Source: Chloroflexota bacterium
GTDB lineage: Bacteria; Chloroflexota; Anaerolineae; Anaerolineales; Villigracilaceae
DNA length: 64,000 nucleotides
Assembly: GCA_023459215.1 (NCBI GenBank)
Contig: JAEWVF010000018.1
Coordinates: 70,243 to 134,242 of the forward strand
Direction of reading: 5' to 3'
Position 1 is the stretch's first letter. Every line of letters begins with the position of its first letter. The position numbers were made by a program, and so were the translations under genes. Under the pieces are notes generated by a model. That model worked only from the letters and a program-made list of their open reading frames with translations, made no database searches and was not told the DNA's origin. Below are positions 1 through 64,000 of this stretch, one piece after another.

Positions 1-86
1 TCTGTCCGTGCTGGGTAACGGGATGGGGCTGCTTGGGTGCAATCGGATGGGTGGGCATGTTAACTCCGCAAACAGGTACAAAAAAA

Positions 87-119
87 CCGCCGGAAACTCC
101 GGCGGCTTGTTTATTTTTT
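87..119. terminator. Bidirectional rho-independent terminator (8-bp GC stem ccgccgga/tccggcgg, A-run upstream, T-run downstream)
   Basis: Hairpin 87-105 flanked by aaaaaaa (80-86) and ttgtttatttttt (106-119); lies immediately 3' of the minus-strand gene ending at 118. Confidence 0.6.
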
Positions 120-444
120 ATTCTTCAGTTTCTTCTTCTTCGCCGGTGTCGGTCAGGTCAAGGTAGATGTCCAACCCGACATACAGCAACTGCGCAATCC
201 CTTGCAGGATGAAGAAGTAGAAAGCGCCGAAGAGCGGCTTTGAGAGCAGGCTCGACCAGGCAATCACCTGTTGTAAGGGATCGGGCGGCATTTGCAGGGG
301 CCAGTTCTGAATCACGGACTGGATATCGCCGGTAAAGTTGAGCACATAAAAGGCCAAAATTAACCAGGAGAGAATGTTGGCGCCCAGCGCAATGCGAAAG
401 ACTGCGTTCTGGCTGTGCAGGGATTGGTTTTCTTGTTTTTCCAT
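118..444 (-). CDS. Small hydrophobic membrane protein with acidic C-terminal tail, function unknown
   Basis: 108-aa ORF, GGAG RBS 9 nt upstream of ATG, two predicted TM segments, terminator right after stop. Confidence 0.5.
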   Translation of the reverse strand: MEKQENQSLHSQNAVFRIALGANILSWLILAFYVLNFTGDIQSVIQNWPLQMPPDPLQQVIAWSSLLSKPLFGAFYFFILQGIAQLLYVGLDIYLDLTDTGEEEETEE

Positions 445-546
445 TCGGTTTTGCTCCGTTTGCGGGATAGAATTTAACAGTGCTTCTGATTGCCGGGCAC
501 CATTTTGCCTATTATCTCACCTTTTTCTGAGATTTTGCTGTGCGTT

Positions 547-897
547 TCAGGCTTTTTTGCTTTTCCTGCGGCATTCGGGGCAGGGACAGAGCGCGCGCAG
601 GTAGTACCAGTTGTAAATGCCGTAATCATGATAATCTTCCCAGACCAGGGTGATGCCGTAGGAGCCGGTTGCAACCACATTGGTCAGGTGGGTGGCCGGG
701 CTGTCTTCCAGCGCAACCGTAAACACTTCCGGGTCAGGTTCAGATTTCATATTCTCGTGTCCGCCGCGGCATTGGGCGCAGGGGCAGGCGGCCCGCAGGA
801 GCGAGAAGGGATAAATGCTGGTGTGGCCGTCGTTCCAGGTGACAGTCATTTCCATGGTTTGGCGATTGGCGGTAATACCGGTAGGGCGTTGATTCAT
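547..897 (-). CDS. DUF971-family protein (two CPCxxC repeats, gamma-butyrobetaine-hydroxylase N-terminal-like zinc-binding domain)
   Basis: Internal duplication TVTWNDG..LRAACPCAQC / ITLVWEDY..LRALCPCPEC; start may be the downstream Met (MEMTV). Confidence 0.55.
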   Translation of the reverse strand: MNQRPTGITANRQTMEMTVTWNDGHTSIYPFSLLRAACPCAQCRGGHENMKSEPDPEVFTVALEDSPATHLTNVVATGSYGITLVWEDYHDYGIYNWYYLRALCPCPECRRKSKKA

Positions 898-921
898 CGG
901 GAGCCTCGTAACAGGGATGGA

Positions 922-1404
922 TTAATTCTCAGGCGGCGGGATGTATTCAAGAAAGCTGGATGCCGCCCAGCCGACGCGTTGCTCATCATAAGGCGCGGTC
1001 AGGTACCACCAGGTATACCCGTCCAGTTCAACGGGGCCGTCGCGCACGATGAACATTTCCGAATCGAGCGCCAGGAACAGGAATTCACCTTGCAGCCCGG
1101 GGTTCGAGCGGATGCGCAAGCCTTGGCCATCGGTGCCGGCTACCTGGACATAACCGCCCAGCCCAACCTGGCCGGGAATTGGTGTCGGTGTCAGGTTCGG
1201 ATCGGGCGTGGCGGTTGGCGGAGGGGCGGATGTGCCGGTTGGGGCCGGGATAATGGTCAACGCAGCGGAGATACTTCCCGGTTCCGGGGCATCCGGCGCG
1301 CTGACAAACATCCAGACCAGGGCAACCAGCAGCAAAAACCCACCCAATCCGAGCGCGCCAAGCATGACGCCTGGTGAAAGCAAGCGGCGAAAATCGAAAT
1401 TCAT
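922..1404 (-). CDS. Membrane-anchored protein with Pro/Thr-rich linker and C-terminal bacterial SH3-like domain
   Basis: N-terminal TM helix, PT-rich low-complexity linker, C-terminal GYVQV..GLRIRSNPG..GEFLF..W motif typical of SH3b; ORF trimmed to Met MNFDF to avoid overlap with divergent kinase gene. Confidence 0.5.
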   Translation of the reverse strand: MNFDFRRLLSPGVMLGALGLGGFLLLVALVWMFVSAPDAPEPGSISAALTIIPAPTGTSAPPPTATPDPNLTPTPIPGQVGLGGYVQVAGTDGQGLRIRSNPGLQGEFLFLALDSEMFIVRDGPVELDGYTWWYLTAPYDEQRVGWAASSFLEYIPPPEN

Positions 1405-1491
1405 AGCCAGTATGATACCAGATTTGCGCCCAACCCTGCGGGAGAGCCTTGCCCGAAAAAACGCGAATCGGGATGATATAATCGGGGCAAC

Positions 1492-2613
1492 ATGAACGAA
1501 ACAGCCCTCCTCAACAATCGCTATCAATTGATCGAACCTCTTGGAACAGGCGGTATGGCGCAGGTTTTCCGCGCCCGCGACCTGATGCTGGAGCGGTTTG
1601 TTGCTGTCAAAGTCTTGCGCGCCGATTACTCCTCTGATGCGGAGTTCCAGGCGCGTTTCAGGCAGGAAGCCAAATCAGCGGCGAATCTTTCCCACCCGAA
1701 TATTGTCACTGTGCATGACTTTGGTTTTGACCAGGGCTACCTGTACCTGATCATGGAGTATGTTCCCGGCACCAACCTGAAAACCATGGTTGAAAACCTG
1801 GGCAAACTCAACCCCGACGATGCCCTGCCGCTGATTGTGCAGGCTTGCGCCGGGCTGGGGTATGCCCATCGCGCCGGTCTCGTTCATTGTGATGTGAAAC
1901 CGCATAACATGCTGGTTTCGCCTGACCAGCGCTTGAAAGTAACCGATTTCGGCATTGCCCGCGCCATCGCCAGCATCCACCCCGACGAGCAGAGCGATGT
2001 GATTTGGGGGTCGCCACTTTACTTTTCGCCCGAACAGGCTGCCGGGCAGGCGCCGTCTCCGGCCTCGGATGTTTATTCGTTGGGCGTGGTTATGTACGAA
2101 CTGATGACCGGACGCCCGCCTTTTGTGGCCAAAACTGCCGAGAAACTGGCTCAACTCCACCGCGAAGCCAACCCCATCCCGCCCAGCCAGTACAACCCGG
2201 CCATCAAGCCCGAGCTTGAGCAGATCATCCTGAAAGTGCTTTCCAAAGAACCATCCTCCCGCTATCGCACTGCCGATCAGTTGGGCCGGGTTTTGATGAA
2301 CTTTGGCGCTGCCCGTCGTTCCCCGGCGGTAGGCCTGAGTGAGCCGGCCTCCCAACCGCCGCCGCAGCCCGTGGTTCCTGCACCGGTGGCAGCGCCAGCA
2401 CGCGCGCCGCAAATCGTTCGGCCCGCGCCTCGCCCGGCGGCCAACCCCACGCCCGCGCCGCTCAGCATCTCGCCCGCCGAATCGATTGAAGCCGAAATTC
2501 TCGATTTCGATTGGATTTCCGTCCTGTTGGGCTTGTTGGCTCTGCTGGCCGTTGGCGGCCTGATACCGTTCTGGATGTTCGTTTATTACCAGTGGGTTTC
2601 GCCCCTTCCCTGA
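1492..2613 (+). CDS. Hanks-type Ser/Thr protein kinase with Pro-rich linker and C-terminal TM anchor
   Basis: GTGGMAQVF glycine loop, VAVK, HCDVKPHN catalytic loop, DFGIA, SPEQ activation segment; C-terminal hydrophobic helix. Confidence 0.9.
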   Translation: MNETALLNNRYQLIEPLGTGGMAQVFRARDLMLERFVAVKVLRADYSSDAEFQARFRQEAKSAANLSHPNIVTVHDFGFDQGYLYLIMEYVPGTNLKTMVENLGKLNPDDALPLIVQACAGLGYAHRAGLVHCDVKPHNMLVSPDQRLKVTDFGIARAIASIHPDEQSDVIWGSPLYFSPEQAAGQAPSPASDVYSLGVVMYELMTGRPPFVAKTAEKLAQLHREANPIPPSQYNPAIKPELEQIILKVLSKEPSSRYRTADQLGRVLMNFGAARRSPAVGLSEPASQPPPQPVVPAPVAAPARAPQIVRPAPRPAANPTPAPLSISPAESIEAEILDFDWISVLLGLLALLAVGGLIPFWMFVYYQWVSPLP

Positions 2614-3281
2614 TGCCGCCCAACGCGCCCGTCCTGGCCCCCTCCATCCTTTCAGCCGATTTTACTCGTCTCGGTGAGCAGATTTCCGCTTGCGATTATG
2701 CCGGTGCGGATTGGATTCATGTGGATGTGATGGATGGCCACTTTGTGCCGAACCTGACCTTCGGCCCGCTCATCCTGCAAGCCTGCCGGCGCGCGACCGC
2801 CCTGCCCCTTGATGTGCATCTGATGGTCGAGAAGCCGGAATCCATGCTGGAGGCTTTTGCCCGCGCCGGGGCTTCGCGCCTGACCGTGCATGTGGAAACC
2901 TGCCCGCACCTGCACCGCACCCTTGAGCAGATCCGCGAACTGGGCGTTTTGCCCGGTGTGACGTTAAACCCCTCCACCCCGGCGATTGCGCTGAAAGAGA
3001 TTTTGCCGCTGGTCGACCTGGTGCTGGTAATGAGCGTCAATCCCGGTTTTGGCGGGCAGAAGTTCATCGAGGCCAGCCTGGGCAAGATTGCCGAAATCCG
3101 CCGCATGTTGGATGAAATTGGTTCGACGGCCTGGCTTGAAGTCGATGGCGGCGTCTCGGTCGAGACCCTGCCGCGCTTGCGAGCTGCCGGCGCGGATGCT
3201 TTCGTGGCCGGGAATTCGGTTTTCAACCATCGAGACGGGATCCAGGCCGGGGTGAGGGCGCTGCGCGAGCTGCTGGTTTAG
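2613..3281 (+). CDS. rpe: Ribulose-phosphate 3-epimerase
   Basis: PSILSADF..HVDVMDGHFVPN..MSVNPGFGGQ motifs; ATG overlaps kinase stop (TGATG). Confidence 0.9.
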   Translation: MPPNAPVLAPSILSADFTRLGEQISACDYAGADWIHVDVMDGHFVPNLTFGPLILQACRRATALPLDVHLMVEKPESMLEAFARAGASRLTVHVETCPHLHRTLEQIRELGVLPGVTLNPSTPAIALKEILPLVDLVLVMSVNPGFGGQKFIEASLGKIAEIRRMLDEIGSTAWLEVDGGVSVETLPRLRAAGADAFVAGNSVFNHRDGIQAGVRALRELLV

Positions 3282-3386
3282 CGGTTCCCGCCTGACGTGG
3301 AAACCCTGCTTCAACGGTGAAACGTCGGGCGCTTAAAACAAAAATCACGGCCTGCGCCGTGACTCTTGGGTCGAAAGATAGGCTGA

Positions 3387-3569
3387 CTAAGCCGACTTGA
3401 CCATCGTGCGGATGCACTTGGTGCAAAGGGATTTCTGGAGTTTGCGGCCATTTTCGAACACGGTCACTTTTTGCAAATTGGGTAAGAATTTGCGGTTGGT
3501 GGCGCGCAGAGAGAAGGAACGATTATGTCCGAAAGTGGTGGTTTTACCGCAATGAGCGCATTTAGCCAT
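3387..3569 (-). CDS. rpmB: 50S ribosomal protein L28
   Basis: 60 aa, MAKCAHCGK..NPNLQKV..CTKC zinc-ribbon L28 signature; AAGGAAG RBS. Confidence 0.9.
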   Translation of the reverse strand: MAKCAHCGKTTTFGHNRSFSLRATNRKFLPNLQKVTVFENGRKLQKSLCTKCIRTMVKSA

Positions 3570-3686
3570 CTGTAAACTTCCTTTCTTGCTATAATTGCAG
3601 GGTTCTTTTTGACAGGCGCGTTATTCTAACACAAATCGTATCCTTCTACAAGAGAAGTGTTATTAAACTAGCAAAGGAAAAAGACT

Positions 3687-4043
3687 ATGGGACAGGAAAA
3701 AACGACACTGGGAAGCATCCATATTGCGCCCAACGCCGTGGCAACGATTGCCTATCATGCCACTTTGCAATCTTACGGGGTGGTTGGGTTGGCCCCGAAG
3801 AATCTGGCGGAAGGCATTGCGGCAACCATCACCCGTGAACCGACACGTGGGGTGAATGTCCACTTTGACGGCGAAAAGCTGGATATTGATATTTATGTGA
3901 TTGTCGAATACGGAACGCGGATTTCATCTGTGGCGCAAAGCGTGGCCAACGCTGTCCGCTACCAGGTGGAAAAGACAATCGGTTTGCATGTTAATCACGT
4001 TAATGTGCATGTGCAGGGGCTGCGAGTTAGCAACTCCGATTAG
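3687..4043 (+). CDS. Asp23/Gls24 (alkaline shock protein, DUF322) family protein
   Basis: 118 aa; conserved rpmB / asp23 / yloV neighbourhood as in Firmicutes. Confidence 0.8.
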   Translation: MGQEKTTLGSIHIAPNAVATIAYHATLQSYGVVGLAPKNLAEGIAATITREPTRGVNVHFDGEKLDIDIYVIVEYGTRISSVAQSVANAVRYQVEKTIGLHVNHVNVHVQGLRVSNSD

Positions 4044-4094
4044 TGGATTATCCTGAATGTTATCTTACCCTCGGTCGAGAGGAGAATTTTTCGT

Positions 4095-5735
4095 ATGAGC
4101 AAGAAGCCTGTAGACGGCCTCGAATTTAAAAAGTTGGTGGAGGCCGGTCTGGCCTGGCTGCGCGTTAACCATCAGATGGTAAACGCGCTTAATGTTTTCC
4201 CGGTGCCGGATGGCGACACCGGCACGAATATGCTGTTGACGATGCAAGCCGCTTATAACGAGGTGGCCAATGTCGGGCATCATGGCGCAGGTCAGATGGC
4301 GGCGGCGGTTGCCCAGGGCGCCCTGATGGGCGCGCGCGGCAACTCGGGCGTTATCCTTTCACAACTGTGGCGCGGATTTGCGCGCGGTTTGCACGGCGTG
4401 GAAGTGATTGATACCGCGGCGATGGCGCGCGCTTTTGCCGAATCGCGCGATACGGCCTATAAGGGTGTGGTTCGCCCGGTGGAAGGAACGATTCTGACGG
4501 TTTCGAAGGATGTTGCCACCGCAGCCGAAGCCGCCGCCCAACAAACCAACAGCCTGCGCGAGATGCTGCGCATTGTGGTGGCTGCTGCCGACGAATCTGT
4601 CCAGCGCACGCCGGAATACCTGCCGGTCTTGAAACAAGCCGGTGTGGTTGATTCCGGTGGCAAGGGCTTGTTCTTCATTCTCGAAGGGATTCTGCGCATG
4701 GTCGAAGGCCTGCCGCTCGATGCCCCGATTGTTTCTGTCCAGCCGTTATCGGCCATGAACCTGGAAAATGCCATGGAAGAAGTCGAAGAAGGTCAGGATT
4801 GGGAAGTTGTGGTCGATTTTCGCCCGGATAGTGGTTTCGAGTTGCAGTCCTTCTATGCCAAACTCGAAGAGATGGGTACTTCCATCCAGGTGGGCGAGGG
4901 CGAAGGCATGTATCGTATGCACATCCACACCCCGCTCGAAAAGCGCTATGAGCCGATTGATTACATCATGGGAATAGGCACCATCACCAAGGTGGCCATG
5001 GAAAACCTGCTGGCCCAGATGGACGAAATCGGCAGTCAGGCGAACGCCACCCAGATTGAACTGGCCAACGTGGAACCCGGCCAGATCGCGGTGGTGACAG
5101 TTTCTCCCGGCACCGGACTTTCGCGCATCTTTGCCAGCCTGGGCGTTACCGCGATTGTCGCCGGCGGCCAGACGATGAACCCGTCGACCAAGGATATCCT
5201 GGATGCGTTCGAGAACTTGCCAACCGATAAGGTCATTATCCTGCCGAATAACAAGAATATCGTTCTGGCGGCCAACCAGGCCAAGGAAGTGACCGTCAAG
5301 CAGGTCAAAGTCGTGCCCAGCCGCAATGTCCCGCAAGGGCTGGCGGCCATGCTTCACCTGAATCCGGATGGCGACCTGGACAAGGTAGCCGAGCGCATGA
5401 CCCAGGCGTTGGATGCGGTTGCTACCGGCGAAATCACGGTTGCGGTTCGCACGGTCGAAATTGACGGCGTCAATGTCGAAGAAGGCCAGGCGATTGCGCT
5501 GCTGAACGGCAAATTGGCCGTTTCTGCCGATACTGTCGAAAGCGCGGTGATGCAACTGCTGGAAAAAGCCAATGCCGCCGATTATGAGTTGATTACCCTC
5601 TTCTATGGCGAAGAAATGCGCCACCAGGAAGCCAATCGCGTGGCGGATATGATCCGCACCCAATATCCTGGCCAGGAGATTGAAGTGCAGGAGGGCGGCC
5701 AGCCGCACTATCACTTCATTATTGCAATCGAATAA
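4095..5735 (+). CDS. yloV: DAK2-domain fusion protein YloV (dihydroxyacetone-kinase-like)
   Basis: N-terminal Dak2 domain (DGDTGTNM), C-terminal DegV-like/DhaL-like domain; synteny with asp23. Confidence 0.85.
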   Translation: MSKKPVDGLEFKKLVEAGLAWLRVNHQMVNALNVFPVPDGDTGTNMLLTMQAAYNEVANVGHHGAGQMAAAVAQGALMGARGNSGVILSQLWRGFARGLHGVEVIDTAAMARAFAESRDTAYKGVVRPVEGTILTVSKDVATAAEAAAQQTNSLREMLRIVVAAADESVQRTPEYLPVLKQAGVVDSGGKGLFFILEGILRMVEGLPLDAPIVSVQPLSAMNLENAMEEVEEGQDWEVVVDFRPDSGFELQSFYAKLEEMGTSIQVGEGEGMYRMHIHTPLEKRYEPIDYIMGIGTITKVAMENLLAQMDEIGSQANATQIELANVEPGQIAVVTVSPGTGLSRIFASLGVTAIVAGGQTMNPSTKDILDAFENLPTDKVIILPNNKNIVLAANQAKEVTVKQVKVVPSRNVPQGLAAMLHLNPDGDLDKVAERMTQALDAVATGEITVAVRTVEIDGVNVEEGQAIALLNGKLAVSADTVESAVMQLLEKANAADYELITLFYGEEMRHQEANRVADMIRTQYPGQEIEVQEGGQPHYHFIIAIE

Positions 5736-5765
5736 CCCGCTCGCTTTGATCGAGTTACCTGAACG

Positions 5766-5810
5766 GAAGTAGAAAGCAGGAAGACAACCGCTTTCTACTT
5801 CTTAATTTTT
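5766..5810 (+). terminator. Rho-independent terminator after yloV
   Basis: Perfect 12-bp stem gaagtagaaagc/gctttctacttc followed by ttaattttt. Confidence 0.7.
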
Positions 5811-5821
5811 CTGTAAAAAAT

Positions 5822-6679
5822 ATGTCCCCTGTATCCAAAATCGGCCTTGTAACCGACTCGCCCTGCGACCTGCCCTTTGACCTGGTTGAAAAACACCGGA
5901 TTGAAGTGGTTCCGGCTATCCTGGTTCTGGATGGCCAATCCTATATCGATGGCGAAACCATTAGCCGCGAGGAGTTCTACCGCCGCCTGCCCGCGCTGCG
6001 CGTAGCGCCCAGCACAGCCGCGCCTTCGCCGCTGGCTTTTTCTGCGCGTTATGAGAAGTTTTTATCTGCGGGTTGTGAGCACGTTATTTGCATCAGCACG
6101 GCGGCCAGCCTGACCAGCCTGCACAATGTTGCCCGCGCGGCTGCTGCCGATTTCTCTGGGCGCGTGACGGTCCTCGATAGCGGCCAGTTAACCCTGGGAA
6201 TTGGATTCCAGGTGCTGGCTGCCGCCGAAGCGCTGGCTGCCGGGGCCGATCTTGCGGAAACCCTGGCGATTATCCAGTCCACCCGCCAGCGCATTCGGCT
6301 GATGGGCGTGCTCGACACGCTGGAATATGTCCGGCGCAGCGGGCGTGTGCCGGGATTGGTGGCTTCCCTGGGCGGTTTGCTCAACCTGAAGCCGGTGGTG
6401 ACGCTCGCTGAGGGCGTTGTCCGGCCTTTGGGCGCTGTGCGCACCACCCGTCAGGCCAACGAAAAGGTTCTGGATTTGCTGCTTGCCCAGGGCAGCCTGG
6501 AGCGCCTGGCCATCCTGCATACCAACGCCCCGGAACGCGCCGCGCAGTTCAGCGAAACCCTGGCCAATCGGGTTGCAGTCCCACCCGGGCTTTTAACCGT
6601 TAACCTGACCAGCGTTCTGGGCACCCACCTTGGCCCGAATGGTTTGGGATTCGCGGCAGTCATAAATCGGGTAAAATAG
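5822..6679 (+). CDS. DegV-family fatty-acid-binding protein (paralog 1)
   Basis: IGLVTDSPCDLP N-terminus, DegV fold motifs. Confidence 0.85.
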   Translation: MSPVSKIGLVTDSPCDLPFDLVEKHRIEVVPAILVLDGQSYIDGETISREEFYRRLPALRVAPSTAAPSPLAFSARYEKFLSAGCEHVICISTAASLTSLHNVARAAAADFSGRVTVLDSGQLTLGIGFQVLAAAEALAAGADLAETLAIIQSTRQRIRLMGVLDTLEYVRRSGRVPGLVASLGGLLNLKPVVTLAEGVVRPLGAVRTTRQANEKVLDLLLAQGSLERLAILHTNAPERAAQFSETLANRVAVPPGLLTVNLTSVLGTHLGPNGLGFAAVINRVK

Positions 6680-6686
6680 CCCCACT

Positions 6687-9245
6687 ATGCAAACCGCACT
6701 CGAAAAACTACGCAAATTTTTCCGTCTTGAAGCTGAAAACAAATACGAGAACAAGGCCGTCATCGGCGGCCTGGCGAAAATCCTTGATTTTTGGGAATCA
6801 GAAGCCCGCGCCGAAGGCGTCTCCGAGGAAACCATCCAACTGGTCGCCTCGCGCCTGCGCGATTACCACCGCCTGACCCCCGCCTCGCGCGCCGATACGT
6901 TAAAGGGGATTTGGAAACGCATCCAGGGCCAGGGCGATCTCAGCATTCCCGAACCGGTCTACGCCGCCGAAAGCGAATCGCAGCCGGAACCGACTCCCGA
7001 TTGGCTGGCTCCGGCCTCCGAACAGGCCCAGCCGGCCCCCAGGCCGCGCCCCGCAGCCGAAGCTGTGCCTCCGGCGCGCTATCCTGCATCAAGACCTGCT
7101 CCTGAATCCGCCCCCGCCCGCCGGATGGCCCCTTCGCGGGCATCATCCTTCCCCGGCGCGCAGACCTCCCAAACGCCTGCCGCCCTGAATGCCGATTTAA
7201 CCGTCCTGAACGGGGTTGGCCCTAAAAACGCATCTTCGCTGCAAAAACTGGGCATCCACACCCTGGGCGATTTGCTCTATCACTTCCCGCGCCGCTACGA
7301 CGATTACAGCCAGCTCCAGCCGATCCGCAACCTGATGTATGGCCAGGTTGTGACGGTTATTGGCCAGATTCAGAGCGTCAGCAACCGCCAGATTCGCGGC
7401 GGCAAAATGCAAATCATCGAAGCGGTGATCTCGGATGGTTCCGGTGCGCTGCGCCTGACCTGGTTCAATCAACCCTGGCTGGCCAATCGTTTTAAAGAAG
7501 GCTTGAATATCGCTGTGGCGGGCAAGGTCGAACAATACCTGGGTCGCTTGGTGATGAACAGCCCGGAATGGGAAATGGTCGAGGATGAGCACCTGCACAC
7601 CAACCGGATTGTGCCGGTTTATGGCCTGACAGCCAACATTACCCAAAAATGGCTGCGCCAGATGATGGATCAGGTGGTCAACTTCTGGTCGCCGCGCGTG
7701 GCCGACCCATTGCCCGAAAGCGTTAGAACTGCGGCGGAAGTTTACGGCCTGGGCGAGGCCATCCACCAGGCCCATTTCCCGGATAACCAGGACAATCTCA
7801 AGGCCGCGCGCCAGCGCCTGGCCTTTGATGAAATTTTCTACCTGCAAATGGGCGTCCTGCGCCAGAAACGGGATTTTGAAGCCGCCAGCGCGCGGGTTTT
7901 CGAGACGCCCGATGACTGGCTGGAAGCGCGCATTGCGGCCTTGCCCTTCCCGTTGACCGGGGCGCAGACCCGCGCCGCAGCCGACATCCGCGACGATTTG
8001 CTGTCCGGCCACCCGATGAACCGCCTCGTTCAGGGCGATGTCGGCTCCGGTAAGACGGTCGTGGCGGCCCTGGCAGCGATGATGATCACCCGGCACGGGG
8101 CGCAGGTGGCTATCATGGCCCCGACCTCGATCCTGGCCGAGCAGCATCTCAAGAATTTTTCGAATTTCCTGGTCATGGATGGCTTGCTCGCCGAAGGTCA
8201 GGTGCGCTTATTGACCGGCGACACCGGCAACGGGGAGCGCAGCGAGATCCTGGCCGGACTGGTTTCGGGCGAGATTAAAGTCCTGATTGGCACCCACGCC
8301 CTGATCGAGGAACCGGTCCAATTTGCCGATTTACAGTTGACGGTTATCGATGAGCAGCACCGCTTTGGCGTTGGCCAGCGCGCCGCCCTGCGCAACAAGG
8401 GCAGCAATCCGCATCTGTTGGTGATGACGGCCACGCCCATTCCACGCTCGCTGGCCCTGACCCTGTACGGCGACCTGAACCTTTCGATCATGGATGAAAT
8501 GCCGGCCGGACGCGAACCGGTTTCGACGCATGTTTTGACACCGAACGAGCGCGAGCGCGCCTATTCTCTCATCCGCAGCCAGATTAAGGCCGGGCGGCAG
8601 GCGTTCATCGTCTATCCGCTGATTGAAGAGAGCGAAAAGCTGGAAGACTTGAAGGCGGCGGTCGATGACCACGAGCGCCTTTCGAAAGAGATTTTCCCCG
8701 ATTTGAAGCTTGGTTTGCTGCACGGCAAAATGAAACCGGACGAAAAAGACCGCATCATGGCTGACCTGCGCGACAAGAAATATGACATCTTGGTCTCGAC
8801 CACGGTCATCGAAGTTGGCGTGGATGTGCCGAATGCAACGGTGATGTTGATCGAAGGCGCGAACCGCTTTGGCCTGGCGCAGTTGCATCAGTTGCGCGGA
8901 CGGGTTGGGCGCGGCGGCGGCGAGTCTTTCTGCCTGCTTATCCCCGACAAGGCCGATGCGACCGAGAACGAACGCTTGCAGGCAATGGCCGAAACGAATG
9001 ACGGCTTCCGCCTGGCTGAACTGGATTTGCAGCAGCGCGGTCCCGGCGAATTCCTGGGCACACGCCAGGCCGGCTTTGCCACAACGTTGAGAATGGCCTC
9101 GCTGACCGATGTGAACCTGATCGAAAAAGCCCGCCAGCACGCCGCCGATTTATTTGCCCTTGACCCGACCCTTGCCCAGCCTGAACACGCCCTGCTGGCC
9201 GAAGCCCTCGAGCGCTTCTGGAGCGGCAAGGGCGATGTGAGTTAG
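6687..9245 (+). CDS. recG: ATP-dependent DNA helicase RecG
   Basis: 852 aa; wedge domain, Walker A GDVGSGKT, DEQHRFGV, helicase C motifs. Confidence 0.95.
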   Translation: MQTALEKLRKFFRLEAENKYENKAVIGGLAKILDFWESEARAEGVSEETIQLVASRLRDYHRLTPASRADTLKGIWKRIQGQGDLSIPEPVYAAESESQPEPTPDWLAPASEQAQPAPRPRPAAEAVPPARYPASRPAPESAPARRMAPSRASSFPGAQTSQTPAALNADLTVLNGVGPKNASSLQKLGIHTLGDLLYHFPRRYDDYSQLQPIRNLMYGQVVTVIGQIQSVSNRQIRGGKMQIIEAVISDGSGALRLTWFNQPWLANRFKEGLNIAVAGKVEQYLGRLVMNSPEWEMVEDEHLHTNRIVPVYGLTANITQKWLRQMMDQVVNFWSPRVADPLPESVRTAAEVYGLGEAIHQAHFPDNQDNLKAARQRLAFDEIFYLQMGVLRQKRDFEAASARVFETPDDWLEARIAALPFPLTGAQTRAAADIRDDLLSGHPMNRLVQGDVGSGKTVVAALAAMMITRHGAQVAIMAPTSILAEQHLKNFSNFLVMDGLLAEGQVRLLTGDTGNGERSEILAGLVSGEIKVLIGTHALIEEPVQFADLQLTVIDEQHRFGVGQRAALRNKGSNPHLLVMTATPIPRSLALTLYGDLNLSIMDEMPAGREPVSTHVLTPNERERAYSLIRSQIKAGRQAFIVYPLIEESEKLEDLKAAVDDHERLSKEIFPDLKLGLLHGKMKPDEKDRIMADLRDKKYDILVSTTVIEVGVDVPNATVMLIEGANRFGLAQLHQLRGRVGRGGGESFCLLIPDKADATENERLQAMAETNDGFRLAELDLQQRGPGEFLGTRQAGFATTLRMASLTDVNLIEKARQHAADLFALDPTLAQPEHALLAEALERFWSGKGDVS

Positions 9246-9258
9246 GAGATTCCCAAAA

Positions 9259-9777
9259 ATGGTACGAGCCATGTTCCCTGGCACGTTTGACCCAATCCAC
9301 TACGGGCACATCGATATTGCCAACCGCGCCACCAAGCTGTTTGACGAAGTGGTGATTGCTGTCTATGACAAGCCGCTCAAGAGTCTGTTGTTCTCGCCCG
9401 AAGAACGCATGGAGTTGGTCAAAGAGTCTTTTTTGGACAACCCGAAAATCCGCGTGACTGGCTATAGTGGCCTGACCGTCAATGCCTGCAAGGCGCTCGA
9501 CGCCCAGGTCATCATGCGCGGCTTGCGGGTCTTTTCTGATTTCGAGTTTGAGTTCCGCATGGCCTTGGCCAATCATCGCCTGGCGCCGGATATTGAAATC
9601 GTTTCCTTTATCACCCACGAGGAACACACCTTCCTGTCCTCGACCACTGTGCGCGAAATCGCCACCCTGGATGGCGATATTTCCAGCATGGTTCCCGCCC
9701 ACGTGGAAGCGGCCCTCAAGCGGCGTGTGCGCGACATCGACGACCATCATCGCCCCGCCTACGCGGCCAGGGATTGA
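9259..9777 (+). CDS. coaD: Phosphopantetheine adenylyltransferase
   Basis: FPGTFDPIHYGH motif, 172 aa, AGGAG RBS. Confidence 0.9.
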   Translation: MVRAMFPGTFDPIHYGHIDIANRATKLFDEVVIAVYDKPLKSLLFSPEERMELVKESFLDNPKIRVTGYSGLTVNACKALDAQVIMRGLRVFSDFEFEFRMALANHRLAPDIEIVSFITHEEHTFLSSTTVREIATLDGDISSMVPAHVEAALKRRVRDIDDHHRPAYAARD

Positions 9778-9877
9778 TGCTGTTAAAAACAGAACAAAAA
9801 TTTTTATTTCAATGGGTTTGTGCTAGAATAATTAAGTACTACGCTTAGAAATTGCAGAAATTCGCGGAGCAAGCAAA

Positions 9878-10411
9878 ATGGACATCCTGCATCTTGTAGA
9901 TCGCCTTGAAGAACTCTTCAACGAAAGCCGCACGGTCCCCTTCACCCGCAACGTGGTTGTGGATGAAGATAAAATGCTGGATTTAATCGACCAGATGCGC
10001 GTCACCATCCCGGAAGAAGTCAAGAAAGCCCAGCAGTTGGTGGTGCAGAAGGATCGCATCATGGCCCAGGCTCAGGAAGAAGCCAACCGAATTGTCCAGT
10101 TGGCGCGCGAAAAAGCCGAGCAGATGGTTGAGCGTGAAGCGATTGTCAAAAGCGCCCAGAACCGGGCCGACCAGATTTTGTCGCAAGCGCGCGCCGATGC
10201 CCAGGCCACCCGCCAGGATGCCGATGAGTATGTGGTCCACAGTTTGCAGCACCTGGAAGTTGAACTTTCACGCCTGCAAAACCAGGTCCGCAATGGCTTG
10301 CGCAAGCTGGAAGAAGAACAGTTGCGCGTTCCGCAGCCTTTGCCGCAGGTGCGCAACCAGACCGATGAACAAGCCGAAGATGACGCCCCGCAAGTCCAGG
10401 AAATGGAATAA
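9878..10411 (+). CDS. Coiled-coil protein of unknown function (charged, ATP-synthase-b/FliH-like heptads)
   Basis: 177 aa, highly charged Q/E/R/A-rich; followed by strong terminator. Confidence 0.5.
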   Translation: MDILHLVDRLEELFNESRTVPFTRNVVVDEDKMLDLIDQMRVTIPEEVKKAQQLVVQKDRIMAQAQEEANRIVQLAREKAEQMVEREAIVKSAQNRADQILSQARADAQATRQDADEYVVHSLQHLEVELSRLQNQVRNGLRKLEEEQLRVPQPLPQVRNQTDEQAEDDAPQVQEME

Positions 10412-10428
10412 CACAAATTTTTCATAAC

Positions 10429-10461
10429 AAAAAAAGAACCGGAAAACCGGTTCTTTTTTTG
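10429..10461. terminator. Bidirectional rho-independent terminator
   Basis: aaaaaa-gaaccgg-aaaa-ccggttc-ttttttt between convergent genes. Confidence 0.8.
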
Positions 10462-10477
10462 TCTCTTCCCTTGGTGG

Positions 10478-12280
10478 TTATGGGCGCGGAGTTGCGCTTG
10501 GCATTCGCGTTTGGGTGGGGGTGCGGGTCGGAGTGCGGGTGGCCGTCGGCGGGATGGGTGTGGCCGTGCGGAAGGCGTCGATGCTTGCCTGGGCTTCCTC
10601 GCGCATTTCATCGCTGACCGCTTCTTCGGGCAGCTCTAAAATCGCTTCCCAGTCGCGGATGGATTCGTTGGGGAAGCCGATCTTGCCCAACGAGATGGCC
10701 CGGTAATACAGGAAGATAGCGCGTTTCTCATCTGTATCGGCCAGCTTCTCATGTTTGATCAGTTCGGCGTAACCGTTGTTGTAATCTTCGTTGGCGTACA
10801 GGGCGCGCGTCAGGGCGACCCCGGCATCGAAGAAGTTCTGGTTATAACGCAGCGCGGCGCGCAGATCGCTGATGGCTTCTTCGACATTGCCCAACTCCAG
10901 GTTCGTTTCACCGCGCCAGTAATAGCCTTGCGAACTGGTGCGATCCAGGCTGAGCGCCTGATCCAATGCCTCCAGAGCCTTATCGTACTCGCCGCGGTTG
11001 AAGTAGGTCGCCCCAAGGAAGCTGAAGGCCTCAGCGTTCTCTTTGGAGTACAGGGTGTAAACTTCCAGCGCTTCGAGCGCTTTATCGGTTTCACCGTTGG
11101 CGCGATAAGCCATGCCGAGCACCAGGTAGCTTTCCAGGTTGACGATGTCCAACTCGTTGGCGTGGATGGCTGCTTCCAAGGCCTCGGGGTAATTCTCCTG
11201 GGCTAATTCCACCCGCGCCAGGGCAATGTAAACCTGGGGCGAGTCAGGCAGCAAGTTGCCGGCCTCGCGCAAATCTTCCATGGCGGCTTCGGTATTTCTT
11301 TGACTCAACTGGTACAAACCACGCTCCAGGAAAGCCTCGCCGTAATTTGGATCGAGATTGATCGCCGAGTCGAGATCTGCCATCACCGAACGGCGCGGAT
11401 TGATGGCCAGGTTTGTGCGCGCGCGGCCAAGATAACTGGGCGCAAAGTTGGGATTAACCTTGATCGCCTCCTGGTAATAATCCAGGGCATCCTGATAGCG
11501 TTCATCCAGGCGATATGCTTCGGCGATAAAGTAGAGTGTGTCCGCTGAACCGGGGCTGATGGTTGCCACCTGGATCATCATCTGGGCAACCATTTCCCAA
11601 TTTTCGTTCTCATAGGCCCGCATTGCGCCCCGATATGGGTCAAGCGCAACTCCTTCATAGGGCGTTGCCGCATAAATCGGGGTGGGTGTGTACGTTGCGT
11701 CAATCAGTCCGGCCAGCGGCCCGCGTTCCTGCACTTGCTGGGTCATATCGAGCGTAGCGGTCGGGAATGGCGTAAATGTCTGTTGTACCCGCCGGGTCGG
11801 TTCCGGGCGGAACAAACCAAAAACGCTGAACCCGGCGATCACGCCGCCAATCAACAAGCCGCCCATCAATAATAATGAAACAACCCTGACCATCGGGTTG
11901 GCCGCCAACGCCTTGAAACCGGTCGGCCTGGGGGTTTCATCGGCCAGCTTGAGCTTCGAATCCCAGGGACGCGGGTGATTCATCGGGAACGGGGATAGCC
12001 CCTCCGCCGGCGGCAAACCGCCCAGCAGGGTCAAACCGCGTCGCGCCGCCGCATTTTCGGGGTCGAGCTTCAGCGCAGTTTGCAGGCAATAGATGCGTTC
12101 TTTTTGCGTTTCCATGGCCGCGCTCAGCCAAACCCAATAAACCGCATTGTTCTGATCGGTTTTTAGCAGGCGGGTCAGCAGGTCACGAGCATCGGCAAAA
12201 TTCCCCTGCTCGATAAAGTCTACGGCCTTCTGGAACATCATTTCTTCGGCAGAAACTTCGGGCGTCAGCATCTCATCCAT
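10478..12280 (-). CDS. TPR-repeat protein with central TM segment and Pro/Thr-rich C-terminus
   Basis: Multiple 34-aa TPR-like repeats (A..Y..G..Y..A...A), hydrophobic segment, PT-rich tail. Confidence 0.75.
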   Translation of the reverse strand: MDEMLTPEVSAEEMMFQKAVDFIEQGNFADARDLLTRLLKTDQNNAVYWVWLSAAMETQKERIYCLQTALKLDPENAAARRGLTLLGGLPPAEGLSPFPMNHPRPWDSKLKLADETPRPTGFKALAANPMVRVVSLLLMGGLLIGGVIAGFSVFGLFRPEPTRRVQQTFTPFPTATLDMTQQVQERGPLAGLIDATYTPTPIYAATPYEGVALDPYRGAMRAYENENWEMVAQMMIQVATISPGSADTLYFIAEAYRLDERYQDALDYYQEAIKVNPNFAPSYLGRARTNLAINPRRSVMADLDSAINLDPNYGEAFLERGLYQLSQRNTEAAMEDLREAGNLLPDSPQVYIALARVELAQENYPEALEAAIHANELDIVNLESYLVLGMAYRANGETDKALEALEVYTLYSKENAEAFSFLGATYFNRGEYDKALEALDQALSLDRTSSQGYYWRGETNLELGNVEEAISDLRAALRYNQNFFDAGVALTRALYANEDYNNGYAELIKHEKLADTDEKRAIFLYYRAISLGKIGFPNESIRDWEAILELPEEAVSDEMREEAQASIDAFRTATPIPPTATRTPTRTPTQTRMPSATPRP

Positions 12281-12338
12281 GCCTAAAGTGTAGCACAGGC
12301 CCGAAAGGTGGGCAAGCCTATCCGGTTATAATCAAAAA

Positions 12339-13337
12339 ATGAGATTTTTCCCTGCCCCGATGCGGATACTGACCCTGAGCCTTTGTCTTGCCCTGGCAGC
12401 CTGCTCCAGCGCGGATTCGGACTCCCCTCAGCCTGTTTTGCCATCTATCGAAACGCCTCCGCCAACCGACGCGCTTCCCGCCTCCACCGGGGCTGTCCCC
12501 GCTCCGACCAGCGCCAGTTTAATCCTGATAACGCCCACACCGTTTGTCGCCCCGCCGGTTGACATCCTGCCTACGGCTACCCCGTTTGCCTACGCCATTA
12601 AATCGGGCGACACCATCAGCCAGGTTGCCCAAAACTACGGCCTGACCGTCGATGAATTGATTGCTGCCAACCCTGGCATCAATACCCAGATTCTGAGCAT
12701 CGGCCAGGTCATCAATATTCCCTCGCGCTCGGCTGCCGTCGCCGAGACCGGGCCGACCCCTGCGCCGGTTTCCGCTGGCCCTTTGCGCTGCATCCCCTCC
12801 GGCGCGGGAATGTGGTGCCTGGCGCTGCTTGAGAATCCGCACGCCGAACCGCTGGAAAATATCACCGCCCGGATTTCCCTTTTTGCCGGGGATGCTCGTC
12901 TTTTGGATGGCCTGGAAGCGCTGCCTCCTTTGAATATTCTCCCTGCCGGTCGCCGTCTGCCGGTTGCCGCTTTTTTCCCATCCCGCCCGCTTGAGCCTTT
13001 CGCCGCCCGATTGGATATCGCCACGGCTTTTTTGCTGTCGCCGGGCGACCCGCGTTATTTGCCCGCTCGAGCTGACAATCTTCTGGTGCAGGTTTCCGCG
13101 GATGGGCGTTCTGCCGAAGTACGCGGACGGGTGTTTTTGCCTGAATCCAGTCTGCCTGTTCGTGAAATCTGGCTGGCAGGTGTGGCCTATGACAGCGCCG
13201 GACAGGTGGTCGGTTTTCGGCGCTGGCAATCCTCGACAGGTCTCGAACCCGGACAATCGCAAACTTTTGCCTTTGCGGTCTACAGCCTCGACGGTTCGAT
13301 CGAACGGGTCGATGTGGTAGTTGAAGCGCGTCCTTGA
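12339..13337 (+). CDS. LysM-domain lipoprotein
   Basis: Lipobox LALAAC, PT-rich linker, LysM motif YAIKSGDTISQVA..GLTVDELIAANP. Confidence 0.75.
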   Translation: MRFFPAPMRILTLSLCLALAACSSADSDSPQPVLPSIETPPPTDALPASTGAVPAPTSASLILITPTPFVAPPVDILPTATPFAYAIKSGDTISQVAQNYGLTVDELIAANPGINTQILSIGQVINIPSRSAAVAETGPTPAPVSAGPLRCIPSGAGMWCLALLENPHAEPLENITARISLFAGDARLLDGLEALPPLNILPAGRRLPVAAFFPSRPLEPFAARLDIATAFLLSPGDPRYLPARADNLLVQVSADGRSAEVRGRVFLPESSLPVREIWLAGVAYDSAGQVVGFRRWQSSTGLEPGQSQTFAFAVYSLDGSIERVDVVVEARP

Positions 13338-13427
13338 ATCGGCCTGGATGAGGGTGAGCGGCTTAATTTCTCAAGAACAAAAGGTTTATGCGCAGTATTT
13401 TTTTACCTTCCAAATACTTTGCAATGT

Positions 13428-13456
13428 TTGACGCATATATCCCTTGCATGTATAAT
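13428..13456 (+). promoter_or_regulatory. Near-consensus sigma70 promoter (TTGACG-17 nt-TATAAT) for the 13504-28263 operon
   Basis: ttgacg at 13428-13433, 17-nt spacer, tataat at 13451-13456, AT-rich UP-like region upstream; GAGGA RBS before ATG 13504. Confidence 0.6.
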
Positions 13457-13503
13457 CGCTTTATTCAATTTATTACCCGAATTAACGGGTGTAGAGGACG
13501 CTT

Positions 13504-14325
13504 ATGGCTCTTCGGGGCAACCTTCGGGATTTTACTGTCACCCAGCTTCTGAATTTGATTAATTTAGCCCATAAGACGGGTACTTTGGTGATTGAAGGCC
13601 CGAACGAGGTCGCCAAGGTATCTTTTCGCGATGGAAAGCTGTCCTACGCCCAGATCGGTCAGGATGATACCCGCCTGGCCTCCGTTTTACACAAATCCAA
13701 CCGCCTGACCACCGGCCAGTTGAGAGCCATCCAACTGCGAGCAACCCATGTATCTGATAAGGAACTGGGTTTGCTCTTGATTAATTCCGGTCACATGACT
13801 CAGGATGATATTCTGGCGGCGCTACAGGCTTATTTCACTGAATCTGTGCGCCGTTTGTTTACCTGGGTGGAGGGGTCTTTTCGTTTTGAAAACGAGATGA
13901 TGCCGCCCGAGGATCGCATTACGGTGCGCCTCGACCTTGAAAACCTGATCATTGAAGGCGCCCGCCAGCTTCGTGAGTTTGAGCAGTTACAGGATGAAAT
14001 CCCCAGCCTGGATATGGCGTTGCGCTTCACCGAACGTCCCGGTTCGAATTTGCAAAAGATGAACCTGAGTGTTGAAGAATGGCGGGTGGTTTCTTATATC
14101 AGCCCGAAAAACACCATCCAGCAGATTGCTTCAGCAGCGAAGATGGGCGATATGGAAATCCGGCGCATTGTCTATGGCCTGATCCAGGCTGGCCTGGTCG
14201 AAGTGATGCGCCCCGAAGGCGCCGCCTCGGCTCAGGAAAAGGCGCGCCCTGCTGTTCCCGCTCAGAACCGGGATGAACAGAAGTCCCTTGTTAATCGTTT
14301 AATAACGCGTATTCGCTCGATATAA
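13504..14325 (+). CDS. DUF4388-domain protein (putative GTPase partner/regulator)
   Basis: N-terminal motif LRGNLRDFTVTQLLNLINLAHKTGTLVIEG characteristic of DUF4388; first gene of operon. Confidence 0.65.
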   Translation: MALRGNLRDFTVTQLLNLINLAHKTGTLVIEGPNEVAKVSFRDGKLSYAQIGQDDTRLASVLHKSNRLTTGQLRAIQLRATHVSDKELGLLLINSGHMTQDDILAALQAYFTESVRRLFTWVEGSFRFENEMMPPEDRITVRLDLENLIIEGARQLREFEQLQDEIPSLDMALRFTERPGSNLQKMNLSVEEWRVVSYISPKNTIQQIASAAKMGDMEIRRIVYGLIQAGLVEVMRPEGAASAQEKARPAVPAQNRDEQKSLVNRLITRIRSI

Positions 14326-14350
14326 TTATTATTTTGAAGGAAAAGTAATT

Positions 14351-14893
14351 ATGCAAACGGTCAAAATGGTCGTCACAGGTCCTTTCAGCGCTGGCAAAAC
14401 GGAATTTATCCGTTCTGTAAGTGAAATTGACGTTGTTGCAACTGAGCGAAAGATTTCATCCGATTCTGAAAGAGCCGTGAAACAGGCTACAACAGTCGCC
14501 ATGGATTTTGGTCGTATTACCGTGGACGAAGACCTGGTGCTTTATCTCTTTGGTACCCCAGGCCAAAAGCGTTTCGATTTCATGTGGGAAATTCTTTCGG
14601 AAGGTATGCTTGGCTTTATTGTCATGGTCGATAGCACCCGCCCGGAAACCTTCCGCGAAGCCCGCTCTATTCTGGAAACTTTCCGCGCTTATGCGCCGAC
14701 GCCGTATGTGGTTGCTGCGAACAAACAGGATGTCGATGACGCCTGGGAGTTGGAAGACATGCGCCATGCCCTGCGCCTGGATAACAAGGTGAAACTTTTA
14801 CCGTGTGTTGCCACGGATAAGAACACTGTCAAAAACGTCTTGCTCGAATTGCTTTACAGCATTCTGGCCGAGATGGAAAATACCGAGAAATAA
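14351..14893 (+). CDS. Small P-loop GTPase of the CvnD/MglA ('ATP/GTP-binding protein') type
   Basis: G1 GPFSAGKT, VSEI, G3 LFGTPGQ, G4 ANKQD; 180 aa. Confidence 0.8.
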   Translation: MQTVKMVVTGPFSAGKTEFIRSVSEIDVVATERKISSDSERAVKQATTVAMDFGRITVDEDLVLYLFGTPGQKRFDFMWEILSEGMLGFIVMVDSTRPETFREARSILETFRAYAPTPYVVAANKQDVDDAWELEDMRHALRLDNKVKLLPCVATDKNTVKNVLLELLYSILAEMENTEK

Positions 14894-14909
14894 TTGATAG
14901 AATGCTGCC

Positions 14910-15710
14910 GTGTCCTCAATCACTACTGACCAGGGTATAGTTCATTATGAAGTTTATGGGCGTGGCCGCCCGGTAATTTTGCTTCACGGATGGCTAGGCT
15001 CGTGGGGATTATGGCAGGAGACCATGGCCTATTTAGGCCGTTCATATCGCACTTATGCGCTCGATTTTTGGGGATTTGGCGAGTCAGGAAAAAAGCGCGA
15101 CACCTACGTTGTCCAGGATTTTGTCAGCCTGGTAGACCAGTTTATGGATCGGCTTGGCATCACCCATGCGCCTCTGGTTGGGCACAGCATGGGCGGAACA
15201 GTCAGCTTGTCGGTTGCGATTCAATTTCCACACCGCGTCAGTAAAGTTGTTGTAGTTGGTTCGCCGATTGTTGGCTCATCCCTGGCGATCCCCCTCAAAC
15301 TGGCCGGGTATCGCGCAATCGCCTTTATGTTGTTCAATATGATGTGGGCCTTTCGGGGGGGGATGAAAGTGGCTTCGCCGTTCATTTGCGCTGACCCGCG
15401 GTTCCCGCAGATGATGGATAAAGACCTCTCCAGCACAACCCTCGAATCTTTCCTGCGCAGCATCGCTTCGTTGCGCCGCACCGATTTGCGCCCGATGCTA
15501 TCGGAAGTGAAAGTGCCAACCATGGGCATTTACGGTGGCCGCGATAATATTGTCCACCCAAAGCAATGGCAGCCTCTTTTGCAGGGGGTTCCGCACTCGA
15601 AGATTGTGTACTGGGAGCGGGCGCAGCATTTTGTCATGCTTGATATGTCGAGAGAATTTACTGAAACGCTGAAATCATTTTTGGATGAGGAAGAGAAACC
15701 TACAGGATGA
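14910..15710 (+). CDS. Alpha/beta-hydrolase-fold enzyme (paralog 1, catalytic Ser intact)
   Basis: HGWLGSW oxyanion region, GHSMGG nucleophile elbow, C-terminal His. Confidence 0.8.
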   Translation: MSSITTDQGIVHYEVYGRGRPVILLHGWLGSWGLWQETMAYLGRSYRTYALDFWGFGESGKKRDTYVVQDFVSLVDQFMDRLGITHAPLVGHSMGGTVSLSVAIQFPHRVSKVVVVGSPIVGSSLAIPLKLAGYRAIAFMLFNMMWAFRGGMKVASPFICADPRFPQMMDKDLSSTTLESFLRSIASLRRTDLRPMLSEVKVPTMGIYGGRDNIVHPKQWQPLLQGVPHSKIVYWERAQHFVMLDMSREFTETLKSFLDEEEKPTG

Positions 15711-16339
15711 ATCCTGCTTCCCTTCATTACCACTATCCAAACCAGATGGGGCGTATCTTGTTGTTATCTGGTGATGAGATATTGGGTCGTCCAGGAATGT
15801 CTGCGGTGTTGAATTCAATCCCAGGCGGCGAACAATTTGTTGAGAGCTATCCCAAGGAATCCCTTGACCTGGAATTTCCTTTCGAGTTGGTTTCGGGTTT
15901 GCAGCTTGGCCTGGAAAGGATTTATGGCCCTCATGGTGGCCGAGGCATTTCCCTGCGAATTGGGCGGGCTTGCTTCCAGCAGGGATTGCGCGAGTTTGGG
16001 CCGCTGTTCGGCTTGACCGACCTCGCCTTTCGGCTTCTACCTTTAAAAACCAAGCTCAAGGTGGGCGCGAACGCATTTGCCGATATTTTTAACAAGCATA
16101 GCGACCAACGTGTCCGCATTGAGGAAGATGAACGAAGCATTTTTTGGATCATTGAACGTTGTCCCGTTTGCTGGCAGCGCCATGCTGATGGCCCTTCCTG
16201 CCACCTGGCGGTTGGACTTTTGCAAGAGGCGCTCTATTGGGCGAGTGGTGGTAAGATATTTCAGGTTGAAGAAACACAGTGCTGTGCCTCCGGCGACTCG
16301 CAATGTGTTATTTTGATCGAGAAGATTCCTCTGGGATAA
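15707..16339 (+). CDS. V4R-domain protein (4-vinyl reductase / Bet3-like small-molecule binding domain)
   Basis: ATGA start/stop overlap with upstream gene; conserved Cys pattern CPVC..CH..CCASGD typical of V4R. Confidence 0.65.
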   Translation: MNPASLHYHYPNQMGRILLLSGDEILGRPGMSAVLNSIPGGEQFVESYPKESLDLEFPFELVSGLQLGLERIYGPHGGRGISLRIGRACFQQGLREFGPLFGLTDLAFRLLPLKTKLKVGANAFADIFNKHSDQRVRIEEDERSIFWIIERCPVCWQRHADGPSCHLAVGLLQEALYWASGGKIFQVEETQCCASGDSQCVILIEKIPLG

Positions 16340-16342
16340 CCC

Positions 16343-17614
16343 ATGCTGAAAATAATTTTGCAGGCCAAGCGGCCTATTTCCCCCTTCAACGAACCGGCGC
16401 GAGATTTACGCATCCAAAACCAGCCGCTTTGGCTGTTGCAGCGCGATGCTTTGGCTCCCTATGTAACCCGTGAGTTGGAAATCCCGGCGAACGCGCGGAT
16501 GCCCCAAATGCAGGAACCGATGCTGGTCTACCGCGACAACCTGTTTTTTGACCAGCCTTATATTGATGAGTTTATCCGCCTGGCGACCAAAAAGAACCGC
16601 CCGGTGCGCGCGGCATTTTCGATTGATGATCCCGCTTTTCGTGAACACGCCCTGCCGCTCTCAGTGTCGTATACCCCTGCCGGGAATTTGTACCTGGCTG
16701 ATCTCTGGTATTATCCGCGCGGCCCGGTAGCCGATGTGGACCCGCTCGTTGTTGATATGCAATCTCGAGAAGTTGGTTATTATCATGTTCCTTCCTATAT
16801 GGCCGGCGAACGCGGCGACTTGGTGTTTCAGGTTCCGCTGCGGGCGATGATGGCCATCGATACCTGGGTGCATATCTTTATTGCGGATGTGGTTTTTGGC
16901 TTATTTAAGCGCGGTAACCGTTTTGAAAACCGGCTTGCGAATGATCTGGCCTTTAAATTGAAAGTTGTCGGCACGGCCATTTATGAAGGTCGCCAGATTC
17001 TGGAATGTTCGGAACTGGTAAAAGTTGGCAAAAACTGCATTATTCACCCTGGGGCAATGATTTTTGGGCCGACCACAATTGGGGATAACGTTCACATCGA
17101 CGCTGGCGCGGTGATCGAAAATTGTATTATTGGCAACAATGTCAATGTTTCCCAAGACTGCCAACTGATGCTCTCGGTGGTTGGGGATGGAACTTTCCTG
17201 CCGTTTAAGGCGGCTTTGTTCATGACCACCATCATGGATAATTCGATGGTCGCCCAGAATACGTGTTTGCAGATGTGTGTTGTTGGGCGCAATACGTTTA
17301 TTGGCGCTGGCTCCACTTTTACTGATTACAACCTGATTCCCGCCCCGATCCGCGCTTTAGATGGAAACGATGAATTGAAGCCTTCCAACCGGCCCGTCTT
17401 GGGCGGCTGCGTAGGCCATAACTGCCGGATTGGCGCGGGCATGATTGTTTACCCGGCTCGCACAATTGAATCAGATGTGGTTTTGGCCGCATCCAAAGAA
17501 CGGCGTGTTATTGACAAGAATGTTCGGTTTGAGGACAGCGATCATCATAAGATGAAAACCTCGAACCAGCACAAAGTGCTTTACCAAAAACAACAGGACC
17601 TTGAGTCGTGGTAA
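16343..17614 (+). CDS. Degenerate sugar-nucleotidyltransferase-like N-domain fused to left-handed beta-helix (hexapeptide-repeat) domain
   Basis: N-terminus KIILQAKRPISPF resembles but lacks the GxGxR motif; C-terminal [LIV]G..x.I hexapeptide repeats. Confidence 0.55.
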   Translation: MLKIILQAKRPISPFNEPARDLRIQNQPLWLLQRDALAPYVTRELEIPANARMPQMQEPMLVYRDNLFFDQPYIDEFIRLATKKNRPVRAAFSIDDPAFREHALPLSVSYTPAGNLYLADLWYYPRGPVADVDPLVVDMQSREVGYYHVPSYMAGERGDLVFQVPLRAMMAIDTWVHIFIADVVFGLFKRGNRFENRLANDLAFKLKVVGTAIYEGRQILECSELVKVGKNCIIHPGAMIFGPTTIGDNVHIDAGAVIENCIIGNNVNVSQDCQLMLSVVGDGTFLPFKAALFMTTIMDNSMVAQNTCLQMCVVGRNTFIGAGSTFTDYNLIPAPIRALDGNDELKPSNRPVLGGCVGHNCRIGAGMIVYPARTIESDVVLAASKERRVIDKNVRFEDSDHHKMKTSNQHKVLYQKQQDLESW

Positions 17615-17617
17615 AGC

Positions 17618-18709
17618 ATGGATACATTTGCATTCATCATCCATCCTATTGACCCGAAGCGCGATGTCAGTAGGAAATACCCCCTGCTGGGCAAATACCT
17701 GACAGAAGGCCAGATAAATTTTTTCTCCACATTCTTTCCGCCGGTATATCTCTCCCAAATCGACGGGATTGTTTCCAAGGCAACCGGCAAAGAGATTAAA
17801 GGTTGGTTTGTTGCCTGCCCTTTTACACCGCGGCGGATGTTGGAATTGCCCGAGAAAATGGTGTATCATAAAATCATTCAGACCGGGAGAATGGCAGAGA
17901 AACTTGGCGCCAATATTCTGGGTTTGGGCGCGTTTACCTCGGTTGTCGGCGACTCGGGCGCTACAATTGCGAAGGCGTTGGATGTACCGGTGACAACCGG
18001 CGACTCTTATACAATTGCCGTGGCGGTCGATGCAATTAAAGAAGCGGCGCGGATCATGGATATTCCGCTTGAATCGGCGACCGCTGCCGTGGTTGGCGCT
18101 ACCGGAACAATAGGAAAAGTCTGCGCAGAACTTCTCGCAGATGCCGTAGGTGAGTTATACTTGGTAGGTCGCCGTGTTGATGCATTGGATGCCTTGCGGG
18201 AAAGAATCGCCAGTCATTCGAAGGCACGGTTATATACCAGCACAAAAATGGATGTATTATCGCGGGCGCAGTTGATTTTGACTGTAACCAGCGCTGTCCA
18301 TGATGTGATCAGGCCGGAACATTTGCAGCCAGGAAGTGTGGTCTGTGATGTCGCCCGGCCTCGCGATGTATCTGCAATGGTCGCAGCGGCGCGAGACGAT
18401 ATACTTGTGATTGACGGCGGCATGGTGGATGTGCCTGGTCCTGTCGATTTTCACTTTAACTTTGGTTTTCCTGCGGGAAAAGCCTATGCCTGTATGGCCG
18501 AAACCATTGCCCTGGCGCTTGAAGGCCGTTTTGAAGATTACACCATCGGCAAGGATATCTCCCGGGCTCGGGTAGAAGAGATTTACGCAATTGCAAACAA
18601 GCATGGCTTTCGTTTGAGCGGATTTCGTTCGTTCGAAAAAGAAGTCACGCAAGAAAAAATTGAAATCATACGCCGCAATGCACATGCCCGCCAGCGGCGA
18701 CAGAATTGA
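17618..18709 (+). CDS. Acyl-ACP reductase (AAR)-like NAD(P)-dependent oxidoreductase
   Basis: Colinear similarity to cyanobacterial AAR: MDTFAFIIHP / LGLGAFTSV / AAVVGATGTIGK Rossmann / SVVCDVARP catalytic-Cys region. Confidence 0.65.
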   Translation: MDTFAFIIHPIDPKRDVSRKYPLLGKYLTEGQINFFSTFFPPVYLSQIDGIVSKATGKEIKGWFVACPFTPRRMLELPEKMVYHKIIQTGRMAEKLGANILGLGAFTSVVGDSGATIAKALDVPVTTGDSYTIAVAVDAIKEAARIMDIPLESATAAVVGATGTIGKVCAELLADAVGELYLVGRRVDALDALRERIASHSKARLYTSTKMDVLSRAQLILTVTSAVHDVIRPEHLQPGSVVCDVARPRDVSAMVAAARDDILVIDGGMVDVPGPVDFHFNFGFPAGKAYACMAETIALALEGRFEDYTIGKDISRARVEEIYAIANKHGFRLSGFRSFEKEVTQEKIEIIRRNAHARQRRQN

Positions 18710-18721
18710 TGGAGGCTCTTT

Positions 18722-19627
18722 ATGGGAAAAGCCCGCCTGCTCATTACCGAAGATGATGTAGACATCTCTAACATGCTCAAGATTTATTTTTCCGGCTTGG
18801 GCTATGATGTCGACGTGGCCATGCGCGGTTCAGAAGCGCTGGAAAAAACACGTCAGGTATTGCCACATCTGATTGTGTTGGATATCATGCTGCCCGATAT
18901 TGACGGGTATGAAGTGTGCCGCACGTTGCGCACCAATACACGTACCAGTCATATTCCGGTCATCTTCTTGACCCAAAAGGATGAGCGCAGCGATCGCTTG
19001 CAGGGCCTCGAACTTGGGGCGGATGATTACATCACCAAACCTTTCGACATTGAAGAATTGAAGCTGCGCGTCCAGGGGGCCATTCGTCGCTCTGAGCGCG
19101 AGAGCCTCACCGATCCGCGCTCTGGTTTGCCGGCCGGACGTTTGATTGAGGAACAACTTCGCAAGATTATCCGCGAAACCGGCTGGTCTTATCTCGATAT
19201 CCGCATCAACAATTTCGAAGCCTTCAAAGATGTTTACGGCTTTGTCGCGGGTGATGATGTCCTGCGCTTTACCGGAATGTTGATTGGCGAAGTTCTCGAT
19301 GAGCTTGGCACCTCTGCCGATTTCATCGGCCACGCTGGCGGCGACAATTTCATCGTGATTACCACTGAGGGCGCGACTCCGGCCATCAGCGCCGCGCTGA
19401 AGAACCGTTTTGCTGAACAGGTTCAGACCCATTACAACTTTATGGATCGCCAGCAGGGTTATATTCTCGCCCCAACCTCTGATGGCCAGACTGAGAAATT
19501 CCCCCTGATGACTTTTGCAATCGGTACGGTGATGCCAACCCAGCAGTCGTTTGCTGATATTCGTGAAATTACTGAACTGGCTGCCGAAGCGCGCCGTCAA
19601 GATGCTGCCAATGCGGTAAAAGGATAA
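18722..19627 (+). CDS. Response-regulator receiver fused to degenerate GGDEF domain (GGDNF)
   Basis: REC motifs (EDD, D in DIMLPDIDG, KP), GGDEF-like fold with HAGGDNF instead of GG(D/E)EF. Confidence 0.75.
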   Translation: MGKARLLITEDDVDISNMLKIYFSGLGYDVDVAMRGSEALEKTRQVLPHLIVLDIMLPDIDGYEVCRTLRTNTRTSHIPVIFLTQKDERSDRLQGLELGADDYITKPFDIEELKLRVQGAIRRSERESLTDPRSGLPAGRLIEEQLRKIIRETGWSYLDIRINNFEAFKDVYGFVAGDDVLRFTGMLIGEVLDELGTSADFIGHAGGDNFIVITTEGATPAISAALKNRFAEQVQTHYNFMDRQQGYILAPTSDGQTEKFPLMTFAIGTVMPTQQSFADIREITELAAEARRQDAANAVKG

Positions 19628-19633
19628 CATCAA

Positions 19634-22600
19634 ATGTTGGAAGGGCAATCTTTTGCCTGGGGTATAGGTCTGCTGATATTTGGACTGGTGTTTATTCTCC
19701 TGGTCTGGTCGTTCTTGCGCATCATTCCCAGGGTGCGCCCAGCCCAAATCCAGCCTGTACAGCATTCACTGCCCCAGATGCAAGGGAATGACGATGCCGT
19801 TCTGATTGTGCAAACCGGGGGGCGGATTTCATACGTTAATGAAATCGCCAAGGAATGGTTTGATCTGGCAGAAGGGGAGCAGCCCAGTCTTGATCGGATA
19901 GGCCGCAGAGTGCGGCCTGGTGAAACTTTCCTCGAAATATGCGCCGTTCAAGGTCAGGCGCGTTTTTCAATTAATGGCAGGTTGATCGACGCAATTTCCT
20001 ATCCCTTGCCGGGCGAGATTCCCTCCATTCTGGTTGCCATGCGCGCAGCCAAAAGCACTTTGATGGTCGGCAGCCAGGAAGGTCTTTCCGAAAATGCGCT
20101 TAAAACCGTTGCCGATTTCGGTCAGGCGGTCACTTCGAACTTGAGCATTGAAGCCACAGTTCAATCCATCCTGACTCATATCGAGCAACTGGTCGCTTCC
20201 GACTTTTTGGAACTGAAAGTTTGGAATGAGACCCTGGAAAACTTTTCCATTTATCGTATAAGCGGCGCCGATGGGGCGAACCGGAAGGTAATCATCGAGA
20301 AGGAAAGTCAGTTCGGTGATTACGAAAAGCATGTTTTTTCTGCGAAACAGGAATTGGTGATTGACAATACGCGCATGGCTTCCCATGTTCGTTTTGATTT
20401 TAAAGGCAGTTCAGTGCCTCCGATGGGCTCGTATATCGGCTTGCCGCTCGAAACTGCCGGGCAGCAGGTCGGTTTGCTGGAAGTGGGGGTTGTTCCAACC
20501 AACGGGTTTTCACAAGACGATGTCAGCCTGTTGAAGATGGTCAGCGGGCAGGCTGCCGTGGCCGTCCGCAATGCCCGCCTTTATGAAACCCAGGAAAAGT
20601 GGACTACCCAGCTTTTGGGCCTGACCAAACTGTCCCAGGCGGTCGGATCGTTGCGGGACATCAAGGACCTTTTCTCCAGCCTGATCGACGGCTTGTCCCC
20701 GCTGTTCAATGTCAATATCCTCGGCTTTTTACTGTATGATGAACAGCGCCGCATGCTTGAAGGCCAGCCGCCGTTTTTTGGCTTATCCAGCCAGGTGGTT
20801 GATATCTACAAGACCGTTGTTCGGCCCGGCAGCCCGGCTGAGAAACTGATTTTTAGCCAGGATATTCTCTCCAGCCAGAACGCTTCACTTGACCCGGCCT
20901 GGGATGAACTTGGTTTACGTGATATGGCGCAGGCAGCCAGCATGCGCGATACTACCCTGATCCCGCTGATTTCTGCTGGCCGTTTCCTGGGCTATTTACA
21001 GCTTTCAAACCATAAATTTGGCCATTCGCAACTCAACACCGAAGAACTTCAACTCTTAAACCTGGTAGCGAACCAGGTTGCGGCGATGATTGACAACGCT
21101 CTCCTGGTGCAGCAAGCCCGCCAGCGGAATCAACGTTCCGAGGCGATGCGCCGCCTGGCCAGTCTGGTTAGTTCAACGGCAACCCTTGATGAAATTTTGC
21201 GCTTTTCCATCCAGGAGGCCTCTACACTGCTACGCGCCGATATGGGCGCTGCCTTCTTGCTGGATGAGCACGAAGGTTCGATGCATGTTCACGTTGATTC
21301 GGTTTATGGGGTGGATATCGAGAACAGCAAACCCTTAGCGAAAATCAACGTGAAACCGGCTGTTTTTTACCAGACGGTGGCTGGCAGCCAGCGTTCATTT
21401 GTATCTGGCAACCTGACCAAAGACCGGCGAGTTTTGCCCCTCTATCGCGCATTCGTCCGACGCCTAAAGATCGAATCCTGTATTGTCGTACCGCTTGTCG
21501 TCCGTGGACAAGGTATCGGGGAACTGATGTTTGGCGCGCGGGAACAGGAATTGTTCACCAATAGCGATTTGCAGATGGCCGCCATTATCGGCAGCCAGTT
21601 GGCAGTGGCGATTGAAAATGCGCGCTATTCCCAGCATTCCAGGCAGGATGTTAATCTCCAGGCTGAACAGGTAATCCATGTCAGCCGGATCGCCCGCGAA
21701 CTCACCGCAACCAACGATCTCCGGGAACTGCTGCGCCTGATTTACGAAGAGAGTCTCAAGGTGACCAGGGCTGACTGTGGCTCAGTCATGTTCTTCAACT
21801 TCTCCGAAATAGAAGACGACCAACAGCAAGCTCGCACGGTTGTGATGGCTCTCGGGCATTCGCCTGATGCCGATTTGCTCTGGCGGGAGCACATTTCTGT
21901 TTTGAAACATGAGCCGCTTGTGTTGCGCACGGATGGCGACAGCGCTCAACCGCCGCATGATGGCATTGAACGGGTTGTGCTGACGCCGATTACCTATCAG
22001 GATAACCTCTTTGGCTTGATTGAGTTGCATGCCTCCCAGGCGGATGTTTTTGACGGGCCAGTGCTTGAAACCTTGCGTACGCTAGGCATTCAGGCTGCCC
22101 TGGCCATTGCCAACGCTGTTCGTTACCGCGAACAGCGCCAGCGGATTGAATCTTTGCGCACCCGCGCCGAAACGCTGGGATCGTTATTTGAAGTATCACA
22201 AAAACTGGGATTGGATCGCCCGCTTCCCGATATATTAACCATGATTGCGGAATCGATCCAGAAGTCGACCCAGTTCGATGTTATTTTGATCAGCTTGCTC
22301 GATGGCGAAAGCGGACTTTTGCAGCGTACCTCGGCCGTTGGCGTTTCGCCCGAGACTTTTGCGCAATTGCAGGAACACCAACAGCCCTGGGCGAGCCTGG
22401 TTCAACTCCTCAAACCGGAATTTGAGCACGGGAACCTGTATTTCATCCCGCATGAGCAGATTCCCATTGTTTCCAGGGATTTGCAACTGGTTACTTTGAT
22501 TGAAGGCGCTGGCGAGACCCCGAACGCATGGCATCCTGAAGATTTGTTGTTGGTGCCAGTCATGGATCAGCATAACAATCCGCTTGGCTTGATTAGTGTG

Positions 22601-25600
22601 GACGCCCCGCGAGATGGCAAACGCCCTGACGCTGCCACGTTCGACACGCTGGAGATTTTTGCGTCCCAGGTTCAAATTGCAATCAGCAATGCCAAGCGCT
22701 ATGCCGACCTTGGCCGCGAAATGCAGAATTTGTCTGTTGAAGTGCAGCGCCAAAAGAGCCTGGTCGGATTTAGCCAGCGTAACCTGCCGGTCTTGTTGAA
22801 TAAAGACCTTGACCAGACCATTGCGATTAATTATCTCAATCAACGCGCCCGCCATATTCGGGCTGGCTTGAACCTGACCGAGTCAATCAGTCGCCAGATT
22901 AACTTTGGCTCGGCTTTGTATACCCTTGGTCAGCAGGTTTTGTTTAGTTTTGATATGTCGATTTCGCTGGTGGCCAAGGATACCCCTGAAGGTCCCCAGA
23001 TTGTCCATATGCTCGGCAGTTTGCCGCGCGGCGTTAACCCCGATGCCATGTTTGGCCAGCGCAATCCCCTGCGTTCCTGCATCCAGACCGGCGAAACGCT
23101 AATCTCCGCCAACCTGGATGAAGACGAAACCTGGCACGACACGCCTTTCCTGACCGCGCTCAAGGCCAAATCTTTTATTTGTTTACCCCTGGTGGTGAAC
23201 AATAAACCTGTCGCCGCGATTTTGGCCACAGATACCGAGCCGATGCCGGTATTGTCCAAGGATGATCACCAGGTTTATATCCAGATTGCCCGGCAGCTTT
23301 CGATTATTGTTCAGAATATCGGTTTGTTGAGCGAAACTCGCCAGCGCCTCGAAGAAGTTAATCTGCTGCTCGATTTCAGCCGCCGCTTGAGCGGTTTGAG
23401 CCCGACTGAAATCTTGCAGGCCTTGCTCGATAGCTCATTGCGTGTTGTTTCGCCTGCCCATGCCGGTGTGGTTTTGCTTTGGGATGAGTCTGAAGAAGTC
23501 CTTGTGCCAAAAGCGGCCTCCAACTACGTCGATAATGAAAGCACCATGGAAATTACCTATCGCGTGGGCGAAGGTTTGCCGGGCCGCGTATTTGCCAGCC
23601 GCCATTCCCAGATTATCGACGAAATTAATTTCACGGCGGATTACAACCTTTCTGCGGATAGCTTGTTGCTCTATCGTAAGGCTACCGGCGGACGTTTGCC
23701 CGTTTCGTCGATTGCTGTCCCGATCCAGACCAATGAACGCAGCATGGGCATCCTTATCCTCGATAACTTCAACACTACGGCTGCATTCCGCCAGGACGAT
23801 GAAGCTATTCTGTCATCGCTAACCCAGCAGGTTGCCCTGTCGCTTGAGAATGTCCGCCTGGTACAGGCCACCCAGGAGCGCGCAGCCCAACTGCAGGCCC
23901 TTAACTCGGTGGCGGCTGCCCTGAGTTCATCCCTCAACCGCGACGAACTGATTGCCTCGCTCCTTGACCGTATCAGCACGCTGATTGCCTTCGATACGGC
24001 CATTCTGTGGATGCGCTCCGAAGACCAGTTGGTGGTTGCCGAAGCGCGTGGTTTTAGCGACACCGAAGACCGCAAGGGGCTCTCGGTTTCGGTTGAAGAT
24101 AGTATCCTGCTCAAACAGATGATTCAGTCCGGGCAGGCAATTTCAGTGGGTGATGTTCGCACTGACCCGCGCTTCTCCTCGCTGGTCGAAGCCAAGAATT
24201 TATCCTGGCTGGGCTTGCCGATCATGGTCAAGGGGAAGGTGATTGGCGTTATCGCCCTTGAAAAAGCCGAGATGTATTACTACACCAACGACCAAATCCA
24301 ACTGGCGGCGACGTTTGCCAGCCAGGCGGCGGTGGCGATTGATAACGCCAACCTGTTTGAAGAGAGTCTGCGCCGCACCTCTGAACTGGATGAGCGCTCA
24401 CAGCGTTTGGCCTTGCTGAACCAGTTCTCCTCTGACTTGAGCGGTTCACTGAATGCGGATCAGGTTTTGCGCTTGACAGCCAGCCAGTTGACGCGTGCGC
24501 TTGGCGCGGATTCTGCCATGGTGGTTATGCTCGACCGGAATGATAAATCTTTCCTGCTGGCGGTTCTGCCCGAAGAGAACGACCACCCATCCATGTACCG
24601 CGCTCTGCCTTCTTCGCAAATCATGTCCGAATTGCGCGAGTCGCAGACAGTTTACGTTGTCGATAACATCAGTGGTCATCCTGAACTGCAGCCCTTTGCA
24701 GAAATCACCGAAGGCGCCAGTTCCTTGCTGATTTTGCCGGTTTTCAGCTCGCAAAGCAACTATGCAATTATCGTGCTGACCAATGATGTTCATGTTTTCT
24801 CGTCCACTGAGATCGAAATTGCCAGAACCCTTGGAAACCAGGCAGCCATTGCCTTGGAAAATGCCGACCTGTATCAATCGACCCTGGCAACCGCCGAGCG
24901 CTTGTCGATTTTGAACCAGGTCAGTTTTGAGATTGGTTCCAGCCTCGACCCCGAACAGGTTTACCACGCTGTTCACGAGGCGGTCGCCAAACTGATGCCT
25001 CTCGATGCCTTTGTGATTGCCCTTCACGATGAAGAGACCAACGAAGTGGATGGCGTTTATATCGTCGATATGGGCCAACGCATCACCGGCATTCGCCTAC
25101 CTTATGGACAGGGTCTAAGCGGCAACGTGATTGCCACCGGCCAGCCGGTTTTGACCTTGACCTCCTCCGAAGCCGATAACCAGGGAGCGGTTACGGTAGG
25201 CGAAAAGGGAACTCCCAACTCGATTATTGCCGTGCCGATGTTCCAGGGCAGCAAAACCATCGGTATGCTCTCCGCCCAAAGCTATCAGCATAACGCTTAT
25301 TCAGAGAGCGATATTCAGTTGTTGAGCACGTTTGCCAACCAGGCCATGGTTGCCATCCAGAATGGCCGCCTGTTTGCCGAAACCCAACAGATGACTTCCA
25401 CGCTTGAACAGCGCGTTATCGAGCGTACGGCTGAACTGGAGCGTGAACAGCGCAACACAGAAACACTTCTGCGCATTCTCACCGAAGTTTCGTCGAGTCT
25501 TGACCTTGACCGCGCTCTCAGCCGCACCCTGGCCTTGTTGAACGATGCCATTGGCGCCGAACAGGGCACTATCATGCTGCTCAACCCCGAAGACAACATG

Positions 25601-27088
25601 CTTCACTACCGCGCCGGTTACGGTTATCTCTCCGAATCTGCCGAACAGGGTGATTTGAAACCGCAGCAAAACGCGTTCAAGTTGAAGATCGGTGAAGGCC
25701 TGGCCGGGTGGGTGGTGAAAAACCGCCAATCGGTGCTGGTTGAAGACCTGTACACCGACCCGCGCTGGATGGTCTCACAAGGCTCACAGAACCACCGCAG
25801 CGCGGTGATTGCCCCCCTGACGGTGGGCGAGGACGTTATTGGCGCGATCATGGTCTACCACAGGCGCTTGGCGTTCTTCTCTGACGATTCACTCGAAATG
25901 GTCAAGGCGATTGGTTCGCAGGTGGCTATTGCCATTAACAACGCCCAGTTGTACGAATTGATCCGCGACCAGGCGGAGCGCCTTGGCTCCTACCTGCGCT
26001 CCCAGCAGATGGAAGCCAGCCGCCAAACGGCCATCCTCGAAGCGGTTGCCGATGGCGTCCTGGTTACGAATTCGTCCAACACCATTAGTTTCGTCAATCC
26101 CTCTGCGGAGAAGATTCTAAGCATCAACTCGGCCCAAATTTCTGGCCGCTCGCTGGAAAACTTCGCCGGTTTGTTTGGCAAAAGCTCCCAGACCTGGATG
26201 CAAACTGTGCGCGACTGGTCTGAGAACTCCGTCAGCCATAGCGGCGAAACGTATGCAGAGCAAATCAGTCTGGATAACGGTCGTGTGGTTTTGGTGCATC
26301 TGGCCCCGGTAGTCTGGCAAAACGAATTTCTCGGTACGGTTTCCATCTTCCGTGATATTACCCACGAGGTGGAAGTGGACCGGCTCAAGTCCGAGTTTGT
26401 GGCCACCGTCAGCCATGAATTGCGCACCCCGATGACCTCCATCCGCGGCTATGTTGATATCCTGCTGATGGGCGCGGCTGGCGAACTTACCCAGAGCCAA
26501 CTGCACTTCCTTGAAATTGTTAAGAACAACACCGAGCGTTTGAACATCCTGGTCAATGATTTGCTCGATATTTCGCGGATCGAAACCGGGCGCGTCACCC
26601 TCAGTCTGCAACCGATGGATTTGCGCGAGGTGACCGACGAAGTGGTTGCCGAGGTTCTGCGGCGTTCCCAGGAAGAGAACAAGCCGATGGCAATCGAAGT
26701 CGATGCCCAACCCAATTTGCCGCTCGCCCTGGTCGACCCGGATCGCATTCAGCAGATCATAGGCAATTTGGTAGATAATGCCTATAATTACACCCCGAAA
26801 GATGGCAAGATCACCATCCACATCCACAGCGATGGCTCGGATGTACAGGTTGACGTTCAGGATACCGGGGTGGGCATTCCTCTGGAAGACCAGGAGCGTG
26901 TCTTTGAACGTTTCTTCCGCGGCGAAGATCCTTTGGTGCTGGCAACCCCCGGAACAGGCCTGGGACTCTCGATTGTCTCCCAACTGGTCGAGATGCATCA
27001 TGGTAAGATTTGGATGAGAAGTTCCGGCTTGCCCGGCGATGGAAGCACGTTCTCCTTCACCGTGCCAGCCGATAAGAATGAGGAGTAG
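19634..27088 (+). CDS. Giant sensor histidine kinase: N-terminal TM segment, roughly 8-10 tandem GAF domains, PAS domain, HisKA, HATPase_c
   Basis: 2484-aa continuous ORF; H-box SHELRTPMTSIRGY, N/G1/G2 boxes DNAYNYT, QDTGVGIP, GTGLGLSIV. Confidence 0.9.
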   Translation: MLEGQSFAWGIGLLIFGLVFILLVWSFLRIIPRVRPAQIQPVQHSLPQMQGNDDAVLIVQTGGRISYVNEIAKEWFDLAEGEQPSLDRIGRRVRPGETFLEICAVQGQARFSINGRLIDAISYPLPGEIPSILVAMRAAKSTLMVGSQEGLSENALKTVADFGQAVTSNLSIEATVQSILTHIEQLVASDFLELKVWNETLENFSIYRISGADGANRKVIIEKESQFGDYEKHVFSAKQELVIDNTRMASHVRFDFKGSSVPPMGSYIGLPLETAGQQVGLLEVGVVPTNGFSQDDVSLLKMVSGQAAVAVRNARLYETQEKWTTQLLGLTKLSQAVGSLRDIKDLFSSLIDGLSPLFNVNILGFLLYDEQRRMLEGQPPFFGLSSQVVDIYKTVVRPGSPAEKLIFSQDILSSQNASLDPAWDELGLRDMAQAASMRDTTLIPLISAGRFLGYLQLSNHKFGHSQLNTEELQLLNLVANQVAAMIDNALLVQQARQRNQRSEAMRRLASLVSSTATLDEILRFSIQEASTLLRADMGAAFLLDEHEGSMHVHVDSVYGVDIENSKPLAKINVKPAVFYQTVAGSQRSFVSGNLTKDRRVLPLYRAFVRRLKIESCIVVPLVVRGQGIGELMFGAREQELFTNSDLQMAAIIGSQLAVAIENARYSQHSRQDVNLQAEQVIHVSRIARELTATNDLRELLRLIYEESLKVTRADCGSVMFFNFSEIEDDQQQARTVVMALGHSPDADLLWREHISVLKHEPLVLRTDGDSAQPPHDGIERVVLTPITYQDNLFGLIELHASQADVFDGPVLETLRTLGIQAALAIANAVRYREQRQRIESLRTRAETLGSLFEVSQKLGLDRPLPDILTMIAESIQKSTQFDVILISLLDGESGLLQRTSAVGVSPETFAQLQEHQQPWASLVQLLKPEFEHGNLYFIPHEQIPIVSRDLQLVTLIEGAGETPNAWHPEDLLLVPVMDQHNNPLGLISVDAPRDGKRPDAATFDTLEIFASQVQIAISNAKRYADLGREMQNLSVEVQRQKSLVGFSQRNLPVLLNKDLDQTIAINYLNQRARHIRAGLNLTESISRQINFGSALYTLGQQVLFSFDMSISLVAKDTPEGPQIVHMLGSLPRGVNPDAMFGQRNPLRSCIQTGETLISANLDEDETWHDTPFLTALKAKSFICLPLVVNNKPVAAILATDTEPMPVLSKDDHQVYIQIARQLSIIVQNIGLLSETRQRLEEVNLLLDFSRRLSGLSPTEILQALLDSSLRVVSPAHAGVVLLWDESEEVLVPKAASNYVDNESTMEITYRVGEGLPGRVFASRHSQIIDEINFTADYNLSADSLLLYRKATGGRLPVSSIAVPIQTNERSMGILILDNFNTTAAFRQDDEAILSSLTQQVALSLENVRLVQATQERAAQLQALNSVAAALSSSLNRDELIASLLDRISTLIAFDTAILWMRSEDQLVVAEARGFSDTEDRKGLSVSVEDSILLKQMIQSGQAISVGDVRTDPRFSSLVEAKNLSWLGLPIMVKGKVIGVIALEKAEMYYYTNDQIQLAATFASQAAVAIDNANLFEESLRRTSELDERSQRLALLNQFSSDLSGSLNADQVLRLTASQLTRALGADSAMVVMLDRNDKSFLLAVLPEENDHPSMYRALPSSQIMSELRESQTVYVVDNISGHPELQPFAEITEGASSLLILPVFSSQSNYAIIVLTNDVHVFSSTEIEIARTLGNQAAIALENADLYQSTLATAERLSILNQVSFEIGSSLDPEQVYHAVHEAVAKLMPLDAFVIALHDEETNEVDGVYIVDMGQRITGIRLPYGQGLSGNVIATGQPVLTLTSSEADNQGAVTVGEKGTPNSIIAVPMFQGSKTIGMLSAQSYQHNAYSESDIQLLSTFANQAMVAIQNGRLFAETQQMTSTLEQRVIERTAELEREQRNTETLLRILTEVSSSLDLDRALSRTLALLNDAIGAEQGTIMLLNPEDNMLHYRAGYGYLSESAEQGDLKPQQNAFKLKIGEGLAGWVVKNRQSVLVEDLYTDPRWMVSQGSQNHRSAVIAPLTVGEDVIGAIMVYHRRLAFFSDDSLEMVKAIGSQVAIAINNAQLYELIRDQAERLGSYLRSQQMEASRQTAILEAVADGVLVTNSSNTISFVNPSAEKILSINSAQISGRSLENFAGLFGKSSQTWMQTVRDWSENSVSHSGETYAEQISLDNGRVVLVHLAPVVWQNEFLGTVSIFRDITHEVEVDRLKSEFVATVSHELRTPMTSIRGYVDILLMGAAGELTQSQLHFLEIVKNNTERLNILVNDLLDISRIETGRVTLSLQPMDLREVTDEVVAEVLRRSQEENKPMAIEVDAQPNLPLALVDPDRIQQIIGNLVDNAYNYTPKDGKITIHIHSDGSDVQVDVQDTGVGIPLEDQERVFERFFRGEDPLVLATPGTGLGLSIVSQLVEMHHGKIWMRSSGLPGDGSTFSFTVPADKNEE

Positions 27089-27090
27089 TG

Positions 27091-27465
27091 ATGGCAAAAA
27101 TTGTGATTGCTGAAGATGAACCGGATATTCGCGAACTGATCGCGTTTACCCTGCGTTTTGCCGGTCATGAAGTCGTAACGGGCGCCAACGGACAGGAAGG
27201 CTATGAGTTGGCCAAACAGCATAAACCTGATTTGATTATGCTGGATGTGCGCATGCCCAAACTGACAGGCTATGAAGCCTGCCAGCGCATCAAATCCGAG
27301 CCGGATATTGCCCATATCCCGGTGATTTTTCTCTCGGCCAAGGGCCAGGAATCGGAAATCGAGCAGGGTCTCTCGGTTGGTGCTGAGCAATATTTGCTCA
27401 AACCGTTTGCGCCCGACCAATTGACCCAGCAAGTCCGCGAAGTTTTAACCAAATACGGGAAATAG
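27091..27465 (+). CDS. Single-domain CheY-like response regulator
   Basis: AEDEPDIR..D in LIMLDVRMP..KP; starts 3 nt after kinase stop. Confidence 0.85.
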   Translation: MAKIVIAEDEPDIRELIAFTLRFAGHEVVTGANGQEGYELAKQHKPDLIMLDVRMPKLTGYEACQRIKSEPDIAHIPVIFLSAKGQESEIEQGLSVGAEQYLLKPFAPDQLTQQVREVLTKYGK

Positions 27466-27477
27466 TTTTTACAAAAA

Positions 27478-28263
27478 ATGAGCGCAATTCTTCTGGATGG
27501 TGGCATAGTTCATTACGAGGTGATTGGGCGTGGACGTCCAATTATCTTCCTGCACGGCTGGATCGGCTCTTGGCGTTATTGGATTCCGGCCTTGCAATCT
27601 GCCTCCACCAACTTCCGCGCTTACGCGGTCGATTTATGGGGCTTTGGCGATACCGCCCGTGAGCCGGACCGCTATTCGCTCGACAGGCAGATGACCTTGC
27701 TTGACCAGTTCTTGCAGGAAATGGGGATCGGCAAGGTTGCCCTGGTTGGGCATGGCTTGGGTGCGATTATCGGTCTTCATTACACCCTGCGCCATCCCAA
27801 TACCGTCGACCGGATCATGGCGTTGAATGCGCCGATCGACCTGACCTCGGTCAACGCCCGCCTGCGCACCGATTCGCTTTCCAACCTGACCGACTGGCTG
27901 CTTAGCAAAACGCCGGAGGCCGAACCCGCCCGGGTGGATGGCCTGCGCGCCGATCCGCTGGCGATTTCTGAGTCGTTCAACAATTCCGAGCAGTTCACCC
28001 TGTCTGGCAAGCTGCTTTCGATGAACAATTCCTGCCTGATGGTCTACGGCCAGAGCGACCCGGCCATTACCGTCCCGATGCTGGACCCCAACCTGACGCC
28101 CTCGATGCTGCACCTGTTGCTGCTCGAGCAAACCGGTCATTTCCCCATGCTCGAAGATACCGCGCGTTTTAACCGGCTGTTGACCGACTTCCTGGCGCTC
28201 GAGTCGGGAGATACCCCGCGCAATTTGCAGCTAAAAGAAGAATGGAAGCGCCGCGTGCGCTAA
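27478..28263 (+). CDS. Alpha/beta-hydrolase-fold protein (paralog 2, nucleophile Ser replaced: GHGLGA)
   Basis: About 50% identical over the aligned N-terminal ~100 aa to the 14910-15710 product but GxSxG is GHGLG; His retained. Confidence 0.75.
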   Translation: MSAILLDGGIVHYEVIGRGRPIIFLHGWIGSWRYWIPALQSASTNFRAYAVDLWGFGDTAREPDRYSLDRQMTLLDQFLQEMGIGKVALVGHGLGAIIGLHYTLRHPNTVDRIMALNAPIDLTSVNARLRTDSLSNLTDWLLSKTPEAEPARVDGLRADPLAISESFNNSEQFTLSGKLLSMNNSCLMVYGQSDPAITVPMLDPNLTPSMLHLLLLEQTGHFPMLEDTARFNRLLTDFLALESGDTPRNLQLKEEWKRRVR

Positions 28264-28281
28264 TTGCGTAGCCCGATATAC

Positions 28282-28307
28282 AAAAACGCGCTTTCGGGCG
28301 CGTTTTT
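28282..28307. terminator. Bidirectional rho-independent terminator ending the operon
   Basis: aaaaacgcgc-tttcgg-gcgcgttttt. Confidence 0.75.
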
Positions 28308-28326
28308 AGATTCACCAGGAAAGCGT

Positions 28327-28893
28327 TTACCGCTCTTCTTTTTGCTTCTGTTTGTGGAACCACATTCGCCCGATGAAATTTTCCCCGCGCAGGAATTGGT
28401 GATAGACAAATGCCAGCAGGTGCTGTCCGATGAGCAGCATCAGCACCAGCGACAGCGTCCCATGCCAGACGCGGGCCGGGTAGGCGTAAAAATCGGCGGG
28501 CAGGGGCTTGTCATTCCCCAGGAACAGGATGCCCCACAAATCCGTGGGCAAGGCCAGCCAGATGCCCACCAGCGCCATCAGGAAGGTGAATAAGTACAAC
28601 AGCGGCTGGACGTACACGCTCAGGACATCCAACAGTGGGATTTTTCGCCGCCCGGCTGCGGCTGGCCCCTCGATGCGATAGACTGGCCGCCCCATCAACC
28701 CGCGGACGATAAATCTGGCTACCGTTAAAACCAGGATCAGCACGCCGATGACGATATGCGCAGCCAGCGGAACCAGCTTGCTCTCGTCGTTGGGTTGGTT
28801 GGCCAGCGAAACCAATCCAATCAGGAAGGCCAGCAAAATCAGGATTGCGGATGCCCAGTGCAGGGCAACATAAAGCGGACGATAGCGATTCAT
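28327..28893 (-). CDS. Cytochrome b561 family protein (CybB-like), paralog A
   Basis: Four TM helices with conserved His, RY..HW N-terminal motif; ATGA overlap with upstream paralog suggests start at MNRYRP. Confidence 0.7.
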   Translation of the reverse strand: MNRYRPLYVALHWASAILILLAFLIGLVSLANQPNDESKLVPLAAHIVIGVLILVLTVARFIVRGLMGRPVYRIEGPAAAGRRKIPLLDVLSVYVQPLLYLFTFLMALVGIWLALPTDLWGILFLGNDKPLPADFYAYPARVWHGTLSLVLMLLIGQHLLAFVYHQFLRGENFIGRMWFHKQKQKEER

Positions 28894-29423
28894 TCGCCTT
28901 TGCCAAACCACATGCGCGCCAGCAGGTTATCCTTGCGGATGAATTGATGGAACAGGGCGGCTCCGATGTGCAGTAGCACCAATCCGCTCAGGACATAGCC
29001 AAAGAAACCGTGCCCAATCGCCGGGGGGAAGGCGGCGAAATCGGCGGGCAGGCTCCCGGCGCCCTCGAAGACGATTGCGGGCAGCCCGGCCAGGGCCGAG
29101 ATGCCCATCCCGCTGATGCCCATCCCGAGTGCGGCCAGATAAAGCAGATAGTGGGTGACGACGCCGACTTTGTCGAGTAGCGGATTGCCGGTGGTGGCGT
29201 GCTCAGGCTTTTTGCTGAAAACGCGCACCAGGAAACGCAGCACCGTCAGCGCGACGATGGTGATGCCAATCGGCATGTGCAGGCTCAAAACCTGGACTTT
29301 GGCGGCGTCATTGGGTGTTTCACCGAGGCGTGTGTAACCCATGACCAGCATCAGCAGGATCAAGGCTGCAATCAGCCAGTGTAAAATAACCAGGGCAGGG
29401 TGGTACCGTTTGGGGGTCGACAT
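28890..29423 (-). CDS. Cytochrome b561 family protein (CybB-like), paralog B
   Basis: KRYHPALVILHW motif, four TM helices with His ligands. Confidence 0.7.
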   Translation of the reverse strand: MSTPKRYHPALVILHWLIAALILLMLVMGYTRLGETPNDAAKVQVLSLHMPIGITIVALTVLRFLVRVFSKKPEHATTGNPLLDKVGVVTHYLLYLAALGMGISGMGISALAGLPAIVFEGAGSLPADFAAFPPAIGHGFFGYVLSGLVLLHIGAALFHQFIRKDNLLARMWFGKGE

Positions 29424-29664
29424 GATTTCTCTCCTTGTACCGTTATTGAGTGAAAAACTACCTTGTTAGTATAAAACAAATTTGATGTTGAAACAATATT
29501 TGTGCGCCGGCGGGAGAGTTTTTGATGGAATGCTTGTGTAAATCTTCACAAATCGGGAATTTTATTTTATAATATTTACGATAAATATTATAAATATTAT
29601 CCTAATAGACTTCTTGTATAAGTGCTATCACAAGTCCTGCCTGCGCCAGTGCCGCCGGCACAGG

Positions 29665-29765
29665 TGAGCGGAGCGTCCTTCGACTGCGGGCTGCGCAAAA
29701 TACGCTTCGCCCTCCGCTCAGGACAGCAACACTTTATGCAAAAAAGCGCAGTCGAAGGACTTTTT
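29665..29765 (+). promoter_or_regulatory. Leader hairpin with 14-bp perfect inverted repeat plus U-tract (attenuator/terminator-like) upstream of ndh
   Basis: gtccttcgactgcg (29675-29688) pairs with cgcagtcgaaggac (29747-29760) followed by ttttt; alternative pairing gagcggag/ctccgctc. Confidence 0.35.
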
Positions 29766-29803
29766 CAAACCAATTATTACTTTTGCAAGATGTTTAATAA
29801 AGG

Positions 29804-31057
29804 ATGGAAACGATGCAAGACAAACTTCCCCATGTTGTGATTGTTGGCGCCGGTTTTGGCGGGCTGCACGCTGCCCATGCCCTGGCCGGGAAACCCGTCC
29901 GCGTGACGTTGATCGACAAACGCAATTACCACCTTTTCCAGCCGCTGCTTTACCAGGTGGCTACGGCGGGTATTTCACCGCACGAGATTGCCTACCCGGT
30001 GCGGGCCATTTTCCAGCGCCAGAAAAATTTCGAGTTCCTGATGGCGCGCGTCAGCGGCGTGGATTTTGAGCGCAAACTGGTGCTTAGCGAGCACGGCGAA
30101 ATTGCTTATGATTACCTGATCCTGGCTGCCGGGGCTTCGGTCAATTTCTTCGGCAACGCCTCGCTGGAGCAGAATGCCCTGCCGCTCAAGGATGTCGCCG
30201 ATGCGGTTACGGTGCGCAACCACATTTTGCGCATGTTCGAATTGGCCGCCCTGGAGCCGGATTTGCGCAAGCGCCAGGCGCTGTTGACTTTTGTGGTCGT
30301 CGGCGGCGGCCCGACCGGCGTTGAAACGGCCGGGGCGCTCTCCGAACTGATCCGCCTGGTGCTGAAGAAGGATTACCGCCAGATCAACGTCGAGAACATC
30401 CGCGTGATCCTGATGGAGGCTGCGCCGCGCATCCTGAACGGTTTCCCGCAGCCCTTGCAGGATGTGGCCCGCAAATCGCTGGAGAGCAAGAAGGTCGAGG
30501 TGCGGGTCGAGACCAAGGTCAGCAATTATGATGGTCAAAAGTTGACCCTTGAACACGGTGAAGTCATCCCAACCCAAACGGTGCTCTGGTCGGCGGGCGT
30601 CCGCGCTGCCAGCCTGATGGGCAAACTGGGGCTGGAACAGGTCAGCGCCGGGCGCATCAAGGTGCTGCCAACCCTGCAATTACCGGCGTGCGCGGATGTT
30701 TACATCATCGGGGATGCGGCTTTCTTCGAAGAGGACGGCCAGCCCCTGCCGATGGTGGCCCAGGTGGCGATGCAGCAGGGCAAACGCGCGGTTGCCAACA
30801 TCCTGGCTTCGGCCCAGGGCAAACCGTTGCAAACTTTCAAATATAACGATTTGGGCATCATGGCCACGATTGGCCGCAACGCCGCTGTGGCCGCCACCTT
30901 TGGCCTGCAATTCCGCGGATTTGTGGCCTGGGTGGTCTGGCTGGTCATTCACCTGATTGGGCTGATTGGTTTCCGCAACCGCCTGATTGTGCTGATTAAC
31001 TGGACCTGGGATTACCTGTTCTACGACCGGGCGGTCCGCCTGATCAGCCGGGAATAA
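29804..31057 (+). CDS. ndh: Type II NADH dehydrogenase (NDH-2)
   Basis: VVIVGAGFGG and second GGGPTGVE dinucleotide motifs, C-terminal membrane-anchoring helices. Confidence 0.9.
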   Translation: METMQDKLPHVVIVGAGFGGLHAAHALAGKPVRVTLIDKRNYHLFQPLLYQVATAGISPHEIAYPVRAIFQRQKNFEFLMARVSGVDFERKLVLSEHGEIAYDYLILAAGASVNFFGNASLEQNALPLKDVADAVTVRNHILRMFELAALEPDLRKRQALLTFVVVGGGPTGVETAGALSELIRLVLKKDYRQINVENIRVILMEAAPRILNGFPQPLQDVARKSLESKKVEVRVETKVSNYDGQKLTLEHGEVIPTQTVLWSAGVRAASLMGKLGLEQVSAGRIKVLPTLQLPACADVYIIGDAAFFEEDGQPLPMVAQVAMQQGKRAVANILASAQGKPLQTFKYNDLGIMATIGRNAAVAATFGLQFRGFVAWVVWLVIHLIGLIGFRNRLIVLINWTWDYLFYDRAVRLISRE

Positions 31058-31076
31058 CGGCTTGACGATGGATGGC

Positions 31077-31117
31077 AATCGCCCCGACTGGGTTTCTCCA
31101 GCCGGGGCGATTTTTTT
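31077..31117 (+). terminator. Rho-independent terminator after ndh
   Basis: aatcgccccg...cggggcgatt + ttttttt. Confidence 0.7.
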
Positions 31118-31137
31118 GTCAGGCGTTACTCGCCAGG

Positions 31138-33144
31138 TTACTTCTTTTTCTCTTTCTCTTCGCCGCTGCTTGCCGATTTCTTCATGCTTTCGTAAATCTG
31201 TTGGCGCATGGCCTCGGCTTCTGCCGAGCGCGGAGCCTGGTTTTCGCCTGCCAGGGCTTCATAGCGTTCAGAAAGCAGCATGGTCAGCAGGGCTTCCATA
31301 ATGCTGCCCGAGGTGCTCGAGCCGCCCTCGGCGTTGCCGCCGCCGGTGACCATGATGCGCGGAACCACATCCACCTTCGATTGCTGGATGGCCTCGGCGA
31401 AACGATTGAGCACTTGCTGGGTGACCTGGAACTGCGGGCCGCCGTAGGCGCGTACTTGTTCTTCGGTCGCCAGGGCCTGGGCAATACCGATGCGGGCGGT
31501 TTTTTCGGCCTCGGCTTCGGCCAGGGCGCGGATTTGCGAAGCCTGCTGGATGGAACGCTGGTACTCGGCTTTACCCTGGTTGGTTTGGATGTTGATGTTC
31601 AACTCGGCTTCGGTCATCTTGGTTTGCATTGCGGCGCGGGACTCGGCCTCGCGCAGTTCGCGTTCCTTGACCGCTGCGGCTTGCTGGCGGTTGTAGGTTT
31701 CCACCTGCTCGGTGGCGATTTGGCGCGAGCGCAACTGGGTCAGGATCATCTCGATCTGGTGGTCTTCCGCCGAGGAGGTGGGCGTGCCAATCAGCACTTC
31801 CTCCAACTCCAGGTTGTAGTGTTGGAACTTTTCCTTCATCTCCATGCTGGCCTGCTGCTGGATTTGGCTGCGCTCCTGCAAGAGCTGAATCAGGGTGCGG
31901 GTCTGACCGATGTTCTTGAAGTAGGCCGCCACCATCGGGTCGAGGGTCTGTTCGACCAGTTTCTTAATGTCGCCGAAGCGCTGGATGACGAGCGGGGCCT
32001 TTTTGTAGTCGATATGTACCACCACTGAGAGCGGCAGCGACGGTTCGAAGGCATCCTTGGTGATGAGCGAGACCTCGCTCAGGTTTTCATCGAAATTGTG
32101 TGAGCCGACTTCGCTGTGGATCCATTTCAGGATAAAGTTGGTGGTTGGAACATTCACAACTTTGCCCGCATAGGTGTTGAAGGCGTACTTGCCAGGCATG
32201 AGCGCCTCACTCCAAACACCACGGCTGCCCTTCAGAACCAACTCTCCATGCCGGTACTCTTCGCCTGAAAGGTCTGCGCCGGTGGTGCCGGTATAGGAGA
32301 CCACCACGCCTACGTTACCCACTTCAATGATCGTTTTCTTGATCATTTCCACAGTGGCGAACAAACGGTTTACGTAGTATGTGCCTTCCACCAGCACTTG
32401 CAGTTGGCGTCCGCGCATACCGCCGGCCATCAGGAAGTGGTCGGCATCCTGGAATTTGTTATGGTAAGTTTCTTCCTGGGTGGGATCGTCACCAACGACA
32501 GGGGCGATAATCTCTCCCTGTCCAAGCGAAAGACCATCGTGAACGGTGACAATGCCGATCATATCATCGGTATCCTTGATAATCACCGGGCGGAAGCCAC
32601 CGCGTTCTTTGATGACCTCGGCCATGCGGATGACCACATCGTTTTCCTCACGACTGAGCGGCAGGGAATAGACGCGCTCCTCGGTGATGACTACGAATTG
32701 CACCAGGTTAATGGCATAGGTACCTTCACGCAGGATGCGGCGCTGCGGGCCGCGCTGTCCGCCGTTTTTTAGGAAATTTTCCACATCCTGGAAATCGTCG
32801 GCGGTCAGGTTCGAAGCCAGCACCTGGGCCGGGTCGAGCGGTTTGCCGTCGCGGGCAAAAATATAGCCGATCTTGCCCTGGGTAATGGTCACGAGCGGGG
32901 CGATGTGAACCACATACTGGATCGGCATCAGGTAATGCAGGCCACCGCGCAGGATTTGCGGCTGGTAACCCGCCTCGCCATTCAAGGCGATCAGGCCTGA
33001 TTTCAGTGAGCTTGCTCCGAACCGTTTTTCGATCAAACCGATCCGGTTATTGGGGATAAACCGAATGCCTGACAGCAAAACCAGGAAGCCAATGACCAGC
33101 AAGGCAACCAGGATAAACCCCAACAAGCTAATAAAAAAAGTCAT
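31138..33144 (-). CDS. Flotillin-like SPFH/band-7 protein
   Basis: N-terminal TM helix, SPFH domain, long EA-rich coiled-coil (flotillin repeats); start trimmed to Met with GGAG RBS. Confidence 0.75.
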   Translation of the reverse strand: MTFFISLLGFILVALLVIGFLVLLSGIRFIPNNRIGLIEKRFGASSLKSGLIALNGEAGYQPQILRGGLHYLMPIQYVVHIAPLVTITQGKIGYIFARDGKPLDPAQVLASNLTADDFQDVENFLKNGGQRGPQRRILREGTYAINLVQFVVITEERVYSLPLSREENDVVIRMAEVIKERGGFRPVIIKDTDDMIGIVTVHDGLSLGQGEIIAPVVGDDPTQEETYHNKFQDADHFLMAGGMRGRQLQVLVEGTYYVNRLFATVEMIKKTIIEVGNVGVVVSYTGTTGADLSGEEYRHGELVLKGSRGVWSEALMPGKYAFNTYAGKVVNVPTTNFILKWIHSEVGSHNFDENLSEVSLITKDAFEPSLPLSVVVHIDYKKAPLVIQRFGDIKKLVEQTLDPMVAAYFKNIGQTRTLIQLLQERSQIQQQASMEMKEKFQHYNLELEEVLIGTPTSSAEDHQIEMILTQLRSRQIATEQVETYNRQQAAAVKERELREAESRAAMQTKMTEAELNINIQTNQGKAEYQRSIQQASQIRALAEAEAEKTARIGIAQALATEEQVRAYGGPQFQVTQQVLNRFAEAIQQSKVDVVPRIMVTGGGNAEGGSSTSGSIMEALLTMLLSERYEALAGENQAPRSAEAEAMRQQIYESMKKSASSGEEKEKKK

Positions 33145-33384
33145 TCTTGCTCCATTTTCTGGCGTATCGACGCCCAATCTACAGCCGTTTCATCGCAAAT
33201 TGTGTTTTCTGAAAGACAAACACGATTTACGAACACGAATATTCTATACCCGTTTCAGCCAAAATAGTGTCTTTTTCAGGTATTTGAAGGCGCAATCTTG
33301 GTAACGGGCCATTCTATATACGCGATTGGGGTCGAAAGTTTGTAAAAAATAAGGGAAGGCTTGTGGCCTTCCCTTCTGGTTTTG

Positions 33385-35283
33385 TTATTCCGCCAGGACG
33401 ATGATTTTGTCTTCCTCGTGGAATGTGATTACCGTCGATTTTTTCGGGTTGGTGTAAACCCCGTAGGATTTTTGGGCGTCGGCGTGTTCGGCGTCGATGC
33501 GGTAGCCGAAGGCTGTTTCTCCCCGGCGGCGGGCCGCTTCAACCACGGTGTAGAAATTGACCGGTTCACCCACCGCAACGTACTGGCTGATGGGTTTCAG
33601 GTAGACTTCCGAGCCTTCCGGGTCGAACAAATCGGTGAAAACACCCATCAAATTGCTGTTTTCGGAAAGCTGGGCCGTCATCAGTGAAATCAGGTGGTCG
33701 CTGACGATAAAGTCGTCGACCTGGGTCACCTCGGCCAGTTCGCGGTTGCGCAGGTCGAGCATTTCGCTGACGATGGAGAAGGGCGTCTCGTCGCGCGAAG
33801 CAATATCGCGCAGGTGCAGCAGCGTGACCAGGGTGCGGGCATCGGAATCCTGCACCGGCAGGGTGGTATCGGCCAGGACGATGACGTGGTCGTAATCCTC
33901 GATGCCCAAAGAGTCGAGCAATTCACGGTCGGTTGTGTCGCCGGCCTTGAAGGTTACTTTCTGGCGCTCCAGTTTGGCGCAGCTCTTGACTTCTTCTTCC
34001 ATGGCCTCGTCCGCCACCACGGTCACGAGCGAACCTTTGGCCACGTAGGCATCCAATTCTTTCAGGATGGTGCCCGCGCGCAAGTTCCAGCCGAGCAGCA
34101 GGGCTTTTTCAGGCTGGGGCGCAGGCGGATGTCCGTTGGTGCGCAGGGCCGCGGCCTGGATCGGGAAGGTGTTCAGCCCGGAGAGCTTGATGGTGTCATC
34201 GTCAGCCGAAACGGCGATGATTTTGTCGCCGGGTTCGATGCGCGCATCCATCGCCGGATTGAGCTGCACCGTTCCATCGGCGCGTTGCAGGCCCAGGACG
34301 GCGGAATCTTCAAAAGCCAGCAGCGACTCGCCGAAGGTCCGCCCGGAAAGTCCCGGTTCCTGTTTGAAGTAGATTTCGTCACCGCCGAAATTCATCAGTT
34401 CGGTATAAACCACCGAAAGACCCGAAAGGCGCGAGGTTTGGGCCGTCACGCGCGCGATCAGGTCGCCCATCATCACCGCGTGGACATCGTCCCTCGCGCC
34501 GATCATCTTGACGACCGACTGGTTCTTTTCCTCGCGCAGTTGGGTGACGATGTGATACGGCTCACTGCGGCGGTTGGGATTGTTGGTGATCGCCAGCACG
34601 GTTTTGATTACGAACGTATCCGGGTCTTCGCTGTCGGGCGGGATGACGATGATCGAACGGGCGGTATGCGGGCTGGCCAGCTCCAGGTCGGTCGGGTCCA
34701 TCGGATTGCCCGAGCGGCAGATAACGCGGGTTGTTTTCAGGTTGCTGATGCGCGCGCGGATTTCATCTTCCATCTCGACCTTGTCGTTCTCGGCCAGGAT
34801 GGCGATGGCGGCCCGTTTCTGGTTGCTGTTGGCTTCGACCAGTTCCGAGATGATGGTGAAGACCTGCGGCGACCAGCCCAGGATGACGGTATGGTTGTTT
34901 TCGAGCACAATCGAACGGCCTTTGCGCAGTTCTTCGAGCTTGCTTTCAACCCCGGCGCTGAGTACACCGATCAGGCTGGAGACGACGAAGATGCCGCCCA
35001 GCGTGACCAGCAGCATGACCAGGCGGAAGCCGAAACCGGCGTCGCCGCCCATGGTGCCGGCATCCAGGGTGCGCATCAGGCTCAGCCAGGCGGCCTCGCC
35101 GAAGGACAGCGCGCCCTCTTCGCCGGGTTGGTTGATGCCGAGCAGGCTGATGATGGCCGCTGCGACGAAGACCACCACCAGCGAGAGCAGGGCCAACATG
35201 CCGATCATGGCCGGGGTGCCGGCGGCCATGAGATTGTCGAACAGGTAGCTTAATTTCTGTTTGAAACTTGGTTTTTGAGACAT
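33385..35283 (-). CDS. CASTOR/POLLUX-like ion channel with tandem RCK (TrkA-N) domains
   Basis: TM pore region with LDAGTMGGD filter-like motif followed by two Rossmann-like RCK domains; GAGGAG RBS at chosen start. Confidence 0.6.
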   Translation of the reverse strand: MSQKPSFKQKLSYLFDNLMAAGTPAMIGMLALLSLVVVFVAAAIISLLGINQPGEEGALSFGEAAWLSLMRTLDAGTMGGDAGFGFRLVMLLVTLGGIFVVSSLIGVLSAGVESKLEELRKGRSIVLENNHTVILGWSPQVFTIISELVEANSNQKRAAIAILAENDKVEMEDEIRARISNLKTTRVICRSGNPMDPTDLELASPHTARSIIVIPPDSEDPDTFVIKTVLAITNNPNRRSEPYHIVTQLREEKNQSVVKMIGARDDVHAVMMGDLIARVTAQTSRLSGLSVVYTELMNFGGDEIYFKQEPGLSGRTFGESLLAFEDSAVLGLQRADGTVQLNPAMDARIEPGDKIIAVSADDDTIKLSGLNTFPIQAAALRTNGHPPAPQPEKALLLGWNLRAGTILKELDAYVAKGSLVTVVADEAMEEEVKSCAKLERQKVTFKAGDTTDRELLDSLGIEDYDHVIVLADTTLPVQDSDARTLVTLLHLRDIASRDETPFSIVSEMLDLRNRELAEVTQVDDFIVSDHLISLMTAQLSENSNLMGVFTDLFDPEGSEVYLKPISQYVAVGEPVNFYTVVEAARRRGETAFGYRIDAEHADAQKSYGVYTNPKKSTVITFHEEDKIIVLAE

Positions 35284-35480
35284 ACATGCTCCTCGATGAA
35301 AACAAAAATGTGATTGGGGCAAAATTGGATAGATTCTACCTGTAAAAGCCTCTCTTGAGGGCTTTTTCATCGAGTTGCAATGCGTTTTAATCTTTTTGTC
35401 CGTTCCCTTCCGTGAATCCGTTACAAAGTCCGTTTTCCGCCCTACCTACCGTTCGGTAGGTTTTTTGATATAATACCGGC

Positions 35481-36692
35481 ATGGACTTCTCCCTCTCCCC
35501 CGAACACAAAATGGCGCAAAAAATGGTGCGCGATTTCGCCCAAAAGGAAATCGCCCCGGTCATCAAGGAATACGACCGCAAGCAGGAGCCGATTCCCTTC
35601 ATGCTCAAACGCATGGGCGAACTCGGCATCCTCGGCATCTGCTTCCCGGCCCGCTACGGCGGCCAGGGCATGGACTATCTCAGCCTGGGCCTGGCCTGCG
35701 AGGAACTCGAAGCGGTCGATAGCGTCCTGCGCGTGGCCATGTCCGTCCATACCGGGTTGTGCGCGATGACTCTCTTCCAGTGGGGCACCGAGGAGCAGAA
35801 ACGGCGTTTGCTCACGCCCCTCGCCAGCGGAGCCAAAATCGGCTGCGGCGCGTTCACCGAATCCGGCATGGGGTCGGACGTGGCCGCCATGCAGACCTCC
35901 GCCCGCTGGGATGGCGATGCCTACATCCTGAACGGTGAAAAGATGTGGATTTCGCTGGCCGGGCTGGCTGATTACGCCCTGGTGACGGCCCGCACCGACC
36001 CGGCGGCGGCCAAGCCCTCGCAGGGGCTATCCACCTTTTTGGTCGATTTGCACAGCCCCGGCGTGACGCGCGGCAACCTGCACGGCAAACTCGGCGTGCG
36101 GGCCGGCTCGACCGGCTGGATCGCCTTCCAGGATGTGCGCGTGCCGCTCGAAAACCGCATCGGCGAGCAGGGCGAGGGCTTCAAAATCACCATGTCGGCT
36201 TTCGACCATGGACGCTATACCGTAGCGGCGGGCGCGGTGGGCATTATCCGCGCCTCGTTGGCGGCCAGCAGCGCCTATGCCCGCGAGCGGGTGGCTTTTG
36301 GCAAACCGATTGGCGATTACCAACTCATCCAGCAGAAAATCGCCCAAATGGCGCAGGATTACGAAATTGCGCGCCTTTTGTACTGGCAGGTCGGCTGGAT
36401 GAAGAACCTCGGCCAGCGCCCGACCCTGCAAACCTCGTATGCCAAGAAATTCGCCACCGAAGCCGCCTTTGAGGCCGCGGACCAGGCCATCCAGGTGCAC
36501 GGCGCATATGGTTTCAGCGATGAGTATGACCTCGAGCGTCACCTGCGCAACAGCCGCGGCGCGATTATCTACGAAGGCAGTTCCGAAATCCAGACCCTCA
36601 TCCAGGCCGGTTACGCCCTCGGCGAACGCGAAGATAAGCCCCTGCGCTGTGAACTTCCGGCTTACGATGAAGCACTCTGGCAGGAAAGTTGA
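35481..36692 (+). CDS. Acyl-CoA dehydrogenase
   Basis: ACAD N/M/C domains, catalytic Glu near C-terminus (YEGSSEIQ). Confidence 0.9.
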   Translation: MDFSLSPEHKMAQKMVRDFAQKEIAPVIKEYDRKQEPIPFMLKRMGELGILGICFPARYGGQGMDYLSLGLACEELEAVDSVLRVAMSVHTGLCAMTLFQWGTEEQKRRLLTPLASGAKIGCGAFTESGMGSDVAAMQTSARWDGDAYILNGEKMWISLAGLADYALVTARTDPAAAKPSQGLSTFLVDLHSPGVTRGNLHGKLGVRAGSTGWIAFQDVRVPLENRIGEQGEGFKITMSAFDHGRYTVAAGAVGIIRASLAASSAYARERVAFGKPIGDYQLIQQKIAQMAQDYEIARLLYWQVGWMKNLGQRPTLQTSYAKKFATEAAFEAADQAIQVHGAYGFSDEYDLERHLRNSRGAIIYEGSSEIQTLIQAGYALGEREDKPLRCELPAYDEALWQES

Positions 36693-36698
36693 TAAACG

Positions 36699-36842
36699 AG
36701 GGTCGAGTAGCAGCGTTCTTTGCTGCGTATCGAGACCCGGTCTCGACCCCTGCACTGCACCAAACGCAGTGCGGTGCAAGTGTACGGCGGCGGAGGTTGA
36801 GTAGTCTTGCAAAGACGTATCGAAACCCGCCGCCTACTCGAC
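36699..36842. repeat. Two related tandem hairpin units (gagtag...ctactcgacc) between acd and etfB
   Basis: Unit A 36699-36748 and unit B 36793-36842 share gagtag-palindrome-gtatcga(g/a)acc-...ctcgacc; motif cgtatcgagacc recurs inverted at 38755. Confidence 0.4.
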
Positions 36843-36861
36843 CATCACCAAAGGAGGAACC

Positions 36862-37632
36862 GTGAAAATTGTCGTCTGTGTCAAACAAACCCCCGATTCC
36901 GAGGCCAAACTGACGGCCCAAAACGGGCAGCCATCCTGGGGCGACGCGCCCCTGGTCATCAACCCTTTTGACGAGTACGCAGTCGAGGGCGCGCTCCAGC
37001 AAAAGGAAGCCGTCGATGCCAGCGTTGTGGCCCTGTGCATCGGCCCGGATTCGGCTCGCGATGCGCTCAAACACGCCCTGGCAATGGGCGCGGACGAGGC
37101 CATCCTGGTCAGCGACCCGGCTCTCGACGACCTCGACTCTGCCGGAGCCGCCCGCGTCCTGGCCGCCGCCATCCAGAAAATCGGCGACGCCGACCTGGTC
37201 TTCTTTGGCCGCCAAACCATCGATAACGGCACCGGCCTCGTCCCGGCCCAGGTGGCGCGCGTCCTTGGCTGGCCGCTGCTCAGCCTGGTCGGGCAAATGA
37301 CCATCGAGGGCGGCGAAATCAAAGTCGAGCGCACCATCGAAGAAGGCAAACAGACCGCCCGTGCAAAATTCCCCGCCGTCCTGAGCATCATGCAGGGCGT
37401 CGGCGAACCGCGCTACCCGTCCTTCATGGGCATCCGCAAAGCCGGCAAGGCCACCATCCCGGTCTGGACGCTTGCCGACCTGGGCATCGACGCCCCGGCC
37501 CAGGCCGTCCGCCGCGCGGAACTGCTCAACCCGCCCGTGCGCGACACAAAATGCGAAATCATCAGCGGCGGCAGCCCGGCAGAAATCGCCGAGGCCCTGG
37601 CCGACAAAATCCTGGCGGAGAAAGTCCTATGA
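36862..37632 (+). CDS. etfB: Electron transfer flavoprotein beta subunit
   Basis: MKIVVCVKQ N-terminus, EtfB fold. Confidence 0.9.
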   Translation: MKIVVCVKQTPDSEAKLTAQNGQPSWGDAPLVINPFDEYAVEGALQQKEAVDASVVALCIGPDSARDALKHALAMGADEAILVSDPALDDLDSAGAARVLAAAIQKIGDADLVFFGRQTIDNGTGLVPAQVARVLGWPLLSLVGQMTIEGGEIKVERTIEEGKQTARAKFPAVLSIMQGVGEPRYPSFMGIRKAGKATIPVWTLADLGIDAPAQAVRRAELLNPPVRDTKCEIISGGSPAEIAEALADKILAEKVL

Positions 37633-38588
37633 ACACCTGGGTATATATCGACCACTTCAACGGCCAGCCCGCCCCGGCCTCCTGGGAGGCCCTCGGCCTG
37701 GCAAAAACCTTTGGCTCCGCAACTGCCCTCGTTTTTGGGCAAAATGTCGAAGCGTTGGCAAAAACCGCTCTGGAATATGGCGCGGATACCGTGTTATTGG
37801 CCGACGACCCGGCCCTGGCCGTTTTCAGCCCGGAGGCCTTTACCTCCACCCTGGCCGCGCTCGTATCAGACTCACCCCCGGCCTTGATTCTGTTTCCGAC
37901 GACCTCCCGCACCCGTGAAATCGCCGCCATGCTGGCAATTGACCTCGCTACTGGCGTGCTGGTCGATGTCACCGGCCTCGAACTCACCGATGGTCAGGTG
38001 GTCGCCACCCGCCCCGTTTACGAAGGCAAACTGCTCGAAAAGACGACCTGCTCGGCCCGCCCGCAACTCGTCACCCTGCGCGCGCGCGCCTTCCCCAAAC
38101 CGACTCCCGAAGCCGGGCGCGGCGGCGAAATCAAGAAAGTCGCTGCCGTGACTGGCGGTTCTGTCGTGGTCGAGGGCTTCGTCTCCGGGCAGTCGGGCGT
38201 CAGCCTGACCGATGCCGGGGTGGTCGTCTCCGGCGGACGCGGCGTCAGCAAAGACCCGGCGGAGGGCTTCAAGCTGGTCGGGGAGTTGGCTGCCGTTCTG
38301 GGCGGCGCGGTCGGCGCCTCGCGCGCGGCCGTGGACGAGGGTTACATCCCCTACGCCAACCAGGTCGGGCAGACCGGTAAAGTGGTCTCGCCCGATTTAT
38401 ACATCGCCGCCGGTATTTCCGGGGCCATCCAACATATGTCCGGGATGCGCTCCAGTAAAGTCATCGTCGCCATAAACAAAGACCCCGATGCGCCCATCTT
38501 CCAGGCCGCGCGCTACGGCGTGGTCGGCGACCTGTTCACGATGGTCCCGGCCCTGACCGAGGCGTTCAAGAAGAAATTGGGCAAGTAA
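37629..38588 (+). CDS. etfA: Electron transfer flavoprotein alpha subunit
   Basis: ATGA overlap with etfB; FAD-binding C-terminal motif [15 protein letters not shown]. Confidence 0.9.
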
Positions 38589-38868
38589 CTGGATTGGTCA
38601 ACAAGGAATGAGCAACAGAAGAGGGCGCATCTCTCATAATGCGCCCTCCATCTGTCATCCCTGGCACTGCCCGCCAGGGCAAGTGTTCGAGGCGCTTCGC
38701 AGCGAGAAATCTTGCCCATCCAGGCGCGGATTTCTCCTCGCTGGGTCTCGACAGGTCTCGATACGGCTTCGCCAGTCGACCAACTGCTCGACCACCAGCA
38801 CTCGTCGAAATGACAAAATGAGCGCTGCTGGAAATGCGATTTGAGATCCCGTAACCATCATTGATAAC

Positions 38869-38900
38869 AAAAAGCGCCCTGATGAAAAGGGCGCTTTTTG
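38869..38900. terminator. Bidirectional rho-independent terminator
   Basis: aaaaagcgccct-gatgaaa-agggcgcttttt. Confidence 0.75.
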
Positions 38901-39004
38901 TTCAATTATCCGATGCGCTTAATCAAGATGGCTGGCCATCATTTTTCCCGAAAGGATGCTGCGTATCCTGAGTACCCGATGTTGGGTGTGTGACGGTAAA
39001 TGTG

Positions 39005-39901
39005 CTATTGAATTGAAACAACAAATGTTGCGCCTCCGCGTTTGCCCACAAACCAGTATTGCCCACTTCCGTAAAATACCGGGATCATTCCACAACAATA
39101 TGCCATAGAGATTGAGTCAAATTCAGTCCCAATGATATTTTCGTCATACACCATATGAAATTTGCCGTTTTTCTTGGCGATGTAAATTAATTTGCCTTTG
39201 ATTTCATAGGGAAAATATGACCCTTCCAACTCATATTTTTCATTATAGTTTACGCCATCAACCACAATAACAGGTGTGAAGCCGCCTAGTTCCCACACTA
39301 ATTTTCCTTCGATGTTCCAAAACCTTACGTTTGGGTCATATGACGAAAAGACAGGAGACATTTTTAGAATCGCATCTCCGTTTTTTATTAACTGATAACT
39401 GCAACAATCCCTAGAAGTGACGTTCTTTGTTTCGAAATAATCATTTCCAATTGTTATTCGCCAATCACTAAAACTGCTTTTATTTTTTACTCGTTCGCCA
39501 ATCATCTTTTTGTCATTTTCATTGAAAGTTGGTATTTCAATACACTTTGCCAGAAAATCCATATCACTCCTAGCATACTTTTCATTTGGCACGACGCATT
39601 CCGACCATGTCAGTCCGTTATTTATGGGAATTACGGTGGGAGTACCTGAAAAAGAAAGTGCAGATGTTGGTATAAGAGTTTCTGTAAGATGCAATGGAGT
39701 GGCCGAAGGTATCAGCGTGGCAGTAGAAGTTGCTGTTGGAATTGCCGTTTGTGTTTCAGCAATTTCAGTTCCTGCAACGGCTAGGGCTGTTTCCATAACC
39801 TCTGTTAGTTGCGTTTTGACTGTTGGCCTAAAACTATTACAGGAAGTCAACATTACTAGAATCAGAGGTAATGAGATTATTCCCTTGCTAGCGATTTTCA
39901 T
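39005..39901 (-). CDS. Lipoprotein of unknown function encoded in a low-GC island
   Basis: Lipobox LTSC, Thr/Ser/Pro-rich linker, strongly AT-rich codon usage over 39100-39900 unlike flanks. Confidence 0.55.
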   Translation of the reverse strand: MKIASKGIISLPLILVMLTSCNSFRPTVKTQLTEVMETALAVAGTEIAETQTAIPTATSTATLIPSATPLHLTETLIPTSALSFSGTPTVIPINNGLTWSECVVPNEKYARSDMDFLAKCIEIPTFNENDKKMIGERVKNKSSFSDWRITIGNDYFETKNVTSRDCCSYQLIKNGDAILKMSPVFSSYDPNVRFWNIEGKLVWELGGFTPVIVVDGVNYNEKYELEGSYFPYEIKGKLIYIAKKNGKFHMVYDENIIGTEFDSISMAYCCGMIPVFYGSGQYWFVGKRGGATFVVSIQ

Positions 39902-40168
39902 TTTCCCGTACCTTTTATGTTTTGCGACGAAGCGTCCAATTATGAAGTAGACCGATACCGTCTAATAGTTTATAGGCCGTCAAAGAACAAACCGTATTAA
40001 ATATAGCACTTTTTGTGAAAATCATTCCTGGCGTATCATCAAAATGCTCAATTTGCCGCCCGTTGATTTTCCTGCGCGATAGGAGGCAAGATACGTATCT
40101 CGCTCTACAGCTTTTTTATTGGGTTTCTCTGTGCCGCCGTGACTCTGTGGTCATTTTTTGGCTAAAGG

Positions 40169-40804
40169 TTAATTGAGTTTCTGCACCACAAACACCGCCC
40201 CGGCGAAGGCCAGGCCCAAAATGCCGGTGATGGCCGGCAGGATCCATTTCAGGGCGTTGCTTTCAAACGAATCGATGCGCGCTTCGAGCGGTTTTTCCGG
40301 GTTGTAACGCACCGTCACCTCGTCGCCGACTTCGTAGGAGGGCGGGTCGCTGCCTTCGGCCAACTGCACATCGCGGATGCGCCCATCCTGGGCGGCGAAA
40401 CGCACCACCGGGTAGTGGAACTCGTTCAGCAGGCGGTCGCGGTCGTTTTCATCGTAAACCGGGCGGACGACCATCTCGACCACGGTGCCGGGCGCGCTTT
40501 CTTCGCGTGAAACCTCCGCGATGGCGCTGCCGCCAGACCAGACCGAAATCAGCAGCATCAGGGCGGCCACCCCGCCAAAGACCCACAGGATGATGTTGAA
40601 GGCCGCATTCGACTCTTTTTGGGTTTCTTCCCATTCCTGCTCATCGAAATCCGGCTGGGACGAATCGGCCATCATCTGCATCAGTTTGCGCTTATCGCGC
40701 TTGTTCGGGATGTCATTCAGGTTGGTGTAGAGCACGCCGTCGACCTCGAACGAGACCGCTTCTTCATTTTCCCAGTGCACCGAATAAGATTTTTTCTCTG
40801 CCAT
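40169..40804 (-). CDS. DUF3592-domain membrane protein
   Basis: TM helix followed by GTVVEMVV..YNPEKP beta-domain typical of DUF3592; start trimmed to MAEKK. Confidence 0.55.
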   Translation of the reverse strand: MAEKKSYSVHWENEEAVSFEVDGVLYTNLNDIPNKRDKRKLMQMMADSSQPDFDEQEWEETQKESNAAFNIILWVFGGVAALMLLISVWSGGSAIAEVSREESAPGTVVEMVVRPVYDENDRDRLLNEFHYPVVRFAAQDGRIRDVQLAEGSDPPSYEVGDEVTVRYNPEKPLEARIDSFESNALKWILPAITGILGLAFAGAVFVVQKLN

Positions 40805-40839
40805 TTTTGCTCCGTTTGGCTTTGGGGGGAGATGCGGCT

Positions 40840-41055
40840 TTATTCCTGCTTTTCCTCGCGCAGTTTGCGCATCCGTTCGCTCAGTTCTTCGGCATCTTTG
40901 TCTTGCTTGAAGACATCGAGCGGCTGGCCGCTTTTGGGCAGCCATTTCACATCGCCGCGTGACCAGCCGCGCACCACGGCGAACATCAGCGCGTTCGAAA
41001 GCAGCAGGATCAGAATCAGGACCAGAATCACAATCCAAATCTTTTCAGGATTCAT
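40840..41055 (-). CDS. Small single-pass membrane protein (71 aa)
   Basis: MNPEKIWIVILVLILILLL TM helix then charged tail; 11-nt overlap with upstream HAD gene. Confidence 0.4.
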   Translation of the reverse strand: MNPEKIWIVILVLILILLLSNALMFAVVRGWSRGDVKWLPKSGQPLDVFKQDKDAEELSERMRKLREEKQE

Positions 41056-41716
41056 ACAAACTCCTTTTCCCGGCCTGTTCGAGCAGGGCGGGTAACTCGT
41101 TCCAGTGTTGCAGCACGGCATCTGCCTCGGCGCTGGACGCGCCGTTTTCGCTGACCAGGATCGTATACATGCCAATCTGGCGGGCGGCGAGAGTGGTGCG
41201 CGGCATGTCGTCGAGGATGACGCAGCGCCCTGGGGCCGGATTCCCGGCTGCGCACAGGGCAATTTCAAACGATTCGGGCATCGGCTTGCAGTAGGGCGAA
41301 ACCGTCAGCACATCGATCACGCCTTCGAAGCAGCCTTCCAGCCCGAGCGCGCTCAAAACCCGTTCGGCGTGGGCCGCATCGGCGTTGGTGAAGATGAACT
41401 TGCGGGCCGGAATGGCCTCGATAACGGCCCGCAGGCCGGGGTTGGGCGCGATGTACTCCCGCAGGGGCAGGTCATGCACAAAGGCCAGGTAATCGGCCTT
41501 GTCGAGCTGATATTCCCGTTCCAGCCCGCGCAGGGCGGTGCCATATTGCTCGTAATAGTAGCGGCGCAGGGGAACGACCCGCTCTTCAGGGATGGCCAGC
41601 CGTTCGCGCATGTACAGGTCGATGCGCGCGCGAATATCGCGCCACAGGCCGCTGGAGGCCGGGTAAAGGGTATCGTCGAGGTCGAAGAAAAGGGTGTCGA
41701 AGGTCATGGCATTCAA
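41045..41716 (-). CDS. HAD-superfamily hydrolase (pyrimidine 5'-nucleotidase-like)
   Basis: FDLDDTLY motif I, S/T motif II, K..GDxxxD motifs III/IV. Confidence 0.8.
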   Translation of the reverse strand: MNAMTFDTLFFDLDDTLYPASSGLWRDIRARIDLYMRERLAIPEERVVPLRRYYYEQYGTALRGLEREYQLDKADYLAFVHDLPLREYIAPNPGLRAVIEAIPARKFIFTNADAAHAERVLSALGLEGCFEGVIDVLTVSPYCKPMPESFEIALCAAGNPAPGRCVILDDMPRTTLAARQIGMYTILVSENGASSAEADAVLQHWNELPALLEQAGKRSLYES

Positions 41717-41775
41717 ATTTGACGGAACAGGTTTAATTCTAGCGACCCACTAGTTTGGTTTTGTAAAGAAAAGAG

Positions 41776-41873
41776 AACGCGGATCGCGCGGATTTGGCCG
41801 ATTTTCGCTGATTTTTTTTCAAAAACTCCGTGCAGATCCGTCTAATCTGTGGAATCCGTGTTCTATTTTTGCT
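41776..41873. repeat. Iteron-like convergent arrays of 9-10-bp periodic repeats (CGCGGAT x4 ... ATCCGTG x4)
   Basis: gaacgcggat cgcgcggatt tggccgattt tcgctgattt | ctccgtgcag atccgtctaa tctgtggaat ccgtgttct; imperfect ~95-bp palindrome in the thrC leader. Confidence 0.5.
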
Positions 41874-41964
41874 AAAAATTTCAAAGCGTCCGCTGGAGAG
41901 GTCTAATTCTACCTTATGGCGCATCGTCCTGTGTAATTCCGAGTGGGAAGAGTATAATTTCAAC

Positions 41965-43212
41965 ATGAACAAATTCCTTGGTTATCGCTGTTCGCTTTGC
42001 GGGGCAGAGTTCCTGCCCAACCAGATCACTTATACCTGCTCCTGCGGCGGGAACCTGGATGTGCAGCTCGATTACGAAAGCATCAAGAAAAAATACCAGC
42101 CGGATGATTTCCTGTGCCGGGATGAGAACAATCTTTGGCGTTACCTGCCGCTGCTGCCGGTTTCCTTTCCCAAGCGCGGGGAGCGGACTCCCCTCGGCCT
42201 GGCCGGCGGGACCCCGGTCGTTGCGCTGACGCGACTGGCCCGCAAACTTGGCCTGGAGCAGCTCTGGCTCAAGGACGAATCGCGCAACCCGACCGCTTCT
42301 TTCAAAGACCGCGCTTCGGCGGTGGTGGTGGCGCGCGCCATCGAAACCAACGTCGAAACCGTTGTCACCGCTTCGACCGGCAACGCCGGGGCGGCCCTGG
42401 CGGGCATGGCGGCGGCGGTCGGCCAGAAAGCGGTCATATTTGCGCCGAAGACTGCTCCGCCGGCCAAGGTGGCGCAGTTGCTGGTCTTTGGCGCAAAAGT
42501 CCTGCTGGTGGATGGCTCCTACGACGACGCCTTTGACCTGACCGTCAAGGCCAGCGCCGAGTTTGGCTGGTACTGCCGCAACACCGGCTACAATCCGCTG
42601 ACCGTGGAGGGCAAAAAGACAGCCGCTTTTGAAATCTGGGAGTGGATGTCTTCGGCCAAGCTGGGGCTGCGCAATGGCGCTCCGCTGACCGTTTTTGTCT
42701 CGGTCGGCGATGGCAATATCATCTCTGGCATTCACAAAGGTTTCAAGGATTTGCTCGCCCTGGGCTGGCTGGAGCGCATGCCGCGCCTGATCGGCATCCA
42801 GGCCGAAGGGTCGGCGGCGATTGCCAACGCTTTCAAAGCCGGCGACGAGAAGATTATCCCGGTCCAGTCTACGACCCTGGCCGATAGCATCAGCGTCGAC
42901 TTGCCGCGCGACGGGGTGCGGGCGGTGCGCGCCGCGCGCGAGACGGGTGGAACGTATCTGACCGTCAGCGATGCCGAGATTCTGGCGGCGATTGCCGAAC
43001 TGGGCGCGCAGGGGGTTTTTGCCGAACCCGCCGGGGCGACGGCTTACGCCGGTTTGGTGGCGGCCAAGGCCCAGGGCTTGCTTGATCCGGGCGCGCCGGT
43101 TTTGGTGATGAATACCGGCAGCGGGTTAAAAGACGTTCGCGCGGCGATGCAGGCAGTGCAGGCCGCGCCGATTATCCAACCGGATTTGGAGTCTGTCAAA
43201 AAACACTTATGA
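41965..43212 (+). CDS. thrC: Threonine synthase with N-terminal zinc-ribbon
   Basis: CxxC..CxC N-terminus, PLP-lysine motif FKDRAS, GNAG, PLP-fold. Confidence 0.85.
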   Translation: MNKFLGYRCSLCGAEFLPNQITYTCSCGGNLDVQLDYESIKKKYQPDDFLCRDENNLWRYLPLLPVSFPKRGERTPLGLAGGTPVVALTRLARKLGLEQLWLKDESRNPTASFKDRASAVVVARAIETNVETVVTASTGNAGAALAGMAAAVGQKAVIFAPKTAPPAKVAQLLVFGAKVLLVDGSYDDAFDLTVKASAEFGWYCRNTGYNPLTVEGKKTAAFEIWEWMSSAKLGLRNGAPLTVFVSVGDGNIISGIHKGFKDLLALGWLERMPRLIGIQAEGSAAIANAFKAGDEKIIPVQSTTLADSISVDLPRDGVRAVRAARETGGTYLTVSDAEILAAIAELGAQGVFAEPAGATAYAGLVAAKAQGLLDPGAPVLVMNTGSGLKDVRAAMQAVQAAPIIQPDLESVKKHL

Positions 43213-44324
43213 GTTCCTGGGGTTTGCCGTTTCGTTATTTGATGGGTGTTTTATTATTGGTGTTTTTCGCGGCGTTTGCTTATTACGCCCGCGAAGCAAT
43301 CATGCCGCTGGTGGTTTCGGCGTTTATTGCGTATTTATTCAGCCCGGCGGCGGTTTTCCTGGCCGAGCAGACCCGCCTGTCGCGGCGGGCGGCGGTGGCG
43401 ATTGTTTATTCGACGGCCATTGTGCTGTTGTTTGCCATCCCGGCCATTATTACCCCGTTTTTCATCGATGAACTGACCGGTGTTGGCCAGGATTTGCTCA
43501 GCCTGCTGCGCCAGTTGCGCGAGGCGCTGGCCGAGCCAGTGCGTTTGTTGGGCATGAGCTTTGATCTGGGCCAATTGGAACACGGCCTGGAGCAGTTGCA
43601 GACCGCCCTGGTGACGCCCCTGCCTGAGAACGCCTTCTGGATTTTGGAATCGACTTCGCGCGGCACGATCTGGCTGCTGGTGATTATCGTCAGCGTTTAC
43701 CTGTTCCTGGCGTATTGGCCCGATATGCGCGATTGGCTGATCGGGCTGGCTCCCAAATCGGCGCGCGGCGAGGTGGAAATGCTCTACCGGCAGGTGCGCG
43801 GGGTCTGGATGGCTTATTTGCGCGGCCAGCTCCTGTTGATGCTGGTGGTCGGCGTGATTTTTACCATCGCCTGGATGATCCTGGGCATCCCCGGCGCGTT
43901 TGTGTTGGGCGTGATTGCCGGCTTGTTCACCCTTGTGCCCGACATCGGCCCAATTTTCGCGGTGGCGCTTGCCATGGGCGTGGCCTTGCTGGAAGGGTCG
44001 ACCTGGATTCCGCTCTCGAACGTCTGGGTGATGCTGATTGTTTTCCTGGTCTATTTTGTGCTGATTAATCTCAAAAACATGTGGCTGCGGCCATTTATTA
44101 TGGGCCGCAGTGTTCACATGAACGAAGGCGTTATTTTTGTGGCGATCCTGGTTGCCACAATTTTGTATGGCATTTTGGGCGCGTTGTTGGTTGTGCCGGT
44201 TCTGGCTTCGGCTGTGATTTTGATCAATTATTTGTTGGTGAAAATCATGGGCAGCCACTCTCAGGAGCGTCCCAGCCGTCCTGCTCGTTCAAGCAGGAAC
44301 ATCAGAAAGAGAAACAGGAATTAA
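43209..44324 (+). CDS. AI-2E family (PerM/UPF0118) transporter
   Basis: 8 TM helices; 4-nt overlap with thrC. Confidence 0.75.
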   Translation: MSSWGLPFRYLMGVLLLVFFAAFAYYAREAIMPLVVSAFIAYLFSPAAVFLAEQTRLSRRAAVAIVYSTAIVLLFAIPAIITPFFIDELTGVGQDLLSLLRQLREALAEPVRLLGMSFDLGQLEHGLEQLQTALVTPLPENAFWILESTSRGTIWLLVIIVSVYLFLAYWPDMRDWLIGLAPKSARGEVEMLYRQVRGVWMAYLRGQLLLMLVVGVIFTIAWMILGIPGAFVLGVIAGLFTLVPDIGPIFAVALAMGVALLEGSTWIPLSNVWVMLIVFLVYFVLINLKNMWLRPFIMGRSVHMNEGVIFVAILVATILYGILGALLVVPVLASAVILINYLLVKIMGSHSQERPSRPARSSRNIRKRNRN

Positions 44325-44327
44325 TCC

Positions 44328-45269
44328 ATGACGATTAAATATTCGATTATTGCCCCGATTTTCAACGAATTCGAAAACATTCCCGTGCTTTGGAAGCGGG
44401 TCAGCGAAGTGATGGATTCGACCGGCGAGCCTTGGGAGTTGATCCTGGTGGATGACGGTTCGAGCGACGGTTCGACTGATCGCATCCGCGAACTGGCGGC
44501 TGCCGAGCCGCGCGTGCGCCCGGTGATTTTTGCGCGCAATTTCGGCCACCAGATCGCTGTCACCGCCGGGATGGATTACAGCCGGGGCGAGGCGATTGTG
44601 GTCATCGATGCCGACCTGCAAGACCCGCCGGAAGTGATCCTTGAACTGGCCAAGAAATGGAAGGAAGGCTACGAGGTGGTTTACGCGGTGCGCTCGGAAC
44701 GCGAGGGCGAAAGCTGGTTCAAGCTGATGACGGCATCGTTGTTCTACCGCCTGATTTATCGCATTACGGATGTCAAAATTCCGCTTGATACCGGCGATTT
44801 CCGCCTGGTCGACCGCAAGGTGGTCGATGTGATGAACTCGATGCGCGAACGGCATCGTTTCCTGCGCGGCATGTCCTCCTGGATCGGGTTCAAGCAAATT
44901 GGGGTTGAGTACAAACGGGCGGCCAGGTTAAGCGGCGTTACCAAGTATCCGCTCAAGAAGATGCTCAAGTTTGCCCAGGATGGCATTACCGGTTTTTCGT
45001 ATTTCCCGCTGCAAATTGCCACTTACCTGGGCTTTTTTGCCGCCGGTTTGAGCGTCGTCGGCATTCCGTTGGTGATGATCCTGCGCCTGGCCGGGTCGCA
45101 TTTTTTCGAGGGTCAGACCACGACCCTGATCTCTGTTCTGTTTTTGGGCGGGGTGCAGTTGATTTCGCTGGGCATCCTGGGCGAGTACATCGGGCGTATC
45201 TATGACGAGGTTAAGGGTCGCCCCCTGTATGTGGTGCGCGATGCGCCCAAGATGGATGGCGAACAGTAA
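44328..45269 (+). CDS. Family 2 glycosyltransferase (polyprenol-phosphate glycosyltransferase-like)
   Basis: [21 protein letters not shown] motif, C-terminal TM helices. Confidence 0.8.
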
Positions 45270-45332
45270 ACGGTAACCAGAAAAATAGTATTCAGTAAGC
45301 AGGCCGGAAAACTTTCCCGGCCTGCTTTTTTA

Positions 45333-45710
45333 TTAACCACTGGTGATTTTTAAGGCGGTGTAGCGTTTTCGGCTGAACAAACCCATCAGGCCAAACAGGT
45401 GGAAGGCAATGCCATATTTTTTGATCATCAGTTTGCGGACCTGTTCAACCGCTGCGGGCGAATCGTCGCGGATGGCCTGGGCGGGGACCCAATCGCCGAG
45501 CAGATGCCCATCGCCGCGGCAGGGAGCGATGTTGACGCTGACGGGGGCCTCGCGACGGACGCGCTTGGCTTTGCCCGAGTCGGCTTGCGTCCAGATATAG
45601 AGCGCATTGCCCTCCTGCGCGAACCAGACCGGGGTTTTAATCCCCTGTCCATTTTTGCGGAAGGTTTCGAGGTTGAGATATTGTTGGTTTTGGAAGGTGG
45701 GGTAGGACAT
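45333..45710 (-). CDS. PPOX-class (pyridoxamine 5'-phosphate oxidase-like) FMN/F420-binding split-barrel protein
   Basis: 125 aa, PNPOx-like fold signature (RKNGQ..TPVWF). Confidence 0.55.
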   Translation of the reverse strand: MSYPTFQNQQYLNLETFRKNGQGIKTPVWFAQEGNALYIWTQADSGKAKRVRREAPVSVNIAPCRGDGHLLGDWVPAQAIRDDSPAAVEQVRKLMIKKYGIAFHLFGLMGLFSRKRYTALKITSG

Positions 45711-45742
45711 GAGGGGAACTCCGGGAAAGGGGATTGATATTA

Positions 45743-45789
45743 GATACTCGATATTCGTTATGATGTTTGATTAACGAATATCGAGTATC
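45743..45789. repeat. Perfect 18-bp inverted repeat (gatactcgatattcgtta / taacgaatatcgagtatc) with 11-nt spacer
   Basis: Read directly; related copy inserted inside P450 gene at 47276-47340. Confidence 0.8.
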
Positions 45790-45793
45790 GCTT

Positions 45794-46588
45794 TTACGGC
45801 AAGCCTTTGAAGCCACGCGCTTTCCAGGCAGCGAAGCGCTCCCAGCCGAGATTGGAGAGCATCAGGGTCATGCCGAAGCCGATTAAAACGCAGGTGATGA
45901 AGAAAAAGGCAACTTCTTCAATCGGCAGGATGCCGAAGAAGTTGATTCCCAACGTCTGGTCTTTCGAGATTTGCCAGGTGGTGGCGTTCAGGGCAACGAT
46001 GTCCATCAGCGACAGGTACAGACCGGGGGCGAAAATGGCCCAAAATACCAGTTTGCGGTAATGCCAGAGAATATCGGCTCCGAACAGGAATTGGGGAATG
46101 ATCGGCGGCAGCGCCCAGAAGAAGATGATGCCGAGATAGTTCCACTCATCGCCGGCGAAGAAGAACTGAACGGTGAAGAAGGCCCAGGCGGCGACAAGGA
46201 TTGCGGTTGACCAGTAAGCCAGTTTTGGGCTGCGCTGGAAGGTTTCAGGGGCGGGCAGGGTCAAGCGTTTGGCCAGGAACCACCACCACAGGCCGACCAT
46301 GATAGTTTCAACGATAAAGAACGTGTATTCTTCAATCGGGACGTAGCCAATCGTAATGCCGGTCACCAGCTCCGGGTTGTAGTACCAGACGCCGGTGGCG
46401 ACCAGGTAGTTGTCCCAGGGGGTGGTGTAGATCAGCGCGATGAGAACATGCGCGGCGATAATCAGCGGCACTTTTTTGGCGTCGAAGCCGGGGGTGGGGC
46501 GTCCGGCGCGCTTGTCCAGCCAGGTGATGAACAGCAGGACAAGGATGGGGATGAGTACGAAATAGGCGAGGAAGGCAAAGTAGGTCAT
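45794..46588 (-). CDS. crtYcd: Fused heterodimeric-type lycopene beta-cyclase (CrtYcd, two lycopene-cyclase domains)
   Basis: Two PxEE motifs (PIEEYTFF and PIEEVAFF), TPWDN motif, ~7 TM helices. Confidence 0.75.
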   Translation of the reverse strand: MTYFAFLAYFVLIPILVLLFITWLDKRAGRPTPGFDAKKVPLIIAAHVLIALIYTTPWDNYLVATGVWYYNPELVTGITIGYVPIEEYTFFIVETIMVGLWWWFLAKRLTLPAPETFQRSPKLAYWSTAILVAAWAFFTVQFFFAGDEWNYLGIIFFWALPPIIPQFLFGADILWHYRKLVFWAIFAPGLYLSLMDIVALNATTWQISKDQTLGINFFGILPIEEVAFFFITCVLIGFGMTLMLSNLGWERFAAWKARGFKGLP

Positions 46589-46595
46589 TGGGATT

Positions 46596-47963
46596 TCAGA
46601 TTTGAGATTTTTGATTGGGGGGTTGTCGGCGGGTAATTTTCATCAGCACGCCAGGGCGCGGCTCAAGGGTTGCGCCCATGTGCGGATGGATTTCGTGCGG
46701 GTTGATCGGCTGGAAGTCGAAGTTTTGCAGCAAATAGCTGACCACAATCCGCGCTTCGGCCTGGCCGAAGGCGGCCCCGATGCAGGCGCGCGGCCCACCG
46801 CCAAAGGCGATGAAACTCATGGGCGGGGGTGCCTGCCCTGCGCTTCCCTGCGGGGTGCGGCCTCGTGCGAAGCGCTCGGGCTGGAACTGGTCCGGGTTGT
46901 CCCAGATGGCCGGGTCGCGCTGGGTCAGGTAGATCGAGTAGAACATGCGCGCGCCAGCCGGAATGGTCTCGCCTTCGCCGAAGGTCACATCCTTGGCGAC
47001 CATGCGGTTGCCGATGTGGATCGGCGGATATAGGCGCAGGGATTCCTTGATGACCTGGTCGAGCAGCGGCGGATTTTGGCCGGGTTCGCTCTCGTCCAGG
47101 TCGCGGACGAGGGCGGCGTAAACGTCCGGGTGTTGGCCGAGCAGGGCAAAAATCCAGGCCAGCAGGGCGGTGGAGGTGTCGTGGCCGGCAATCAGCATGG
47201 TCAACATCTGATCGCGGATGGTTTTGTTGGGCAGGCCGGCATCGATCAGGTGTTGGAGCAGGTCGTTATTTGGGGATTCGATATTTGAGTCTTCGATATT
47301 GGAACCTCGAGTATTCGAATATCGAATATCGAGGTTCGCTTTCCGACGTTCAGCGATAATTTCATAGAGATAAGTATCCAGGGCTTGCAGGTGCTTTTTG
47401 TAGCCGGGGCGCGGGATGCGCCGCCACAAAATCCATGCGCCGGGTGAGATGTAGTCGATGGCTTTCAGGATCGGCGTCCAGATGCGTGGCAGGTCGTCCC
47501 AGGCGTCGCGGCTGAACAGGGCCTGGATGATGATCAGCAGGGCGATTTTGCGGCCCTCGACCAGCATATCCACCGTCTGACCGTCCTGCCAGGCCGCGCT
47601 GACCCGTTCGGTCTGTTGGCGCATCATCCCGGCGTAGCCGGGCAGCTTACCGGGATGCAGCGACGGTTCCATCAACTTGCGATATTGGTCGTGTTCTTCA
47701 CCGTCGGTGACGAGCACGCCCCGGTCGAGCAAATCCGTCACCGGGTCCTGGTTGCGCCACAGGAACTTATCCCGTTCGGTAATGAGCACCTTGCGCGCCG
47801 CATCCGGCCCGTAAACGATATAAGGTTTGAATCCCGGCAGCGGCACCTGGAAGAAACGCCCAACCCGCTCGGCCATCACGCGCAGCGGCCCAAGCGGGGA
47901 TTTTTCAGCGAGAAAGGCTTTCAGCACAGCCAGGCCGGTTTGGGGATCAGATTCAGCAGGCAT
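46596..47963 (-). CDS. Cytochrome P450 (carotenoid-cluster associated), carrying an in-frame ~20-aa repeat-encoded insertion
   Basis: FGGGPRACIG heme loop, ExxR; LDIRYSNTRGSNIEDSNIES inserted between ERR and DLLQ helices. Confidence 0.85.
   Translation of the reverse strand: MPAESDPQTGLAVLKAFLAEKSPLGPLRVMAERVGRFFQVPLPGFKPYIVYGPDAARKVLITERDKFLWRNQDPVTDLLDRGVLVTDGEEHDQYRKLMEPSLHPGKLPGYAGMMRQQTERVSAAWQDGQTVDMLVEGRKIALLIIIQALFSRDAWDDLPRIWTPILKAIDYISPGAWILWRRIPRPGYKKHLQALDTYLYEIIAERRKANLDIRYSNTRGSNIEDSNIESPNNDLLQHLIDAGLPNKTIRDQMLTMLIAGHDTSTALLAWIFALLGQHPDVYAALVRDLDESEPGQNPPLLDQVIKESLRLYPPIHIGNRMVAKDVTFGEGETIPAGARMFYSIYLTQRDPAIWDNPDQFQPERFARGRTPQGSAGQAPPPMSFIAFGGGPRACIGAAFGQAEARIVVSYLLQNFDFQPINPHEIHPHMGATLEPRPGVLMKITRRQPPNQKSQI
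47276..47340. repeat. Palindromic element copy (tcgatatt / cgaatatcga units) embedded in-frame in P450 CDS
   Basis: cctcgagtattcgaatatcgaatatcgagg; shares cgaatatcgag..cgcttt with 45772-45795. Confidence 0.7.
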
Positions 47964-48484
47964 CAGCGCAACTCCTTGGTAAAGTACAGCACCAGGTCGT
48001 CATCGACCGGCACGGATTGGCCGTACTGGACGGGCTGGCCGCGCGAGTACAATCCGCGCCCATCGGGGATATAGCCGCGTTTGGCGTACATGCGCTGGGC
48101 CGAGCCGTAATCGGCGGTCATGCCGACGCCCAGGCCGACGATAGCGCTGCGGGCGGTGGCCCGCTTTTCGGCCTCATCCATCAGGGCTGCGCCGATGCCC
48201 TGGCGGCGGAATTTGGGTAGCACGTTGAAATCGACGATTTCGGGGATGTTTTGCTCGCGGAAAGGCGGATAGTGCGACTGCCAGCAGATGGTGACGTAAC
48301 CGGCGAATTCCAAAATCGGCAGATTTTGAACTCCAGAATGAGCGACCATGACCACCCGCTGGCCTGCTTCCTGCTCCGAGAGATATTTCTCATACTGCGA
48401 GGCGGGTTTATCCCAGCCGAGTTGAGCGAAAGCGGCAGCAATCGAGGCGATGTCGGCGGGTTCTAGCAGGCGAATGATATGCAT
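47963..48484 (-). CDS. GNAT-family N-acetyltransferase
   Basis: RRQGIGAALM acetyl-CoA binding motif. Confidence 0.75.
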   Translation of the reverse strand: MHIIRLLEPADIASIAAAFAQLGWDKPASQYEKYLSEQEAGQRVVMVAHSGVQNLPILEFAGYVTICWQSHYPPFREQNIPEIVDFNVLPKFRRQGIGAALMDEAEKRATARSAIVGLGVGMTADYGSAQRMYAKRGYIPDGRGLYSRGQPVQYGQSVPVDDDLVLYFTKELR

Positions 48485-48501
48485 ACGAAGACTGAAAACT
48501 T

Positions 48502-49917
48502 TCAGGGATTTATCCAGACGGGTGGAAAGAAAAGAATTCCATCTTTCATATTTATTTTGTTCATAATTGCCCGGGTTGAAATATCGACAATAAGTAGCCT
48601 ATCAAATTCTGAAAAATAAAAATACTTTGAGTCCGGACTCCATTTCCCTTGGTTTACCCTTGTGCCATTTCGAAAAATGATATTTCCATCCCAATCCCCG
48701 ATAACAAGTTCGTTTTCAATAGTTGCCCAAAAATTTTTGTCCGGAGAAATTATAGGCAAAGATTCGAGATATGGAGTTCTTAAAATTTCCCCGCTCGGAA
48801 AAATTTCCAAGGATGAAGAGTTCCATTGAGATGCTATAAAAGCCCCAATCTCTGGATACCAGGAAATTTCTCTTACAATATCGTCTGAAATTTTTTTAGG
48901 TTCCTGTCCAATTTCAAAAAGATATAATCCATCTTGTTGGTTTTCGTAGTTATTAAGTGTGCACAGGAGAAATTGCTTAGTCGAATTGCTATAAGCACCA
49001 GTAAAAAAGTTGCTGAATAAGAGTGTTGTTTCGCCTGAGTCGATATTGACAATATCCAAGCTAATATATTCACCGGGCAAAGCATAATAATAGCCGCTTA
49101 GGTAATTTGACATGTCAATCCAGCCAAATGTTTCTTCAATTCCATACACTTCCCAATCATAAAGTTTGCGGGTTTCTGAGCCGTCAGGTGCTGTTACCCA
49201 GACAGAGAGCATATCATATCCCCTGCCATTGGCCCCGAAATTAAGTTTTTTAGCGGCGCCGTGAACAATATAGCGTCCATCTGGTGTCCAACGTAATGAT
49301 ACTGCCTGGGTTAAGCCATCGGTCAGGCGCTTAATGTTATCATTTTCCATTGAATATACATAAACATCCGATGTTGGGCCATCTATGGACGCGGTAAAAG
49401 CCAAGTATTTTCCATCGGGCGACCATGCTAATTTTCCTAATGCCGAGAAAGTATCCATCAGTTCTGGCGGTTTGTTTTCAAGTGCTGGATATAAACCAGT
49501 TGTGATATATGTGATAGTTTTGTCTACGCCGGGAGTGATACGGATTTTTAAAGTAACATCTTTTGTCGGTGCTCCATTATTCTTGCTTTCGATATATGCA
49601 ATTACGTTGTTGAATGTTGCAATATCAAGTAAATAAAAATCTTTGGATTGTGCGGGTAGAAACGGTGAATATCCAGATCCATCTGGATTTATGATGAAAG
49701 GCATTATTCGATCAGGTATTAATACCCAAGAACCTGTTGTAGATACTGGTGTAATATCTGGGAATGATGGAGTAATTGTGGATGTTGCAGATGAAGAGTT
49801 GGCTATGATGGTTTCTTGTGGTTGAAAAACCGTTGTCACCGGGGTATTTTCTGTTGCCGGACCAGCACAACCTGCCAGCAGGAGAAGTAATCCGAAAATA
49901 TGGTTGAACTTTTTCAT
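48502..49917 (-). CDS. Lipoprotein with PD40/TolB-like beta-propeller repeats, low-GC island
   Basis: Lipobox LLAGC, S/T-rich linker, WSPDGKY / WTPDGRY / WSPDSKY repeats; AT-rich. Confidence 0.6.
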   Translation of the reverse strand: MKKFNHIFGLLLLLAGCAGPATENTPVTTVFQPQETIIANSSSATSTITPSFPDITPVSTTGSWVLIPDRIMPFIINPDGSGYSPFLPAQSKDFYLLDIATFNNVIAYIESKNNGAPTKDVTLKIRITPGVDKTITYITTGLYPALENKPPELMDTFSALGKLAWSPDGKYLAFTASIDGPTSDVYVYSMENDNIKRLTDGLTQAVSLRWTPDGRYIVHGAAKKLNFGANGRGYDMLSVWVTAPDGSETRKLYDWEVYGIEETFGWIDMSNYLSGYYYALPGEYISLDIVNIDSGETTLLFSNFFTGAYSNSTKQFLLCTLNNYENQQDGLYLFEIGQEPKKISDDIVREISWYPEIGAFIASQWNSSSLEIFPSGEILRTPYLESLPIISPDKNFWATIENELVIGDWDGNIIFRNGTRVNQGKWSPDSKYFYFSEFDRLLIVDISTRAIMNKINMKDGILFFPPVWINP

Positions 49918-49924
49918 GGTTTTT

Positions 49925-51316
<1,392 letters not shown>

Positions 51317-51383
51317 GGTTGGGGTTGGTAGGTTGGTAAATTGGGGATTGGCGGTTATGAGCGATAACTCTCCAATTACCAAA

Positions 51384-51959
51384 CTATTCCAGAAGTTCGG
51401 GCAGAGTCGGTTCGGCGATTTGCTCCGGGAAGAGTTTGTGCATAACGGTGATGACCTTGTATGCAAAGTTCGGATCGAAGGTGTAGAAGCCCTCGTACAT
51501 ACGCGACTCACCTTTCAATCGTTCTGCCGAGTTGATTTCTTCGGCCAACAGAGTCATGTGGATGCCCGGCCCATAAGCGATGACGAACCAGTAGTTTTCG
51601 AGTGGGGTGCCGGTGGTATCCACGGCGGTGGTGCGGGCAAAGCCAGGCAGGGGCGCATCGGGCACGCCGTACAGATACAGACCGGTCGATGCCAGGGCAA
51701 CTTGCGTGTAGCGTTCCTGCTGATCGGCCACGCGTGAAAAATACTGGAAGGAAACGTGTGTTTCCGAGATGCCGGGGCTGGCGACGATGGCATCTTCGAT
51801 CATATGGCTGATCTCGACCATGCCATTGACGGTGAAGATGTAGCGAAAATTAACCCGGTTCAGGTCTTCGCGCGTGGCGCTTTTCAGAAACGCTTCGGTG
51901 CGCGGCGGGAACAGCGGCATCAGTTTGCCAAAGAAGTTGTGCAGGATATCTTTTTCCAT
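51384..51959 (-). CDS. Stand-alone DICT-like sensor-domain protein
   Basis: Homologous to N-terminal domain of adjacent cyclase (FQxFS..RY.Q.A..Y..G..D.P.P..L..WF.....P.....LL..EI). Confidence 0.5.
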   Translation of the reverse strand: MEKDILHNFFGKLMPLFPPRTEAFLKSATREDLNRVNFRYIFTVNGMVEISHMIEDAIVASPGISETHVSFQYFSRVADQQERYTQVALASTGLYLYGVPDAPLPGFARTTAVDTTGTPLENYWFVIAYGPGIHMTLLAEEINSAERLKGESRMYEGFYTFDPNFAYKVITVMHKLFPEQIAEPTLPELLE

Positions 51960-52047
51960 AAGGTTTCCTCCTGATTAGAAAGCTGGAAAATTAAAGGTTG
52001 ATGTTTGTTCGTGCTATTGGCTTGGCGCCCTTGCAAATCGCTGATGC

Positions 52048-53373
52048 TCAAGCTTCCTGTTCCGCCTCTTGCATTTCTTCAAGGGCTTCGAACTCGGCGC
52101 TGTACATGCGCTGATAGCCCTTACCCTTGACCTGCACTTCGCGGCCCAGGCAGCGGATGGGCCGGTTGATGGCCTGGTAGGTGGGTTCGTCGACGCTGAT
52201 GCCGTTAATCGGCGCAAGGGCTTGCAGGCGGCTGGCCATGTTGACCGCGTCGCCGATGATGGTGATTTCACGCCGCGAGGCCGAGCCGAGTCGGGCGATG
52301 ACGCATTCCCCGCTGGCGATGCCGATGCGGGTATTCAGCACGGTTTCGCGGTGAGCGATTTGTTGCTTGTTGAAACGCGCCAGATGGCGCTGCATGGCGA
52401 TGGCGGCGTTGACCGCATCCTTGGGTTCGCTGAAGAAAGCCATCAGGCCGTCGCCCAGGAATTTGTCGATGTCGCCATTGTGTTCATAAACGATGGTGGC
52501 CAGCAGGTTGAAATAGCGATTCAAGTTCCTGGTCAGTTCCAGGGTATCGTTGCGCTCGAAAAGCGGGGTGAATTCGTGAATGTCAGTGAACAGGATGGTC
52601 AGGTTGCGCCGTTCAGGCGCAGTCGGCTCATTTTCTGCCGGGTCATCCGGCAGGTTCTGGCTGTCCTGCCAGGCATGCCGCGAAATCATGCTGCGCACAA
52701 TCCCTTCCATGCGCTCCAGCGCCTGGGTGCGGTTTTGCAGATTGCCATACAGGGCCGAAAGCTGGCTCTGGGCGCGATCCATGTACCCGGCGAATTGGTT
52801 CAGGTAGGTGTTGAGCGGATTCGCCGGCTCGAAGGGCGCGGGGACAAGCGGCGGGGCGGGCAGCCCGAGCGCCTGGTGCAGTAAACTGACCGCCGGCTGG
52901 ACGATGTGGTCTTCCATGCTGATCAGGCCCTGGTAGAAACGTCCGCGGCCAAACTGGTTGTCGCGAACCGAAGCCGCATAGCGCCCGCGAATCTCGTGGG
53001 TCAGCAGAGCAATATTGAAGCGCGGATGGGCAAAGAGGATGAACCATTCCTGGACGAGCGGCGCGTTGGCTTCCAGGGCGACATATTCCAGCTTTGGAAT
53101 TTCAGGCGCGGGGCTGTCAGCCTGTCCAAAGATATAGATTTTTTTGCAGCGCCCAGCCAACTGCCGAAAGCGGTCGGCCTGCGGCAGGAAGGCGGAAAAA
53201 CGCTGGAATCCGGCGAAAAAGATTGAATCCAGGCCGTGGCGCAGCACCGTTTCTTCGATGCTGTGGCTGACCGCCAGCAGGGAGGCCACCGACGAGGTGC
53301 GCGTGGCGTTCAGCCCCGATGGCTGGCTCGCATTCAGCGTATAGAGCGAGAGAGTCTGGATGTCGGGTTGCAT
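52048..53373 (-). CDS. Class III adenylate/guanylate cyclase with N-terminal DICT-like sensor domain
   Basis: CHD motifs LFTDIHEFT, FLGDGLMAFF, IGIASGECV; N-terminal domain paralogous to 51384-51959. Confidence 0.8.
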   Translation of the reverse strand: MQPDIQTLSLYTLNASQPSGLNATRTSSVASLLAVSHSIEETVLRHGLDSIFFAGFQRFSAFLPQADRFRQLAGRCKKIYIFGQADSPAPEIPKLEYVALEANAPLVQEWFILFAHPRFNIALLTHEIRGRYAASVRDNQFGRGRFYQGLISMEDHIVQPAVSLLHQALGLPAPPLVPAPFEPANPLNTYLNQFAGYMDRAQSQLSALYGNLQNRTQALERMEGIVRSMISRHAWQDSQNLPDDPAENEPTAPERRNLTILFTDIHEFTPLFERNDTLELTRNLNRYFNLLATIVYEHNGDIDKFLGDGLMAFFSEPKDAVNAAIAMQRHLARFNKQQIAHRETVLNTRIGIASGECVIARLGSASRREITIIGDAVNMASRLQALAPINGISVDEPTYQAINRPIRCLGREVQVKGKGYQRMYSAEFEALEEMQEAEQEA

Positions 53374-53377
53374 GGTT

Positions 53378-54601
53378 TTAGTGTGATATCCCGGTGGGGG
53401 CCGGGGCCGATTTTGCGCGGATTTCCGCCGCAATCGGGTGGCCGTAAATGACGCGCCAGACGTAAACGCTCAAAACCGCCAGCATCGCTGCGCTGAAGAA
53501 ACCGGGCGCGGATGTCCCGGCCCAGCCGAGCAAAGCGCCGCCCAGGGTGGGGGCGATGGCGCGCGTCAGGCTTTCGACCGAAGCTGAAAGGCCGAGAATG
53601 CCGCCGATTTCCTGCGGTTCGACCGCTTTGGTCAGGGTGGAAGCCAGGACGGTATTCAGCACGCCACCGGCGATTGCGGTGGGAGTTAGAACGGCGATCA
53701 GCCAGAAGACGGATGGCGAAAGGGCCCATCCGAGCAGTGAAATGGCCATTACAACCACCGAAACGGCGATCAGTCCATCTTCACGAAAACGGCGGGTAAG
53801 CTGGCCAATCAGGAATCCCTGTACAATGACCGAAAGCACGCCAACGTAGGCGAGAATCAGGCCGGTTTCCTGGGCGCCCAATTCGAATTTTTTCAGGGCG
53901 TACAACGAGAAGATGGTTTGGAAGATGGCAAAAGGCAGCCCGAAGAAGAAGCGGGTAATCAGCAGGGAACCGCTGAAGGGGCGCTTGAGCGCGTCCAGCA
54001 GGGCCGACAAGGTAAAGCCAGGCTGCTTTTCAGGCATGCTGGCCCGTTTTTCGGGAGTAAGCGATTCGGGCAGCCAGAAAGCGACCAATCCCAGGTTGAT
54101 CAGGGCCAGGCTGGCGGCCAAAAAGGCCGGGACGGCGTAGCCCCACTGGCTCAGGAATCCGCCGGCGGCCGGGCCGATGATGAACCCGATCCCGAAAGCG
54201 GCCCCGATCATGCCCAGGCCCATCGAGCGGTTTTTCTCGTCGGTGACATCCGAGATGTAAGCCTGGGCCACGCTCAGATTGCCGCCGGTGAAACCGTCCA
54301 GGATGCGGCTGGCGAAGAGCATCCACAAGCTGTTGGCAAACCCGAGCAGCAGGAACCCCAGGAAGGTGCCGAAAATGCTGACCAGCAGGATCTGGCGGCG
54401 GCCAAAACGGTCTGAAAGGCGGCCCAAAACGGGCGCGCCGACCAGTTGCATGGCGGCATAGGAGGCAACCAGCAGTCCGGTAACGAAATCGCTGGCCCCG
54501 AACGTGCTGGCATAGTATGGCAGCAGCGGCAAAATCAGGCCAAAGCCGAGCAGGTCGACGAAAACGACGAAAATAACGGGGAAAAGGCGTTTTTTATCCA
54601 T
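53378..54601 (-). CDS. MFS transporter
   Basis: 12 TM helices, GRLSDRFGRR motif. Confidence 0.85.
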   Translation of the reverse strand: MDKKRLFPVIFVVFVDLLGFGLILPLLPYYASTFGASDFVTGLLVASYAAMQLVGAPVLGRLSDRFGRRQILLVSIFGTFLGFLLLGFANSLWMLFASRILDGFTGGNLSVAQAYISDVTDEKNRSMGLGMIGAAFGIGFIIGPAAGGFLSQWGYAVPAFLAASLALINLGLVAFWLPESLTPEKRASMPEKQPGFTLSALLDALKRPFSGSLLITRFFFGLPFAIFQTIFSLYALKKFELGAQETGLILAYVGVLSVIVQGFLIGQLTRRFREDGLIAVSVVVMAISLLGWALSPSVFWLIAVLTPTAIAGGVLNTVLASTLTKAVEPQEIGGILGLSASVESLTRAIAPTLGGALLGWAGTSAPGFFSAAMLAVLSVYVWRVIYGHPIAAEIRAKSAPAPTGISH

Positions 54602-55076
54602 GAAGTTTTTCTTGGTTGAACTCTTTTACAACGGCCAGGATTTCCTCGTTGGCAGGAATATCGGCGGCGTCGTGGCCGTAATGCACGAAGCGCACAATGC
54701 CCTGCTTGTCGATGGTCACCTGGGCGGGCATGCGCCCAAACTTGAAGATTTTGATTTGCTGTCCATACAGCTTTAGAACGCTGTGGGTTGGGTCGGGCAG
54801 GCCGATGAAGGGCAGGTCATTTTTTTGCCAGTAGTTTTTGAACGCGCTGGTATCCTCGGGGCCGAGCACCAGCACGACCGTATCTTCGGCAACAAATTTG
54901 TCATGATCCTGGCGCAACTGCGCCATGTGCCGTTGGCAGAACGGTCAGAAAAAACCGCGATTGAAGACCAGCAGTACGTTTTTCTGACCTTTGAAGTCAG
55001 AAAGGCGGATCTGCTGGCCGTTGAAATCGGCCAGGCTGAAGTCGGGTGCGGGTTGGTTGAGTGCGACGCGGCTCAT
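54594..55076 (-). CDS. Candidate selenoprotein: AhpC/TSA (redoxin)-family peroxiredoxin-like protein with in-frame TGA (Sec) in UxxC motif
   Basis: MSRVALNQPAPDFSLADFNGQQIRLSDFKGQKNVLLVFNRGFF-TGA(54945-54947)-PFCQRHMAQL...; the TGA sits exactly where the redox Cys of FxRGxxCPxC is expected; stem-loop ggcgc-aguu-gcgcc about 20 nt downstream. Confidence 0.55.
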
Positions 55077-55077
55077 C

Positions 55078-55404
55078 TCAGGCGTTCCTTCCCAACCAGA
55101 ATTTTTTCCAGTCGCCGCGGCTGGCGTACAGATTAATCAGGGCATACAGGCTGACGGCGAAAGCGCCCAGGGTCATGACGGCGATAATCCACAATACCGT
55201 TGCGGGGATGGATTTTTCGCGGTAAACGATCCAGGCTGAAAAAAGCGTAAAGCCGACATACAAATCGACTAGCGAGACGATCCCCCACGGCATGGAGGTC
55301 AGCACTGCGCCCTCGGCGGCGAAATCGCCCACGACGAAGCCATAGGCAATCACCGCGGTCATGGCGATTACGCCCAACAGGGCGATGGTTTTGGCGAGTT
55401 TCAT
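55078..55404 (-). CDS. Small polytopic membrane protein (4 TM)
   Basis: 108-aa hydrophobic ORF tightly following the Prx-like gene. Confidence 0.5.
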   Translation of the reverse strand: MKLAKTIALLGVIAMTAVIAYGFVVGDFAAEGAVLTSMPWGIVSLVDLYVGFTLFSAWIVYREKSIPATVLWIIAVMTLGAFAVSLYALINLYASRGDWKKFWLGRNA

Positions 55405-55406
55405 GG

Positions 55407-56255
55407 TTAGCGAATCCTTTTCTTGCTGATGGCAACGAAACCCAGCGCGCCAATGCCCAGGTGCGCACCCAAAACGGGCGTAATCTGCACTGGCACAGGC
55501 TCATCTTCCTCCGGAAAGTAAGCGCGCACGGCTTCCTGCAAGGCCTCGGCCTCTTCCTGGATGCCGGCGTGGACCACTGCCAGGCGCTCAAAGGGCGCAT
55601 ACTGGTTGAGCCAGTCCAGCAATTGGGCGGTGGCCTTTTTCTGGGTGCGGGTGCGGTGGACGGTCGGTTTGCCCTGGTGCATGTGCAGCAGCGGTTTGAT
55701 TTTCAGGAATTCGCCGATATGGGCCACGGCGCTGTTCATCCGTCCGCTGCGGCGCAGGTATTCGAGCGTTTTCAGCGAGGCAAAAACATAGCTGCGGGTC
55801 ATCTGCTCCTTGAGTTGCAGCAGGATGTTCTCGATGGTTTCCCCGGCGCGGGCCAGTAGGGCCGCTTTCTCGACCAGGAAGCCCGTTCCCAGGCTGAGTT
55901 GGCTCGAGTCGAGTACCGTTACCGGGATGCGGGTAAATTCCTCGGCGGCCTTGCGGGCGACATTGATGGTTGCGCTCAAACTTTCAGAAATATGGATCGA
56001 CAGGATGGCTTTTGCGCCCTCATCGGCCAGGCGTTCGTAAATCTGGCGGAACATTTCCGGGCTGGGGGCGGCGGTCTTTGGGAAAGGATTCATCTCGGGC
56101 AGTTGGCGATAAAACTCCTCGCGGGAGATGTCAACGCCATCGACCAGGGCTTTTTCGCCAATATGGATATTGAGCGGCAGGACGGTGATACCCAAATCCT
56201 GTACGGTTTCATCGGGCAGATCGCAGGTGCTGTCGGTGACAATTCGAATGCTCAT
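55407..56255 (-). CDS. DegV-family fatty-acid-binding protein (paralog 2)
   Basis: IRIVTDSTCDLP N-terminus. Confidence 0.85.
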   Translation of the reverse strand: MSIRIVTDSTCDLPDETVQDLGITVLPLNIHIGEKALVDGVDISREEFYRQLPEMNPFPKTAAPSPEMFRQIYERLADEGAKAILSIHISESLSATINVARKAAEEFTRIPVTVLDSSQLSLGTGFLVEKAALLARAGETIENILLQLKEQMTRSYVFASLKTLEYLRRSGRMNSAVAHIGEFLKIKPLLHMHQGKPTVHRTRTQKKATAQLLDWLNQYAPFERLAVVHAGIQEEAEALQEAVRAYFPEEDEPVPVQITPVLGAHLGIGALGFVAISKKRIR

Positions 56256-56293
56256 AAGTGCTGTCTTTCTCCCTTTTTTGGGCGTTGCGAACG

Positions 56294-57328
56294 TTAATCG
56301 CTACTGGCCGAATTTTCGGCTATGGCAGTTGGTTTGCGAAAACGGTCAACGATCCAGATACCCAGCGCGACCAGTCCGGCCATGAGAAAAGCGACCAGGT
56401 ATTCGATGATCGGGATGCGAATAACCTCATTCAGATATTCCCATCCTTTCCAATTGTATACCGCCAGCGCCGCAAGAATATAACCAAGTCCTATCAACCA
56501 GCGGGTAAGTTTGCTCCAGCCAACGCCGTGCATTTGGGTGATGACGAACATGCCCAGGAAGCCGAAGAAGAACATCGTCCAGATGCCGGAGCCTTGCAGG
56601 ATGGCCACCATTGTTCCGTGGAACAGAACCGCCACCTCCTGGGTCAGCATCCACCACTTGTTGACGTGAATACGCGTCAGGAAGAGCGAGCCTTGCAGCA
56701 GCAGGAAGAACATGTACAGGAAGCCGAGTAAATGCCCGGATGTGTTCACCATCGGGTGGAACCAGAAGGTGTAGACGGTGGCCCAGGCGAACAGGTAGCC
56801 GTGATATTTGCGCGCAAAATCGATCACGCGGGTTGAAATGGGGGCTTTTTTGCCAAAGAACATGCCGCGGCGTTTGTTTTCCATGATCAGGATGGCGCAC
56901 AACATCAGGATGACTGAACCTTGCGAACTCCAAACCGGCGTATCCTGGGCCAGCCCATCGTACCAGATGTGGCTCTGGATAAAGTGCAGGACGATGAAGA
57001 GCGCGTTCAATCCCAATGCCCAGATATTAACCATGTGCAGGCCTTTAGCATATTTCTGCACGCGGGTTTGGGCGTAGTAAATCAGCCCCCAGAAGGCGAT
57101 CTGGTGCAGGGCATACAGGCCCCAGTAGCTCAGGCGCGTCCAGAAGGTTACAGCTTCAACGGGGAGTTTCCACTCGTACCAGAGCGGTCCCTGGTCGGGC
57201 AGGATTGGGACGGCGTTCAGCCGTTCACCGGCCAGCCAGATCAGCAGGGTGAACGCCAGCGAGAAGGCGATGCCGCCCCACAGGGCGATTTTGTTGGAGC
57301 GTGGGTCTGAAAGGTCGATTTTGTTCAT
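56294..57328 (-). CDS. Polytopic membrane protein of unknown function (carotenoid-cluster associated; CruF-like hydratase is one possibility)
   Basis: 344 aa, about 9 TM helices rich in His/Trp; 23 nt downstream of carH-like gene. Confidence 0.4.
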   Translation of the reverse strand: MNKIDLSDPRSNKIALWGGIAFSLAFTLLIWLAGERLNAVPILPDQGPLWYEWKLPVEAVTFWTRLSYWGLYALHQIAFWGLIYYAQTRVQKYAKGLHMVNIWALGLNALFIVLHFIQSHIWYDGLAQDTPVWSSQGSVILMLCAILIMENKRRGMFFGKKAPISTRVIDFARKYHGYLFAWATVYTFWFHPMVNTSGHLLGFLYMFFLLLQGSLFLTRIHVNKWWMLTQEVAVLFHGTMVAILQGSGIWTMFFFGFLGMFVITQMHGVGWSKLTRWLIGLGYILAALAVYNWKGWEYLNEVIRIPIIEYLVAFLMAGLVALGIWIVDRFRKPTAIAENSASSD

Positions 57329-57351
57329 GGTTTCACCTATATGATTTCTGT

Positions 57352-58683
57352 TCAGGCCAGGAATTTGTTGACGGTAGCGGTGTTCAACCAGCGGCTGATG
57401 ATGCGCCCTTGTTCGGGCATGTGTTGGTCAATGGCTTCGGCAAATGTTTTCAGGTAGTCAACAACCACCTGCGCCGGCATCCGGTTGACCTTGATCAGCG
57501 TTTCGAGCCAATCCAATTCCGAATCGATGTAATGCAGGTTGCCCAGGTGCAGGGCGGCAATAATATTGTCGCCCAGGAACTGATTGGCATTGGAAATGTG
57601 CTCGGGGTTGGCGCTGAAAGGCCGCAGGCGTTCGTTGACGGCATTTTCGATCAATGGCCGTTTAATCACGAAGCTTTTCAGGGTTTGCACATATTCGGTC
57701 GGCAGCGGAGCGATTTTGGGCGTTTCCGGGCGGCTGGCCAGCAGCATTTCAATTTTTTCGATGCCCGCTTCCAGTGTATCGCCCAGGTAATGACCGGGGA
57801 TGTGAGCTGTCAGGCCGGGCTGCATGATAAATATCCTGCCGCCGTACACCACGGTTGCGCCGTGGGCCGAGAGCAGGCTGGCGGTTTGCTGCAAGCTGGC
57901 GGCGGTGCGCAGTTGTTGTGACGTTAAAACCACCAGGCTGGGTTGGACCGCTGTCAGGGTTTCCTCGAAGCGTTCGGCTGGCACGTTTGAGCCAAGGTAA
58001 ATCACATTCAGTCCGCGGCGGCGCAGCAGGATGGTCAGGAGCAGGCCGCTGAAGTTGTGCCACTCATTCGGTGGGCAACCTACCAGAATGGTGTGCGGCC
58101 GTCCCGGGGCTGGCGAAGCGGCAATCAGCGCATCCAGGCGGCGCATGGCCAGCCCTGAAGCAAAATGCTCCTGCTGAACGCTGGCGCGGTTCTCATACCA
58201 GAGCATCCCAATTTCGGTCAGGCCGCGGGCGAGCAGGTCGACGCAAACGGTTTCAACCGGGTACAGGCTGAACGCCTGGTTCAAGGTTTGTTCGGCGGTT
58301 GTTTCGTTGAAGTTCAGGCAGGCGGCCAGCCATTGGGCGCGCAGCGCATCCAGCCCGGTTTCGGGCGGCAGGTAAATTGCCTGGTTGGCCAGGTTGAAGC
58401 TGGTCGGGCGCGGCCCGGGCATTGTTTCCAACGGATCTTTGCCGTTGACGGCTTGTTCGCGCCACATTTCCACGGCGCGCGAAATCGACAGACCCTCGTT
58501 TTGGCGCGCGATCAGCCATTTGATCAGGGCAATGTCACGTTCCGAGTACAGGCGATGACCGCCTGGTGTGCGCTGCGGATTGGGCAGCCCATAACGGCGT
58601 TCCCAGGCGCGCAAGGTATCTGCGCTTAATCCAGTTTCCTTCAAGACAGCTTTCAGGTTGAAAATCGGGTTCGTGCTCGGCAT
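57352..58683 (-). CDS. carH: CarH/LitR-type MerR-family transcriptional regulator with cobalamin-binding domain and C-terminal extension
   Basis: MerR HTH (LKETGLSADTLRAWERRYGLP), W-x9-EH (WYENRASVQQEH) four-helix-bundle motif, Rossmann B12 motif EWHNFSG. Confidence 0.7.
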   Translation of the reverse strand: MPSTNPIFNLKAVLKETGLSADTLRAWERRYGLPNPQRTPGGHRLYSERDIALIKWLIARQNEGLSISRAVEMWREQAVNGKDPLETMPGPRPTSFNLANQAIYLPPETGLDALRAQWLAACLNFNETTAEQTLNQAFSLYPVETVCVDLLARGLTEIGMLWYENRASVQQEHFASGLAMRRLDALIAASPAPGRPHTILVGCPPNEWHNFSGLLLTILLRRRGLNVIYLGSNVPAERFEETLTAVQPSLVVLTSQQLRTAASLQQTASLLSAHGATVVYGGRIFIMQPGLTAHIPGHYLGDTLEAGIEKIEMLLASRPETPKIAPLPTEYVQTLKSFVIKRPLIENAVNERLRPFSANPEHISNANQFLGDNIIAALHLGNLHYIDSELDWLETLIKVNRMPAQVVVDYLKTFAEAIDQHMPEQGRIISRWLNTATVNKFLA

Positions 58684-58757
58684 AGTTCTTTCAATGGTAC
58701 TCGCGCAGGAACAAAAGGCCAGGTGTTTTATGCCTTTTGTTCCTGGCTTGTGAGAAA

Positions 58758-59177
58758 TTAATCCCCGGTCGCGGGCGACAATTTATACCCGGCGACGGTT
58801 AAACCTTTGAATTCTTTCAAAATGCGTTCGGTGGTCAAGCGCGCCGAGAGCAGCACAATTGGCAGGCCGGTGCCGGGATGGGTGGATGCCCCGGCAAAGT
58901 ACATATTCTTGAACTGCGCGTGGCGGTTCTGCGGGCGCAGGAAACCCACCTGCCAGAAGTTGTGGCTCAGGCCAAAAGCGGCGCCTTTTTCAAGGTTAAA
59001 ACGCTCTTTCCATTCCTTTGGCGTGTAGCTAATCTCAAACTTGATGTGTTCGCGCAAATCGCTGATGCCCATTTCCTTTTCAAGGCGGGCAAAAACCGTT
59101 TCACGGGCGCGATTGACCATGCAGAAAAACTTGTTTCCACTGCTCCCGTCAATATTGTTAAGTGCCACTAAGCGCAC
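58758..59177 (-). pseudogene. crtI: Phytoene desaturase (crtI) C-terminal remnant, N-terminal ~350 codons missing
   Basis: Matches only the C-terminal ~130 aa of CrtI (YFAGASTHPGTGLPIVLLSA); upstream sequence switches abruptly to AT-rich foreign DNA. Confidence 0.6.
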
Positions 59178-59357
59178 TTTTTATTTTGCGCAGCAATTGA
59201 GACATAAAAATTATAGTTTTTTTATGCTTCTTTGTCAAGATTTTGTCGATTTGTTCTTTTAATATCTAGTCAAAACATCGACAATTCGAACAAAGAAAAC
59301 CAAAGAAAATATAGTATTATTAATAATGTTTGTTTGAGTGTTTGACGGAGTAATTAA

Positions 59358-60464
59358 ATGGGTAGACTAAGACCAGAAGCTCGAAGGAAATACGAAAAAG
59401 AACTTTTAGCAACAATGGATATTGCTAAAAGCAATGTTCTTTCGTATATGTTAATAGAGAAAATTGCTCACAAATTTAATAAAAAGCCTACATTGTTTAT
59501 GACAACACTGATAAGTTTTTTATTAGCTGTTCTTGTTTTTCTTATTTCTCTCTCTGTAGATTTTATTTTTGGTAAGCCTATAAGCCTTGATCAAATCATT
59601 GGGTTAGCAATATCTGCTTTCCTGGCTGGTGCATTTATCTGGGTTCTAAAAGTCGCGGAAGATATAGCTTTTTTGGGAAACATGAAAGACATTCTGGCTT
59701 TGCCTGCCGAAGAAGACGGTTTTCAAAAACTTAATGATTGGTTTAGGGAAATTTTTCGATTTAAACCTCAATTTATTTGGGCATTGAGTTTTGGTATATG
59801 TTCGGTTATCAGTGCTTGGTTCCTGTTTAGAGGCTTTCATCGTCTAGCTTCTAGTTTTGGTATATATATTGGTGTTTTTATTGTGTTTTTTATTATTGGG
59901 ATTGGAGCACATGCCGCATTATCTTTGCCATCCTTAGTTAAAGTTGCTAGTAAAACTCGCCTAAATCTCTACGCATTTGATCCTGTAAAATCTAGAGCAG
60001 TCAAGATCGCAAACAAAGCGTATGGATTAATAACGCTGGGTACCGGTTTTGTTGCCACTGTTGTTATGATGATGCTGTTTATTCTCAACCCTTGGGGAGA
60101 ACAAAGGACTTTTTGGATCGCAGCCGGATGGCTGGTGATTGTTTGGGGAGTTACTCTATATTCTTTCATTTATCCTCATTATTATGTTACTCAGGGTATT
60201 TTGTTTGAGAAGCAGAATCAACTCGAAATACTAGATCAGCAGATCGAAAAGCTTAGCGAACGCTTGGCTTCTTTGTCTCCAGATGAAATTTCGCGGCTCG
60301 AGAAGTATATTGAATTACGAGAAAAAGTATTTCTGTCAAAAAATACATCTATAGATATTTCTTCTTTTTGGAATTTTATAACATCCATGGTTCTTCCGGC
60401 GGTATCATTTGTTCTTGGCGGTCTAGATGTAATTAAGCAGGCCTTTCCTGAATTATTTATTTAG
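59358..60464 (+). CDS. Polytopic membrane protein of unknown function encoded in a low-GC island
   Basis: 368 aa, AT-rich codon usage, about 6 TM helices and C-terminal coiled-coil; own terminator. Confidence 0.55.
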   Translation: MGRLRPEARRKYEKELLATMDIAKSNVLSYMLIEKIAHKFNKKPTLFMTTLISFLLAVLVFLISLSVDFIFGKPISLDQIIGLAISAFLAGAFIWVLKVAEDIAFLGNMKDILALPAEEDGFQKLNDWFREIFRFKPQFIWALSFGICSVISAWFLFRGFHRLASSFGIYIGVFIVFFIIGIGAHAALSLPSLVKVASKTRLNLYAFDPVKSRAVKIANKAYGLITLGTGFVATVVMMMLFILNPWGEQRTFWIAAGWLVIVWGVTLYSFIYPHYYVTQGILFEKQNQLEILDQQIEKLSERLASLSPDEISRLEKYIELREKVFLSKNTSIDISSFWNFITSMVLPAVSFVLGGLDVIKQAFPELFI

Positions 60465-60485
60465 TAATCTTGGTTGTGTTTTTGG

Positions 60486-60523
60486 AAGCGGCAGATGGAA
60501 TGATTTCCATCTGCCGCTTTTTG
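60486..60523 (+). terminator. Rho-independent terminator of island gene
   Basis: gcggcagatggaa-tgat-ttccatctgccgc + tttttg. Confidence 0.8.
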
Positions 60524-60982
60524 TGTTACCAATAGAGTATGTGTGCAAAACATTGACAAAAACTATAAATCCTGTACAATATGTATACAATACGAAGTTA
60601 TTCATAAAACTTTTATTTTCGAATTAGTAGTTCATGTGGTTTCGAGCGTTTTTTGCGAAGCAAACTCCTGGTAAATGAGCAATACCTATCCTCATAGGGT
60701 AGGCTAGCTGAGCACAGACCTCCTTTCTCATACATTATCACATTTTCATCGGGGAACGACTTCACTATTGACATTTACCAAAATAGGTTAAGTTGGCCCT
60801 ATTCGCTATCTTGTTTATTATGAGCAAGATTGAGATACTTCAACCCTACCAGTGATGTTTTGGATGTTTTTTGCTCAAAAAAGTGCTCTGTTGGGGTCGC
60901 AGACTTAATTAACTTATGTAAACGTCAATAATTAATATGATAATCCTATATACTTCTGGTTTCATTCTTTGCTGGAGGCATA

Positions 60983-61930
60983 ATGCAAACAACATGGGAA
61001 CACAAGCTTATCTCACTTGCTGGACGCATTCCTCACCCATCCAATCGTCCAGTTTTTTCTTATTGGGCTGGAGATGTTTCTCTACAAAAAGCCTATAACT
61101 TGGCCAGAAAAATTACATCCTATCGCAACAAGTCCTTGTTTATAGTTTCTGGTTTATTTCCTGAAGAAAAACACTCTGCGATTTTTGCTCTTTATGCATT
61201 TTATACTACAATAGATGATATTGTGGATGAAGGCTCGGTTGTTGGCCGCGAGGTGGAATTGGATTACTGGCGCGGGGTTGTCCAGGGGCTGGTCCCGCCG
61301 CGCGCGGGCGACCTGGTAGCCCAGGCCTGGGCGGATACGCGCTCGCGCTATCACATCCCCCCGCGCTATGCCTTGCAGTTGATCGATGGCGTGGCCCGCG
61401 ACCTTACCCAGTCCCGCTACAAAACTTTTGACGACCTGGCGACCTATTGCTATGGAGTCGCCTCGACCGTTGGCTTGATGAGCATGTACATTGTCGGTTT
61501 CAAATCCAATGAAGCGCTGCCTTATGCCATTAAATTGGGCGTGGCCTTGCAGATGACCAATATCCTGCGCGATATTGGCGAAGATTTCCGCAATGGCCGG
61601 GTTTACCTGCCCAAGGATGAGTTGAAAGCCTTTGGCATTAGCGAAGCCGACCTGGCCCGCGGCATTGTCAACGACGCCTGGCGCAACTTCATGCGCTACC
61701 AGATCGATCGCACCCGCAAACTTTACGCCGAAGCCGAAAAAGGCATCGCCTTTCTTGAGCGCGATGGCCAGTTGGCGATTGGCGCCTCGTCCAATTTCTA
61801 CCAGGGTATCCTGGATGTGATCGAGGCCAATGATTATGATGTATTTTCCAAACGCGCCAGTCTCACCGCCTGGGGCAAGGTTAGCCGCATCCCTGCGTTA
61901 TGGTTCAAACTTGCCGCGCTGCCTCAATAG
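60983..61930 (+). CDS. crtB: Phytoene synthase
   Basis: YTTIDDIVDE and MTNILRDIGEDFRNGRVYLP aspartate-rich motifs. Confidence 0.9.
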   Translation: MQTTWEHKLISLAGRIPHPSNRPVFSYWAGDVSLQKAYNLARKITSYRNKSLFIVSGLFPEEKHSAIFALYAFYTTIDDIVDEGSVVGREVELDYWRGVVQGLVPPRAGDLVAQAWADTRSRYHIPPRYALQLIDGVARDLTQSRYKTFDDLATYCYGVASTVGLMSMYIVGFKSNEALPYAIKLGVALQMTNILRDIGEDFRNGRVYLPKDELKAFGISEADLARGIVNDAWRNFMRYQIDRTRKLYAEAEKGIAFLERDGQLAIGASSNFYQGILDVIEANDYDVFSKRASLTAWGKVSRIPALWFKLAALPQ

Positions 61931-61977
61931 CATGCGTACTAGGTGATTTCTCCTTTGGGTGAAGGGCTAGCCCTTCA

Positions 61978-62014
61978 GCAAGACCCCCGTCGGGCAACGG
62001 GGGTCTTGTCTTTT
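61978..62014 (+). terminator. Rho-independent terminator after crtB
   Basis: caagacccccg-tcgggcaa-cgggggtcttg + tctttt. Confidence 0.8.
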
Positions 62015-62045
62015 AAGCGATAGATATTGAGAAAACGAATTTTAC

Positions 62046-62095
62046 GTATTGGCCCTTCGACTACGCTGAAGAGCGCTCCGCTCAGGGCCTGTGTA
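62046..62095. repeat. Short repeat (ccttcgactacg...ctccgctcagg) related to the ndh-leader element at 29665-29725
   Basis: Shared motifs ccttcgact(a/g)cg and c(g/c)ctccgctcagg in both loci. Confidence 0.5.
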
Positions 62096-62109
62096 TCAAA
62101 ATGATTATG

Positions 62110-62583
62110 TTAATCTCTATCGTATTTGCGTTTGCTGTTGCGGTATCTCTCCAGGTCGGGGGTGCTGTTTTCGTATTCTTCGAGCATCAGCGGCGAGGAG
62201 ATGATGAAATCGGCGGTCGAGCGGTTCGAGGCGGTCGGGATGTTGTACAGCACCGCCAGCCGCAGCAAGGCTTTGATGTCTGGGTCGTGCGGCTGGGGTT
62301 CGAGCGGATCCCAGAAGAAAATCAACAGGTCGATGTCGCCGTCCGAGATGGCCGCGCCGATTTGCTGGTCGCCGCCCAACGGTCCGCTCTTGTACTGTGT
62401 AACGGGAACATCCAGCTCGTTCTCGATCAGCGAGCCGGTCGTGCCGGTGCCGAACAGTGAATGCCGCGTGAGCGTGCCGCGATTGAAGCGCGCCCAATCC
62501 AGCAGGTCGGCTTTTTTGTTGTCATGGGCGACCAGCGCGATTCGTTTGCGCTTTTGAATGGTATGCCGGGCTTTGTTCGACAT
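62110..62583 (-). CDS. mgsA: Methylglyoxal synthase
   Basis: RIALVAHDNKK..LFGTGTTG..DPL.PQPHDPD motifs; AGGAGG RBS. Confidence 0.85.
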   Translation of the reverse strand: MSNKARHTIQKRKRIALVAHDNKKADLLDWARFNRGTLTRHSLFGTGTTGSLIENELDVPVTQYKSGPLGGDQQIGAAISDGDIDLLIFFWDPLEPQPHDPDIKALLRLAVLYNIPTASNRSTADFIISSPLMLEEYENSTPDLERYRNSKRKYDRD

Positions 62584-62674
62584 CCTGCCTCCTGAAACTT
62601 TGGGGAGAGAAGAAAACCGCCATATCTGGGGATTTTCCAGATATGGCGGCAATGTGTATTACCAGAATTTGCGC

Positions 62675-63820
62675 CTATGGCTCAGGGGTTTCTTGCGGGG
62701 CCACACCCTGCCATGAGAAAACGCGTTTATCCGATTGCGCGCCCGCTGGAACCCAGACGGGCTGTCCCTGTTCGTCCGTTCCACTCTGGCGGACGGTGGT
62801 TACCGACCAGCGGATCACATGCGGGGAGTTATCGCGCGGCCTGAAGGAGGACGGCACGATAAATTTGGTATCGGTGACGTACTGTACGATGCGCCGGGTG
62901 CCGTCGGTGACATCTTCGACGATAACCTGGTAGGCTTCGTTTTCGCGCAGGGTGCCGATGGAGGCCCACTGCAGGGTAATCGCATCATTGGCCAGGGTAA
63001 AGGAGGACCCATCCGCGGGCAGGAGCAGGTTGGCAGCCGGGTAGGGCGGCGGGATGGTCGCGGTCGGGGACGGGCCGGGTGTGGCTGCGCGTTCGCACAG
63101 CGGAACGATCAGGTTCATCCCCAGGAAGACCGTATCGGTGCTCAGGCCGTTATAAGATTTGATCGCATCCTGCGGTACCGCATAGTTGGCGGCGATGATC
63201 GAAAGGGTGTCGCCATCCTGGACGGTGTAAATGACTTTGTCGCAGGCTTGCAGGGTGGCCTGGCCGGCTTCGAGGGTCGAAGTGGCCGCCGGAGGCTGGG
63301 TCGGCGTCGGGTAGGGGATTTTGATCTTCTGCCCCACCGACAGGATACAGTTCGCCGACAGGTTGTTTTCCAGGATGATGCTCTGGAAGGAAACATTAAA
63401 CGTGGCCGCCAGGCCCAGACAGGTATCGCCCTGACCGATGGTGTAATCGAAAGGCGGCTGGGTGGTTGAGGTCGGCACCGGGGTCTGGGTGAAAGCGATG
63501 GTCGCGGTCGGGCTGAGGGTCGGGGTTGCGGTAATGGTTGCGGTAACGTCGCTGGCCCCGGCTGGGGTGGTCCCGGTCAGGCGCATGGCGAAGAAAACCA
63601 GCGCGGCGCCGGCCATCAGGAAAAGGGTTAACAGGCCCAGCGCCATCGGCAAACTGAGGGTGATTTCGGGCATCCGCGCGGCCTGTACTTCAGCCGGTTT
63701 TTTCGTTTCGATTGCTGTTGTTAGTTCGGTGCCACACACCAGGCAGCGCGAGGCATTTTCTGCCAGGCGTGTGCCGCAGGTAGGACAAACTTTTGTGGAT
63801 TGGGGAGTATTTTCTGGCAT
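62675..63820 (-). CDS. Zinc-ribbon / TM / Pro-Thr linker / tandem LysM-domain protein
   Basis: CPTCG..CLVCG N-terminus, TM helix, two LysM motifs (YTIGQGDTCLGLA; YTVQDGDTLSIIA). Confidence 0.7.
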   Translation of the reverse strand: MPENTPQSTKVCPTCGTRLAENASRCLVCGTELTTAIETKKPAEVQAARMPEITLSLPMALGLLTLFLMAGAALVFFAMRLTGTTPAGASDVTATITATPTLSPTATIAFTQTPVPTSTTQPPFDYTIGQGDTCLGLAATFNVSFQSIILENNLSANCILSVGQKIKIPYPTPTQPPAATSTLEAGQATLQACDKVIYTVQDGDTLSIIAANYAVPQDAIKSYNGLSTDTVFLGMNLIVPLCERAATPGPSPTATIPPPYPAANLLLPADGSSFTLANDAITLQWASIGTLRENEAYQVIVEDVTDGTRRIVQYVTDTKFIVPSSFRPRDNSPHVIRWSVTTVRQSGTDEQGQPVWVPAGAQSDKRVFSWQGVAPQETPEP

Positions 63821-63908
63821 AACGAAGCGGAATTATACCATGCTGCTACCTGACTGTTTTGCAAAGAATAAATGGGTCTTTGGGAATCTCCGGGATGGGT
63901 ATTTTTTG

Positions 63909-64000
63909 TACACGGAAAACGCGGAAAACACAGAGAAACACGGAAAAATCGTTGTTTAAAAAGCCCTTTCCGTGCGTTTCCGTCAATTCCGTGTGTTCCG
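63909..64000. repeat. Iteron-like convergent arrays (CACGGAAAA x4 ... TTTCCGTG x4), truncated by window end
   Basis: cacggaaaa cgcggaaaa cacagagaaa cacggaaaaa ... tttccgtgcg tttccgtcaa ttccgtgtg ttccg; same architecture as 41776-41873. Confidence 0.5.

What the first reader, a model, noticed from the sequence alone, without database searches (positions are those of the whole stretch)
54594..55076. Candidate selenocysteine-containing peroxiredoxin-like gene (UxxC) with in-frame TGA
On the minus strand, an ORF starting at 55076 encodes MSRVALNQPAPDFSLADFNGQQIRLSDFKGQKNVLLVFNRGFF, then TGA at 54945-54947, then continues in frame as PFCQRHMAQLRQD... to 54594. The TGA falls exactly at the first Cys of the redoxin FxRGxxC-P-x-C active site, giving a U-P-F-C motif. 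That is the classic pattern of Sec-containing thiol oxidoreductases. A GC hairpin (ggcgc-aguu-gcgcc) lies about 20 nt downstream and could serve as a bacterial SECIS. Without Sec decoding the N-terminal 43 aa and the C-terminal 110 aa would be separate, non-functional fragments.
Basis: partly seen in the sequence, partly recalled or inferred. Interest (0 to 1): 0.75.

Follow-up and report, generated by a model that had tools for sequence, protein, structure and literature searches.

The report
Selenocysteine peroxiredoxin-like gene with SECIS
A small redox-enzyme gene in an Anaerolineae-type bacterium almost certainly reads an in-frame UGA stop codon as selenocysteine at its active site; this kind of selenoprotein is already known, and gene callers routinely split or truncate it.

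Summary
On the minus strand, 55076..54594 is one 160-codon AhpC/TSA-fold gene interrupted only by TGA at 54947..54945. The TGA sits at the first Cys of a thioredoxin-like CxxC motif, giving U-P-F-C.

- **TGA conservation:** all 80 orthologous genome loci fetched (59-75% protein identity, several phyla by record title) carry TGA at this codon. Both flanks are under purifying selection.
- **Hairpin:** 20 nt downstream lies GGCGC-AGUU-GCGYC. Its synonymous sites are frozen in 84/84 sequences: Ala always GCG, Gln always CAG, Leu always TTG. Other invariant residues use every synonymous codon. Two distant Cys homologues checked lack the hairpin.
- **Sec/Cys pairing:** more distant homologues have Cys at the UGA position.
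- **Machinery:** one orthologous locus has tRNA-Sec, selB and selA 7-10 kb away.
- **Genetic code:** TGA is an ordinary stop elsewhere in the window.

The gene fits the published "Prx-like thiol:disulfide oxidoreductase" selenoprotein family (pfam00578, UxxC), so it is a new member of a known kind.

Not shown: Sec machinery in this organism's own genome, and any biochemistry.

A side lead is that in Anaerolineae the gene sits in a CarH-like (B12 photoreceptor) and carotenoid gene neighbourhood.

The parts
54594..55076 (-). Full-length selenoprotein gene: 160 sense codons including Sec44, plus a TAA stop. It has a Prx-like (AhpC/TSA) fold with a U44-P-F-C47 redox motif. Databases currently call it as a 43-aa ORF plus a 110-aa 'peroxiredoxin Q/BCP'.
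   Evidence: sequence, ORFs. (one collinear AhpC-TSA hit, residues 7-130, E 8e-24). (database calls of 43 aa and 110 aa). (84 orthologues, both halves conserved in frame).
54945..54947 (-). In-frame UGA, the proposed selenocysteine codon (residue 44).
   Evidence: TGA is present in 80/80 genome loci L007-L086 and in L001-L006. It is TGC in the variant P0009 and TTA in P0012. It aligns with Cys of CxxC in distant homologues and with the first Cys of ResA CEPC.
54936..54938 (-). Cys47 codon (TGC). This is the second residue of the UxxC motif and occupies the position of the peroxidatic Cys of peroxiredoxins. It is the inferred resolving partner of Sec44.
   Evidence: alignment to AhpE, Bcp1 and S. 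tokodaii Prx: Cys47 aligns with C_P, Sec44 with the conserved Thr. Invariant in 84/84 sequences, with TGC in 82.
54908..54927 (-). SECIS-like hairpin, nt 21-40 counted from the U of UGA. The core stem is GGCGC/GCGCC (54924-54920 with 54915-54911). The tetraloop AGUU is at 54919-54916, with G at nt 30. The lower pairs U23-A38 and C21-G40 flank an A22/G39 mismatch in this sequence.
   Evidence: alignment A3, 80 sequences; nt 26-35 invariant. (89.7% of cells paired against 21-53% for slid registers; G25-C36 63, G-U 16, A-U 1; C22-G39 in L035). (frozen synonymous sites). (hairpin absent in two Cys homologues). (unique in window).
54912..54941 (-). Zone of suppressed synonymous variation (codons 46-55). 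The third-position entropy is the minimum for the whole gene. It includes an invariant G at the third position of the variable codon 49 (54930).
   Evidence: five-codon mean third-position entropy is 0.14-0.20 bits at codons 49-55, against a gene-wide mean of 1.42 bits. (column 18 is G in 80/80 sequences; a possible 3-bp helix 10-12/18-20).
55078..55404 (-). Context: upstream DUF1475 gene. Its TGA stop lies 1 nt before the selenoprotein ATG, which suggests translational coupling and shows that TGA is a normal stop here.
   Evidence: Found next to the orthologue in 17/81 loci.
53378..54601 (-). Context: downstream MFS transporter gene. Its ATG overlaps the end of the selenoprotein gene by 8 nt.
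   Evidence: Found next to the orthologue in 10/81 loci.
57352..58683 (-). Context: CarH/LitR-like regulator (MerR HTH, B12-binding_2 and B12-binding domains). It lies near the head of the co-directional gene string that contains the selenoprotein gene.
   Evidence: Within 7.4 kb of the orthologue in 19/81 loci.

Best explanation
The region 55076..54594 (minus strand) is a single gene for a selenoprotein of the Prx-like thiol:disulfide oxidoreductase type.

Proposed decoding: UGA44 is decoded as selenocysteine by SelB-GTP carrying Sec-tRNASec. SelB is tethered to the hairpin that lies 20 nt downstream inside the coding sequence (stem GGCGC/GCGCC, loop AGUU).

Proposed chemistry: the product is a 160-residue AhpC/TSA-fold protein. 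Its selenolate sits at the N-terminal cap of the active-site helix, which is the attacking position of a thioredoxin-like CxxC. It reacts with an oxidised substrate (a disulfide, or possibly a peroxide). This forms a selenenylsulfide with Cys47, which a thioredoxin-type reductant then regenerates.

Shown here:
- The gene is one unit.
- The UGA and the hairpin are under strong selection.
- Sec/Cys pairing exists at the CxxC position.
- The fold is Prx-like.

Inferred, not shown:
- SelB binding.
- Actual selenium insertion in this organism.
- Substrate and reductant.
For: 1. **One gene.** There is a single collinear AhpC-TSA match across the UGA.
2. **UGA conserved.** TGA is at the same codon in all 80 genome loci returned by a scan whose search patterns did not favour TGA, and in 6 further contigs. 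Protein identity to the window is 59-99%, median 65%. By record title the loci are 46 Chloroflexota-type, 14 Actinomycetota-type, 14 deltaproteobacterial/Syntrophia-type, plus Leptospirales, Spirochaetota, Planctomycetaceae and Eubacteriales MAGs.
3. **Purifying selection on both sides.** Invariant residues upstream (A10, P11, L25, R40) and downstream of the UGA use all their synonymous codons.
4. **RNA-level constraint just after the UGA.** Codons 52-54 are GCG, CAG and TTG in 84/84 sequences and codon 55 is CGC or CGT only. TTG is a minority Leu codon at five of the six other conserved Leu positions in the gene.
5. **Variation preserves pairing.** G25 pairs with C36 or U36. L025 has A25-U36 and L035 has C22-G39. 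89.7% of cells are paired, against 21-53% in slid registers.
7. **Cys homologues.** Distant homologues have CxxC at the aligned position (P0123, P0125, P0126, P0127, P0130, P0186 and others). In them the MAQLR peptide varies, and the two checked at DNA level lack the hairpin. The TGC variant P0009 differs from the Sec forms at this codon by one base and still carries the hairpin.
8. **Machinery near an orthologue.** L064 has tRNA-SeC, SelB (GTP_EFTU, SelB-wing_3 and SelB beta-barrel domains) and a SelA fragment 7-10 kb from the gene.
9. **TGA is a normal stop here.** It ends 17 of 47 long ORFs in the window.
10. **Active-site position.** An AlphaFold model of the Cys variant (pLDDT 94) has a Prx/BCP-like fold (TM 0.82 to Bcp1) and also matches ResA. 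Residue 44 sits immediately before helix 45-56. ResA CEPC aligns with UPFC.
11. **Published family.** The literature describes exactly this kind of protein: Prx-like, pfam00578, UxxC (PMC1088965, PMC2398784, PMC9312934, PMC13188914).
Against: - No tRNA-Sec, selA, selB or selD was found in the window. About 26 smaller ORFs were not scanned. The rest of this organism's genome could not be reached.
- Only one of 80 orthologous loci has the machinery nearby.
- The hairpin is small. Its single-sequence folding z-score is only -1.47.
- Classic covariation is thin, because the core never varies. There are two double-sided changes, each in a single sequence, and 37 of 500 shuffles reach the observed score.
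- No Rfam family matches.
- The best NCBIfam model (SelL-related redox protein) scores 82 bits, below its cutoff of 120.
- The structure model is of a 63%-identical Cys variant, not of the window protein.
- There is no experimental evidence of selenium incorporation for this family. The 2026 review lists it as 'predicted with high confidence' (PMC13188914).
Confidence: 0.9

Rival explanations
1. The UGA is decoded, but not as selenocysteine. Possibilities are Cys inserted by a SelB-dependent tRNASec-like Cys tRNA, near-cognate Trp or Cys read-through, or a reassigned UGA (genetic code 4 or 25).
For: Sec machinery was not demonstrated in this genome. Some gene callers translated the codon as Trp. 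Unusual tRNASec-type species are reported in Chloroflexi and Actinobacteria (PMC5389517).
Against: TGA terminates 17 of 47 long ORFs in the window, including the gene immediately upstream, so the code is not reassigned. The W calls are artefacts, since the underlying codon is TGA. The aligned residue in homologues is Cys within CxxC, which is the classic Sec/Cys pair, and not Trp or Gly. A conserved SECIS-type hairpin and an adjacent tRNA-SeC (anticodon tca), selB and selA in L064 point to the standard pathway.
Confidence: 0.05
2. Two separate genes, as currently annotated: a 43-aa peptide and a 110-aa protein starting at Met51.
For: Gene callers output exactly these two ORFs in many assemblies. 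Met51 is nearly invariant.
Against: The split would cut a thioredoxin fold through its active site and strand the invariant motif FNRGxxU-P-F-C. No Shine-Dalgarno-like sequence was seen by eye before Met51. In L035 that codon is CTG. The two parts are always adjacent, in frame and separated by exactly one TGA in 86 loci. The near-invariance of ATG51 is explained by its place in the lower stem of the hairpin.
Confidence: 0.02
3. Pseudogene or sequencing error: a nonsense mutation (TGC or TGT to TGA) in an ordinary CxxC redoxin gene.
For: A single base separates TGA from TGC. A TGC variant (P0009) and a TTA variant (P0012) exist.
Against: The same TGA appears in independent assemblies from many samples and phyla, with purifying selection on both flanks. 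The identical sequence was recovered on at least two independent contigs, ENA and JGI.
Confidence: 0.01

Closest known systems
Prx-like thiol:disulfide oxidoreductase selenoprotein family (Kryukov & Gladyshev 2004; 'Prx-like protein' in the Sargasso Sea study; 'Prx-like 1', pfam00578, UxxC in the GOS study)
   Same: It has a pfam00578/AhpC-TSA domain, a thioredoxin-like UxxC with Sec at the first position, Cys-containing homologues, and a SECIS-like hairpin just downstream (PMC1088965, PMC2398784, PMC9312934). The family is reported in Syntrophus and Geobacter (PMC1794560). The present family includes Smithella and Syntrophaceae MAGs.
   Different: Most members found here are from Chloroflexota MAGs. 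None of the selenoproteome papers read here names this family in Anaerolineae.
Sec-containing peroxiredoxin (Prx, TxxU)
   Same: Same fold and same Pfam family. A cysteine (Cys47) occupies the peroxidatic position.
   Different: In Sec-Prx the Sec replaces the peroxidatic Cys (TxxU). Here the Sec replaces the conserved Thr three residues earlier (UxxC), and the Pro of PxxxTxxC is replaced by Arg40.
ResA/TlpA-type CxxC thiol-disulfide oxidoreductases
   Same: ResA structures are among the top fold matches.
   Different: ResA is a membrane-anchored, extracytoplasmic cytochrome c maturation factor that uses Cys. This protein has no N-terminal extension that could hold a signal or anchor (the Pfam domain starts at residue 7), it uses Sec, and its overall fold is closer to BCP-type Prx (TM 0.82).
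SelL / SelL-related redox protein (NCBIfam NF040769)
   Same: This is the best NCBIfam hit (E 3.7e-23). It is a Prx-like redox protein family with Sec-containing members (SelL is called 'a Prx-like protein' in PMC2398784).
   Different: The score of 82 bits is below the family cutoff of 120, and only residues 8-105 match profile positions 1-99 of 173. It is therefore not a member by NCBI's criterion.
Bacterial SECIS elements (E. coli fdhF type)
   Same: A hairpin inside the coding sequence just 3' of the UGA, with a short G/C-rich stem and a small apical loop containing G followed by U (PMC4605307, PMC1088965).
   Different: The core stem is only 5 invariant bp plus 1-3 variable lower pairs. 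The loop G is 27 nt after the UGA, rather than about 20. There is no obvious bulged U. SelB binding is untested.

Membership tests
Prx-like thiol:disulfide oxidoreductase selenoprotein (pfam00578, UxxC) | AhpC/TSA (PF00578) domain | tested here: met
   PF00578, E 8.2e-24, 84 bits (cutoff 26), residues 7-130 against profile positions 2-123 of 124.
Prx-like thiol:disulfide oxidoreductase selenoprotein (pfam00578, UxxC) | In-frame UGA at the first position of a thioredoxin-like CxxC motif (UxxC) | tested here: met
   U44-P-F-C47 aligns with the CxxC of Cys homologues and with CEPC of ResA.
Prx-like thiol:disulfide oxidoreductase selenoprotein (pfam00578, UxxC) | Cys-containing homologues with Cys aligned to the UGA | tested here: met
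   (P0123, P0125, P0126, P0127, P0130, P0131, P0186, P0197, P0209, P0215, P0228, P0229, P0242). (TGC variant P0009).
Prx-like thiol:disulfide oxidoreductase selenoprotein (pfam00578, UxxC) | UGA and flanking coding sequence conserved among orthologues | tested here: met
   TGA in 86 loci, with synonymous variation and amino-acid conservation on both sides.
Prx-like thiol:disulfide oxidoreductase selenoprotein (pfam00578, UxxC) | SECIS-like stem-loop immediately downstream of the UGA | tested here: met
Prx-like thiol:disulfide oxidoreductase selenoprotein (pfam00578, UxxC) | Sec-decoding machinery (selA, selB, selC, selD) in the same genome | not testable with these tools
   The window has no tRNA and no sel gene among the 30 ORFs scanned. 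Orthologous locus L064 has tRNA-SeC, SelB and SelA nearby.
Prx-like thiol:disulfide oxidoreductase selenoprotein (pfam00578, UxxC) | Sequence orthology with the published example WP_010940744.1 (Geobacter sulfurreducens) | not tested
The only support is the matching description (PMC13188914, PMC9312934) and shared taxa (Syntrophaceae; PMC1794560).
Prx-like thiol:disulfide oxidoreductase selenoprotein (pfam00578, UxxC) | Selenium actually incorporated at the UGA | not testable with these tools
   This needs 75Se labelling or mass spectrometry.
Peroxiredoxin (PxxxTxxC active site) | Conserved Pro and Thr/Ser preceding the peroxidatic Cys | tested here: not met
   aligned to AhpE HPLAFTGIC, the window has NRGFFUPFC. 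The Pro is replaced by Arg40 and the Thr by Sec44. Cys47 aligns with the peroxidatic Cys.
Peroxiredoxin (PxxxTxxC active site) | Prx fold | tested here: met
   the model of Cys variant P0009 (pLDDT 94.2) has TM 0.82 to S. solfataricus Bcp1 (3drn), with many Prx hits.
NCBIfam NF040769 SelL-related redox protein | Score at or above the curated cutoff (120 bits) | tested here: not met
   82 bits.
Bacterial SECIS element | Hairpin with a 6-8 bp stem and a conserved G in a small apical loop about 20 nt 3' of the UGA (PMC4605307, PMC1088965) | tested here: met
   5 core pairs, invariant or wobble-compatible in nearly all sequences (one breaks in 3 of 80), plus up to 3 lower pairs. The tetraloop is AGUU with an invariant G 27 nt after the UGA. 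The distance is somewhat longer than the quoted ~20 nt.
Bacterial SECIS element | Binding by SelB and SelB-dependent recoding | not testable with these tools
   This needs a binding or reporter experiment.
Bacterial SECIS element | Match to a curated RNA family model | tested here: not met
   no Rfam SECIS family matches. Bacterial SECIS elements are poorly covered by sequence-based models, so this is weak negative evidence.

The most novel reading that the evidence does not exclude
In Anaerolineae this selenoprotein may belong to a light-responsive, B12-dependent (CarH/LitR-type) regulon, together with carotenoid biosynthesis and photolyase genes. That would make it a selenium-dependent defence against photo-oxidative damage in a non-phototrophic Chloroflexota lineage.

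A second open point is the 14-nt SECIS core. It is identical across at least five phyla at about 60-75% protein identity. This may mark horizontal spread of a gene-plus-SECIS cassette, with an additional RNA constraint starting only 7-10 nt after the UGA that is not explained by the standard hairpin model.
Probability: 0.25. Interest if true: 0.45.

Novelty: new member of a known kind. Interest (0 to 1): 0.3.

Why it matters
**Annotation.** The gene is mis-called in essentially every public record seen here. It appears as a 43-aa ORF plus a ~110-aa 'peroxiredoxin Q/BCP', as a truncated protein, or as a full-length protein with a false Trp at the active site. At least 234 species-representative genomes carry a relative. 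Correcting this changes the inferred selenium dependence of Anaerolineae and other abundant sediment, soil and wastewater lineages.

**SECIS biology.** The hairpin is frozen at the nucleotide level across phyla, which makes it a compact natural example for SelB-SECIS recognition studies and for selenoprotein gene finders.

**Overall.** It is not a new kind of system. The family and its UxxC logic have been in the literature since 2004-2005.

Tried and rejected
- **tRNA and Rfam scans of the window:** nothing found.
- **Pfam scan of 30 window ORFs for selA, selB or selD:** none found.
- **Scan of the window for other in-frame-TGA gene candidates:** only adjacent same-frame genes turned up, and no second selenoprotein candidate.
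- **tblastn of L064 SelB and SelA against all loci and the window:** no further copies.
- **tRNA scan of 84 loci:** tRNA-SeC only in L064.
- **Walking along the source contig beyond the window, using edge proteins:** one protein was not on record and the other hit only a 3 kb contig.
- **Structure prediction of the window protein with Cys at position 44:** The natural Cys variant P0009 was modelled instead.
- **Classic covariation test:** weak, because the core stem never varies. The argument rests on synonymous-site freezing and the Cys-homologue control instead.
- **Considered and rejected:** genetic code 4 or 25, pseudogene, and two separate genes (see rival explanations).
- **Circularity check:** selected sequences with a nucleotide pattern from the hairpin. 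The protein-pattern selections found the same loci. The only two loci missed (L025, L035) differ at first codon positions, not at synonymous sites.
Full report
**1. The observation**

The sequence is MSRVALNQPAPDFSLADFNGQQIRLSDFKGQKNVLLVFNRGFF, a TGA at 54947..54945, then PFCQRHMAQLRQD... to a TAA ending at 54594. The mechanical ORF list shows the two halves as a 43-aa ORF and a 110-aa ORF in the same frame. The hairpin ggcgc-aguu-gcgcc occupies 54924..54911 and begins 20 nt after the TGA.

With the stop replaced by Cys, the product matches Pfam AhpC-TSA as a single collinear stretch (residues 7-130 to profile 2-123, E 8e-24). The two fragments separately hit the N-terminal and C-terminal parts of the same profile.

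**2. What related sequences show**

A protein search returned two kinds of hit:
- Close relatives (75-100% identity) are all ~105-117 aa and start at Met51. These are calls truncated just after the TGA. They include the window's own product, annotated 'peroxiredoxin Q/BCP'.
- 'Full-length' proteins of 55-68% identity carry Trp at the TGA column.

Fetching the DNA of one of the full-length hits showed that the 'W' is a TGA. The locus on a 4.44 Mb NCBI contig has the same 44-aa plus 105-aa split around a TGA.

A scan of one genome per species found 234 relatives, and the best 80 were kept. The two peptide patterns used for that scan do not favour TGA. All 80 carry TGA at the same codon. By record title they are:
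- 46 Chloroflexota-type MAGs (Anaerolineae, Anaerolineales, Ardenticatenaceae, Caldilineaceae, Ca. Leptofilum)
- 14 Actinomycetota-type
- 14 deltaproteobacterial/Syntrophia-type (Smithella, Syntrophaceae)
- a few Leptospirales, Spirochaetota, Planctomycetaceae and Eubacteriales

The window's nearest relatives and its gene order match Anaerolineae loci.

Only two variants lack TGA. P0009 has TGC and P0012 has TTA. Both differ from TGA by one base and both keep the downstream hairpin sequence.

**3. Selection on the protein and on the RNA**

I built a codon alignment of 84 distinct TGA-containing genes, with 59-99% protein identity to the window and a median of 65%.

Invariant residues on both sides of the TGA (A10, P11, L25, R40, G72, P73, L101, G105, R115 and others) use all of their synonymous codons. 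Divergence is therefore saturating, and both halves are under purifying selection in one frame.

Codons 52-55 behave very differently:

| Codon | Residue | Codons used |
|---|---|---|
| 52 | Ala | GCG in 84/84 |
| 53 | Gln | CAG in 84/84 |
| 54 | Leu | TTG in 84/84 |
| 55 | Arg | CGC 68, CGT 16 |

TTG is a minority Leu codon at five of the six other conserved Leu positions in the gene.

Third-position entropy has its gene-wide minimum here. The five-codon mean is 0.14-0.20 bits at codons 49-55, against a gene mean of 1.42 bits.

The selection used a nucleotide pattern from the hairpin, which could have been circular. It was not. The protein-pattern selections found the same loci. The two loci it missed differ only at first codon positions.

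On the 80-sequence alignment A3, the named hairpin (nt 21-40 from the U of UGA) is paired in 89.7% of cells, against 21-53% when the 3' arm is slid by 1-3 nt. Its variation is pairing-compatible:
- G25 pairs with C36 (63 sequences) or U36 (16 sequences).
- L025 has A25-U36 and L035 has C22-G39. These are the only two double-sided changes.

Formal covariation is weak, because three pairs never vary. 37 of 500 shuffles reach the observed score. The single-sequence fold is unremarkable (z = -1.47).

The more telling control is the Cys homologues. In distant CxxC homologues the peptide at this place varies (MALLR, MDQLQ, MARLR, MIRLR). The two whose DNA I fetched have no hairpin there. The freezing is therefore tied to the TGA and not to the protein.

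The hairpin fits published general descriptions of bacterial SECIS elements:
- a 6-8 bp stem with a conserved loop G about 20 nt downstream (PMC4605307)

Here the loop is AGUU, with the G 27 nt after the UGA.

One thing remains unexplained. The constraint starts earlier than the hairpin. The third position of the variable codon 49 is G in 80/80 sequences, and Cys47 is TGC in 82/84.

**4. Decoding machinery and genetic code**

The window contains no tRNA. None of the 30 ORFs I scanned is a sel gene. I could not reach the rest of the genome.

Three indirect lines of support exist:
- One orthologous locus (L064, labelled Actinomycetes MAG) has tRNA-SeC (anticodon tca), a SelB (GTP_EFTU, SelB beta-barrel and SelB-wing_3 domains) and the end of a SelA 7-10 kb from the gene.
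- Selenoproteins and tRNASec are reported in Chloroflexi (PMC1794560, PMC5389517).
- Retention of the TGA plus hairpin in about 46 Chloroflexota MAGs would be hard to explain without decoding.

TGA is not reassigned. It ends 17 of 47 long ORFs in the window, including the gene whose stop lies 1 nt before this gene's ATG.

**5. Where the Sec sits and how the protein probably works**

Against solved peroxiredoxins (AhpE, Bcp1, S. tokodaii Prx), Cys47 aligns with the peroxidatic Cys. Sec44 aligns with the conserved Thr of the Prx TxxC motif, and Arg40 takes the place of the motif's Pro.

Against B. subtilis ResA, U-P-F-C aligns with C-E-P-C.

Distant homologues form a series:
- CxxC in most
- CxxT or CxxS in a few, which keep only the first Cys
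- T/SxxC in true Prx

An AlphaFold model of the natural Cys variant P0009 (63% identical to the window protein; pLDDT 94.2) places residue 44 directly before helix 45-56. This is the nucleophile position of thioredoxin-fold CxxC proteins. The model matches BCP-type Prx best (TM 0.82) and also matches ResA.

The likely chemistry is inferred, not shown. A selenolate attacks a disulfide, or possibly a peroxide. A selenenylsulfide forms with Cys47. A thioredoxin-type reductant then regenerates the enzyme.

**6. Comparison with what is known**

The GOS study lists 'Prx-like 1, pfam00578, UxxC' with 225 selenoproteins and 2,740 Cys homologues (PMC2398784). [quoted passage not shown] It is reported in Syntrophus, Geobacter and Desulfotalea (PMC1794560).

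The window gene meets every bioinformatic criterion of that family that I could test. I could not test orthology with the type example.

It is not a member of NCBIfam's SelL-related model by score (82 bits against a cutoff of 120). It fails the PxxxTxxC definition of a true peroxiredoxin.

Verdict: a new member of a known kind, probably from an Anaerolineae bacterium.

**7. Context**

The gene lies in a string of seven co-directional genes with gaps of 38 nt or less:

CarH/LitR-like MerR-B12 regulator > DUF6903 > DegV > DUF1475 > Sec-Prx-like > MFS > DICT-cyclase.

A phytoene synthase, a P450 and a weak lycopene-cyclase hit lie nearby. In the Anaerolineae-type subset of orthologous loci, several of these genes recur within 10 kb:

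| Neighbour | Loci (of 81) |
|---|---|
| CarH-like regulator | 19 |
| DUF1475 | 17 |
| DegV | 16 |
| Phytoene synthase | 13 |
| P450 | 11 |

L003 adds a photolyase and a phytoene desaturase. This suggests, but does not show, a role in a light-induced photo-oxidative stress response. In other phyla the neighbourhood differs.

**8. Scores**

The biology is established in kind, however. Interest is 0.3. Confidence that this is a genuine Sec-encoding Prx-like gene is 0.9.

Noticed in passing
window 45794-61930: This looks like a light/carotenoid-type gene neighbourhood. It holds a CarH/LitR-like MerR plus B12-binding regulator (57352-58683, -), a phytoene synthase (60983-61930, +), a cytochrome P450 (46596-47963, -) and a weak lycopene-cyclase hit (45794-46588, -). 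The same genes recur near the orthologue in Anaerolineae-type loci, and L003 also has a photolyase and a phytoene desaturase.
   Followed up: partly
window 59210-59238 (-): A perfect sigma-70 consensus (TTGACA, 17 nt spacer, TATAAT; 12 of 12) lies upstream of an unannotated 139-aa ORF (58758-59177, -; no Pfam hit; conserved in 13 related loci at about 71% identity) and the CarH-like gene. It may be the promoter of the gene string that contains the selenoprotein gene.
   Followed up: no
window 54930 (nt 18 after the UGA) and 54936-54941: The third position of the variable codon 49 is G in 80/80 orthologues although the amino acid varies. Cys47 is TGC in 82/84. The RNA-level constraint therefore begins 7-10 nt after the UGA, upstream of the hairpin. 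RNAalifold proposes only a weak 3-bp helix there.
   Followed up: partly
L064 17535-20476: An orthologous locus (MAG labelled Actinomycetes) has tRNA-SeC (17535-17631, -), SelB (17707-19926, -) and the 3' end of SelA (19943-20476, -) 7-10 kb from the Prx-like gene. A DegV gene lies immediately downstream of the Prx-like gene.
   Followed up: yes
L087 3001-3471 / L088; L089 1137-1610: Natural variants have TGC (Cys, P0009) or TTA (Leu, P0012) instead of TGA. Both still carry the intact hairpin sequence, so each is either a recent change or an error. The TGC variant sits next to a reverse-transcriptase (RVT_1) gene, a DSBA gene and a C_GCAxxG_C_C gene.
   Followed up: partly
protein database hits P0001-P0120, P0121-P0270: There are systematic annotation artefacts for this family. 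Short ENA and Logan contigs give Trp at the Sec position (TGA read with an alternative code). Many other calls start at Met51, or at Leu54, which is the TTG inside the hairpin.
   Followed up: yes
window 19634-27088 (+): A very large ORF (2484 aa). It was not examined.
   Followed up: no
window 4095-5735 (+) and 55407-56255 (-): A FakA-like fatty acid kinase subunit and a DegV-family (FakB-like) protein are both encoded in the window, about 50 kb apart. The DegV gene is in the same gene string as the selenoprotein gene.
   Followed up: no
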